This document shows positions 1 through 64,000 of a DNA stretch of 64,000 nucleotides, in pieces (position 1 is the first letter of the stretch; the number at the start of each line of letters is the position of its first letter). A program made the position numbers and the translations under genes. This DNA comes from Camelus ferus (taxonomy: Eukaryota). Below the pieces are notes generated by a model. That model had not been told where the DNA came from and searched no databases. It saw only the letters and a program-made list of their open reading frames with translations. The stretch spans positions 57,042,001 to 57,106,000 of the forward strand of contig NC_045696.1 of NCBI RefSeq assembly GCF_009834535.1, written 5' to 3'.

Positions 1-6
1 GTAAGA
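1..6 (+). other. Possible 5' splice donor of the preceding STXBP5L exon
   Basis: Window opens with GTAAGA; the upstream exon lies outside the window, so unverifiable. Confidence 0.35.
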
Positions 7-1699
7 AATAGAGATAAGAAAGGCAGATAACTTTTAATGTTTATGTATTGTTTAAAATTTTATGTAATTGCAAGTATATTAACGGGCTGAATCTTCTTCA
101 TTGATAATAGAGTTCTTATTGTTCAATAGGTGTGTCTATGATGTCAATATTATTAATATTGTAAATGGTAACTCTTAAATATGTTCAAATTCCTATGAAT
201 ATTCAAATGAGTATTATATACATTAATTTTAACAATGTAGGACTTTTTTGGCCATACAATTACAAGTAGCAATCATTCAACATTATTAAGTAGTAAAAGC
301 TATGTATGTACTGGTATTACACATGAATTAAATATATAACCAAGTCTCTATACTTGAGGATCTTACATTCTGAATCTAGGAAGATTATAGTTAGTTGGAA
401 GGATAAACATTTATATGTACTGGCATAGTAAAATCATGAAAAATTTTAAGAAATAGAAAATTAAATAAAATGATATTTAATAAAATTTATCTTGTCTATA
501 TAGCAGCCACATCCTATACATCAACAATATTCTTTATACTTGCAATAATTATTAGTGGCATATTCTCGTCCAGAATTACCGTAATTACAAATCTTGCCTA
601 AACCTGAGTTTTATTTTAACTCTAAACTGTATAATTCTGTTACTTATATCCTCACACTAGAATGTTTTCTTCTCTACATAGGTACATTTAATGTTTGTTT
701 ATAGCTGCTCTTCTAAAGGTATGATAGATAGACAGATCAATACCTCTTTAGCCTAGCCTAATGCATAATTAGTGAAAATGACTATGGTTTTATTACTATT
801 GTCAGTAAACTATTAAAACATTTAAAATGTAATCATTATGGACGAAAATATTTCACAAATACATTCATTTCCTTCTTAAAAAGGTGTTTTATAACTTGAA
901 CTTTGCTTGAGTCTTCAGGTTCAATATTACTTACATCAGTTGTTATATAACATTGTACTTCAAGGACTATTGAAGCATTGAGCTTTATATAAACCCTGCC
1001 TAGTTGCTTGTGGCTTTTTTTTTTCTTTTTCACTTATGTATTTATTTTTGAAAGTTTTTCTCTGTCCTTCAGTTTTGGGCTGTCAGGACTTCTAATTTCC
1101 ATTGTATTATCCCCTAGTATCTAGTCTTTTGTTTTCTGCTAACTAAGAAATTTGAAACCCAACTTTGTAAAATGGAAATAAATAGGTTCATGTGAAGGCG
1201 TGAGAGGTTTCTCCATAAAATACATGATCCATGGACTTTATGGCATCTACTTTGTTATATATAAATGTATTTCTATGAGGTGCCCAACAATATCCAGCTT
1301 AATTCAATTAAAATAATATGTATTATGTTATTACTATGTAACATGCATTGTACATTTTGTTTGACATACTAAAATAGAAAATACTGTCTGTTATGGTCTA
1401 GTAGCAGAAGTAAGCCCATAAACTAGTGGTTTCTATACAACATGTGAGGTGCTTTTACAGAGACATGCTAGGAGAGCACAGCAAAAGGGCACCTTACTCT
1501 GCCTAAAGGGAGCAGGGAGGAGAATAGTGAAGAGAGAAATCATTGAAATTCTTCTTGGGGAAGGAGATGCCTGAGATGGGACTTAAGGAATGGATGATAG
1601 AATGGTGCCAGGTGGAGGGAGGAAAGGGTGAACATGAAGAGAAGGTACTTCTGAAATCAGGAATTCAAGACAAGGCAGTGTAAAGTAACGAGTAAAATC

Positions 1700-1900
1700 A
1701 CTGGTTATTAGAGTAAGACAGCTGTGTGACCTCGAAAATTTTTACTAACTCTTTTAAAATTTACTTTTATCATCAACAATATCTGTTTCATTGTAATGTT
1801 TGTGGGGATTAAATTAAATTATGCATAAAGTTTATAACATCATAAATTTGATGAGTGGCACATAGTGGATTTCTTAATAAAAAGAAGTTATTGTTATTGT
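1700..1900 (+). mobile_element. MIR SINE relic
   Basis: MIR core-like motifs (agctgtgtgacctc...gttgtggggattaaattaaa...tggcacatagt); boundaries approximate. Confidence 0.6.
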
Positions 1901-2984
1901 CATCGTCAAAGCCATGATATTTCACATCATTAAAAATTATTAACTGATCTTAAATTGATTTGTTCTAGTAATTGGTAATTCAACTTTATGTAGAAGTAAT
2001 TCTTCAGTTTTCTAATGTGAAATAAATATATTATTAATCATAATTACTATCATCCCACTTACTGTGCACTATAGTACATAGTGTCAATTTGTTGTGATTA
2101 CTACTACTATTAGAAAAGACTCCTCTAGCAGCAGTGGTTCCACAGCTCTAAATACAAGGAGACTAAAAAACAGAGGAGCACTGAAATTAAGAGTCCTGAA
2201 AGGTCTTGCCACAGCAAAATGGGCCATAGTCTGAAAGTGGAAATAAATAGCTGTATTTCCACTCCATCTAGTACACAGCAGATACTTTGTGAAGTAAAAA
2301 ATTGGGATGGTTGTAGCAGGAACTTTAAGAAGAGCTCTACCATATATGCTGCAGCAACAGAGCCTCTTAAAGGTCTGCACAGGTAACAAATGTAAGCGCT
2401 ATGTTTTCTGTCTAATTTTATCTTAGACTAGCCGTTCACAAGCCTGCTTTACATTTCTAGGGATGAACCACCATTCTGCTCAGAAACCATTGGTTCCCAA
2501 TCACCAATTTGCTTATTGTGACTCCAGTCACAATGGCTGTGGGCTTAATTTTATCCTTTAAAAAAAAAAAAAGGGATAATAATCTCTCTTCCTGCTATCG
2601 CTAGCTTTATCAGATTCTCTGTAGTTAATAAAAATTACTTTCTGCTAGTTTTTTAACCCCTTCCTATTATGATCACCTACTGATAGACTTCCTGTGTAGT
2701 TAAGTTTGCCAAGATTTAGTATACCCATCTATTAAGTGAGAAATAATATTAAATAGTATACCTATCTATTAAGTAGTTCTCTCTTTGGGATATCGTAAGG
2801 ATTAAATAATGCATGTAAAGTTCTTCACACAATAACTTGGAACATCATAAATACTCAACAAACGTTATTTTTAATATATATTATATTATGTTACACAATT
2901 TAATGTTCAATCATGTTGCCTTCATTGAGACAAAATTTTAACCCTTTTTTCTGTATTATATTTTATCTATTATTATATTTTATC

Positions 2985-3290
2985 TATTTTAAGATTTATA
3001 CAGTAGACTTTTTCCTTTTGGTGTACAGTTCTATGGCTTTTTAACACATGTATAGATTCCTGAAATCACCACATTTCCATACTCCTGCCAAATTCTCACA
3101 TGCTATCCCCTTATAGTCATACCTTTCCCTGCATAGAACCCCTGGAAACCACTGATCTGTAACTCTGCCACTATAGTTTTGCTCATTTGAGATGTCATAT
3201 AAGTGCAATTACTTATCATGTAACCTGTGAGCCTAGCTTCTTTCACTCAACATAATGCCTCTGAGATTTATTTAAGCTGTTGTCAATAAC
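2985..3290 (-). mobile_element. Old L1 3' end fragment
   Basis: ggtgtacagttctatg...cccctggaaaccactgatctg...ttctttcactcaacataatg resembles the reverse complement of an L1M 3' UTR. Confidence 0.65.
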
Positions 3291-3689
3291 ATTTAATTTT
3301 TATTAATGTTTTATGTATGTATGGAGACACTGTCAATTATATGGTTATTTCCTTAATAATAATCCATCTGGTAAGTCTCTCAAGATACACTTGTATTAAT
3401 TAGTAAAGAAGGCAGTTTTGTGTGGTATAGCATTTGCCAAATTGTGTCCCATTAATCATTTACTGTATTCATGAGAAAAAAAAATCTGTAATCAAAAAAA
3501 TTTGGGAAATCTGAGAAATTGTGGGTTATTTAAAGTAAATTGGATTCTTTACAATTTCTCAGAACATTTAATATATGGTATGAATGATAAAATCTCAAAA
3601 GGGAGATATAGTTTGTGTTTGTTTGTTTGTTTTTGCATAACACCTATTAAACTGTATTCCACAGTTTGAGATCTATTAGAACAGAAATG

Positions 3690-3940
3690 AAAAATATAGA
3701 CTTTGAAGTCTGGATTTGAATCTTTGTCCTGCCACTCACTAGCTGCTTGACACTGAACAAGTTATTTAACCTGCATTAATCCCAGACTTCTCATCTGTGA
3801 AACTGAGCTATTAGTACTTTTCTCATCAGGGTTAGGGATTACAAGATTGTGAGGACTACATAAAACTTACTTTACATATATACACAGAGCACAATACAGG
3901 ACACATGGTAAACACTGAGTAAATTGTAGCTGTTTATTAC
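3690..3940 (+). mobile_element. MIR SINE relic
   Basis: tttgaatc...ctgccactcactagctg...caagttatttaacct...ttctcatctgtgaaa; boundaries approximate. Confidence 0.7.
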
Positions 3941-5893
3941 TTAAGGCAGTACATACCACAATTTAGAACATGAGGCTTTCAAGTCTGATAAATCTGTTTT
4001 CTTTTGGGGTTTTCTGCTTAGTTGTTATTTAATCTCATTAACAAAATAAGAACAATGCTTATGAGGATTTAATATAATTATCTAAGAGTGGTTGCCTGAG
4101 CATTTTCCTGAGGAAATAGCTTTTTATTCAGTCATTCAGTAGTTTACAGAAAAGTGCATATATGTCAACAGTAAACTTCAGACCTAAGGTTTTCTGATGT
4201 GAAGTCATAATAAGCACAGAAAAGATTTTCCCCCCTTTCAAAATACTAGAAAGGACGTATTTTCCAATGTGCTTATGAATAAGGAAGAGTAAATTGCTTC
4301 TTTTCCTATGTTTGGGTTAGTATTAAGAGATTAGAGTAAATTCACTTACTTTTACATGGGAAAAAGTATATATTTATGCTATTTATTAATATTTGGAACT
4401 GAAAGCTAAGCTTAGTATGTATGAAAAGATCATATGTTCTCTGGGTCATGAACTTTATTGCAAAAGCCCATACACATTTCATTAGAAATTATTTTTAAAT
4501 CTGGAGAAATATTCTAAATAATCTAAGTAATACCTATTTTATGGAAAAAACAAACTTGCTTCTTAATACCACAATTAGTAGGATGGTTGTTCACTATGTC
4601 AAATCACTGGAGCAAAACTAATTCAAATCAACTGCTGCAGGACTCAGAGAAAATAAATGAGAGCATTTTTCCTTCTTTAGCTTACAACTTAAATATTTAC
4701 GTGAAAATATTCATATAGAATTTTAAATAAAAAGTAGTAAAGGCATTTATATGTAAATTTTGATGGAAACTTTTTAAAAAGTTTTTTTTTTGTTGTTATT
4801 ATACAGCCAAAATAAGATTAGCAAATGTCCTTTGATAATGTTTGGTACTATATACAGCACAAAATGGAAAAGAAAGGGAAATCTTACAGAGTGAGTTCTG
4901 GAAACAAGTATATGCTTCAGCTTAGCATGTGAATAGAAGTAAATTATTTACAGAAGCATATGTTCTCAAAGAATGTGGTGCAGTAAAAGTGTCTTTTATT
5001 GTTTTATTTAAAAGTTCCTCTTAAAAATTTTGGAAAATATTTTCAGTTTGGTTTTTACTTATTGAAAATATTTCATATCAACGCACATTTTCTTTTATAT
5101 ACATATGCTAGAGATAAAAGTATTAGAGAAAAGAAAAATAAAAATTATAAAGATATTTTATAACTTTCTGATAGCTATAATATTGTATGGTTATCCCAGC
5201 CCCACTCTGTTATCTAATTGTATTTTGCAATTAACAGAGATGAAAAAATTTGTTTGAAGTTAGTTTTACAAGCTAAATAGAACTGGCTGACCATAGGTAA
5301 AGCTGAAAAGAAGATCACATTTATTTTTGGTGAACTATTTTTTTCCTTACCTACTAGTTTTCTCCATCTTTTTATCATAATCCTTTCCCACAGAAACTCA
5401 TGTAGAATTTTCATGTTACCTTCTGCGATTCTGGGCTTGCCACTGTCACATTTCATTTCATGTTGAAAGTTCCTCTTTAATTTCTTAGTGATTTGCGGTC
5501 CCACATGCCTATTGGTTAATATGATAAACTAATATAATCTAATATTCTAGTTGTGGTAATTTAAAGTTTGGGAACCAACTAATAAATGTGAAGATGTTCT
5601 TTTGAGTCAGTGAGCATCTTCACCTCTCTCCAAACTCACTGCCTTTCCCTCACCTGACCTCAGCATCTTTAAACTGATTCATTAGTAGTTTTAATGGTAA
5701 GAATGTACATCCAGAAAAAGGGAAATGATAGAATAGTAATTGTTGGATGAGATATTTTGGGCCAGGGAAGGCTTTTTCTCTCTGTCAAATTACACTGTAT
5801 ATAATCCCCATGAAGCCCTGTTCTTTATTGCCTCATTCCTGTGACATTGTGTCATCTTAAAGAACTCAGTCATTTACTTTTTTTCATTTGCAG

Positions 5894-6048
5894 TGAACCA
5901 TTTATAATATTTTCTGGTGGCTTGTCCTATGACAAAGCTTGCAGAAGACCAAGTTTAACCATCATGCATGGGAAGGCAATTACAGTGCTTGAAATGGATC
6001 ATCCTATTGTTGAATTTCTAACTTTATGTGAAACACCCTATCCAAATG
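5894..6048 (+). CDS. STXBP5L: STXBP5L (tomosyn-2) coding exon A, 155 nt (approx. human exon 11)
   Basis: tttgcag| acceptor, |gtaagt donor; encodes (S)EPFIIFSGGLSYDKACRRPSLTIMHGKAITVLEMDHPIVEFLTLCETPYPN(E), recognised as tomosyn-2. Confidence 0.97.
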
Positions 6049-6176
6049 GTAAGTAACTGAAATGAAACTAGTAAAGTTGAAAAATCATTTTAGAAATGAT
6101 AAGTTACTATCAAAATTAAGCTTAAATATTTTTAGTTTTGGCAGCTGACATCTACTGTGCTACAATACTGAGCTAC

Positions 6177-6515
6177 AGGTGCTGGAGCAGGTTGTGCAAC
6201 TGTACCTACTTGACAAACTGGAAGTAAGACAGATGTAGTGCAGCAGTGCTGGAGTTTCAGGTTCTAATAGCAGGTAAGTGCTTTAAACTTTGATAAGGAT
6301 GGTGGAAGCTGAGCTGGGAGGGTCCGATAGGGGTCCAGGGTGAAATTACTTGGGGAAACTGAGGTCTCCTAATAGCCTCTCCTAGACCAGCTTCACCCAT
6401 CCCACTCCTATGCCAATCAAAGTTAAAGCACTTACCTGATATCAGTGATCTGTAACTCTGGTGGTGCTGTATCTGGTTCACATCTGGCTTTGCTTCAGAT
6501 ACAACTGTAGCACCT
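6177..6515. repeat. Long imperfect inverted repeat, possibly an ancient palindromic MITE
   Basis: 6271-6294 pairs with 6416-6438 (23 bp, one bulge); 6297-6311 with 6388-6402 (13/15); weaker pairing out to AGGTGCT/AGCACCT at the ends. Confidence 0.85.
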
Positions 6516-6809
6516 CTGATTACTCTAGGATTGCTGATGTGTGGTTAGTGACTTATTTCAATTTTGAGAATAATTAGTCAGGAGGGCTTTTGGGAGGAGA
6601 GGTGCTTTTATATTTTTATAATCTGTAATATAAAGACTTTTTATAAACATAAAAACCAGTCTACTTATGTGCAAACTGTATAATGGAATCTAATGATAAA
6701 ATATTTTGAGATCTAAAAATGGAGAGGGGTGAAATATAAAAAGGGACATATGAGTTTGTGATTAAAAACATAGTTTGTATATGTATTACTACATTTTCAA
6801 GAGGGAATG

Positions 6810-7040
6810 TATAGATGTAGGGAAAAGGTCAATGGACTTGGAGAGAAAGTATTTGGGTTTATGATTTAGCTCAGCCATTTACTAGCTATGTGACTTTGGA
6901 CAAGTCACTTTATATTTATGGGTTTGATTTATCATTTGTAGAAAGAATATTATAATATTAACCCCACTATGATTATTGGAAGATCAAAGGGAATATATTT
7001 TGTAAACTATGAAGATATATAAATTATGAGTTTTATTATA
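6810..7040 (+). mobile_element. MIR SINE relic
   Basis: gctcagccatttactagctatgtgactttggacaagtcactt MIR core. Confidence 0.7.
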
Positions 7041-9914
7041 AATGTATTAATTTGTTTTAAATTCTTGAGTTTCATATTTAAAAGATGGAATAAAGGGATA
7101 TGAAATAATCAATGTGACATTTTATTCCCAGAGTTGTCAGGGACAGACAACTGTGTTATAAATTAATCAACAAATATTTATTGAATGCTTCTATGGCCTC
7201 AGTATGACAAGAACTTGTTGAAAATACGGATGAAGTATGAAACTGATCTCTGATGTCAAATCACATAAAATCTGGCCACATGAGGAAGATAATTAGGACT
7301 TAAATTAAAAAATATAGCACTTAATTAAGTGCTGAGTTATACGGGTCAGAGTTTAAATAATGTACTAATTTATAGGCTAGTTACATAGTCACTGAAATAT
7401 TCATGCAAAGCTTCATGGAAAAAGTAGGATTTAGATAGGCCCTGAAGAATGACTTGGGTCTTGAAAAGAATATTGAATAAAGGTTTTAGAAATTGTGAGA
7501 TTTTGCTAGAGTAAGATCAATTCAGAGAAAAACTGAAAGCCTTTTGGAGGTATTTGGAAATAGGGAACTACGGGGGAATTTTGAAGGAATATTAACTGAA
7601 AGAAAGCATTTTTTTTGGTAAAATTTGCCCAAAAGTAGTGTATGGGTTTGAAGAGAGAGATGCTGAAATTTAAACTTCAGATTCCAACTGGGAAGCTTTT
7701 GTGATAATGTACATTAAAATAGTCAAGATCTGAAACAGAGTGCTGCTTGTAGGGCTGGAAAGAGGAAAACTCACTGAATTTGGTCAACAATTAGATTAGG
7801 GAGTGACATGATAGATGAGAAATAATTTAAGAATAGTGATTTCATATGCAGTAAACAGTTTTTAGAAAGAGAAAAATAAATCTGATTATGAGTCAGTGGA
7901 GTTGTTTAGACAGCAGAAAAAGACCGGGAAGAGGTCTTTAATATTTATTTATGAATCATCAGAATATAGATGCTCTTTGGAGTTATGAAAATGAATGATA
8001 AAGGAACAATAGAAGAAAAAACAGAGAACCTAAAGCTGAACTTAGGAAAATGCATTCTATTAAAGACCCTCAAAAAAGAAGGTGTGCATGCCAGTAATAG
8101 AAACTGAAAATTTGTGGTTGCAAAGATCAAACACTATATGTATGTGTGCTTATAAATTTCTGCATATCAGTAGAGATGTTAGGATAATTCGTATAGTGTT
8201 AAACAAGTTATAAGTGTACTATAACCAAGTCTAATCACTTCCAAGCCACATGTATGTCTTTGCTTTCCAGAGAAGTGGTAATGAGGCTGGGACTTTTTAT
8301 TTGCCAAGAGCTAGGAGAAATAGTTTAACTTTACTCGGTAAAATATGAATGTATTTTATAAACTCTCTAATTAAGACAATAATACGTGAAAGTACCAGAA
8401 AAAAATCCCACAATACACAACAGTATATAATGGAAACTTTCTCACTGCCCTTCCTTACTAACTATAACTAAGTTTCTTATGTGCTCCCCAAGTAAGCCAT
8501 GCATATGCATATGTGTACTTATTTATGTATATATTCATCATCCTTTTTGTACAAATGACAGCATACTCTCTGTGCTGTTCTGTATCATACTTTTTTCACT
8601 TTACAGTGTACAGTATTTTGATTGATTCCATATTAGCAAATGCAGAACTTTAATCTCCTATATAGCCAGATAGTGATAAATGTTATGTATATGTTAAACA
8701 AACTAAATTTATTAATATTTTTATATTCCTGAATTATTTATGACACCTGACAATTAAGCCTGTTTCTCAAAGAACACAAATGCCTAATCCTCTTATCTCA
8801 GGGGGCATTCCCTGAGTAACTAATCAACTATACTCAGAATTTGTTAGTTTCACATCTAGATTTAATTGAATCTGGTCTTCTACAAGTGTCATAAATAATG
8901 CATTTCTCTTCAAAGAAGTAGTCGTTATGATAGAGCTTTTCACCTTGTTGGAGACTAGGGTTGAAAGGCTGAGCCTGCTCAAAAATAACCAATCTAATAA
9001 AGAAAGTAATACTATTGACATCTATTGAGTACCAACTATAAGCCAGGTTCTGCATTAAACATCTTTATATACATCTAATCTTCATAACAGTCTAATAAGG
9101 TAGTTATTTTGCCATTTCAATGGGTAAAGAAAATGAAAATCAAAGAATTTAGCTAATTAAGACCAAATTATTAATAAATAATAGACACAAATTGAACCTA
9201 ATGCTGACTCCAAAGGAAATCTTATTACTTAGTGGTTATCACAGTTCACAAGTGCTTCTACAAAGGTGAAACTTTTGCTACCAGTTTTTATTATTTGAAA
9301 AGAAACAATAATCTAAAACAGGTATAACTACCTAAAATAATAATTTTTATGATTTTTACTTATTCATGCCAATGTCTCAGCTTTTTTATGTTTGTAGCAA
9401 CTGCCTCCCAGCCAATGAGTTTCCTAAAGAGCGGTGAGAAAACAAAGAGGAAACTAGTATTATACGGAACCCCAGTGTTCTTCAAACTGAGAAACAGAAT
9501 AAACAAAAAAAAAACCCTGGGAGTATTGAAATAACCTTGAAAAACCTTAAAACAGCTCTAAGAGATAAGGGGAAAGGGGAGAAAGGCCTCAGTTTGAGTA
9601 AAGTTCAAGTAACAAATAGTGTAAGGATTGTATACTAACGTGTAGATATGCACCCAAACAAGGGCAGCCTCCTCAGTTTGGGGGGTTTGTGTTTGTGTTT
9701 GTTTTTTGTTTTTAATTTTTTTATCATAGCCTGTGACTTACATAAAAATAAATATGAATAGGTTCTACAGCTTCTCATGACTGGGAGTGCTGTGAAGGCA
9801 ATCTATTTCAGTTTCCTATCCAAGACTTGAATACTCTTGAATACAAAATTCCTGCCAAGTGATTATTGAGTTTAGGATTGGATACCTCTTAAACTAGCCA
9901 GTAGAAACTGCTGC

Positions 9915-10095
9915 TATAATGAAAATAGCATGGGTTAAATTTTCAGCTCTATAACTTACTAGCTTTGTAAACTTGTGCCGATCTCATAACCTCTTTGGAC
10001 CTCAGTTTTCTCTATGAAATGGAAAAATGATAGTACCTGCTCTAGCTACTGAGAATCAAATACCATGTATGTAAAATGCTTTTGTAAATACTTTT
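9915..10095 (+). mobile_element. MIR SINE relic
   Basis: acttactagctttgtaa...aacctctttggacctcagttttctc...aatgatagtacct. Confidence 0.65.
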
Positions 10096-11010
10096 TCCTT
10101 AAATTGAGCAAACACTGTAACTGTGGCTTTCCTTTGTTAGTCTTTTATTATAGATAGAAACAATGTCTTCCCTGAGCACTATAACTAAATTAGCACTTCC
10201 CCACCAACCACAAGTACATTTCTTATACTATTACCTTTGTTAATTTTTTTTACAGTTTACATTAGTTTCTGAGTTAATCTTACTTATTTACTTGTTCCTT
10301 GTTTTTATATCCCTAGAATATAGACCGAGAATAAAGATCTTGTCTATCTTATTCCCTGTTTAGCCTTTGTTCTTAGTTTCTGCACCATATTGAAGGAAGA
10401 AAGTAGGGCTGGAGAAAGGGAGAAAGGGAGAGTTGAATTTTAAGAACTTGAAAATGTTAGGCTATCCTGACTCTGCTTTTTTGAGATATATACTCTTGGG
10501 CACATAGTAGGCAGTCTGAGTACCGGTTAAATCACATTGAATTGAAAGTAAATTTTTTAGTATAAGTGTTGCACTCATAGGGAGGTGACTATGTGTCATA
10601 GCTGAGAGAAGCAGAACTATTTCCTTAGTATATCTCCTTGTAGTCATGAAATCAAATCTGAAATGGAAGTTATGGAAGACTAAGATAAATGTGAGATGGA
10701 GGTGACAGACCCTCTCTTTTCAAATAATCTACTATTATCACTACCTCACGATTATTGAGATATATTTAACTCTGTGCTATGCAACTTCTCATTTTGTCCT
10801 TGTTCTCTATAATGGTCTTAAACAGTGAGTTTGAGAAACACAACATATATTTTTTAAAAGTGGTCTTTGTTACTCCTTACTTTGGCTCATATTTTGATCT
10901 TCTCAAGTCATTTAAATAACATTTGTACAGGAGATAAAGGAAATGCCAGTTTGGTGATTTTATAAAATATGAAATCTGAAAATGTTTCCCTTTTTCCTTC
11001 CTACTTATAG

Positions 11011-11083
11011 AATTTCAAGAACCCTATGCCGTTGCAGTACTTCTGGAGAAAGATCTCATTGTAGTTGATCTGACACAAAGCAA
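11011..11083 (+). CDS. STXBP5L: STXBP5L coding exon B, 73 nt
   Basis: cttatag| ... |gtaagt; encodes (E)FQEPYAVAVLLEKDLIVVDLTQS(N); phases match neighbours. Confidence 0.97.
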
Positions 11084-11181
11084 GTAAGTTATCCATGTTC
11101 AGAGTAACACTATGTTTAAACTCTATTTATTGCAGTTAAAACATAGTAGGACATCATAGATAATTGGCATTATAATTCTTT

Positions 11182-11434
11182 TTTTTGAGATTTTTAAAAA
11201 ATTTTATTTTTTATTGAAGTGTAGTTGATTTACAATGTTAGTTTCAGGTATATAGCAAAGGCAATTCAGTTATACATATACACATATATTGTCAGATTAA
11301 TTTCCATTATAGCTTATTACAAGACATCAAATATAGTTCCCTGTGCTATACAGTAGGTCCTTGTTGTTTACCTATTTTATATATAGTAGTGTGTGTCTGT
11401 TAATCCCAAACTCCTAATTTATCCCTCCCCACTA
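11182..11434 (-). mobile_element. 5'-truncated cetartiodactyl-type L1 3' end with target-site duplication
   Basis: T-rich tail then ttattgaagtgtagttgatttacaatg...atagttccctgtgctatacagtagg; flanked by gcatta(t/g)aattcttt at 11167-11181 and 11435-11449. Confidence 0.9.
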
Positions 11435-14430
11435 GCATTAGAATTCTTTAGTTGGGAAATATTCTTTATGTGGAATATTGTTTTGGTAGAATTACAGAAG
11501 TGTAATTTGGCTCAATAATGAAAACTAAACTAAGAGAGGTTAGGGGACACTGAGAGAATTGTAAGATATTTTAAAGGCAACATCTAAAGTTTAAAAAGAT
11601 TCATTTGGAAATCCAGAACACATAAAATGGATCACCTTTCTACTATTTCCGTAAGCAAAAATAATTGTTATGAAAACTTGTAGAATGTACTATCTGGCCA
11701 TCTCCTAACTATTGACTAAAGGAAAATGGCACATAATAAAAGTATTATTGGACTACCGCAGCAGACAATATAGAAGAGCAGGATCTTGAGGGCAGAAAAG
11801 ATGGAGGACGTCTTTTACTTTCTTTCCTTTTTTATTATGTTGTTGGCAGTGGAAACAAATAGAAAATATTGTTGTTAGAGTAGTGCTCTCTACTAGTTTA
11901 CATGGACTATAAAGGTAGACTTTAAATTGATGAACATTGTCTTCCTGCTACACATTTTCATTATCAATGGTGATAGGCATGAAACTCTTTTTCCCTTATC
12001 CTATGCTCTACACCCAGTAATCTTTTTTTAGCCCTGTATATTTTTAGAGCTTTTGTACATTTGCTGTTTTCTGCATGGAATAATCTTCCCTCCCTTTTTC
12101 TCCTTATTAACATCTGTAAGAATCACAACTCACTTATTTCCTCATTTAAAAAAAAACTTTTATTATCTATATAATTTGGTCAAATATCCTATTAAGTGCT
12201 ACCTTAACTCCATGTTCCTCTCCTTCATTGACACATGAAATTTTCCATTTGTTATTGTTTTAAAGATTATCTCCCTACTTGACTGTAGGCCTCATGAAAG
12301 AGGAGCTTTGTCACCACAAAAAGTAGGTTCTCAATAAAGTTTTGTTGGGTGAAGTACAGTCTGAACTTTACTTTCCATGTAGTTTGTGAATGTAAGAGCC
12401 AAAGTTGGTCTTTGTGATAATTTACAGCATGTAATATTTCAATATTTGAAAAGGGAATAGTGTTGGGGCCATAATATCACCATAACTGAATTCTGCCTGA
12501 CTGCTCTATTTATCGCCAGCAAACTTGATTAAATTTTATGTACATGTGGATTTATGCCTCTTCCTCTAATTTCTAATATAGGTTTTATTAAAATGAACTC
12601 TTCTAATTTCATTGATACTACATTCTCCCTTCTGTGTCATATTTTTTGGTTCCTCATACCTTGTCTAATTGTCTAACATCCTCCAAGTCCTACTATATTT
12701 TAATACTCAAGTTCTTCAGTATACACATTTATTCTTTTTAAACTTTTTTATTGTGTTAATATATATGTAACATAAAAGCTACTATTTTGATACATTAATT
12801 CTTATGCTTTTTATTACTTTATATATAAGTATGTGAATTGACATTTTGTTTGCAGTTTTTATCTAACTTTTTGCCTTCTTCAGCACCATTTTTAAAATTA
12901 TGTGACATTCCCATTTCATTGCCTATTACAAATTTAATGTCAAAAACTGAATATGTTTTCCCTTCAAATAGTTACCTTTTAGCCATGTTTCATGTTAACA
13001 ATTAAATAGAAGCTTTGTATTTCCTTACTTCTTTTCTATTTAATCCTCTACATGGAAGCAAGCATTAGGGCTTACAGACTTTTCCTCTTCTTGGTTTCTT
13101 GGATTTTTATCTTTGTTTACATTTATACAAAAATCAGTTTACACTTCTACATATAAATTCCCATAATACATTTTTAGTTATTATTTCTTTCTTAAATACC
13201 TTTTTTGTACTCTTTGCCGATATAATAAAATAATTTTCCCCAAACATTTTCACAATATTGTTCACCTTCTCAGGAGTCTATCATTGTAAACTCTTGCTAT
13301 TATCAAATCCCAGGTTATAGATTTGATCTTTAAGGTGATGCATTTATTTTTCTTCTAATTCTTCAATCTCAGAAATGTTACTTTCTAATCTGAAACAGGG
13401 AATCTGTGATTCATCCAGTTTAACCTACTTGCTGTATAATAAACATAACTTTCTTCTTTCCACATAATTTTGCTCTCAATACTATTCTTATCTGGGAAAC
13501 CATTTCAGATTGGAGGGAAGAGAGCCCCTGTCAACACATGCACACACAAAAACAGACACCTCATACTCTCTCTGGAGTTTGAATTAAGTTTCTAATTTAG
13601 CTCCTATAACATGGGGGAAATTATTTTGAATATCCCTATGTCCCCCCTGCCGAAAGCATGTTGTATCAGAAGTAACATGATCACACAGATCTAGAATAGA
13701 TGCAGCATAGACTAATACTCAGTTCCCTCCGCTAGAGTGCCTGGTACCTCTAATATATAAGAAATGCAGAATATATTGTGGTTCAAAGAATTCTTAATTT
13801 GGTTCTATACTGATACCCCTTTTTGAAATGATAGTAGGCTTAAGAATATGAAATTTACTACACCCATAAGTCTGCATTCTCTATGTTCTCTAGTTTACAT
13901 AGGAAATAATATTAAACATCCATAATCACATACCTACATAGCACACACATCTTTCAATTACTCCTTATAAAAGAACAAAACCAAAATGTTTGCCTACATA
14001 TTACCTTCCTTGGGAAACGTAAAATTTACTAAGACATTTTAATACTTAGAAGTATATTATATAAATATTTAGATAAAATTGTACATAAATAAAGTACCTA
14101 GATGATACATTTTAATAAATTGACTTGCTGCATGTTTTCAGTTTAATGTAATTTAATCTACCCGTAGTAACAAAGTGATATCAGTGTGGAATTTTGGAAT
14201 TATGGAAAGAAAATGAATTTGTTCAACTAAAATTCTACAAGTATTCATATTACATTTTGTAGACAAATTTTTTTAAAGAATTCTTGTTCATGTGATCATT
14301 GTTTTATAAGGCTTAAAAATAATTCAGTGAAATGTATAATTAATATTTAGGAGATTTTAGGGTTTGTTTTATAAAAGTTATTTCATTTTTATATATTACA
14401 AAATGACACTAATGTATTATCTTTCTATAG

Positions 14431-14578
14431 CTTTCCAATCTTTGAAAATCCATATCCCATGGACATTCATGAATCACCAGTTACATGTACAGCATACTTT
14501 GCTGATTGCCCACCAGATTTAATTCTAGTGCTCTACTCTATAGGAGTCAAGCATAAAAAACAAGGATACAGTAATAAG
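14431..14578 (+). CDS. STXBP5L: STXBP5L coding exon C, 148 nt
   Basis: tctatag| ... |gtaaga; encodes (N)FPIFENPYPMDIHESPVTCTAYFADCPPDLILVLYSIGVKHKKQGYSNK. Confidence 0.97.
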
Positions 14579-15489
14579 GTAAGAGCAACAATTAGAAATG
14601 TTACCTTGTATTCATATTTATATCATATGATCATGGTTTTTCTGCTATTTTATTTTCTGACTTTCCATAGAAGACTTGAGCTAAATTCTTTTGAAGTCAT
14701 AAGCTGACATCTGTAAAACACACAATTTCTGAAGTTCTAATTCCTAAATTCTACATAGCTTTAAGTCTACAAGAATATGTTTCTTATATAATAAGTATAT
14801 AATTATAGACTAAGATATACTTACCTATCATGTATATTTATATACTAAGTATATATTTAAGCTAACATATGTTTGAATCATAAGATGTTACTTTAAATTA
14901 TTTTAGATGAAGAAGAGTGTTTTAGGAAATTCAAAAGTCAACTCTCTAGTTAATTCTTATCAATCAGTGGTTAATAATACATAATTATCAAAAGTCATTT
15001 GATAACCTTTTAGAATTCCATTTTGTTATTTTTAACTACAGGATTCAAATATTTGCAATTGTAAAAGACCTCTCCCTCCCCATTACAGTTTCTATTATTT
15101 GCACAGGACTGTTGGGATGGGCAATTCCAGGGGCACAATTTACATAGTTTTGTGTTAAATGGCACCACAATAGTTTGATAGTACATAGACTATGTGGAAG
15201 ATGTAGCAATACTGTATTTGTATGAGTAAAGACACTTCTTTGCATTTTTATAAGAATGATAATATTTGTTAAAATCTATAATTTTAAAGGATATAGAATT
15301 GCGTATTAGGAATTGCTTGTTCGATAAAAGAATTAAAAGATAGCTACATGCTTATTTCTTTATTACTTAACAGCTATTTCTTTTTAAGTGAAACTTTTAC
15401 CATTACTCAAAAATTTTTTATTTTAAATTTCTAAGTTATTTAAATTAAAAAAATTAAACCTATAAATTGTTCTTCGATGATCTGTTTAG

Positions 15490-15557
15490 GAGTGGCCAAT
15501 CAGTGGAGGAACCTGGAACCTTGGAACACAAACATATCCAGAAATTATCATTACTGG
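15490..15557 (+). CDS. STXBP5L: STXBP5L coding exon D, 68 nt
   Basis: tgtttag| ... |gtaagt; encodes EWPISGGTWNLGTQTYPEIIIT(G). Confidence 0.96.
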
Positions 15558-16059
15558 GTAAGTGGGATGTGATTTGTGAGTTTATCAATTTATCAACAAA
15601 AATATTTCACTGAATTTTCACACTTTCCCATAATTGTGCTCTAGGAATGCTGACAGTTTAAATAAAAATATAAGACATAACTTCTATCCAAAGGTTATAA
15701 CCTTTATAGAAGATACAATCAAACTATTGAAAACATAGACATATAACAGAAATTAAAAAGTGTAGATTATAAGAGCAGAAGAAAGTCAAAGAAAGAAAAA
15801 TCAAGAGAGATTAGTCAAGGAAGAATTCCTATAGAAGTAATAAATTGTTAACCTTAGAAAGGCCCTACCAATGGCTCTTGATTCTGTCCAAATCTAGGAA
15901 TCAGTGCTCTATATCCCCATCAGGTGGTTATTTGAAGTGTGCTTCAAAACTTATAGCACCAGAAAAGTTACTTCCAATAGCAACCCAGTTCATGCTCTAA
16001 TGTTAGGAATGAAAATAGAAACATAGCAACAGCTAAAAATGAGATTTAAAAGATAGTAA

Positions 16060-17790
16060 GGGGTTTTGCTTATCGGATATGGAAAAGATGTACTTTTCCC
16101 TATTCTTTCCACTAAGTACAACTGAAAACCCTGTATATCATATACTAAACAAACACATTATGACTGGAAAAAATGGAGAGAATTCAGACTGGCTAGGGCC
16201 CCAAAGACCTAAGGAATGATGATGAGTTTCCTGGGTTTTCTTTTTGCTTCATATATACCAGAATTGGAGTTGAAGAAGCTAGCAACCTGGAACTGGCAAC
16301 AGGCACAAGCCTAAAAAGCCCAACAAAAGCTGGCTTTCTCTAGGAAAAAGATGAGGAAAGATTATTTTCCAAGACAGAAAATAATCTTTCTACTTTAGCT
16401 AACCACCAAAGAAAAGAACTGTGGCCCGACCCCAACCCACTTCATCAAAGGTTGAGTGAGGAGCCTGGACTTTTATCCTCATCAAGCCATAGCAAAGTGC
16501 CTCAACTCACCCACGAGGGGAGTCGGTCTCTGGCACTAAGCAAAGGCTGAGTAGGGAGCTAGGACTTTTAACCCTACTGGGTGGTAATGAAACTCATTAC
16601 CTATGGTGACAGAAATCATGTGAGGAGCCAGAATTCCCCCACTGCCCAGCACTAATGAGGAACCGCACATCCTCCCTATTTTGTGTCAATGGAAGTCCAG
16701 TGAGGAAGGAAGGAGGAAAAAGAACAGGGCTGAAAAATTCATAAGAGAATAATTACTGAAAACTTCCCAAATTTGGCAAAAGGCATGAACCTAGATATTG
16801 CAGAAGCTAAGTGAACCACAACACATTCACAACAAGAAACATCATACTCAAACTTCTGAATATTAAACACTAAGGAAAAAAATTATGAAAATAGCAAAAG
16901 AGAAATGATACCTTACCAAGGGGTAAAACCAGCTGGAATGATGGCAGATATCTCATTGGGAACCATGGTGGCCAGAAGGAAACCTGAATTTTTTTCAAGT
17001 GCTGAAAGAAAAGAACTGACAAGCTAGAATCCTATACCCAGCAAGAATATCAAAAATTAAGCAGAAATTAATACATTCTCAGATGAAGGAAACTAAGAAT
17101 TTGTCAACATCAGACCTACCCTAAAAGAGTGGGTAAAGGAAGCTCTCTGAACTGAAAGCAAATGATAAAAGAAAGAACCTCGGAATATCAGGAAGAACAC
17201 AGTAAGCTAAAATATGGGTAAATACAGTAGGCTTTCTTTCTCTTGAGTTTTTAAAATTAGATTTGATGATTGAAGGAAATTTTAGTTATATCATCTGATG
17301 TGGTTCTACATATGTATAAAGGAAATATTTAAGGCAATTATAAATGGGAGAGGGTAAACTGATATAAAGGAAGATAAGATTTTTTTACTTCCCTCAAAAT
17401 AATACTATGATAACACCAGTAGACTGAGACAAGTTTTGAATATACAGTGCAATACTTAAAGCAATCCTGTATTTAAAAAAAAAAACTGATGCCAAGAGAT
17501 ACACTCAAAAACATTATTGACACATAAACATGGATGTACTGAAATAATTTAATTAACCCATAATTGGCAAAAAAAATAAGTGACAAAAAATGGAAAAAGT
17601 GTCCAAAAAAGAGGGAAAAAGGACAGGCTTAATGTAATCATTGAAATGTTAAGGCTTAAATGTAAATAGTCTAAATGCACCAATTGGCAGAGTGGATTAA
17701 AATTATGACCCAACTGTATGCCATCAACAGTACACTCACTTCAAATATAACAGTATAGTCAGGTTAAGAAAAAAAAAGACAGGAAAATGT
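16060..17790 (+). mobile_element. Old L1: 5' UTR, ORF1 remnant and start of ORF2
   Basis: ORF1-like gaaaacttcccaaatttggcaaaag; ORF2-start-like aatgtaaatagtctaaatgcaccaatt; heavily decayed. Confidence 0.7.
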
Positions 17791-17802
17791 AATAGAATCA
17801 AT

Positions 17803-20800
17803 GGAGAGTGACATCAGCAAGACGTCAGAATAAGTAGCCCCAGACCTTGTTCTCCCACAGACACACTAATGTAACAACAATATATGATCCAAACAACGTT
17901 ATGAAAACTCCATAAACCAGTTAGGAAATCATAGTACCTCAGGGAAGCTGAAAGCCAAGAATAGCCATACTGAAATGGGTAAAAACAGCCATTTCAACTC
18001 TGTCAGCTCCTCCCCCAAATTGGCACAACTCATATTCAGGGGGAATCTTCTCTCATGAGAAACTAGTTTTTATCTCACCTGAGTCAGAGTACTGGTGGGA
18101 ACTAGATGCCTGGGGGCTGCAGAGAACAAGAGAGCTCAATGGCTTTTTGAACTGACAAGAAACTTGCAGTACTATAGACATACAATAGAATGAGCAAGAA
18201 AATGTAAGCTCATGAAAAAGAGAACCAGCAAATCTCTCTTATTGGGAAATTACACATACAATCCCTGAGAAGGTGCATCCCCATTGAAGGTTTGAGAAGC
18301 CCCTAGGATTTCTGCTTAAGGTCTTCCCCTGTGTAAAGCTAGTTCATAGCAGGTGGCTGTATTTTCAAATGCTAAATTCACAACAAAAAATAATGAGGCA
18401 CACAAAGAAACAGGCAAGTGTGGCCCAATCAAAGGAATAAGATAAACCTCTAGAAACTGACCCTAAAGAATTGGATATCTGTGAATTACCTGACAAACAA
18501 TTCAAAATAGTTAACTTAAAAAAGCTTAATGTATAACAAGAGAACACAGACTGTTCAATGTATAAGAGACACAGACAGTTATACTAAATCTGGAAAATGA
18601 TGCATGAATGAAATGAGAATATCTACAAAGACATAGAAACTATTAACAAGAATCAGAAATAAATTATTAAGCAGAAGAATAAGATTTTACTAGTAGGGAT
18701 CAGCAGTAGACAAGAACCAGCAAACTTGAAGATAGGTAATATGAAATTACCAAGATAGAGGAATAAAATAAAAAAGGATGAAAAAGAGAGAAGAATGCCC
18801 AAAGTACTTATGGGATACCATCAAGCATACCAACATAGGCATTATGGAAGTGCCAAAAAAAGAGAGAGAGTAGGGCAGAAAACTTATTTGAAGAAATGTT
18901 TGCTGAAACCTTCTCAAATCTGAGGAAGTAAATGGACATTCATATCCATTGGATATGTATCAGAATACTTCAGTGAGGATGAACCCAAAGAGGCTCACAC
19001 TGAGACATATTATAATCAAATTGTCAAAGACAAGGAAACAATCTTGAAAGCAGCAACAGAAAAGCTACTTGTTACATAAGATTATCATTGGATTTCTCAG
19101 CAGAAACATTACAGGCTAGAAGAGAAGTAGGATAATATATTTAAAGTACATAAAGAAAAAAAAAAGCCAGCCATGAATACTATACCTGGAAAACTATACT
19201 TCAAAAATGAAGGAAAAATAAAGATCTTCCAAGATAAACAAAAACTGAGACCATTTATTACAACTACATCTGCCTCACAAGAATTGCTAAAGGGAGTCCT
19301 TTGAGTTGAAACAAATGAATACTAGAAACAAATGACAACAAATTACAACAAATGAAACAAATGACAAGAAAATGAAAGCATATGAAAATATAAAGCTCTC
19401 TGATAAAAGTAAATACATAGACAAAAACAGAATCCTGTAACAGTATAGTGCTGGTGCATGAAATACTTTAAATTCAGATGTAGAATTGAAAAGATAAAGG
19501 CTATAACTTAACTGTGTTAATGGTTATAAAATATTAAAAGATATAATTTACAACAGCAGCAACATAAGATAAAGGGGGAGATAAAGGAGTAGGATTTTTG
19601 TATGTAATTGAAGTTGTTATCACTTTAAAGTAGATTGGTATAACTGTTTTATATATTACACATTTTAACTACAAAGAAAATACCTATAGAATATGAACAA
19701 AAGAAAGTAAGAAAGAAATCAAAGCATTTCACTACAAAAAAAGTCAATGAAACAACAAGGCATCAAGAGAGGGAAAAAGGAACAAAATAAATAAAAGGTA
19801 GGAAACAGTTCTTAAATGGCAATGGTAAGTCCTTATATATCAGTAATTTCTTTAAATATAAATGAATTACACTCCCAAATCAAAATACATAGAGTGGAAG
19901 AATGGATCCACTATATGCTGTCTACATGAGACTCACTTTAGATATAAGGATGTATGTAGCCTGAAAATGAAAGGATAGATAAAGATATTCCATGCAGATG
20001 CTAACCAAAAAGAGATCTGGGGTGACCATACTTATACAAAATAGACTTTAAGCCAAAAACTGTCATAAGAGACAAAGAAGGACATTATATAATGATAAAA
20101 GTCAATTCACCAGAAAGAAATTTTAAATACATATGCACCTAACAACAGAGCCATCAAATATATAAATCAGACGTTGACAGAATCAAAGGGAGAAATAGGC
20201 AGTAAAGCAAAAATAGTAGGAGCTTCAAATACCTCACTTTTAATGAATAGATCTAATAAACAAAATCACACAGAGAGAAGTTCAATAAGGAAACAGGATT
20301 CAAACAACACTATAGAACTATTAGACCTAACAGACATATACAGAACACTCTACCCAACAACAACATAATACACATTCTTCTCAAGTACACGTGAAACATT
20401 CTCCAGGATAAATCACATGTTAGGCCATAAAACAAGTCTTAAAATTTTTAAGGAGATTGAAATTGTAGCAAGCATCTTTTACAACCATGTTGAAATGAAA
20501 CTAGGAATGAATAGCAAAAGGAAGACTGGAAAATCCACAAATCTGTGGAAATTAGGCAGTACCCTTTTGAACAACCAGTGGATTAAAGAAGAAATCACAA
20601 GGAAGTTGGAAAGTATCTTGAGACAAATGATAATGAAAATACAACATACCAAACTTAGGGGATGTAACACAAACACTACTAAGAAGTTTACAAGTAAAAC
20701 TCTAAGAAGTTTATAGTAGTAAATGTCAACAATAAAAGAAGGATCTCAAATCAATACCTCAAGGGATTAGAAAAAGAAGAAAAAACTAAACCCAAAGTTA

Positions 20801-22661
20801 GCAGGAGGAAAGAAATAACAGAGCTTAGAACAGAAATAAAACAGAATAGAAAAATATTAAAAAGTTTTTTTTAAAGATCAACAAAATTGACAAACTCTTA
20901 GCTAGACTAAGAAAAAAAGAACTCAACAAGTATCAGAAATGAAAGAGGAGACATTACAATTGATGCTACAGAAATAAATGTTCATAAGAGACTACTCTGA
21001 ACAATTATATGCCAAGAAACTGGATAACTTGAAATAAATGGATAAACCTACTTAGACTGAATCATGAAGAAATAAAAAATATCTGAACAGACCTATAGTC
21101 AGTAAAAAGATTTAACAAATAATTTAAAAACTCCCAAAAAAGATAAGCCCAAGAGTAGAGGACTTCACTGAAGAATTCTACCTAACATTTAAAGAATTAA
21201 CCTTAATTCTTTTTAAACTATTCCCAAAAATTGAGTGAACAATTCCAGATTCTTTCTATGAGACCAGCATTATTCTAATGCCACAATCAGACAAAGATAC
21301 TACCAGAAAAAATTACAGAGCAATATCCCCAATGACTATCATTGCAAAAATCTTCAACAAAATACTGGTAAACCAAATTCTACTATACATTAAAAGGATA
21401 ATACATTATGACCAAGTGAGTTGCATCCTTAGAATATAAGGATGGTCAACATATGAAAATCAATCAGTGTGATAAACCACATTAACAGAATGAAGGACAA
21501 AAGCCACATGAGCATCTCAGATGGTACAGAAAAAGCTTTTGGCAAATTCAGTATTTTTTTCATGATAACATTCAACAAGCTAGTAATAGAAGGAAATTAC
21601 TACAACATAATAAAGTGTCATATATGAAAAGCACAGAGCTGACATAATACTCAATGGTGAAAAGCTGAAAGTTTCCCTTCTAAGATAAGAAACAAAAGAT
21701 GGATGCCCACTCTCACAACTTATATTCAGCATAATACTGGAAGACCTAGCTAGAGAAATAAGCAAAAATAAATAAATAAATAAAAGACATCCAAATCAGA
21801 ATAGAAGAATTAAAATTATCTCTGTAGATGACATGATCTTGTATGTAGAAAAGTCATAAGTTTCCACACAAACACAAAAGTTAGAACTAATGAGAAATTC
21901 AGCAAATTTGCAGGATATAAAAATGAACATACAAAGTCAGTTCTATTTCTGTTCACTAACAATGAACAATCTGAAAGGAAATTAATAAAACAATCCTGTT
22001 TACAATAGCATCAAAAGGAATAAAATATTTAGGAATAAACATAATCAAGGAAGCAAACCTCTTTAATGATGAAAACTATAAAACACTGTTAAAGAAATTA
22101 AGGAAAACACAAATAAATGGAAAGATATCACATGTTCATGGATCAGAAAACTTAATATTAAAATGTCCATACTACCTAAAGCAATCTACAGACTCAATGC
22201 AAATCCTTATCAAAATCTCAATGAAATTTTTGGCAGAAGAAGAAAAAAAAATCTTAAAATTAATACAGGATCTCAAAGGACTTCAAATATTCAAAATAAT
22301 CCTGGGAAAGAAAGATAGAGCTAGATCCCTCACAATTCCTGATTTCAAAACATGATACAAAGCTAATCAAGACATATTAAAAAGTAACCAAAATGGTATG
22401 GTACTGGCATAAAGACAGAGATAAAGACCAATGGAACAGAGTAAATAAGTTGTCATAAATAAATTGTCACTGATATAGTCAAAATTTTCATAAAGGTACC
22501 AAGTCTATACAATGGGGAAAGGATAGCCTCTTCAACAACTAATGCTGGGAACATAGTATTTGCACATATAAAATAATGAAATAGGACCCTTACCTTATAC
22601 CATGTACAAAATCAACTGAAAATGGAAAGACCTAAATGTATGACCTAAAACTATAAAACTC
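17803..22661 (+). mobile_element. Decayed L1 with 5' UTR, ORF1 and most of ORF2; 3' end missing
   Basis: 5' motif gacatcagcaagacgtcagaataag; ORF 20417-20716 (MLGHKTSLKIFKEIEIV...) resembles ORF2p endonuclease; RT-region DNA around 21300-21950; many stops and frameshifts. Confidence 0.9.
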
Positions 22662-23031
22662 AACAGTTTAAGGATCAATTTTGTATTATCTATGATAACC
22701 ACTAAAATAATAGTATAAGAATGTAATACTCAAAAACTAGTAAAATAGAATATTTTAATGTAATTAATCCTTAAAAGGACAGAAAGGGTAAAGAAAGACA
22801 GAATAGATTAGATGAATAGAATATAACTGCGAGGTTGGTAGATTTAAATACATATGTATCAGTAATTACAGTAAGTATAATTTGACTGAATTCTCCAATG
22901 ATAAGGCAATGACTGTCAGTAGAGATAGAAAAATAAAACCAAACTCTATGCTGCTTTGAAAGTAAATATATGAAAAATTGTAACATGTAAACAATTTAAA
23001 ATTTTGATATAGCTCTAATTACATCAGTAAA

Positions 23032-23604
23032 GTAGTTTTCAATTGTTGCATTAAAAATCACCACAAACTTAGCAACTTAAAACCCGTTTATTAACTCACA
23101 GCTCTATAGGTCAGGCACTGGATGGTTGAGATGCTCAATGTACCACAAAACTGAAATCAAACAGTCAGCCAGGCTGAGTTGTCATCTGGAGGCTCTGAGG
23201 GAAAATCTGCTTTCAAATTCATTCTTTTTGATGGAAGAATTTAGTTCCTTGTGGTTGTAGGACTGAGCTGCCAATTTCCTTATTAGTTTTTAGGTGGGCC
23301 ATCTTAGCTACCACAGGCTGCCTACATTCCATGCCATGTAACCCCTTCTTCCTTGAAGCCAGTAATAATGCATCAAGTACTGCTCATGCTTCAAATTTCA
23401 AATGTTTTTCCTCTTTGACCTCTAGATCTATATTTATAGGTTTCATAGGATCAGGTCAAGTTCACCCGAATTGTACCCCTTTCTTAAAATCAACATAATG
23501 TAACAATTGTGTGAGTGATATATTCTCTATTATATTCACAGTCCCAAAGAATATACAGGATTATCCCACGAGGCGGGAATCCTGGGGAAATTCTGCCTAC
23601 CACA
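23032..23604 (-). mobile_element. MLT1-type MaLR solo LTR inserted in an old L1
   Basis: caccacaaacttagcaacttaaaac near the left end, aattctgcctaccaca at the right end; GTAAA at 23027-23031 and 23605-23609 fits a 5-bp TSD. Confidence 0.8.
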
Positions 23605-23609
23605 GTAAA

Positions 23610-25808
23610 CTTTAAAGCAAGAAGCATTATCAAAGGCAAAAAGAACTATTTCAAAATAATGAAAGGATGAATCCATAAGGATTTTGAGTTCAGTACTTCA
23701 AAATATATAAAAAGATAAGACAGTTCTGCAATAACTGGGAGAAAATATTACAAACCTCTCTCTGTAACAGATTTAAAATCAGAGGAAAACAATTCTTAAC
23801 AATAAAGAAAGTTTTGAATAGCAGGATTAATAAGTCTGACTTAACTGACATATTTAGAACTCTACAACTCAAGAATTTCCATTCTTTTTAAGTGCACATG
23901 GGACACACAAAATTGGCCACATGAAGGACCATAATATAAGTACCAGTAAATATCAAAGGATTGTAATCATATTATATAAGATGTTCTCTGACCACAGGGG
24001 AATTAAATTAGAAACCAATGACAAAAATATGTAAAGAAAATTTACAATTTTTCAAAATTAAGTAATCTATTCCCACTAACTTAGTGCTTAATGAAGAAAT
24101 CACAATAGAAAAATTTTAAATATCACAAACAGAAAGATAGTGAAAATATAATGTATCATAAAATGTGGATACATCTAAATCTATGTTTAGAGGTAAACTT
24201 ATACCCATGTTATATGCTTATATAAATTAATATAAACTCTGACCCATGTATGTTAATAAGAAGACTCACACTTAATGATCTTATTATATATCTTAAGAAG
24301 TTAAAAATAGCAAGGTTATTCCCAAAAAAGTAAAAAAGAAAATAATAATGCTAAAACAAAATTTAGTGAAATAGAAAGTGTACAATAGCAAAGATTGATA
24401 AAACTAAAGTTGGTTTATGGAAATAAATATTAAAGCTGCTGAAGGTGTGCAGGATTGTCAAGAAAGTAGAAGAAACACACCGGAACAATCACAGATATGT
24501 GGAAATTTAACAACACACTTTTAATCAATGGACCAAATAAGAAATCACAAGGGAAATTAGAAAATATTTTGAGATTAGTAAAAATAAAAATAAAATTAAT
24601 GGTAAGGAGATAGAGGGAAAACAGCACTCAGAGGAAAATTTGTATCTGTAATTATCTACATTTAAGGAAGAAGAAATTTCAATAACCTATCTTTACACCT
24701 TAAGGAACTAGAAAAAAAACAAATGCTAACAGATGTAAACAGTAGCAAAAATTTGAGCAGAGATAAACCAGAGGATAGAAAAACAATAAAGGAACTCAGT
24801 GATACCAAAAATTGGTTCTTTGAAAAAATCAATAGAATTGACAAACCTTTAGTTAGAGTCACTCAGGAAAAAGGAAAGAAGACTCAATTATTAAAATCAG
24901 AATGAGAAATGAATGGAATACTATCAATCTTACAAAAGTAAAAAGGATTATAAGAGAATACTGTGAACAGTTGTATGCCAACAAAGTAAATAACCTAAAT
25001 GAAATATAAAAATTCAGAGATGTAAGTGAACTATCAAAACTGACTCAAGAAGAAATAGATAATCCAAACAGACATAACAAGTGAGGAGATTAAATCAGTA
25101 ATTAAAACCTTTCATCAAAGAAAAGGTTTGGCTCTTTCTTTGGACCAGTTGGCTTCGTGATGAATTCTATCAATCATTTAAAAAAGTAACAACAAATGCT
25201 TTTCAACTTTTCCATAAAATGGAGGGGGGAATGTCCTAACTAATTCTCTGAGACATTATCCTAATACAAAACTAGAGAAAGATATTGTATGAAAAGACAA
25301 TTGCAACAGTATCCCTTATAAATATAGATTCAAGTATATTAACCAAAATACAGCAAACTGAATCTAGTAACATATAAAAAAGATTATAAACCATGGTCAA
25401 GTGGGGTTTATGGTAGGAATACAAGAGTGTTTCAACATATAAAAATCAATTTAATACCCACAAAAAACACATAGTCATCTCATGAATAAAAAAGCATTTG
25501 ATAAAATTGAACACCTCTTTCCTGATTTAAAACCACAACAACAGCAACATTCAGAAAACTAGGAGCAGAATGGAACTACCTTAACTTGAAGGGCGTTTTG
25601 CTAAACTCATAGTAACGTCATATTCAATGGTAAAAGACTAAAAGCTTTCCCTATGAGATCAGGAACAAGACAGGAATTTCTGCTTTTGCTACTTTTGTTT
25701 CATATTGAACTGGAAATTCTAGCTAGAGGAGTGAGGCAAGAAAAATAAATGAAAGGCATCCACAATAGAAAGGAAGAAGTAAAACTATCTCTATTTGCAG
25801 ATAACATG

Positions 25809-25867
<59 letters not shown>

Positions 25868-27228
25868 TTCTGTATACTAACAATAAACAATCTGCAAAGG
25901 AAATAAAGCAGTTTTATTAGCATCAAAAAATAAAATACTTATAAATAAATTTAACCAGAGAGATGAAAGGCTAGAAAGTACAAAACTTTGCTAAAAGAAA
26001 TTAAATAATACACAAATAAATGGAATCATCTCATGCTTATAAATTGGAAGACTTAGTATTGTTAAAATGACAATTTCTCAAAGTGGTGTACAGATTCACT
26101 ACAATTTCTGTCAAAATCCCAAGGACCTTTTTGCAGAAATGAAGAAAGTTTCTCGTGGATTAGAAAAAATACTAAGATATTTTGTGAAGCCAAAGTAAGA
26201 TCAGATAAAGTAAGGCATACAAAGAAATAAGAAAATATGGCCTATTCAAAGGGAATAAACCAATGGAAAATATCTCAGAACAAGACCAAATGGCACATCT
26301 ACTAGACAAAAGCTTTAAAACAGCTGTCTTAAAGATGCTTAAGAGCTAAAGGAAGATATGGAGAAAGTCAAGAAAAAGATGTATGAACAAAATGGAAATA
26401 ATCAAAAACAGAAAACTGAAAAATAAGCCAAAAAGAAATTCTGTAGCTAAAATGTACAGTAACTGAAATGCATAATTCACTGCAGAAATCCAAAGGCAGA
26501 TATGAACAGGCAGAAGAAAGAATCAATGAACTTGAAGACAGGATAATAGAAAGTATTGAGTCTAAGGAACAGAAAGAAAAAGAAGAGTGGTAAACAGAAT
26601 GTAAGGGACTTCTGGATGCCATCAAACAAACTAAAATATGCATTGTGGCAGTTCCAAAAGAAGGAGAGAGAGAGAGAAGGGGGCTGAGAGATTATCTGAA
26701 GAAATAAAGCCCCAAACTTCCTGAGTTTAATAAGACATGAATCCAAGAAGTTCAATGAATCCCAAGTATAATGAACTCAAAGATATACACACTGAGATTT
26801 ACTACAATAAAATTGTCAAAAGGCAAAGCAAAACAGAGAATCATGAAAGCAGCAGGAGAGGAGTGACTCATCACATGCAAGGAATCAATAATATTACCAG
26901 AATATTTCTCTTTAGAAACTTTAGAAGCCAGAAGGCAATAGGCTGATATATTCAAAGAGCTAAAAGAAAAACTGTCAACTAATAACCTTATATCCAGCAA
27001 AACTGTGCTTCAAAGTTAGGGAGAAATTAAGACATTCCTAGATAAACAAAAGCTGAGGGAATGCATTGCCACTGGTCCTCCTCTGCAAAAATGCTGCAGG
27101 TTGAAATGAAAGTATACTAGACAGTAATTTAAAGCCATATGAAGAAATTAATATCTCAGGAAAAAAATTCTGATAAAGTGGACTTTCTGGACAAAACATT
27201 CCAAGATAAAGTAGATCACTATCATATT
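23610..27228 (+). mobile_element. Stack of older L1 fragments (ORF2 pieces, then an ORF1 piece at ~26190-27170)
   Basis: ORF 24723-24905 (KNWFFEKINRIDKPLVR) is ORF2p-like; agaagaaagaatcaatgaacttgaagacagg is ORF1-like. Internal boundaries approximate. Confidence 0.8.
25814..25867. repeat. Compound microsatellite (AT)15(GT)12
   Basis: Read directly. Confidence 0.95.
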
Positions 27229-27244
27229 AAAAGTTTCAGTTTTC

Positions 27245-28263
27245 TGCACAGCAAAGGAAACCATAAGCAAAACAAAATGACAACCTATGGAATGAGAGAA
27301 AATAGTTGCAAAAGATGAAACTGACAAGGGCTTGATTTCCAGAATATATAAACAGCTCATATGACCTAATAAGAAAAAAACAATGGGCAGAAGACCTAAA
27401 CAAGCAATTCTCCAGTGAAGAAATACAAATGATCAGTGGGCACATGAAAAAATGCTCAGTATCACTAATTATCAGGGAAATGCAAATCAAAACTACAATG
27501 AGGTATCACCTCACACCAGTCAGAATGGCCATCATTCAAAAGTCCACAAATGATAAATGCTGGAGAGGGTGTGGAGAATCCAGTTTGGTGTAGCCATTAT
27601 GGAAAACAGGGAGATTCCTCAAAAGACTGAAAATGGACTTACCATATGACCCAGAAGTCCCACTCCTATGTGTATATCCAGAGGGAACCCTTATTCAAAA
27701 AGACCTGTACCTCAACATTCATAGCAGCATTATTTACAGTAGCCAAGACATGAAAACAACCTAAATGTCCATCAACAGATGACTGGATAAAGAAGTGTGG
27801 TATAGTTATACAATGGAATACTACTCAGCCATAAAAATGATAAAATAATGCATTTGTAGCAACATGGATGGCCCTGGAGAATGTCATTCTAAGCGAAGTG
27901 AGCCAGAAAGAGAAAGAAAAATACCATATGACATCACTCATATGTGGAATCTAAAAAAAAAAAAAAAAGACAAATGAACTTACATATAAAACAGAAACTG
28001 ACTAATAGACATAGAATATATGCTTTTGGTTGCCAGGGGGGAGAGGGGTGGGAAGGAATAAACTGGCAGCTTGAGACTGGTATGTGTAAAATTGATAAAC
28101 AAGTTTCTACTGTATAGCACAGGGAAATACATTCAATATCGTGTAATATCTCATGGTGGAAAAGGATAAGAAAATGAATATATGTATATTCATGTATGAC
28201 TGAAGAATTGTCCTGTACACCAGAAATTGACACAACATTGTAAACTGACGATACGTCAATAAA
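27245..28263 (+). mobile_element. Young 5'-truncated L1 (ORF2 C-terminus and 3' UTR) with perfect 16-bp TSD
   Basis: aaaagtttcagttttc at 27229-27244 and 28264-28279, preceded by TT (TT/AAAA endonuclease site); AATAAA at the 3' end. Confidence 0.93.
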
Positions 28264-29359
28264 AAAAGTTTCAGTTTTCAAAGAAGATGTAAAAAATTAA
28301 ATTTGTGTGTATTCAGTAATATGACCTCAAAATTTATAAAGCAAAAATTGAGACAAAAAATTGACAAAAATTGTAGTTAGACATCTCACTGATAACAAAA
28401 AAATCAGTAAGAACATAGAATATTTGGAGAATATGATAAACTTGATCTATATATTTGAAAAACATTGCCATAAATAAATGAAAAGGCAAGAAATAAATTG
28501 GGATATTTGTAACATACATAACCACTGAAATTTTGTTTCCAGAATGTCTAAATGATTTCAAATCAGTAAGAAAAAGTCAATCAACCCCATTGAAAAATAG
28601 CCAAAAATACTTAAATAGACATTTCATAGGAGAGAAAACTTGTATGGCTTGACCTCATTAATAATTTAAAATATTAGTAACTAGGAAAATGCAGAGTAAA
28701 ACCATAATGAGATACCATTTTACATTCAAAACAAATTGGCAGAAAATTTAGAAGTTTGTCAGTTACAAGTATTGAAAAGAATGCAGCTCAATTATAATTC
28801 TGTATCACAAATGAGAGTATAAAAATGTAAATTTCTAAAGTTTGGCATTATCTTGTAAATTTAAACAGTTTCATATCCTAAGACCCACCAATTTCCCTCT
28901 TATTACATAAATAGCAAAAGATTTATACAAGATACTTTATAGCTGCATTCTTTGTAAGAGCAAAAAAAAAAAAAAAAAAAAAGACACAGACAGAATCCAG
29001 TTGCCCAATCATTGAATAAGATATATATTGTGGTATAATCGCAGTACAGACTACTATATATTATACAGATCTGTGAAAATGAGTAACATACAGCTGCAAA
29101 CAACAATTAATTTTATAAATCTAATAATAAATGAAAAAGCAAGTTCTTCAAATTTATATACATTATACCACTATTATAGATTTTTAAAAATCAGAAGTAA
29201 GCAATTGTTGTTTATACACATAATGTGATAATATTATATATTATATGATAAATATATAATATATATATATTAAAGAAAAACAAGAGCTGATGAAAATTTA
29301 GAATACTGGTTAGTTCTGGGGACAAAGAAGGCAGGGTGATGGAATCAGGAAGAGAACTG

Positions 29360-29885
29360 TATATATATTCCACACAATGGTATATTATTCATCCATAAAG
29401 AGAATGAAATCTTGCCTTTTGTGACAATATGGATAGACCTTAAGGGCATTATGCTAAGTGAAACAAGTCAGACAGAGAAAGACAAACACTACAAGATTTC
29501 AATTATATGTGAAATCTGAAAGAAAAAAAAAAAAAAAGCTCATATATACAAATAACAGATTGGTGGTTTCCAGAGGCAGAGGGCGGGGGTTTGATGAAAT
29601 GTGTGAAGGGAGTCAAAATGTAAAAACTTACAGTTTTAAGTCAGGGGGATATAATGTGTAAAGGATAGTGATTATAGTTGATAAGACTGTATTGCATATT
29701 TGAAAGTTGCTAAAAGAGTAAATCTTTAAACGACTCATCACAGAAAAAAAGTCTGTTAATTACATATGGTGATGGATATTAACAAGATTTATTATGGTGG
29801 TCATTTCACAATATATACAAATCATTATGTTGTATACCTGAAGCTAATATAATGTATGACAATTATACCTCTATAAAATAAAAAA
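29360..29885 (+). mobile_element. L1 3' end fragment
   Basis: aatgaaatcttgccttttgtgacaatatggatagacc...gttgtatacctgaagctaatata...aataaaaaag. Confidence 0.8.
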
Positions 29886-30519
29886 GAATGAGAACATACA
29901 TAGATGCACATTATTAGTAATGTTAGTTCTTTGGTTGTGTGTTTGGTTCATAGAATTTCAATATAATTATATTCTATATGTTAAATCTATATTACATATA
30001 CTGTTCTTTGCATACCAAATAAAAAATAAAATAGAATTAAAGGTTATTAGACTCTCAGATCATCATCCTGCTGAATTTTTTAATAATAAAGCTTTTTTGT
30101 GATAAGAGAATAATTAAAGTAGATAAACATACAGAGCATCCATAGAAGCTTTATTTATAATAACCAAAAACTAGTAACAACCCAAATGTCTATCAACTGG
30201 GAAGTAGGTAAACAAGATAGGATATATTCATATAATAGAATACTATTCAGCAATAAAAAGGAACCATTACTGATACATGCAACACAAGGATTGTCCTCAA
30301 AACCATTATGCTAAATGAAAGATATGAACACAAGAATAAATATTGTAAAGGTGTCACTTATATGAAAATTGTAAGAAAACAAAAGAAATCTATACAGGCA
30401 GAAAGATACCAGTGGTTACCTACCAGTGATGGGTAAGATATTGGCGTGAGGTAACTTTTGGGGATGATAGAAATTTTCTAAAACTGGATTATGGTGTCAG
30501 TGGGACAAGCTTTAGAATG

Positions 30520-31660
30520 AGACTGAAAGTTAGGTAGTTTGAGTCCTCTGACTTTTATTCTTTAAAATTGCTTTGATACTCCAGTTCCTTTACCTTTCCA
30601 TATAAATTTCAGAATCAGTTTGTTGATTTCTGTTAAAAATGGCATATTTCAATTGAGAATACATTGAATCTATACATTATTTAGGGAGAACTGACATCTA
30701 GTAAGTTTTACAATTTAAGAAAAAAGAAAAGAATAAATTATATCTCTCCATTTACTTATGTATTCTCTATTTCTTTGATCAGCAGCTTATATTTTTCAGC
30801 ATACAGATCTAACAAATTGCGTTAGGTTATATATAAGCATTTTATGTTTTTTGGTGCTATTGTAAATGGTACTGTTTTATAATTCCAATTTCCAAATGTC
30901 CATTGGTATTATATAGAAATACATTTGTACATTGACTTAGTGTCTTACAAACATGCTTAACTTATGTATGAGTTCTAATATACTTTTTGTAGATTCTTTG
31001 GGATTTTCTACATAGCCAATCATGTGATCTGCAAATAGAATTTTATTTCTTTCTTTTCAATCTTTATTCCTTTTTTTCTTCCCTTGTTGCAGTATAACTA
31101 CTAACTGACCTTCAATATAATGTTGAATAAGAATGGTGAAAGTGAACATTTTTGCTTTGTTCTTGTTCTTAGGGTGAAAATATTCCATCTCTTCCACCAT
31201 TATGTATGTTAAACACCATCTACAGGTTGTTCCTAGATGCTCTTCATCAGGTTGAAGAAGTTTCCTCCGTTTTTAATTTATTGAGAGATTTTTTCCATGA
31301 AAAGATGATGAATTTTGTCAGATGATTTTTTTGCATTTATTGCGATGATCACATTGTTCTTCAGTCTGACAGTGTGATGAATTACAGTGTGGTTATCATT
31401 TTTTTAAATGTTTAACTGATCTTGCATTCCTGGAATAAACCCCAGTTAGTCATGATGTATTGTTCTTTCTGTATATTTTTTGATTTGCTAATATTTTGTT
31501 GACAGTTTTTACACCTATGCTCAAGGGATATTAGTCTGCTATTTTCTTTTCTTGCAATGTTTTTTTCCTGGTTTTGGTGCCCGTATAAACCTGATGTGAT
31601 AAAACATGTTGGGAAGTATTCTATCCTCTTTATTTGTAGATGATTTCTTATAGAATTGTC
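30520..31660 (-). mobile_element. Old L1 ORF2 fragment
   Basis: Reverse complement of RT-region DNA (cttgcattcctggaataaaccc; aatgttgaataagaatggtgaaagtg). Confidence 0.75.
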
Positions 31661-32116
31661 ATTACGTTATTACCAAATAATGATACAACTCTAGATAGGT
31701 TTAAGGATTTGTTTTTTATATTTTGAAGCTCAACTTTAATTTCACAATGATATTCACTTCAAAATTATTTTAATGTAATCTAAATTAACTTGGGTCTCTT
31801 TTTTATTGAGTGTAAACAATTTTATATAACAACATACTGTTTAATCTTCACAGGTCAGTTTTCATTGTTCTCTATTACACATAAAATATTCTTACAATAA
31901 AATCTAAGTAATTATTGTCTTTTTAAAATTTAGATTTTGTGTATTGCTTAAAAAATAAACCATTGTTTTAGGCTTAGAAATGTTTTGGCATACATTAATT
32001 TTCGGAGTGGTATTTTTAAATCAAATTTTAATAGTAATGCAAGTTTTTATACATTTAGAATAATTATTTTTTTACTTTACCATACTTTAATTAATGCTAC
32101 TTTATTTCTCATCTAG

Positions 32117-32157
32117 TCATGCAGATGGATCGATTAAGTTTTGGGATGCTTCTGCAA
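32117..32157 (+). CDS. STXBP5L: STXBP5L coding exon E, 41 nt
   Basis: catctag| ... |gtaagt; encodes (G)HADGSIKFWDASA(I), a WD40 motif. Confidence 0.96.
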
Positions 32158-33715
32158 GTAAGTTTTAAGTTTATCCTTCTAGTACAGAATACACTTGGTT
32201 AATACTTACTCATAGCCATTCACCATGTTTTAGTTTGGACAATTAACATTTTAGATAAATATTTAGCATACACATATGGCTGTGTTACAAAAAATGCATT
32301 TCCTATATTATTAAATCAGTTTAAAAAATTAGTTCTACAGTATTTTTCTTCTATGATATAAATAGATAGGACTGAAATCACTCTTTATCAGCAACCTATT
32401 GTATTTACAAGAGGTAATGTACGTTGGAAAAAGTACCAAAACATGTCAGATTAATTTTGCTCAAGGAATTTCCTTCATCTCCTTGCTTTGTGGTTTTGGA
32501 AAAGTGCTTTTATCCCACTTCTTTACATTTCTTTGCCACTTGTCTACCAAGTCCATGAGAATCAAAAGAAATAATTTGATAAATGTAAAATTTCTTTTGA
32601 AATCTTGAGAATTACATAATTAAAGGTCTAAAGGTACTCTGCTCAACACTGAAGGGCATGCAAAGATATTTTAAACTTGATTATACCATACATACCCTTA
32701 AGAAAACTTACCAGGTAAACAATATGGTAAGAACTCTCAATGTAATATAACCCAAATTCTATTTGTTATCAAAAATGGGAGATTTATTTGAACCAGGTAG
32801 ATCCAGGAAGGGCATTTCGATGCAGTAAAATTTAATGTAAGTTTTGAAAGATAAGGTTTTAATAGCCTGGACTAGGAGGAGAAGAATAAGTGAGCAATAT
32901 CTCCAGGTTTCTGAGGATGAGTAACCAGCAAGTTGGAAATAAGGATATGGGAGAATTCTAGAGGTTTGAATTTTGTTGTAACACCAGGAAATCCAAGTAA
33001 AATGTCTAACAGGTAGGGAGAACAGTCAAGAATGGAAACTAGTGGTGAAGCAGCATACAAGTGATACCTGAAGCTATAGAAGTGAACTGAGAAAGACTAT
33101 GATAAATATAAAAGTAGAAGGAAGAAGGTTGAATAGTAATGATACTCTTAATCTGCAGCTAGAGTCCTTTAGTAGTGGAGCAAACTTTCATCAGCAAGAG
33201 AAAATGATTAAAATATTTAAAGCCATGAATTCTGAGGCCCCTTTCTGGCCTCACATAATACGAAACAATTGCTCAGGAGAAAATTCCAAACGACAACAGG
33301 TTTTATTTTGATGAACCTTTTCATGTAAACCTGAGTTTGTTCCATGAACACAGTTAATTGCATAGTGACATCTTTGCTCATTTCCCATCACCTCAAAGTC
33401 ACTTCTTAGCTTCTAAAATGTGAGAAGGCAATTTAACACTCTAATGACTGAAGTGCATACCATCCTTAAGTATGCACAATAATATTTTAAGTTAATTTTT
33501 AAATAAAATATTATTTTTCACATTCAAATCATATATGGCAAAGGTTTGTAGAATATTTAATGTTTTTATTGTAATCAACTATAAGGGCATACCTCCAAAT
33601 CAATAGATGCCATTAGAGAAGTATAACTTAGTTTGCCAATTTTGTGAGATAGTTTACAGTACAGGAAATGAGGTTATACTGAATTTGAGTAGTTGAGTTT
33701 ATGTTAATATGTGTA

Positions 33716-33949
33716 CAATTGGCCCTTGAACACACGAGGGTCAGAGGCATTAATCCTCTGCATAGTCGATCTGACCATTATTTATAGTCGGAGCATAATT
33801 TATAGTTGGCTCTCCCTATGTGCTGTTCCTTGGTATCTGAGGATTCAGTCAACCTTGGATTGTGTAGTACTGTAGTATGTACTACTGAAAATAATCTGAG
33901 CGTAAGTGGACCCATATATTTCAAACCAATATTGTTCAAGGGTCAACTG
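33716..33949. mobile_element. Tigger2/MER8-like Tc1-mariner MITE
   Basis: Terminal inverted repeats caattggcccttgaaca / tgttcaagggtcaactg with TA on both sides. Confidence 0.85.
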
Positions 33950-34370
33950 TATTCACTTTCAATTGCTGAGTAATAGATTACCACAATTTAGCAGTTTAAA
34001 ACAGTACACATATATTATCTCACAGTTTCTGTGTGTTATGAATCTGGTCTAAGTTAGCTGGATTCTTTGCTCAGGATCTCTTTAAGACTGCAATCAAGGT
34101 GTTAGCTAGGGCTGCAGCTTTATCTGGGGCCCAGAGCTCTCTTCCAAGTTCATGTGGTTGTTGGCAGAATTCATTTTCTTGCAACTTTAAAACTCATGAT
34201 GACTTGTTTCTTCAAGGCCAGCAAGGGAGTGTCTCTCTAACTTCAGGGAGGGCCCCAGTCCCTCTTTTAAAGGACTTACCTTATTTTGTTGGGCCTATTA
34301 AGAATAATCTCTATTAATTAACTCAAAATCAAATAATTAGGGACCTTAATTATGTCTGCAATATTCTTTA
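33950..34370 (-). mobile_element. MLT1-type MaLR LTR fragment
   Basis: attgctgagtaatagattaccacaatttagcagtttaaaacag...ctcacagtttctgtg...ctgcaatcaaggtgttagctagggctg. Confidence 0.75.
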
Positions 34371-35759
34371 ATGTTTCCATGTTACATCAGACTTACAGAA
34401 AAATTGCAAAAACATACTATGCAGTGTTGTATAGCTTTCAGCCAGATTCCCCAAATGTCAATGTATACATTTGTTCCCTTCACCTGTCTTCCTACTTGTG
34501 TACCTGTGCTTACTCGTGCTCTGTCTCTCTCTGCCCCCAACTCTACCCCTCCCTCCTGTCCTTCTCCTCACCCTCTTACTCTTTCTCTCCCCTCAGTATT
34601 CACACATACACATATATATGTAAATATATACATATACAGCTTTTTATAACCATTCGAATATAAGTTGCAAACATGAATCTCCTCTAACAGTACATACCCC
34701 CTAAAAACTGCAGTGTGTATTTCCTACAAATAGGGCATTCTTTTACATAATCAAGTTATAGTTATCAAAGTCAGGAGTAATAATATTAATACAATACTAT
34801 TACATAACTTTCAGATCTTACTCAGTTTTAGCCAATTTTTCCAATAATATCTTTTATAATAAAAGAAACTCCAGGACCATTTATTGGAGTTAGTTATATC
34901 TTTTGAATTTTCTTTAATCTGGAATGGCTGCTGAGTCGTTATTTAATGAAATTGACATTTTTAGGAGTTCAGGCCAGTTTTTGTAGACTCACCTTCAATT
35001 TGAGTTTGATTAATGTTTCTCATGATTAGGTTCAGATTATGCACTTTTGGAGGAACTCCCAGATTTTTCGAACTTCTTAAGGATTCTCTGTAGAATAAGA
35101 GCTTTTATATAGTTATCATTATGATCTAAAATGGAAATAATATTCCCCTAAGTAATGATTCCTGAAAACATTTTACAAAACCAGACTTAAAAAATTATAA
35201 CTGACCATTTCCTAACACAGAGCCACTCGGAAAAGATTCTTTATAAAATAATTAGATCATTGGACTCCCAGTATTGCTAAATGGTAAATACAAATGTTTC
35301 TCATCTGAAGGGGTGTCTAAAAATGTGTTGAGAAGAGTAAACCTTCAAAGAATAGCATCAGCCTCTCATCTACCAAAAGAGAAAATTGTGAAAAAGTATT
35401 GAGAGTTCCTCCCTTGGGAGAGAAGTAGGTTTAGTACTTCCATTATAAACTTTCTGAGCCCCAGTGTTTTTATCAATAAACAAGGATAAAAATACTTTAT
35501 GGAACTTTTCTGAGACAGTGCATAAAAGGACCTACATGTTCCTTGTTATATAGTATATGTTGAATAAATGTATGTTTTTTCCCTATAATCTTCTGTACTG
35601 ATATGAGAGCGTGACATGGAATGATTACTTGTTAGAATGTAATTTATTTTATTTACTTGGGTTTTACTTTTGTGATTTAACAAATACATTGAAAAGGCTT
35701 CAACAACATCTAAGAATTAAGTTCAAATTAGAAGATAACTATGTTTCAATATCTTATAG

Positions 35760-35977
35760 TAACTCTGCAGATGCTGTACAAGCTAAAAACTTCAAAAGTG
35801 TTTGAAAAACAGAAGGTAGGAGAAGGAAAACAGACATGTGAAATTGTAGAGGAAGATCCATATGCCATTCAGATGATTTACTGGTGTCCAGAGAGCAGAA
35901 TATTCTGTGTATCAGGAGTCTCTGCATATGTCATAATTTATAAATTCAGCAGACATGAAATTACAACAGAAATAGTG
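35760..35977 (+). CDS. STXBP5L: STXBP5L coding exon F, 218 nt
   Basis: cttatag| ... |gtaagt; encodes (I)TLQMLYKLKTSKVFEKQKVGEGKQTCEIVEEDPYAIQMIYWCPESRIFCVSGVSAYVIIYKFSRHEITTEIV. Confidence 0.97.
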
Positions 35978-37728
35978 GTAAGTCACCTAAAATTTAACTT
36001 TCACAGATTTATTTAAAAAAGCAATTGTCATAGATTTTGACTAATGCTTGATATGGTTTTAAGCCATCAAGACTATAGTATGTGGCCAGTAATCCAATTC
36101 ATAGGATTTTTAATTGTTCTTTTTACTTAGTATAACATTTTTAAATAGTTTGGCTTAAAATGACAAAAACAGTTCTCTATCAAAATTTAATTTATTAAAT
36201 AGGATAGATTATGCCTATAGGTTTTATATAGACAGTTGCTGATTTATTTTATGTATAAATGTCAAATTAATGCAAGCTTTGTTCTTTATCTTTACAAAGT
36301 TTTTAAAGTTTAACTTTTTGTCAATTGCCTTAAATTATTGTATCTCAACTACAATAAGATTATTTTGAATGATTTTCTAAATAGCAAAATTTTTATAGGA
36401 TAGAAATAATTATGAGGTTGCCTTACCTAATCTTAATTTTTAAACCAACGAAATAATTATTCAAAATAATGACGCTCTCATGGGATAAATTAAATCTAAA
36501 TTAAGGCACCTACGGATAATGGGTCTTCTCTACCCTGTCCATTTTACCATTTTATCAGAAAATAAACATTATATACTAAAGGCCTGTATATACCTGTTTT
36601 TACCTCAACAGCCAAAATTAAATATTGCCCTTTAAGGTATAATAGTTAAAACCCAGGCTTCAGAGTCAGATAAGCCTAGTTTTTAATTCTGGCTTTACCA
36701 ATGAATATCTGTATGTCTCTGAACAAGTCACAAGATTCCATTAGTCAGTATTACAGTCTGGGTAAGACTCAGTTTCATCACTCATATAATTTCCTGTGCA
36801 AATAAAATGGAAAAATAGAAAGTAATAATAAACTAGAAATAGTAACGCCAATTTCATAGGGTTCTTGTGATATTTATATAAAGTCATTAGCAGAGTGTCT
36901 CAGTAGAATAAGCACTCAATAATTGGTAATTATTATTGTCACTAGAAGTTTTAAGATAATTATGACAATTATTTTGACAATATTACTGTCACTCCATAAT
37001 TACATGTTTTGTAATTATGTTTTTAATCTCAAAAATGTTCATTTTTACATTGAAAAGCAAACATTTGTTATAAAATTGATTGTAATTATAGCATTGAATG
37101 CAGTCATTAATACTTAATTTTTAAACATTTTTAGCTTAAAAAAGGTTTTAGATCACCTTTTTAGTCCAATAAAAATTATCATGTATTTTTCATTAAGCAA
37201 TTCTGATCATGCTAATGAAATTAAGTATGAGCTAAACTAATGAAATAAAAAAAACATTTTGGAAAATTTATACTGAGTTAATTCAAAGTCAAGATTGAAT
37301 GAATAATGACGTGTGTGTTTTATGTGTATGTTTACACATACACACATCCAGTTTAATTTATTTCATTGGAATAACCATGACTGATTTCTCCTTTTATTTT
37401 ATCATATATAGAATTAATAATTTATACTTTATCTTAAGGAATATTTATTATAAAGAAATTTTATCTCCATTGATAGGTATTTTTCTTATAATTCTAAAGA
37501 ATTAAAAAATATTTTACATTTTTTGTGAATGCCATTGAATATGCTATATAATTCACTGTTTAATTCAGTTTGGGGTATCTCAACTTTACTATGGATTGAA
37601 ATTGAACTAGTTAATCTGAAAAAATAATGAATAATTACCAAAAACAAGTACCAGATATTTTAATGTGACTATTATTATTAGGACTTAGATTATATCAAAG
37701 TTGATTTTCCTTTTTTTTTTTTTTTAAG

Positions 37729-37901
37729 TCGTTAGAGGTACGACTTCAGTATGATATTGAAGATATTATTACTCCAGAACCAGAAACAAGTCCTCCATTT
37801 CCAGATCTCTCATCCCAGCTTCCTTCTTCAAGGAGTCTTTCTGGGAGTACTAGCACTGTGACTAGTGAAGGAGTAACAAAGGACAGCATCCCATGCCTCA
37901 A
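37729..37901 (+). CDS. STXBP5L: STXBP5L coding exon G, 173 nt
   Basis: Poly-T tract then aag| acceptor, |gtaaga donor; encodes SLEVRLQYDIEDIITPEPETSPPFPDLSSQLPSSRSLSGSTSTVTSEGVTKDSIPCL(N). Confidence 0.96.
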
Positions 37902-39969
37902 GTAAGAATTGTTACCAAATTTTAAAACAATTTTACATATTCATCTTATAATTCTTTGAAACTGTGCCAAGTAAAATCATTCTTCTCCCTTATTAAGTGT
38001 TGTCAAGTGATCTGCAGTCCACGATGGGGTACCCTGATCTTTTTTTTTTGAATACCCATGAAGAGGGCACAGTATTTTCATTCTTAATTACTAATTAGTA
38101 TCTATCCTTCCCTGAAGAACCCTAAAGAAAACATAGCTTTGATAGAATGGCCAAATGTTTGGTGGAGCAGAAACTTGGTCACTTGTTTGATATTTCCCTA
38201 TTGCAAAAGTATATTTAGAGAACTTCTTCAGTCGTCTTGGAATCAAAAAGAACACCAATTTTCCTACAAGAATACTATGTCAGGAAAAAGGGTTTCTCTC
38301 ATGGGTGCTAGGATATTGTATAATATTTCTTTCTCTTTTTTTAACTGATGCTATTTGGTAATAAACTGTGCTCTCTCAGTTCATCTAAACAAAGTTTAGT
38401 ATCATAATCAAATAAAACTTAAAGTTAATCAAGTCCATAGTAATGTTTATTGTAATTGTTTTTATACCTTTTGATAATAGAGTGCAAAGGAATGCAGTTT
38501 TAAGTTACTATTTACTGCTTCTATATCATCATGTCACATGTTTCTAGTATTAGTTGGTTGGAGAATTGAGCCTAAGCAAGAAATTTCTCTGTCCTCATAT
38601 GAAAATATCTGAATCTGCTACTCAAGGAACTTGAGACAAGTAGTTTCCTCATTTCTTATAAAAACACTTATGGAAAATATAAGATAAGGTTTTAGGAGCA
38701 AAATCTGTTTGCCATACAATTAACAGTTGCTATACTTTTGTAATCATTGTTTCCCCTGCCCCAAATTTTTCTTGTGAGATAAAAAGGGAAATATAAACAG
38801 GCATTACTGAGAGGAAAATCTATGAAGTGTAAACAAAATCATTACATTTTAGCAAGTAGAAAACTTTCATAATTTATCATTTTACATATTTAATTTTTCT
38901 TTCATATCACTTTGCTTCACTTAATTGATTTCTATTAAAATGAAAGACAGAGAGCAAAAAAGTAAACAAAGCTTAAGAAAGGGCTGTAGATTGATTTTCC
39001 AACTAAGAGGAACCATCACAAAAGTGGGTCCTTGAATGACCTAAATATTTTTCTATAAAACTTAAAAAAGATAAAAGATAGGGATAAAAGAGAAAATCCA
39101 GTAAAATCAACAAAAATCTGGTAGTAGAGATGAAGTAAGTAATAATATATGTTGTAGCATTTAATGCTGACTTGAAAAGTAGTAGTGACAAGCTTAAGAA
39201 TTATCAAGAGAACCAAATAGAGCAATTCAGTATAATCCTATGTAAGCTTCTAGGAACCAAGCAGCAAAACTCACCAAGTATATTATTCTGTGAATTACAG
39301 TATATTACCAGTGGTTCTTGAGTTGCATATAGTCTATGCTTTACTAAATTGTTTGTTGACATCCATCCCTAAATGACTTTCCTTTGCTGGATTTAGATTT
39401 CCAAATACATAAGCTAATAAATAAGCATTTCATTACAGTCAACTCTTCATTTTTTGCAATATTACATACAAGTCTCATCAATATACACATTTGTGCAATT
39501 TGATATATATGTGTTTTTTACTTTGAGCTTCCTAGTGTGTAAGGTGGGTTTCTCATAGACCTTATTAGGAAGTGTGATTTAAACAGAAAGTTTAAATGAG
39601 GGAGTTGGCTGAAGAATATCTGGTGGAAGAGTATTCCAGGCAGCAGGAGCAGCTGGAGCAAAGGCCTAAAGTGCCTGGCATATAAGGAGGTCATTGTAGC
39701 TAGAACAAAGGAAGGATGGTGGGAGGTAGAGGAGAGGGTAGTAGGAAATAAAGTCAGACAGGTAAGAGGGCAAATTATAGGTCATTGTAAGGACTTTGGC
39801 TTTTATTCCTAACTAAATGGGGAGTCATTATAGGGTTTTAAATAAATAACATTGTAAGTTTCAAATTTTAGATTGGTCATTTTGGTAGCTATGGTGAGGG
39901 TGGATTTGGGGAGGGTAGAAGCTGGAAGATTAGTAAGGAGGGTTTTGCACCTAACTAGAGATGATGTTA

Positions 39970-39987
39970 AGGGCTGGGAGATTCAGC

Positions 39988-40018
<31 letters not shown>

Positions 40019-40208
40019 CAAAACAAAACAAAACAGGATACACTAAATTTGAATTTCAGGGAAACAATGAACATTTTTAGTATCAATATATCCCAAATAT
40101 TGCATGGGAAGTACAGTAAAAAAAAAACCAAATAAACAAAACCTACTATTTATTGTTTATTTTAAATTCAGATTTAAATGGATATCTTGTATTTTTATTT
40201 GTCAACTG
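39970..40208. mobile_element. MER53-like palindromic hAT MITE
   Basis: taaatttgaatttcag ... tcccaaatattgcatggga ... aaattcagatttaaatggatatcttgtatttttatttg matches the MER53 layout as remembered. Confidence 0.8.
39990..40034. repeat. (AAAAC)9 microsatellite
   Basis: Read directly. Confidence 0.95.
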
Positions 40209-40523
40209 TGATTGGGATGGTAGCAGTAGAGAAGTAAAAAGTGGTCAGCTTCTGCATATATTTTAAAGGTAGCACCAATTACATTTGATAACTGATTGGA
40301 TGTAAGGTTTGAGAAAAGGGTATTAGTCAAGGATGATTTTAATGTTTTTTAACTGAATAACTGGAAAAATAAGAGTTGCTAGCAGTTGGAATAGAGAAGT
40401 CTGCAGGCAGAGCAAATTTAGAGGGAAATAGCAGAATTCAGGTTTTGGATATGTTGAACTCTTAAGCTGGGTGGTAGATTAATGGTCATGGTTGATACAA
40501 TTATTTTTTCTCCTTTTCTCTAG

Positions 40524-40649
40524 TGTTAAGACACGACCAATGCGGATGCCTCCAGGGTATCAAGCAGAACTTGTTATTCAGTTGGTATGGGTGGATGGTG
40601 AACCTCCACAACAGATTACTAGCCTTGCTGTAAGCTCAGCATATGGAAT
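40524..40649 (+). CDS. STXBP5L: STXBP5L coding exon H, 126 nt
   Basis: tctctag| ... |gtaagt; encodes (N)VKTRPMRMPPGYQAELVIQLVWVDGEPPQQITSLAVSSAYG(I). Confidence 0.97.
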
Positions 40650-41209
40650 GTAAGTAGCTAAATGTTCTTTCTTCTTTGTGTTATTTATCTAATATGTTTG
40701 ATATATTTAAATGTTTCCTTTAAAATACTTAAGTGAAATTCTATAAATGGAAAGAAGTCCTTACCTAGATTTTTATTAGATTGAAAATGGTATAAGAAAA
40801 ATAATAATTTTAATATAAACTGTGGTTATGTTCTTTCTTTAAAAAAAAAAAACACCTTTATTGTGGTATAATTCCTGTACAGTGTGCAGATGTTGGCTTG
40901 CCAACAAACAGGGTGGAGAGAGCTCATCATTGGTGGCTGCTGCCTTGCTGCACTCATATATAAACACTTTATTTTGTGTGTATATATATATACATATATA
41001 TGAACAGTATAGAGATAATTTGACATTCTAAATGATGTTATCATCCTCCAAAAAGTATTTTCATTTCCTCTGACAGTCTAAGCTAAGAGGCAGTAGAAGG
41101 CTCAGAACAGCATAATCCAACCAGACATCCTATCTTTGAAAGTTGGATTGTAATCCCTTTAAAAGCTAATTTAGTTCTAATTAATCCTTATTCCTAGATT
41201 GTAGCCCTG

Positions 41210-41910
41210 CATAGAAGTTGTACCAAATTATACTCCCACCAGCAATGTTTGAGAATACCTGATTCCCCACAACATTTCTAACAAATGTGTATAACCAAAC
41301 TTTTAATCCCTGTCATTTCGTTAAGTAAAAGAAAGTATGTTATTAAAATATTAACACTTTCCTTGTATCTTAAATGAAATTGTACATCTTTTTCTGTACT
41401 GTGACATTTCTGTTTATATTCTTTGTCCATTTTTTTTCAGAGTTGGTGTCTTTGTCTTGTAGATTTTGAAAAATGTTTACATAGTAGGGAAGTTAGCTTT
41501 CTCTGTGTTGTAACCTACAAATACTTTCCTTGCTTTTGTTTGCTTTATGACTTTGTTTAGGGTGGTTTTATCCATGCATACATTTTTAAAGTATTTTAAG
41601 TAATTCTATTTTTTTCTGCTTTTATAACTCGGGATTTTGTATCATACTTAGAAAAGCCTTTCTCACTTCAGTATAATGCAGAATATTGTCTTATATTTAT
41701 TGCTTCTTTAACATATTTAAGCCTTTATCTGGAGTTTATTTTGGTATGAGGTATGGAATAGAGATTAAACTTTCTTTCTTTCCTGATGACTAAGAGTCAT
41801 GCCAATACCACTTTCTGAATATTTCATCTTTCCCCTCTAAATTTGGAATCTTTTTTTAAATCAAATAATACATTATAAAAATATGTTTGACTCTATTTCT
41901 GTACTCTCCA
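41210..41910 (-). mobile_element. Old L1 fragment
   Basis: gttgtaccaaattatactcccaccagcaatg and onward is reverse complement of the ORF2 3' region. Confidence 0.7.
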
Positions 41911-42646
41911 GTCTGCCCCTAAGCTAAGTTTCACGATCTCCATGAGAACTACTTGAAGCCAGCTAAAAGGGGAACTACCTGAAAGAAAATATTGTGTTCC
42001 TGGAATTCTTGAGGGGCTGGAAGATATGTGTGAAAATGGATATTGGAAGCTTGCTTCTTGACTGAAAAATTCTTTGGTAGGAAAGCTAGCAGGAACAGCC
42101 CGTGATGGATGAGGAGAGGAAAGGAAGGGAGTGTGGGACAGCCGATAATCCCATTGTGTGATTTGGCAAGAATATATGCTTATCCTCTTGCCCAAGTAGT
42201 TACCATGGAAGATGGCTGAGCTCAAGCCATTTCAGGGTTCCCTGCTTGAGAGGTTGACCTAAGAAGGCAAAGGTATGCCAAAATTAAGGGCTGTGAAGGT
42301 ATATGGCCAGGTTCAGGAGCTGAGGTTGTTAGAATAAGTCAGTTAGAGAGCTTATTTCCCATGTAAAGTAACTGTAGGGGTGTTAGTCATTATAGAGCCT
42401 TGAAAGAAGCTGCACTTCTATGAGAAAGCTTGGACACTTGCCTCACAGACACCTTCAATTGCCAAAAAAAAAAAAAAAAAAAAAAAAAAACCCCAGTTCA
42501 AGTGGTTATCCATGTCAATTCCCCCAAAGTTTTAAGAAATAGGTAACATCAGTATTACACAGAATCTTTGAGAATTGTGAAAGTAGAAATCATATTTATC
42601 TCATTTTATGAGGCCAACATAACTTGATGTCAAAATTTGAAAAGGG

Positions 42647-45600
42647 ATTGAATCAAGATGGCAGAGTAGGAGGATGTGGAGCTCACTTCCTTCCACAAAC
42701 ATATCAAAATTATATCTACATGTGGGGCAAGTCTTGTGGGAAAACTAACTGAAACTGTCAAAGAACTCCTATATAACTAAAGCTGCAAGAAAGACTTCCA
42801 TGTAACTGGGTAGGGCAGAAAAAAGGCATAGGGTTAGGACCTCCACCACTGGGAGGGAACTGAAAAGATGAGGTCTGTGTGCATGGACCCTTGACCTGGG
42901 AAGTGAGCAAGTCAAGACACAGACTGGAAATCCCAGTCCTGGGTTCCCACATGGAGGAGACAAGCCTCCTTGGTTGCATGGAGAACTGCTGGGACAAAAA
43001 GAAGGGCTGGAGAAGCCTACACTCTATTTGTGAAGAGTGTGCAGATGTTGGCTAGCCAACAAACAGGTGGAGAGAGCTCAGCATTGGTGGCTGCTACCTC
43101 ACTGCACTCATCAATCCTAGCGGGACGAACACCACAACCCCACTCATTCCACATCACAGCTTGGATCTAGGCCAGCTGGGTCCTGGGAAAAGACTCAGTC
43201 TAGCTACACAGAGACAGCCCAGGGGTCTGGGGTATGGTTCAGGTACCACAGCAGCAACCACTGACACCACTTACTCAAGCACTGCTGGGAACCAGCAAGC
43301 CTCGGTCCCTGCTCCCAGCCTAGTGTTTGTTTTCATATTCTTTTTCATTATAAGTTACTACAAGCTATTGAATATAGTTCCCTGCACTATACATGAACTT
43401 GTTATTTATCTAAATAAGTTCCTTTGTTTCTGTTTTTTTTTAGATTCCATATATAAGTGATATTATATGGTATTTTTCTTTCTCTTTCTGGCTTATTTCA
43501 TTTAAATGATCTCTGTGACTGCACAGGCCTCATTTACTTCGGTACTCCCCAACTTTGGGGCCCAGCTTACACTCAAAGGGAACAGAAACTGAATGAGCAC
43601 AACACTCAGGGCTTTTACTCCAACAACTAAGGAGCAGACCTCACCCCAGAAAGGAAGGTAGCAGCCACAGAACAGAGAGGAAGTACTGCTTCACACCCTG
43701 AATAGGCTTTAGATTCTCACCCAATACAGGAGCACACAAATATATAAAACAAATACTGACATAAAGGGACTAAATGCTCTAATCAGAAGATACAGAGAGA
43801 AAAAAAATTGAACCTGCAGTATGCTACCTACAAGAAACTCACTTCAGAGCAAAAAACATACACAGACTGAAAGTGAGGGGCACCCAATACAGGAGCACCC
43901 AAATATATAAAACAAATACTAACTAACATAAAGGGAGAAACTGACAATAATACAATAATATTAGGAGACTTTTAACACCCCATTGACATCAATGGACAGA
44001 TCATCCAGACAGAAAATCAGTAAGGCAAAAGGGGTCCTAAATGACAAAATAAACCAGTTGGAATTAACTGATATCTACAGGACACTACATCCAGAAAATC
44101 CAGAATACACACATACTCTCTTCAAGTGCATATGGAACACCTGTCTAGGATAGACTACGTACTAAAACAAACCACTTGTCACGAAACAAGCCTCAACAAA
44201 TATAAGAGAATAGAAATTATATCAATCATCTTTTCTCACCACAACAGTATAAAACTAGAAATCAACTACAGGAAGAAAAATGAGAAAAGAACAAATATAT
44301 GGAGATAAAACAACATGATACCAAAAATAAACCAATGGATCAATGATGGAATCAAAGAAGAAATCAGAAAATACCTTAAGACAAATGAAAATGAAAATAC
44401 AACCTTAAAAAAATCTATGGAAAAATGAAAATACAACCTTAAAACAATCTATGGGATGCAGCAAAAGCAATTTTAAGAGAGAAGTTCATAGCAATACATA
44501 CCTTCATCAAGAAACAAGAAAAATCTCAAATAAACAACCTAATCTACCATTTAAAAGAATTAGACAAAAACAAAGCCCAGAGTCAGGAGAAAGAAGGAAG
44601 TTATATGTCAACAAATTGGACAACCTAGAAGAAATGGAAAAGTTCCTAGAAAACATATAGGCTGCCAGAACTCAATCAAGGAGAAACAGATAATTTGAAC
44701 AGATTGATCACTAGAAGTAAAATATAATCTATAATTAAAAAAAAAACCCTCCCTGCAGCAAAAGTCCAGTCATAAAACTCCTAGAAGAGAACACAGGTGA
44801 AACTTTCTTTGACATAAATTGTAGCAATATTTTCTTTGATTAGTCTCCCAAGGCAAAAGCATTCAAAGCAAAAATAAACAAATGGCACCTAATCAAACAT
44901 AAAAGCTTTTGCACAGCAAAGGAAACCATCAACAAAACAAAGACAACCTATGGAATGGGATAAAATATTTGCAAACTGTACAATCAATAAGTGTTTGTAT
45001 CCAAAATATACAAACAGCTCATACAACTCAATATAAAAAAAATCCAATTAGAAAAATGGGCAGAAGATTTAAACAGATATTTTTCCAAAGAAGACATACA
45101 GATGACTAACAGTCATATGAAAAGATGCTCAACATCATTAATCATTAGAGAAGTGCAAATCAAAACCACAGTGAGGTATCACTTCACACTGATCAGAATG
45201 GCTGTCATCAAAAAGTCTACAAATATTAAATGCTGGCAAGGATGTGGAGAAAAGAGAATTCTTATACACTGTTGGTGGTAATATAAATTGGTGCAGCCAC
45301 TATGGAAAACAGTATGAAGTTTCCTTAAAAAATTAAAAGAACTACTGTATGATCTGGCAATTTCCACTTTTGGATCTATATCCAGAAAATATGAAAACTC
45401 TTAATTTGTAAAAATACATGCACCCCAATGTTCATAGCAGCATTATTTACAATAGCCAAGACACAGAAGCGACCCAAGTGCCCATCAACAGACAATTAGC
45501 TTAAGATATATGTACCATGGACTATTACTCAGCCATAAAAAAGAATGATATATTGCCATCTGCAGCAACATGGATGGGCCTAGAGAATATTAAACTTAGC

Positions 45601-45970
45601 AACATAAGTCAGGCCATACAGTGAAAGACAAATACTATATGGTATCACTTTGTATGTGGAATCTAAAAAATAATACAAATGAATCTGTATATAAAACAGA
45701 AACAGACTCACAGGCATGGAAAACAAATGTACAGTTACCAAAGGTGGATGGAGGGACAAATTAGGAATACGGAAGTAACAAATACCACCATTATACATAA
45801 AATAGATAATCAGTAAGGTTTTACTGTATAGCACAGGGAGTTATACTCAATATCTTGTAATAGCCTATAATGGAATATATCTACTAAAAAACTGAATCAC
45901 TACACTGTACACTTGAAACTAACACAATATTGTAAATCAACTATTAAAATTTTAAAAATAAAAATAAAAA
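42647..45970 (+). mobile_element. Internally deleted and rearranged L1 retaining 5' UTR and 3' tail, TSD-flanked
   Basis: Starts near tcaagatggcagagtagg; ORF2p endonuclease (ORF 44126-44308) and C-terminal (ORF 44991-45281) remnants; A-rich tail; ttgaaaaggg at 42637-42646 and 45976-45985. Confidence 0.88.
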
Positions 45971-45985
45971 AAACCTTGAAAAGGG

Positions 45986-48065
45986 CATTACAAAAAGTAA
46001 AATTATAAATCCATATCATGCATGAACATAGAAAAATCCCAACCAAAATATAAATATAGCAATTAAAAATTACATACATAATTGTTTGGCTTGCACCCGG
46101 AATGCAAGTTTTGTTCAACGTTTGAAATGAATCAGTGTAAATCATAACATTATCAGGATAACATAGAAAAACCATACGACTAAGCCATTATATGCAAAAA
46201 GGAAAAACATTTTCTGAAATTCAACATCTATTCATGGTTTAAAAAGAAGCAACTAACTAAAACAAGGAGATTTCTTTAGTGTGACAGATGGCAGCAAATA
46301 TTATTCATACTTTAATGTTGAAATCTTTACCTCTGAGATAAAAACAAGACAAGGATGATTGCTATGACCACTTCTATTTTCATTGTACTGAGAAAGGAAA
46401 ATAAATCAGTCATATGGATTAGAAACAAAAGAAGTGGGGAAAAATCCATTTAGCAGATAAATTATTGGAATTACTAATTGAACTTAATAAGATTACTGGA
46501 TATAAAGTTCAAGTAAAAATAATTATATCTGTATATACTTACAAAACAAACTAAAATTGTATAAAGATTTCATCCAGTACAAAATAAAACTAATAAAAAA
46601 TCTAGGAATAAATCTAATAAAAGGCATTTAAGGCTTCTACACAGAAGACTATAAAACTTAAGATAAATTGAAGAACCTAAATCATAGTATGAAAAATTCA
46701 GCAATAGTGTAAAGATGTCAGTTTTTCACAAATTGATCTATTGATTTACCACAATACCAATATAAATTTCAGCAGATTTTTTTCCCTTGAAGTTTAAAGC
46801 TTGTTCTGATATGTATAGACAAATGCAAAAGGCCACAATTAGCTAAGACAGTATTAAAGAAAAAAGTTAGTAGACCCCTCTACTTAAAAACAAGACTTAT
46901 TAAATAAAGGTGTATTCGTTATGACTGTTTTTATTGGCATGGGATAGACAAATAGACCAATGAACAGAGTAAAGAACTCAGAAATAGATCCAAGCATATA
47001 TAGCCAAATTGGTTCTGCAAAGCAATGGAAGAAATGGCAGGTCCCCCCCAACCCATTAAACAATACAGAGTCAATTTAATAATTATATAGAAAAAAAGAA
47101 ATTTGTCTCTTCTCTTCCACTGTACACAAAGATTCTAGAAGATAGAAGAATATCTTCATAATATTTGGGTTAAGGAATTATTTCTTCAACAGTTCTCAAA
47201 AAGTATTAACCATAAAGGAAAATATTAAGAACTTCTTGGGAAAAAAATGACACCATTAAATGACTGAAATGTCAGGACAAGGAAGAGATATTTGAATTAA
47301 TTATATCTGACAATGTTCTCCTATCCCGGGTGTAAAAAGAATCAACAAGAAAAAGACAACTCAATAGAAAAAAATGCAGAAGGAATTTGAACAAATATGT
47401 CCCCAAAGAGGATATCTAAATGACAAATATATTTTCATATACATATATGAATGGTACACATCCCCATTAGTAATGTTAGTAGTGTTTGCAAACATATTGG
47501 GTGTCAAGAACTCTCAAACACTGCTAAGAGGGTAAACTGATGAATCCACTTTATAAAATTGTTAACTTTATTTACCTTATTTTAGCATACCTATGTATGC
47601 ATGCCCTACAACAAAAGTTTCATTTCTAGGTATATACCCAATGAAATGCAAGCACATATGCACCAAAGACAGTAGCATTATTTGAGATAGCATTATTGTA
47701 CTTGTAATAGTCCCGAACTACAAACAAATATCCATCAGAGTAGTCTGAATAAATAAATTATATTAATCTGATTGAATTCTACAGCCATGAAAATGAATGA
47801 ACTTCATTTACATGCACCAATGTATTAGAAAAAAGTGAAACATTTCTAAAAACAAGCAAAACTGATTTTTGATATAGGAAGTCAGATTTGGGGGGAGGAG
47901 AGAGGAATAATAATCAGGAGAAGTATGAGGCAGCTGCTGCTAACGTTCTATTTCTTGACCTAGTGGTAGTTATATGAGGTTGCACTTTGTGATAATTCAT
48001 TGAAGGGTACAATTAGGTACACTTTCATTTATGTATGTGATCTTTGAATAAAAGAGTAAAATATA
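45986..48065 (+). mobile_element. Very old L1 ORF2 to 3' end, continuing 42490-42646
   Basis: Joining 42646 to 45986 restores continuous ORF2-like DNA. Confidence 0.7.
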
Positions 48066-49689
48066 AAGAAAATGTTTCTAACTAATTGAATAATTTTATT
48101 TCTAGAAATTTTTCCCATAAATATACTCAGCATTTGAGTGCAAAATAATTTATAAAGGATATTCATTTTGTCGTTAGTAGCAAAAGACTAAAAGCAACCT
48201 AATTGTCGATAACAAAATTCTATGTAAATAAATTAGAGTACATACAAATATTGTGAAACCATTTAAAAAATTAGCTTCCTATGAGTTTTCATAAATAATT
48301 ACCAAAATATATAGTAAATTTTATAAAGTCAAGGTGCAGGATATTATTTCTACCATGCAAAATGTGTTTATCTGTAACATGTTATAAACACCCAAAATAT
48401 ATTTTTTAAATTTCTGTAAATTGTCAGGAAAAAATAACCCAATCAAAAAATAAAGTATATAAACAGATAATTTACAAAAGAAATACAAATGGCTAATAAA
48501 TATGAAAAGATTCTTAACTTCACCAGCAGTGAGGAAAAAGAAAGATGAAATAACAGAAAAGCTATTTTTGCTATTGGCAAATCGTTTTTTTTTATGTGGG
48601 GGGGGGTTGTTTGTTTTTTTGTGTTTTTTTGCTATAGGCAAAAAAAATTGGCTATGGGCAAATATTTAAAGATTGCTAATATTTTCTGTTACCAGTGTGA
48701 GAAAGTGGATTCTCACCTATATATCTATTTAATCTTTTAAAATAAAACTAAGCTTATGTTTTGACCCTGAAAACATAATCTTAGTGAAATTTTAATAATT
48801 TCTGGGTTCTCTCACTTATGCACAAAGTTTGCAGAAGGATGTTCCTTGCATAATTATATGGAATAACAAAATATTTAGAACCTATATAAAAGTCTATAAA
48901 TAGGAAGATACTTTGAAAAAAAAGTTTCTTTTGTACCATAGAATACAATGCAAAGGTTAAAGAACATAGCAAAAAAAATCTTAGACATATTTTAGTGAAA
49001 ATAAGAAAGTTATAGAACAGATATCTGCTTATTAAAACATGGAAGGTCAAAAAGGATATAAACAAAATTGTTAATGGAAGTAATCTGAAAAGGGGATTGG
49101 CATACAGTGGGTTGATTAAATGGAGCTTTCATTTTATATTTATTGTTTGAATCTTTAAAAGTAAGAATATTTTCAGAATTAAAAGAAGAAAACAGGACTG
49201 TGCATCTGAAAAGTACTTCCTTTGTGGTTTGGAGGTGTGAGTTGTTGAGAATCATCAGATACCAGAAATGGTTAGAAAAGCTTGGACCTTTGAAAATAAT
49301 CACTCCCTAGAATTCAGTGGGAAAAGACCATACCCTCATTCAGTTTTTATTCTAGTCAGGGTACTTAACTAATGGAGGTATGTAATATACTGTGACTTGA
49401 AAGTTATTTAAAAGAGTAAATATAGAAGTTGATAGAAGGCAGCAAAGTAACTGAGTGACAAAATGAGTGGAAAAAAGATGAGAAATCAAAGTCATTGAAG
49501 GAAACTAGTGGGAAGATTAAATGTAAATATTTCTTTTTTATTCCAAAGATAAAAGGAATTATGCTGAATTAGCTCTTCTATTGTTATCAGCTCTTCTTCC
49601 TCCCATAATTTCCAGAGGGTAGAGAACCATAGAACTTTGCCAGTTAGGCTTAGTGGAGAGCTCTGGTTTTTTGTTTGCTTTTACTTTAC

Positions 49690-49880
49690 TGAGATGATCT
49701 AGTATATAGAGCGTGACTGCTAGAGTCAGATTCTTTGGAACTCAAATCCTAGTTCTGTTTCTTTCTAGCTGTTGGATCTTAGAAAAGTTACTTAAGCTTT
49801 CTGTGCTCAGTTTGCTTATCCGTAAAATGACAATAAAATGTTGACAGGATTAGATGTATTAATACATGTAAAATATAATC
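49690..49880 (+). mobile_element. MIR SINE relic
   Basis: tcaaatcctagttctg...aagttacttaagctttctgtgctcagtttgcttatccgtaaaatg. Confidence 0.7.
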
Positions 49881-50785
49881 TCTTAGGCTCAGAGCAGGAT
49901 ACACATGACCTAGTCAAAAGAGAATAATTTGAGGAGTTTTTCATCAACAGATTATTTATCTAGGATGTAGAGAACAACATGGGATAATGTAGTACTCCAT
50001 GGCTAGAAAGAACAGTGCTTTATTAACACCTGTCAAAGAATAACTCGAAGACATAGTTAATTATTACCACATTATTTACTTGACTACAAAGTAAACCAAT
50101 AATAGATTGATGTTATCTAACAAATACAAAACAGAATTTATATATGAGAAAGGAAAAAGCAGAGAAAGGAAAATCACAGACATTTTCTAAATAATGAACT
50201 TTGTGTTTTCCTTTCATTATGTGAAGTGCTAATCAGCAGCTAGCAAGGAGACCTGTCAGGGTATTTGCTCTTAGACAGCTGTAGGAATCATCAACTGAAC
50301 CAATTGTAGTTGTGTATGGCTTCTCTAGAAGACCTTAGGTGTTTAATTTGTGGCCTGTATGTAAAAGACATTTTCTGTATTATGTTTGTTATCATTTGGG
50401 AATCCTTCCATTTGAAAAATGCCTTGTCTGTACCATTTTTCTTGTTAGAATTTCTCCTTTTGGTCAAACTCAGCCCTCCAAGTGGAGGGCCTCAGCCTCT
50501 TTACGAAGCAGATAATGCTGTTGAATAGTGTGCCCCAGGACAGTAGCTTTATCGCAACACCTAAGTACTTGGGTATCAGACATTCAAAGAAGGAGAAAAG
50601 CATAAGGACAATCACAATTATTAAAGAAATTTTAAAACTACTTGCTGTTCAGTATCTTACTTGGCCTAAGTCTAACCAAGAGAATAAGTCACCAGGATTA
50701 GTGAAATCAAGTTTACCTAACTGAGCAGCTCTATTTTCCCACTAATATTGATTGTTCTACTCTTTTGAGGAATTTACCAAAAGTC

Positions 50786-51332
50786 AACTGTTAAGTCAAA
50801 AACTGCAGGATCTGAGATTTTCCCCTCTTACAAGCTAGTTAATTAGTCTGCCACACTTTTGTGTATATATTGACAGAAAACAGGCATTGGTGTCAGAGAC
50901 AAAGATAGTTTATTGTTGACAGCAAAAATAGCAACTAGAGCAACATCTTGCATTAATTCCTGATTCTCAGTCCCAACAAAGCAACATGATGAGGAACAGA
51001 AAGTACCTGCATAGGCAGCGGTTTAACAAGAGAAGAACTCAAGTTTTAAAAACTCAGATCTGAAAATAGTTCTGCTGGTGGTCTGTCCATCCTCCCATCT
51101 GGAGAGAGAGATCTTATTTTTTACTCTGGAATGGAAGAAAATCTTCTCTGGGGGGAGAGAGAGAGAGGTCTTTATCTTTACACCCCTGGAATGTCTTCAG
51201 AGAGGGAGCTGCCTTGAAGCTTCACTATGCTGGGAGGTCTCCTTCTACATTCTTAACTTGGCTATAAGTGCCTTCACTAAAAACACCCCAAGGATTAATA
51301 GGGAAATATTCATGGAGAATGATCTACAAACA
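50786..51332 (-). mobile_element. ERVL-class solo LTR (MER54/73/74/88-like)
   Basis: Minus strand begins tgtttgtagatcattctccatg and ends cttgtaagaggggaaaatctcagatcc...ttttgac; family assignment from memory. Confidence 0.55.
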
Positions 51333-52690
51333 GCAATGTGATGTGGTACCTATTGTACATTGTTATTTATGAATAATTTACTCAATTTGGCTGTATTAGT
51401 CTGTGAGACCCGTAAAGCTTGAATTCTTTTACTTGCCATTTGAGTCTATGATGGGAGATGAATTATAGATCTCTCAATTTTTTTTTAGGAATTTTTTTGG
51501 CTAGAAGACAGATTCTTGTAAGAACCTTTGAAATCGAGGTTTTGGGGTATTTTGCCATATTGGGCTTTTAATAAAATGTGAGTAACTGAGAGTTTTTCTC
51601 TAAACTTGGAAAGATAAATTTAAGAGTTGAAAATTGGTCTAATTTCACTGTGTATTTCTTAAAAAGAAGAACATTCTTTTACATTATAAGCATAATACTT
51701 TTGTTAAAATCAAGAAATTCTACATATATTCAGTACTACTTTTTCCTCCACAGAGCATATTAAATTTCTACACTTGTTCCAGTAATGTCATTTTTATTAT
51801 ATTTTCCCAGAACAGAATCAAATTCAGCCTTCAGCCTCTTACCTTTAAGTTTTCACTTTTTTAATTTTCTTCAGTCTGGGACAGTTCTTCAGCATTTATT
51901 TATTTACCTTGATATTTTTCAGGGAGTACAGGCCAGTTATTTTATTTAATGTACCTCAATCTGAGTTTGTCTGATATTTCCTTATGATTAGAATCAAATT
52001 AAGCATTGTGGCAGGTATAGCACAGAAGGTGGTATCTTCTTTAGTTTATCATATCAAAAGGTACATGATCCTGGTTTATCCTAGCTTTAATCATGCTAAT
52101 TTTGATTGGTTAAGATGATGCCTACTAGGTTTCACCACTATAAAGTTTTTATTTTCCTTTGTAAATAGTAAATAATTTATAGATGTGAAATTATGTAAAC
52201 ACCTCTTTCATCAAAGTTTCACCCATTTGTTTTAGCATCCATTGGTGATTTTCTAACTCCATTATTTCCTCTATATTTATTCATTAGTGTTTTACTGGTT
52301 AGAGAGCATAGCTTCCTATCTTACTTGTTCATTTGTTTCTATCAGCGTGGAATCATGGATTTCTATTTTGTTCAGTGAGATAAGATCTATTATTATCATT
52401 TGTTATTGTGATGTTCTAATTGTCCCAGATTCAGCCCTATGGGACCCCATCAAGATGGCTTCTGTGTCCTTTTGATATGTTCCTATCATTCTTTGAGCAG
52501 GTTCTTGTTTTCTGGTGCTACATGACATTTCATGTTTATCTGATAGATTCCTTTCTCTAACCCTGGAATCAACTTTTTGCAGGGAACTCTGGTTCCTTTC
52601 ATTAGAGAATTAGAAACAAGTATTTGTATGTATATATATGTTTATATATACACATATACAAACACACACGTTCAAATATATGTATATATA

Positions 52691-52892
52691 CAGTTGACCC
52701 TTGAGCACATGAACTGCATGGGTCCTTATATGTCGAATTTTTTCAATAAATGCTATTATAGTGCACCATCTGTGGTTGGTTGAATTTGAGGATGCGGAAC
52801 CAGAGATATGGAGGGCCAACTATAAAGTTATACGGGAATTTCAGTGCAGAGGGTCAGTGCCCCTAACCTCCATGTTGTTCAAGGATCAACTG
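52691..52892. mobile_element. Tigger2/MER8-like MITE
   Basis: cagttgacccttgagca / tgttcaaggatcaactg inverted ends with TA duplication. Confidence 0.85.
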
Positions 52893-53181
52893 TATTTGTA
52901 AATATATATTTATATACATATATGGTATATGTATACACATTTGTATCAGATACTGTTTTCTAAATAATATTCTCTAATATATAAAAAATGTATGTATATG
53001 TGTAAATATGTGTGCATGAATGGGTGTCGAATCCTTTTATTGCTTAGAAGTCTACCAGTACATGAATAAGTCATAATTTGTTTATCCATTCTCCTGTTAA
53101 TACACATTTGGATTATTTCCATTTGGAGGCTCTTATGGGGGCTTCAGTGAACATTGTTGTACACATTTTGAGGGACTTGTA

Positions 53182-53461
53182 CAGTAGTCCCTTGGTATAT
53201 GTCAGGGGATTGGCTCCAGGACTCTATACAGGTACCAAAATCTGTGTATGCTTAAGTCCCATAGTAATCCTTCTATATCTGTGGGTTTCATATCCACAGA
53301 TTCAACCAGCTAAGGATCATATGTTAGAGTTTGTGATCCGCAGCTGAATCCATGAATGTGGAACTAAAGGATACAGGGGGCTGACTGTGTATTTACTGAA
53401 AAAAAATCTGCATGTAAGTGGACCTGCACAGCTCAAACCTATGTTGTTGAAGGGTCAACTG
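53182..53461 (+). mobile_element. MER2-like Tigger MITE inside an old L1
   Basis: cagtagtcccttggtatatgtcaggggattggctccaggac ... gttgttgaagggtcaactg, TA on both sides. Confidence 0.8.
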
Positions 53462-54347
53462 TATTTTATTTCTATCAGTAAATACCTAGGATTGGAATCA
53501 CAGGGTAATGGGCTAGGTGTATGTTTAATTTTTATTAAAAAATACTAAAAATTTTTTCAAAGTTATTATACAGTTTACATTACAACCAGCAATATGTGAA
53601 CATTCAGTTGTTCTAAATCCTCACCAATAAATTTGGTGTTGTAAGTCTCTTAATTAGCCTTTCCAAAGGGTGTAACTCATGATGTTGAGCACTGTTTTCA
53701 TATGTTGATCATTTATATATCTTCCCTTACGGACATTGTGTTCAAATCTTTTACCCATTATTTTTTCTTTTTATTATTGAATGCAGAAGTTTTTAAAAAT
53801 TAATTCTCTATTCGTCTCTTTGTTAGTGTAGGTATTGCTAGTATTTTCCTCCAATCTGTGACTTACCTGTTTTTAATGGTACCTTTTTATAAGCAGATTT
53901 TAATTTTGAAGCAGCGTAAGTTATCCATTTTTTCTTTTATGTTTATTGTTTTTTGTGTTCTAAGAAATCTTTGTCTACCTCAAGTTCTTTTTTTTAACTA
54001 GAAGTTTTATAACTGTAGCATTTATGTTTAGGTCTATGATCAATCTCCAATTAATTTTAAGTTGGTTTCTTTTTTGTTCCACATATATTTAGCTGTTCCA
54101 ATATCATTTGATAAAAAGATCCTCTGTTTTCCATTGAATTCTTTTCACATGGTTGTCAAAAAATCAAGTGTGGGTCTATTTCTGGAATCTCTACTCCATT
54201 AAACTATTTTTCTTCCTACACCCATATCACACTGTCTTAATATGGCTTTGTAGTAAGTCTTGCAGTCAGTTATTGGGTAATATAAGTCCTTTGAATTTGT
54301 TATACTTTTTCAGAATTGTTCTGGTTATTCTAGGTCTTTTGAATTTC

Positions 54348-54989
54348 TGTCAGGAAACACAGCTGCTTGGAGAGCTGAGCTCTTTAGGTGTCAGAGTAGC
54401 TGCTTAAAACAATGAGCCAAAATGAAGACTTCAATCAATTACTTTAATGGTGTAAGCAAGAAACAAAACTGGAAAAAACACCAACTTCCCCCTGTTCTAT
54501 TTTCCCCCCATGGAACAGCACGTCAGTTGAGAGTCAGGTGGATCAGCACAAGCATAGAGGACTTCTCGCTGTTGGGGTTGTCCCAAACAAAAGATTCTGA
54601 CAATTGAGGTCAGAGGAGAGGGCAAAGGGGGAGGACTAGGGGTGGAAGAAATCTAGGTACAGAGTTAGAGTGTGGAAAAGAATATTCAGAGTACTGCCTA
54701 CTTCCCCAGTTAGGAGACCTCAGTAGAGGCATGTGAAGACTTCTGCATAGGCCTCAGAAAAAAAGAGACTTAAAAATGAAGGCACTTGACCTAGGGATGC
54801 AAATGGGCATAAGAATATGACCTGCCAGAGGGACCTGAATCCCTTCAGAGATTCCAGTGCATTGGCACTAGGTCTGGTCTTGGGATGGCAACTTTCCTTT
54901 GAGAGGCCTACCAGGTAAAGTCTTTGTAATTGCCTATGGTCAGACTGTAAAATCACACAAAAGTTTTTAGCCGGCAGCTAGACTCCTCA
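54348..54989 (-). mobile_element. 642-bp solo LTR, family not recognised
   Basis: TG...CA termini; atttc (54343-54347) and agttc (54990-54994) as a 5-bp TSD with one mismatch; ATTAAA on the minus strand near the left end. Confidence 0.75.
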
Positions 54990-55172
54990 AGTTCCATATG
55001 CATTTTAGAATCAGCTTGGCAATTTCATTCAAAAAAGCTTGTGAGGATTATCATTCAGGTTTTGTTGAATCCATGAAAAATTTAGGGGGAAATTGGCATG
55101 CTGATATTATTGAGTCTTCCCATCTTACCAACATGGTTTAACATTCCACTTATTTGGCATCTTTAATTTCTC

Positions 55173-55247
55173 TCAAGTAGACTGTTATTGCATATACTTT
55201 GTTAAATTTTTCAAGTAGACTGTTATTGCATATACTTTGTTAAATTT
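55173..55247. repeat. Perfect tandem duplication, period 38
   Basis: tcaagtagactgttattgcatatactttgttaaattt at 55173 and 55211. Confidence 0.95.
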
Positions 55248-55292
55248 ATTTCAAAGTATTCCATATAAGTTGATACTATTGCAAATGGTATT

Positions 55293-57438
55293 TGTTTTTT
55301 ATTTTATTTTTAAAATGTTTTTTATTGAAGTATAGTCAGTTTACAATGTTGTGTCAATTTCTGGTGTACAGCACACTACTTCAGTCATATAGGAACATAC
55401 ATATATTTGTTTTCATATTTTTAACCATAAGTTACTAAAAGATACTGAATATAGTTCCCTGTGCTATACAGTAGACACTTGTTTACCTATTTTATATATA
55501 GTAGTTAGTATGTGCAAATCTCAATCTCCCAATTTATCCCTTCCCCCCCTCTTCTCCGCCCCCAGTAACCATGTTTGTTTTCTATGTCTGTGAGTCTGTT
55601 TCTGTATTTAGATAAGTTTGTCTTTTTTTTTAACATCTTGTATTGAGTTATAGTCATCTTACAATCTTGTATCAAATTCCAGTGTAGAGCATAATTTTTC
55701 AGTTATACATGAACATACATACATACATTCATTATCACTTTTTTTTTTTTGCTGTGAGCTACCACAAGACCTTGTATATATTTCCCTGTGCTATACAGTA
55801 TAATCTTTATCTATTCTGCTTATGCCTGTCAGTATCTACAAATTTTGAAATCCCAGTCTGTCCCTTCCCACCCCGCTCCCCCTTGGCAACTACAAGTTTG
55901 TATTCTATGTCTGTGAGTCTGTTTCTGTTTTGTATTTATATTCTTTTTTCTCTTTTTTTAGATTCTGCATATAGTGATATCATATGGTATTTTTCTTTCT
56001 CTTTCTGGCTCACTTCACTTAGAATGACATTCTCCAGGTCCATCCATGTTGCTGCAAATGGCATTATTTTATTGTTTTTTTATGGCTGAGTAGTATTCCA
56101 TTGTATAAATATACCACAACTTTATCCAGTCATCTGTTAATGGACATTTAGGTTGTTTCCATGTCTTGGCTATTGTAAATTGTACTGCTATGAATATAGG
56201 GGTGCATGCGTCTTTTTGAATTAAGATTCCCTCTGGATATATGCCCAGGAGTGGGATTGCTGGATCATATGATAAGTCTATTTTTAGTGTTTTGAGGACT
56301 CTCCCTACTGTTTTCCATAACGGATACACCAAACTACATTCCCACCAGCAGTGTAGGAGGGTTCCCTTTTCTCCACAGCATTTATCTTTTGTGGACTTTT
56401 GAATGATGGCCATTCTGATTGATGTGATGATACCTCACTGTAGTTTTGATTTGCATTTCTCTGATAATTAGTGATATTGAGCATTTTTTCATGTGCCTAT
56501 TGGCCATTCGTATGTCTTCGTTGGAGAATTGCTTGTTTAGGTCTTCTTCCCATTTTTGGATTGGATTGTTTTTTTCTTATTGAGTTGTATGAGCTGTTTA
56601 TATATTCTGGAAATCAAACGCTTGTCATCTCATCTTTTGCAGATATTTTCTCCCATTCTGTAGGTTGTCTTTTTGTTTTGCTTATGGTATCCTTTGCTGT
56701 GCAAAAGTTTATAAGTTTAATTACATCCCATTTGTTTATTTTTGCTTTTATTTCTATTGCTTGGGTAGATTTCCCTAGGAAAACATTTCTGAGATTTATG
56801 TCAGATAATGTTTTGCCTATATTTTCTTCTGAGAGGTTTATAGTGTCTTGTCTTATGTTTAAGTCTTTAAGCCATTTTGAGTTTTATGGGGGTCCCAGGC
56901 TGTTCTATTCTGCACACACCCCAGGCCAGAGCTCACACTGCTTTCCAGTCCCAAGGCTGCCTCTGGGCAGTGGGCTCCAGCTCTCTGCCTGCGCTTCTCA
57001 CCAATCTCCAGCAGCCAGTCTTGGCTGGTCCCTGCTGGACTAGTCCCTCGCATCTAGGGCCGGGGATCGCAGGGACCGTCGGTGTCAGTTTCCCTTAGTT
57101 CTGTCTGCCAAGCAGTTGCCACTTTCTCCTTGGAGCCTCAGAAGCTCTGCTTCTGTCCCCGCTGACCTCCCGGCTACAGAGCAGGAGTCCCAGTGGGAGG
57201 GTGCCTTTCTTCCTATGCCGCTCATTCCCTGCAGGACCAGTCTTGCACCGATTTTTTCTTTTTTTTTTTTTTTTCTGACCGGATTTTGTGAGAAGCTTCC
57301 TGTATTTTGAAATGAAAGACACTCTGCCAGAGGTCAGTAGGTGTTCTGGGCGATTCAGTGGGTTTGTAGATGTAATCCTTGGTGTATTTGTGGGAAAGGG
57401 CAAGCTATGAGTCTCTACTCTGTCATCTTGGCTCCTTC
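55293..57438 (-). mobile_element. Young L1 with 5' UTR fused to ORF2 3' end and two tandem 3' UTRs
   Basis: Minus strand starts ggagccaagatgacagagtag; ORF 56069-56413 is the ORF2p C-terminus; tggtatt at 55286-55292 and 57439-57445 beside a TTTT/AAAA site. Confidence 0.87.
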
Positions 57439-60400
57439 TGGTATTATTTTAAAATTCATTTTCTAATTGTTCACTGCTGGTATTTAGAAACATTAGTGTT
57501 TTTCTACATTGAACTTGTATCCTATAGCCATGTTAATTTACTTATTGAACTAGGACTTGCATGTGGTTCCCTAAAGATTTTCTATATAGATAATTTTGTC
57601 TCTATGAATAGAAATCAATTCTACTTTAGGCTTTCCACTGTTTGTCTTTTATTTATTTTTCTTTATTGCACTGGTTAGGACCCTTGAGTAGACATGGTTA
57701 GAATGCACACTTTGCTTTACTCCCAATGTCAGGGAACAGTATTCAATATTTCACTATTAAGAATATAATTAGCTGTAGATTTGTCAAAGACTCCTTTTAA
57801 TCGTAATTTGCTGAAGAATTTTATCATGAGTGGCTTATGGATCCAGTCAGATTCTTTCATTGTATCAGTTAAGATGACTGTATTGTTTTCTCTCTTATTT
57901 TGTCACTTTGGTGAATTACACTGACTAATTTTCAAATAATATACTATTGTTGCATTGCTGGAATAAATCCCAGTTGGTCATAATGTGTTAGGATTTTAAT
58001 ATGTTGCTCCATTTGCTATGGCAATGTATTGCTAATGATTTCTTGGATTTTTTTTTGATGAGGAATGTTAATTTTTAATTTTCTTTTTCTGTAATGTCTT
58101 TGTCAGGTTTTTATATCAAGATTTTTTAGGCCCCATAAAATGAACTGAAAAGTGTTCTTGCCTCTTCTGTTTTTAGAAAAGTTTGAATAAGATTGATATT
58201 ATTTCTCTCCTATGTGTTTGAATTAACCAGGAAAGCCACGTGGGCCTAGAGTTTTCTTTGTGGGAAGGTTTTAAATTACAATTTCAATTTTTAAAATAGA
58301 CATAAGGCTATTCAGATTTTCTCTTTTTTTCTGATTATAATATGTAATTGTATTGTCTTCTTGAAATCAGTTTAACAATACTATAAAACTCCATGTGTCC
58401 TTTTGAAAATTTTTATTTGAATGAGAGATACTTTAAATTCTATAGTGCTTTACAATTTTCAAAAGTTTCATACACATGATTTCATATAATCCTATAATAA
58501 CCCTTTTATTAACCCCCTACCCCTATGTTGCCCCTCCCTTCTTCCCTCTCCCCATTGGTAACCACAGTTTGTTCTCTTTATCTGTGAGTCTGCTTTTTTT
58601 TTTAATCCACTATTTTATTGTATTTTTTAGATTTCACACATAAGTGATATCATACAGTATTTGTCTTTCTCTGTCTGACTTACTTCACTTATCATAATGC
58701 CCTCCAAGTCCATCCATATTGCTGCAAATGGCAAAATTTCATTGTCAACACTGATATTGTCAATCTTTTCAATTTTATCTCCTCTGATGGATTCAGTGGT
58801 ATCTAAATGTGGTTTTAATTCACATATTCCTGGTAACTAATGATGTTCAGCATCTTTTAAGTGCTTATTTCACACTTGTGCATCTTTGATAAAATGTCTG
58901 GTCAAATCTTCTATTTTTTTAGTCAAGTTGCCTTATTATGAGAGTTCTATGAATATTTTGAGTAAGATATGTATTTTCCAAATGTTTTCTCTCAGTCCAT
59001 GGCTTGCATTTTCATTTTGTTAATGGTATCTCTTGTAGAGCAAAACAGTTTAATTTGGGTATCATGCATTACCAATTTATTTTATTGTTTGTGCTTTTCA
59101 TGTCCTGTTAAAACTGTTGCCTAACCCAGGATTACTATGATTTTCTCCTGAACCATTTTAATTTGGTTTTATGGAGGGTAAAAGTTAAGGTTCAATATTT
59201 TACTTATGGGAATCTAATTGTTTTTACCATCATTTACTGAAAAGATTATCTTTCCTCTGAATTACCATAGCACTTTTGTCAAGTATTAATTGGTCATTTA
59301 TATGTGAGTTTGTTTGTAGCTATTCTTCTGTTCCACTAATATTTATGTTCATCTTTACTTTAATATTAGCTTGTCATGATTCCTGTAGCTTTAGAGTAGG
59401 TCTTAAAATTATATAGTGTATATCCTCAAACTTTATTTTTCAAAACTCTTTGGGCTATTCTAGATCATTGCTTTTTCATACATATTATAGAATTATGTTT
59501 TCAATTTCTTAAAAATTCTGCTGGGATTTTGTTTGGAATTGCTTTGACTTTGTAGGTCAATTTGGGGAAAATTAACAATATTAAGTGTCTTCTGACCATT
59601 GATCAAGATATATTTAGGGCTTCCTTAATTTCCCTCAACAATTATAATTTTCAGTATACATGTTTTCCACATGTGTTGTTAAACATGCCTATTTCATAAT
59701 TTTGATTCTTTTATGAATATTGGAGAGTTCTATAAATTTCAATGTAGTCAAGGACGTTGATAGTGTTGTTCAAAACTTCTATATCCTTACTATTTTTGTC
59801 TAAATTGCAGCTTAATTGGAATATTTAGATCACTGACATTAATGTGATTATCCCTATTGTTGGGTTGAATGCAAACATTTTCCTATTTTCTATTTGTCTC
59901 ATTTGTTCTCACCTTTTTTGAAATGTGCATGTTTTAATGATTCTATTTTATCTCCTATTGTCTTATTTTTAAAATTTTAATTAGAAAATTTTAGTTTGCT
60001 TCATGCTATATACATATATATGTGTGTGTGTGTGTACACACACACACACAAACATACACACACACGTATATCTTTAACTTATCAAATTCTCACAGTGTAT
60101 GTGAAATGGTACAATGCTGTTTAACAGTATACTTCTATTCCTTCTCCTGTTTTTAGTACTACTGTTGTCATGTATTTTATTTCTATAAATGTTATAAACC
60201 CCACAGTACATTGCTATTTTCACTTTAAATGACCAATTATTTTTTGAATAAGTAAGTCTTTAATATTAACCCACATATTTACCATTTATGGTGCTCTTCA
60301 TTACTTAGTGTAGATCAATATTTCTATCTGGAATCATTTTTCTTCTGCCTGAAGGACTACCTTTACTTTTTCTTGTACTACAGGCCTCCTAGTGATGAAT

Positions 60401-61870
60401 TCCCTCACCTTTATTCATGTGTAAAAATCTGTATTTTGCCATTTGAAAAATATGTGCTGAGTATAGAATTTTAATTTGTCCCATTATTATCATTTGTTGC
60501 TTTGTAAATGTCATAGCATCGTCTTTAGGTTTGTGTAGTTTCTGATGAGTAGATTTCATCATTCTTATTTTTGCCTCTGGGTAGGAAATGTATATTTTCT
60601 CTCCAGCTGCTTTTAATATTTTCTATGACTAGTTTTCAGCAATGTGATTATGATGCTTGTATTTTTCTTCATGTTTATTCTGCTTGGATCTCTAGGTTTA
60701 TTATTATCATCAGGTTTGGCTATCATTTTGCTATTTTGGTGGGCATTTCTTGAAATATGTTTTCTGCTGATCTTTCTTTCCAAAACTCCGATTACATTTA
60801 TTCTAGACTGCTCAATTTTTCCCAGGGGTCAGTGGGGTTTTTTTTTTTTTTCCTGTCAAGTTCCATTTTGGAGATTTTCTATTGTCATTTATTCAAGTTC
60901 ACTATTCTTCTCTGCTACAATGTATAATATTCAGATAAAAATATCTGAAATGATAAATTATGTCTACAAATTTGATTTGAGTGTTTTTATATCTTCCATT
61001 TCTCACTTTATCACATTCATGTTTTCCTCAACCTTCTTGAATATCTGGAATGTAGTTTACAAAGCATTTTTAATATCTTCTCTGCTAATTTTATCATCTG
61101 TTTCATTTTTAGGTACAGTTCTGTTGTTTAATTTTTTTCCACTGGTTGTTGGTCTTTTTTCCTGACTCTTTATAGTCCTACTACTTTTCATATAGTGAAC
61201 AATGTGAATTTTACATTTATGGTGGCATTTTGTTGGATTCTTTTCATTAGATGTTTTTCTCAAAGACAGTTATGTTACTTAATCATTGTTTTTAAGAAAA
61301 GCCTTTATGGCTAATTTGTTCCCACTACTGAAGTAACACCCTTCTATCTGCTATCCCATGTAGTGGGAGATCTCAGCAGTTTGGCTGGTAGTGACATGAA
61401 ATAGCCTTAGCCTTGCGTGAGCTTTGGGAACTGTTCTGCTTTATCTTTTTGGTGGTTTGTTCCCAAGCCTGAGATATTTTACTCACATGGATGCACAGAT
61501 TGAGACAAAATCTCAAGAGGACCATTCCATAAATCTCTGGTATATTCTGTCTGTACAGCTGTCTTCTCTCTAGTATTTTGCCTCAAATTCTAACTGCTTT
61601 TGCAGCATCAGATCTCTGGCTCCTCAGTTCAGTGAGACTACTGATCGCTCCTTGAGTTTCCTGTGCTCAAGCCTGGGAAATCTCTCTAATCACCAAGCTA
61701 GAATACTTAGTATAAACTAGAATAACTAAAGTTTACTTAATTGTTATCCCTTTCAGATCTTATTTTGCGGTGCTTGTTGACTAATATGTTAATACTGTTG
61801 TTTAATATATTTTGTCTAGCTTTCTAATTGTTTAAGGTAGGAGATTAAATCCAGTATCCTTACTATTCAA
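57439..61870 (-). mobile_element. Stack of old antisense L1 fragments, including a younger 3' end at ~58405-58745
   Basis: T-rich reverse-complement L1 DNA throughout; internal boundaries not resolved. Confidence 0.65.
60021..60050. repeat. Perfect 30-bp palindrome (TG)7TA(CA)7
   Basis: Read directly. Confidence 0.93.
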
Positions 61871-63287
61871 CAGCCACTGCCTGAGCTCCCTAAACCTAAG
61901 CTATAACTTTTTCCAGTGTTTTTATTTTTGATTCAAAAATAATTATTTTGGTTGGTGTCAGACATTCTAGTTACCTATTTTTTTTCTTTTCTCAGTATTG
62001 CATTTTGGAACTCTTTTAAAACATAATTACTTCTGCTTACAGATATGATTTTAAAGTTTAGAGATTAAGTTTCCATAATATGTGATATATTAAGATCAAT
62101 TCTACTTTTGTGTGGAAAATTTTCAAAGTACTTTAGTAACATTTCTGATTTGATGCTCATAAAAGCCCTATGAATTAGAAAAATCTAGTATTATAACTCT
62201 CATCATCAAGTAAATAAACTAAGGTCTAGCAAGATTCATTAATTTTTCTCAGTCATATAACCTGTAAATAATGAGATGGGATCTTCTGACTTTTATGACA
62301 ATGTTTTTTCCAGTTTCCAGAGTCTGTCTTACTGGAAGATGTAAAATTTTACGTAAAATAGCAAAACACCTAGTATGGTCGAAACTTTATTTTAACTTTG
62401 TGTGAAGAAGGCAGTGTGGTGGAGTGGAAAGAACTAGATTGAGAGTGAGCAAATGATCTGTGAGCCAGATTTAATCTAAGTTCCGTAATAAAAAACAACA
62501 TGGAACTTGTATAAAATAAACAAAACAACTTTCATGAAACTAGTATATATTTAGTTTAGGAAGCAAAAAGCATAGAGTTACAATTGTTCAGCTAGAGGGC
62601 ATGTTGTAAATGGAGAAAAAAGTTAGCTCAGTGTATGCCACTGGTTAAGGTGACCAAAATGCCTGCTCAGGAGAGTGGTTTTTATTTTTTAGGAGATTTA
62701 ATTAAGAAATAAATGGTCTTTGTATTTTAATAAGTGGGACAAAATAAAGAACCAAAGATTGAGAAATTTTTAATTTTTATAAATGAAAGTTCTATCTATA
62801 TGCATATCTATTATGGTATCAAAACCTTAGATATATGAAGTTAATTTTGATGTAAATTTTTGCGTTAATATAATTTTATTTGAAAAAGGCATCTAATTGC
62901 ATCTACTTAAGCATCTGTAGCTATTAAAGTATGACATTTCTTGACCTATTTCCTGCCTTGTAGTAAAAAGATTTTATATAATTCTCCTGTAAAAACATAA
63001 AAAAAACAAGTTAAAGAGCAGATTGAGTGCTCACATGATGAGTACTTACATGATAAAATTTATGAGAAAATATGGTTGCAGGTCATTTCTGGTTTTTGCA
63101 GCAGACATGGCTAGTATACAAGGTTAACCTATCCTATGTAAAGACACGATATCCTGACTTTACACCAGTCACTCCCTTACCTCCCCAGCCTTAAAGCATT
63201 ACTTTCCAAAATCATATTTTTAACTCAAAGATTAAAAATAATAATGGCTGGTATGATACATTTAGTTGCATTTTTTTTTTCTCTCAG

Positions 63288-63439
63288 AGTTGCATTTGGG
63301 AACTGCAATGGGTTGGCTGTGGTGGATTTTATACAGAAGACAGTTCTGTTAAGCATGGGGACCATTGACCTATATAGATCAAGTGACCTATACCAACGAC
63401 AACCACGGTCTCCTCGAAAAAACAAGCAGTTCATTGCAG
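63288..63439 (+). CDS. STXBP5L: STXBP5L coding exon I, 152 nt (approx. human exon 19)
   Basis: ctctcag| ... |gtagga; encodes (I)VAFGNCNGLAVVDFIQKTVLLSMGTIDLYRSSDLYQRQPRSPRKNKQFIA(D). Confidence 0.96.
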
Positions 63440-64000
63440 GTAGGAGATAAAACAAGACGGTTTTGAGCTTGGTTAGCTCTCCTGTTTTCTTACCTTTAGA
63501 TTTCTTGTCTTTCTTCTGTGATGCCATTCAAATGTATAGCGTTGTAAAGTCAACAAATTTACAATACCATGTAAGTAAGTTTGGACAGAAACATAGTAAG
63601 AATCTTTGAAAGGGTAAAGAAGTGGTTTAAACTTCAGTTTGCTGTTAGGAAACATCTCAAGTTTAAGTTGAATTCCTAAGAAATAACAAAATAAGAAGCT
63701 ATTAAATATAAAAATGCTAAGAAAATCAGGCTCTTTGGTTAAAAGACCTTCTTGCAATGGTTATGTAAAACAGGATAATTTTCTTCTAATATAACTTTAA
63801 AAATATAACTTAAGGTCATTCACTACTTTTTTAAAATTATCTCCATTTTTTTAGCTGTCACCTTTCCTCATTAGATGGTGACTTTCTTAGAGGCATTTTT
63901 ACAAAATGCAGTAAACATTATTCATTAACATTTTAAATTGCTATAAAAGATAATTTTTCCTGACAGGACCAATTATAAAAGAAAAATATATAACATTATT

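Follow-up and report, generated by a model that had tools for sequence, protein, structure and literature searches.

Poison exons whose inclusion is controlled by RNA structure have been described in BRD2 and BRD3, where the pairing regions sit in the introns on either side of the exon and slower elongation promotes skipping (PMC10789245, accessible part). For the gene considered here, STXBP5L, which encodes tomosyn-2, a human event is catalogued in supplementary file 5 of Lim et al. 2020 (PMC7347940, accessible part) as STXBP5L chr3:121223244-121223371:+ EI_NMD, with a length of 128 nt (hg38). The accessible part of this file lists two STXBP5L events, an A3 event and the exon inclusion, and holds no alternative-5'-site NMD row for the gene. 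According to the same accessible part, the events are annotated in GENCODE 28 or RefSeq, were obtained via SUPPA2 on hg38 and were subject to a stated filter that asks for three or more junction read pairs and an inclusion of 3% or higher in samples of liver, kidney, CNS or eye; the NMD label of the human row comes from annotation. A second catalogue (PMC10123112, hg19) lists only the other STXBP5L event, and the cassette coordinates are absent from its supplement. STXBP5L was not found in the accessible text and supplement of PMC11632617 or in the accessible supplements of PMC8052449 and PMC11387194. The gene has been linked to a neurodegenerative phenotype, the link being uncertain (PMC8799713, accessible part).

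Here, we analysed a stretch of 64,000 nucleotides of Camelus ferus DNA (called the window for simplicity) that carries exons of STXBP5L. On balance, and with some reserve, we favour the reading that positions 6136-6273 are a poison cassette exon that probably predates the split of primates and hoofed mammals, and that an RNA fold-back over its donor keeps this exon mostly skipped. The following features are used throughout:

5894-6048, plus strand: exon A of STXBP5L (LLGL domain, Pfam PF08366), 155 nt, with the donor ATG|GTAAGT and its GT at 6049
6049-6135, plus strand: short AT-rich intron, 87 nt, ending in TTTTTAG at 6135, with a weak pyrimidine tract (0.5) and a TAA at 6054-6056
6136-6273, plus strand: putative poison cassette exon, 138 nt, indicated by the junction peptide P0001 and the human table
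6225-6227, plus strand: TAA stop in the cassette frame, 46 nt ahead of the cassette end and 119 nt ahead of the end of exon B
6176-6507, no strand assigned: GC-rich imperfect palindrome with the ends TA|CAG ... CTG|TA, a candidate old non-autonomous DNA transposon
6271-6294, plus strand: left core of the stem, 24 nt, containing the cassette donor CAG|GTAAGT with its GT at 6274
6416-6438, plus strand: right core of the stem, pairing over the donor; 6430-6438 are the donor-binding letters of U1
11011-11083, plus strand: exon B of STXBP5L, 73 nt, the 3' partner in the normal as well as the cassette route

Nine exon matches were mapped across the 64-kb window by tblastn. The translation of exon A is 100% identical to many named STXBP5L proteins, the nearest named proteins being those of even-toed ungulates and whales (359/365 residues), and exons A and B carry the LLGL domain. 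The length of exon A equals that of human hg19 chr3:120941850-120942004. A circRNA table (PMC6528256) gives four consecutive human STXBP5L exons of 155, 73, 148 and 68 nt, the lengths of exons A to D of the window. The intron between exons A and B spans about 5 kb. Among the best 120 of 2638 protein matches, 117 join exon A to exon B, two read into the intron after exon A and one, P0001, deviates by its splice. The human equivalents of exons A-D (window 5894-15557) also lie inside a brain circular RNA, hg19 chr3:120871324|120959354, which two programs detected in 589 and 588 samples, respectively (PMC6528256 supplement). Included in this circular RNA, the cassette could escape decay; its coordinates did not turn up in the accessible supplements of PMC8355340.

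The cassette has its own acceptor (AG 6134-6135) and its own donor within a coding-region intron. Its upstream junction is seen in P0001, in which the upstream exons are already joined to exon A and twelve residues unlike exon B follow. This tail agrees with the reading frame after AG 6135 at 9 of 12 residues, as compared to 3/12 for the best of the other 349 AGs of the intron and 5/12 for the best AG elsewhere (4197 AGs in the window). Since exon A is left precisely at its last base, with the codon phase intact, we regard this as a splice junction. Other species were viewed via chance antisense open reading frames, namely P0121, P0122, P0163 (a cluster of three) and P0164. The tail of P0001 with its stop is compatible at the DNA level with the antisense peptide of the P0163 cluster, which was the case for none of 300 shuffles, and is not compatible with P0121, P0122 or the window. 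The three residue differences and the early stop are thus accounted for, because the orthologous DNA behind P0163 fits both. At least one residue sets P0001 apart from all alignable primate, pig, peccary, ruminant and whale proteins compared, and P0001 equals the proteins of the horse family, cat, bear, seal, marmot, elephant and sloth (three rows could not be aligned); these differences together with the P0163 compatibility indicate that it stems from a lineage other than human and that of the window. P0001 shows the upstream junction only and is the one such case among the best 120 of 2638 matches, and the cassette tail was found in none of 120 longer proteins (the best 120 of 283).

The cassette stop lies more than about 50 nt upstream of a later junction, with 119 nt to the end of exon B and further exons following. 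The cassette lengths deduced for the window (138 nt), P0122 (119 nt), P0163 (139 nt) and the human record (128 nt) are not kept modulo 3, which fits a non-coding exon. A second AG at 6143-6144, 9 nt past the cassette acceptor and with a pyrimidine fraction of 0.6, would give a cassette of 129 nt in the same frame. We consider it very likely that the donor at 6274 closes a conserved poison cassette. In Camelus ferus, 6136-6273 is most likely such an exon, its inclusion being deduced from other lineages: the upstream junction from one non-primate product and the human event by coordinates, from which we infer the use in Camelus ferus.

To place the human event relative to the window, we used the offset between the hg19 and hg38 builds, which is 281,153 at both ends of the other STXBP5L event. 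By coordinates alone, with the offset extrapolated from these two points about 270-310 kb away, the human cassette starts 86 nt after the 155-nt exon, while the acceptor in the window lies 87 nt after exon A. The human donor is found 214 nt after the exon versus 225 nt in the window, i.e. 11 nt nearer, a shift that is unremarkable because the cassette length varies between 119 and 139 nt among orthologues; the window has a weak GT at offset 212. Judged by gene, position and length, the human EI_NMD event is very probably the orthologue of 6136-6273. Should the human exon end at this same donor, the insertion would be older than the split of primates and hoofed mammals.

The fold of the region 6150-6540 bears out an earlier note on this DNA, which had described an imperfect inverted repeat at this place: the region forms one long imperfect hairpin of -156.9 kcal/mol (z = -5.23), an energy matched by 0 of 100 shuffles. 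The GC content of 6177-6515 is 47% versus 25-36% in the flanks. The two core pieces are those given in the earlier note, 6416-6438 being the reverse complement of 6271-6294 save for one extra A on the left, and the pair probabilities reach 0.98-1.0 across 6271-6284. The U1 5' letters are likewise present as described (ACTTACCTG at 6430-6438), and their likeness to U1 follows from palindromy, as had been pointed out; CAGGTAAGT is found at a single plus-strand site in the window. The claim that pairing is tightest over the donor also holds, with 23/24 matches there and an arm-to-arm identity of about 64% over 173 columns. Permutation of the columns yielded P = 0.007 for a run of this type anywhere and P = 0.0006 for a run covering the donor; under simulated uniform decay P ranged from 0.007 to 0.17, depending on the chosen rate. 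The base directly ahead of the donor, 6270, is G in the window, T in three orthologues and C in one. A T at this position lengthens the stem by one pair; since 6270 varies among orthologues, the exon-side edge of the stem appears unconstrained.

Fold-backs were scanned over the whole window in 400-nt tiles with 100-nt steps (99th percentile of the score about 29). The locus scored 49 and one other hairpin near 52.7 kb scored 52. The latter is a TA-flanked palindromic hairpin at 52690-52900 with terminal inverted repeats of about 20 nt, which we take to be a Tigger-type MITE and which was used as an internal control. It is also unevenly paired (21/24 at best, 58% overall). Because of its similar score, fold-backs as such are ordinary in the window, and because this MITE-like control is uneven as well, tight local pairing alone proves nothing. 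Rfam families (U1 copy, microRNA, snoRNA) gave no match at the gathering score in the 64-kb window.

Donors were scored with a rough position matrix of base frequencies. The cassette donor CAG|GTAAGT reached 8.85 versus 6.55 for the real donor ATG|GTAAGT, in line with the order of strength given in the earlier note, and it is the sole donor in the intron between exons A and B that reaches the score of the real one; the literature searched yielded no printed MaxEnt score for either donor. Further plus-strand donors of the GGTAAG type are present at 3371, 19825 and 39762; they close no exon found by tblastn, have no strong hairpin and show opening costs of 1.8-5.6 kcal/mol. A recursive splice site consists of YAG|GT preceded by a pyrimidine tract. 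The CAG at 6271-6273 was considered as such a site and rejected, as its pyrimidine fraction is 0.45, with another AG immediately upstream, versus 0.8 and 0.9 for real acceptors.

The cost of opening a donor was computed for the 11-base footprint of U1 with energies that apply to naked RNA. Freeing the donor at 6274 in the full hairpin costs 26.2 kcal/mol (about 26), which falls to 4.8 kcal/mol when the right core is held unpaired; the real donor costs 2-3 kcal/mol in the same folds. The duplex of U1 with the donor is worth about -13.2 kcal/mol. Since opening at about 26 kcal/mol exceeds the roughly 13 kcal/mol gained from U1, the stem is predicted to act as a lock, in agreement with the earlier claim that it buries a strong donor leading to a premature stop. 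The cassette acceptor costs 5.8 kcal/mol to open, similar to the 4.6 kcal/mol of a real acceptor. In a growing transcript the donor cost stays at 4-6 kcal/mol until 6425 and then rises to 12 kcal/mol at 6432 and 19 kcal/mol at 6438. Because the cost climbs once the right arm is made, the donor would be open for about 150 nt of transcription and locked afterwards. At usual polymerase speeds, about 150 nt of transcription take a few seconds.

The effect of A-to-I editing was addressed with an inosine model, which replaced a treatment of edits as A-to-G that had changed the cost by less than 1 kcal/mol. A single edit lowers the opening cost of 26.5 kcal/mol by 1.6-3.7 kcal/mol, and one or two edits leave 19-25 kcal/mol, with 19.2 kcal/mol for two edits on the right arm. 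Five edits covering the donor and the facing bases leave 11.9 kcal/mol, three of the five altering the donor itself, and editing of all core adenosines leaves 9.2 kcal/mol. Since single edits move the opening cost so little, editing could matter only if dense. Of the earlier proposal, the hiding of the donor by the stem holds; the ADAR switch is weak.

For conservation, the antisense peptides served as the view of other species. P0122 and P0163 extend into exon A and represent the orthologous site, and P0121 and P0164 are taken as orthologous from 88-89% identity. P0165 and P0166, near-copies of P0163, were left out of the counts, and the alignment starts at residue 8 of P0121 and at residue 2 of P0122 and P0163. 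Two further peptide hits, P0123 and P0124, are unrelated repeat proteins with no mapping to the window and were dropped. On the left side, changed codons amount to 22/56 in the proximal intron (counted from P0122 and P0163), 17/70 in the outer left arm, 1/32 in the left core and 5/52 in the inner left part; the loop has 8/56, the inner right part 13/47, the right core 0/24 and the outer right part 2/24. The 22/56 changed codons of the proximal intron indicate that P0122 and P0163 are not near-identical relatives. The lone left-core codon change sits at 6295, just outside the core, so that the left core shows no visible change in all four orthologues; the right core shows none in the three orthologues covering it.

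At the peptide level, where silent positions such as 6272, 6434 and 6437 are invisible, events collated by hand on an unknown tree numbered 24 in 6260-6451, or 20 without likely changes in the lineage of the window, and none of them fell into the 47 core bases. With weighting for visibility, GC and CpG, 3.9-5.4 core events are expected (P0 = 0.002-0.013), and without the nine donor letters P0 is 0.015-0.034. Neither the right core alone (P0 = 0.09-0.13) nor the donor letters alone, which are unchanged in 4/4 orthologues where visible (P0 about 0.3), reach significance. Changes are less frequent at paired than at unpaired sites (P = 0.005), also outside the core (P = 0.04). No compensatory pairs were seen in the four antisense peptide orthologues; in P0122, two paired positions outside the core changed on both sides and both lost pairing. 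The earlier note had asked for a check of core conservation and compensatory changes. The core looks constrained, with 0 core events versus 20-24 nearby; compensatory pairs and significance of the right core by itself did not emerge. We consider the data suggestive of selection on the stem, not strong. Gene conversion between the arms should homogenise the arms, not hold their sequence constant across species.

These data are consistent with a scheme in which exon A would by default be spliced to exon B. On an occasional route, exon A would be joined to AG 6135 across the 87-nt intron and the cassette would be left via CAG|GT at 6274. The included exon would introduce its stop and should trigger nonsense-mediated decay, as expected from the junction rule and in keeping with the NMD label of the human event. 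After the right arm 6416-6438 has been transcribed, the donor would, according to the computed energies, be locked in a duplex that U1 cannot outcompete, and inclusion would need the arrival of U1 within the about 150 nt between donor and right arm, or unwinding, or heavy editing. In terms of this model, the hairpin is most likely a kinetically gated lock holding inclusion low, and it probably limits the amount of message destroyed. That the stem is a selected repressor of the cassette we regard as reasonably probable.

The palindrome plausibly originates from a transposon. Its ends, TA|CAG at 6176 and CTG|TA at 6507, have no counterpart elsewhere within the scanned ranges; similar ends are present at the hairpin near 52.7 kb. 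The end-to-end match is short, similarity continues beyond the TA, and no duplication of 7-10 nt was found. No other copies of the palindrome were found in the window, and gapped core patterns returned 15 metagenome and 9 viral loci, all of them (15/15 and 9/9) chance hits with no likeness beyond the pattern. Peptide searches yielded four close copies, 79-90% identical, two of which were shown to adjoin exon A. All these copy searches (window, metagenome, viral, peptide) are insensitive to old copies. We describe the palindrome as MITE-like, without assigning it as a MITE member. It may have arrived as a GC-rich DNA-transposon derivative that supplied the donor together with its complement, and the acceptor of the cassette may be host sequence 40 nt upstream of the palindrome. 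In the same window, A-skewed dispersed repeat fragments that are 63-86% alike, presumably L1, lie at 11173-11430, 16000-30000, 43300-46000 and 55300-58750, and the closest repeat pair in the self-comparison of the window consists of two 77-nt copies (40881-40957 and 43036-43111, 92% identical).

The cassette could be real and still be tolerated noise, an old self-masking palindrome that leaks a few percent without any regulation, the stem at most protecting normal splicing. Self-masking is automatic in a palindrome, the lock is so strong that single edits barely shift its opening cost, the window contains another hairpin that scores similarly and has no known role, and the exon appears in one protein record among the matches listed and in only one of the searched catalogues. 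A merely harmful donor should decay, yet its visible letters are unchanged in all four orthologues (a weak argument by itself, with P0 about 0.3), and the acceptor is used in two lineages; we consider this explanation rather unlikely. Further removed is a stem that is a neutral relic with no effect on splicing, the cassette being run by RNA-binding proteins and the conservation being due to chance and the low mutability of AT-rich sequence. The exposure of the donor for about 150 nt of transcription, the missing significance of the right core alone and the lack of a compensatory change fit such a relic, but the invariance of the core survives weighting for GC and CpG (P0 = 0.013, and 0.034 without the donor) and paired sites outside the core change less too, which makes it very unlikely. 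The related suggestion in the earlier note that this may be only a decayed MITE retains its transposon part as plausible, while the "only" has become less likely given the use of the acceptor and the invariance of the core.

The earlier note had itself assumed another product, in which exon A is lengthened as far as the donor at 6274 and takes in the TAA at 6054-6056, with ADAR opening the stem; exon A would then measure 380 nt and 6274 would be a latent 5' splice site. This TAA is indeed in frame with exon A, and 6274 is placed as the definition of a latent site requires, less than 1000 nt downstream with an in-frame stop (PMC3510495, accessible part); the distance from the stop to the new junction would be 217 nt, and five edits bring the opening cost to 11.9 kcal/mol, below the U1 duplex energy. 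However, both P0001 and the human table favour the cassette route, in which the TAA is removed with the short intron, and the missing alternative-5'-site row for STXBP5L in the accessible part of PMC7347940 speaks against the extension as well. The unnamed read-through peptide P0003 has no stop at the codon corresponding to 6054-6056, one or two edits leave 19-25 kcal/mol, and latent sites are common, with 46,279 of them within 1000 nt in 26,229 human introns (PMC3510495, accessible part). The extended exon A is therefore probably the wrong product, and we give this alternative the least credence, judging it highly unlikely.

A poison cassette under a self-masking hairpin, which we prefer, would supply a concrete mechanism for an NMD exon that has so far been just a catalogue row. 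It would also offer two handles. An agent that blocks the right arm is expected to increase inclusion and reduce tomosyn-2; one that blocks the cassette is expected to increase tomosyn-2 slightly. A bolder version, in which a transposon delivered the donor together with its U1-mimicking complement and early placental mammals co-opted the pair as an elongation timer, seems improbable to us. If it were true, polymerase speed, helicases or hyper-editing would set the loss of tomosyn-2 message and hence the brake on synaptic vesicle release, and a slower polymerase would give more inclusion, opposite in sign to BRD2/BRD3. As an insertion in either orientation leaves the sense strand with a donor that masks itself, further family members would then be a genome-wide source of such exons. 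The testable question is whether a repeat-derived palindrome can govern its own exonisation through competition with U1 while it is being transcribed.

Compared with known systems, the exon is already catalogued, and the hairpin over its donor has an unusual geometry. The motifs of the stem core were not found in any paper, and no description of such a hairpin was found in the accessible literature on STXBP5L splicing, NMD, poison exons or editing, a body of text from which subscription journals and large external tables are mostly absent. The TA-flanked CAG ends and a GC content unlike that of the flanks give the palindrome a likeness to MITEs and to elements we take to be of the Tigger type. 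The MITEs Made1, MER53 and MER91C are similar in that they are imperfect palindromes of a few hundred bases that form long hairpins (PMC3742188, accessible part). Unlike these, the STXBP5L palindrome is best paired in the middle of the arms and not at the ends, and no second copy was found among the sequences searched.

The human STXBP5L EI_NMD event (PMC7347940, accessible part) agrees with the cassette of the window in gene, in its position 86 versus 87 nt after the exon, in its similar length and in its NMD label upon inclusion; its row consists of coordinates only and gives no structure, tissue, level or mechanism. TDP-43-dependent cryptic splicing has been described in the same gene, but according to the accessible part of PMC12424808 it concerns a shift of a 5' splice site in the 5' UTR and not this exon. 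With latent 5' splice sites (PMC3510495, accessible part) the donor at 6274 shares the consensus sequence, a distance of less than 1000 nt from the real donor and an in-frame stop before it; latent sites extend the upstream exon, whereas 6274 appears to close a separate cassette and to be sequestered by pairing. The poison exons of BRD2 and BRD3 resemble the STXBP5L cassette in that an RNA duplex in the intron reduces poison-exon inclusion and blocking the duplex should raise it, which for STXBP5L is a computed prediction. In STXBP5L, however, the duplex covers the donor itself, its partner lies about 150 nt downstream and the left arm is largely inside the cassette; the duplex is part of one long palindrome of probable transposon origin, and slower elongation should give more inclusion. 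The exon-looping geometry of BRD2/BRD3 is thus not found in STXBP5L, where the same logic appears in a different geometry.
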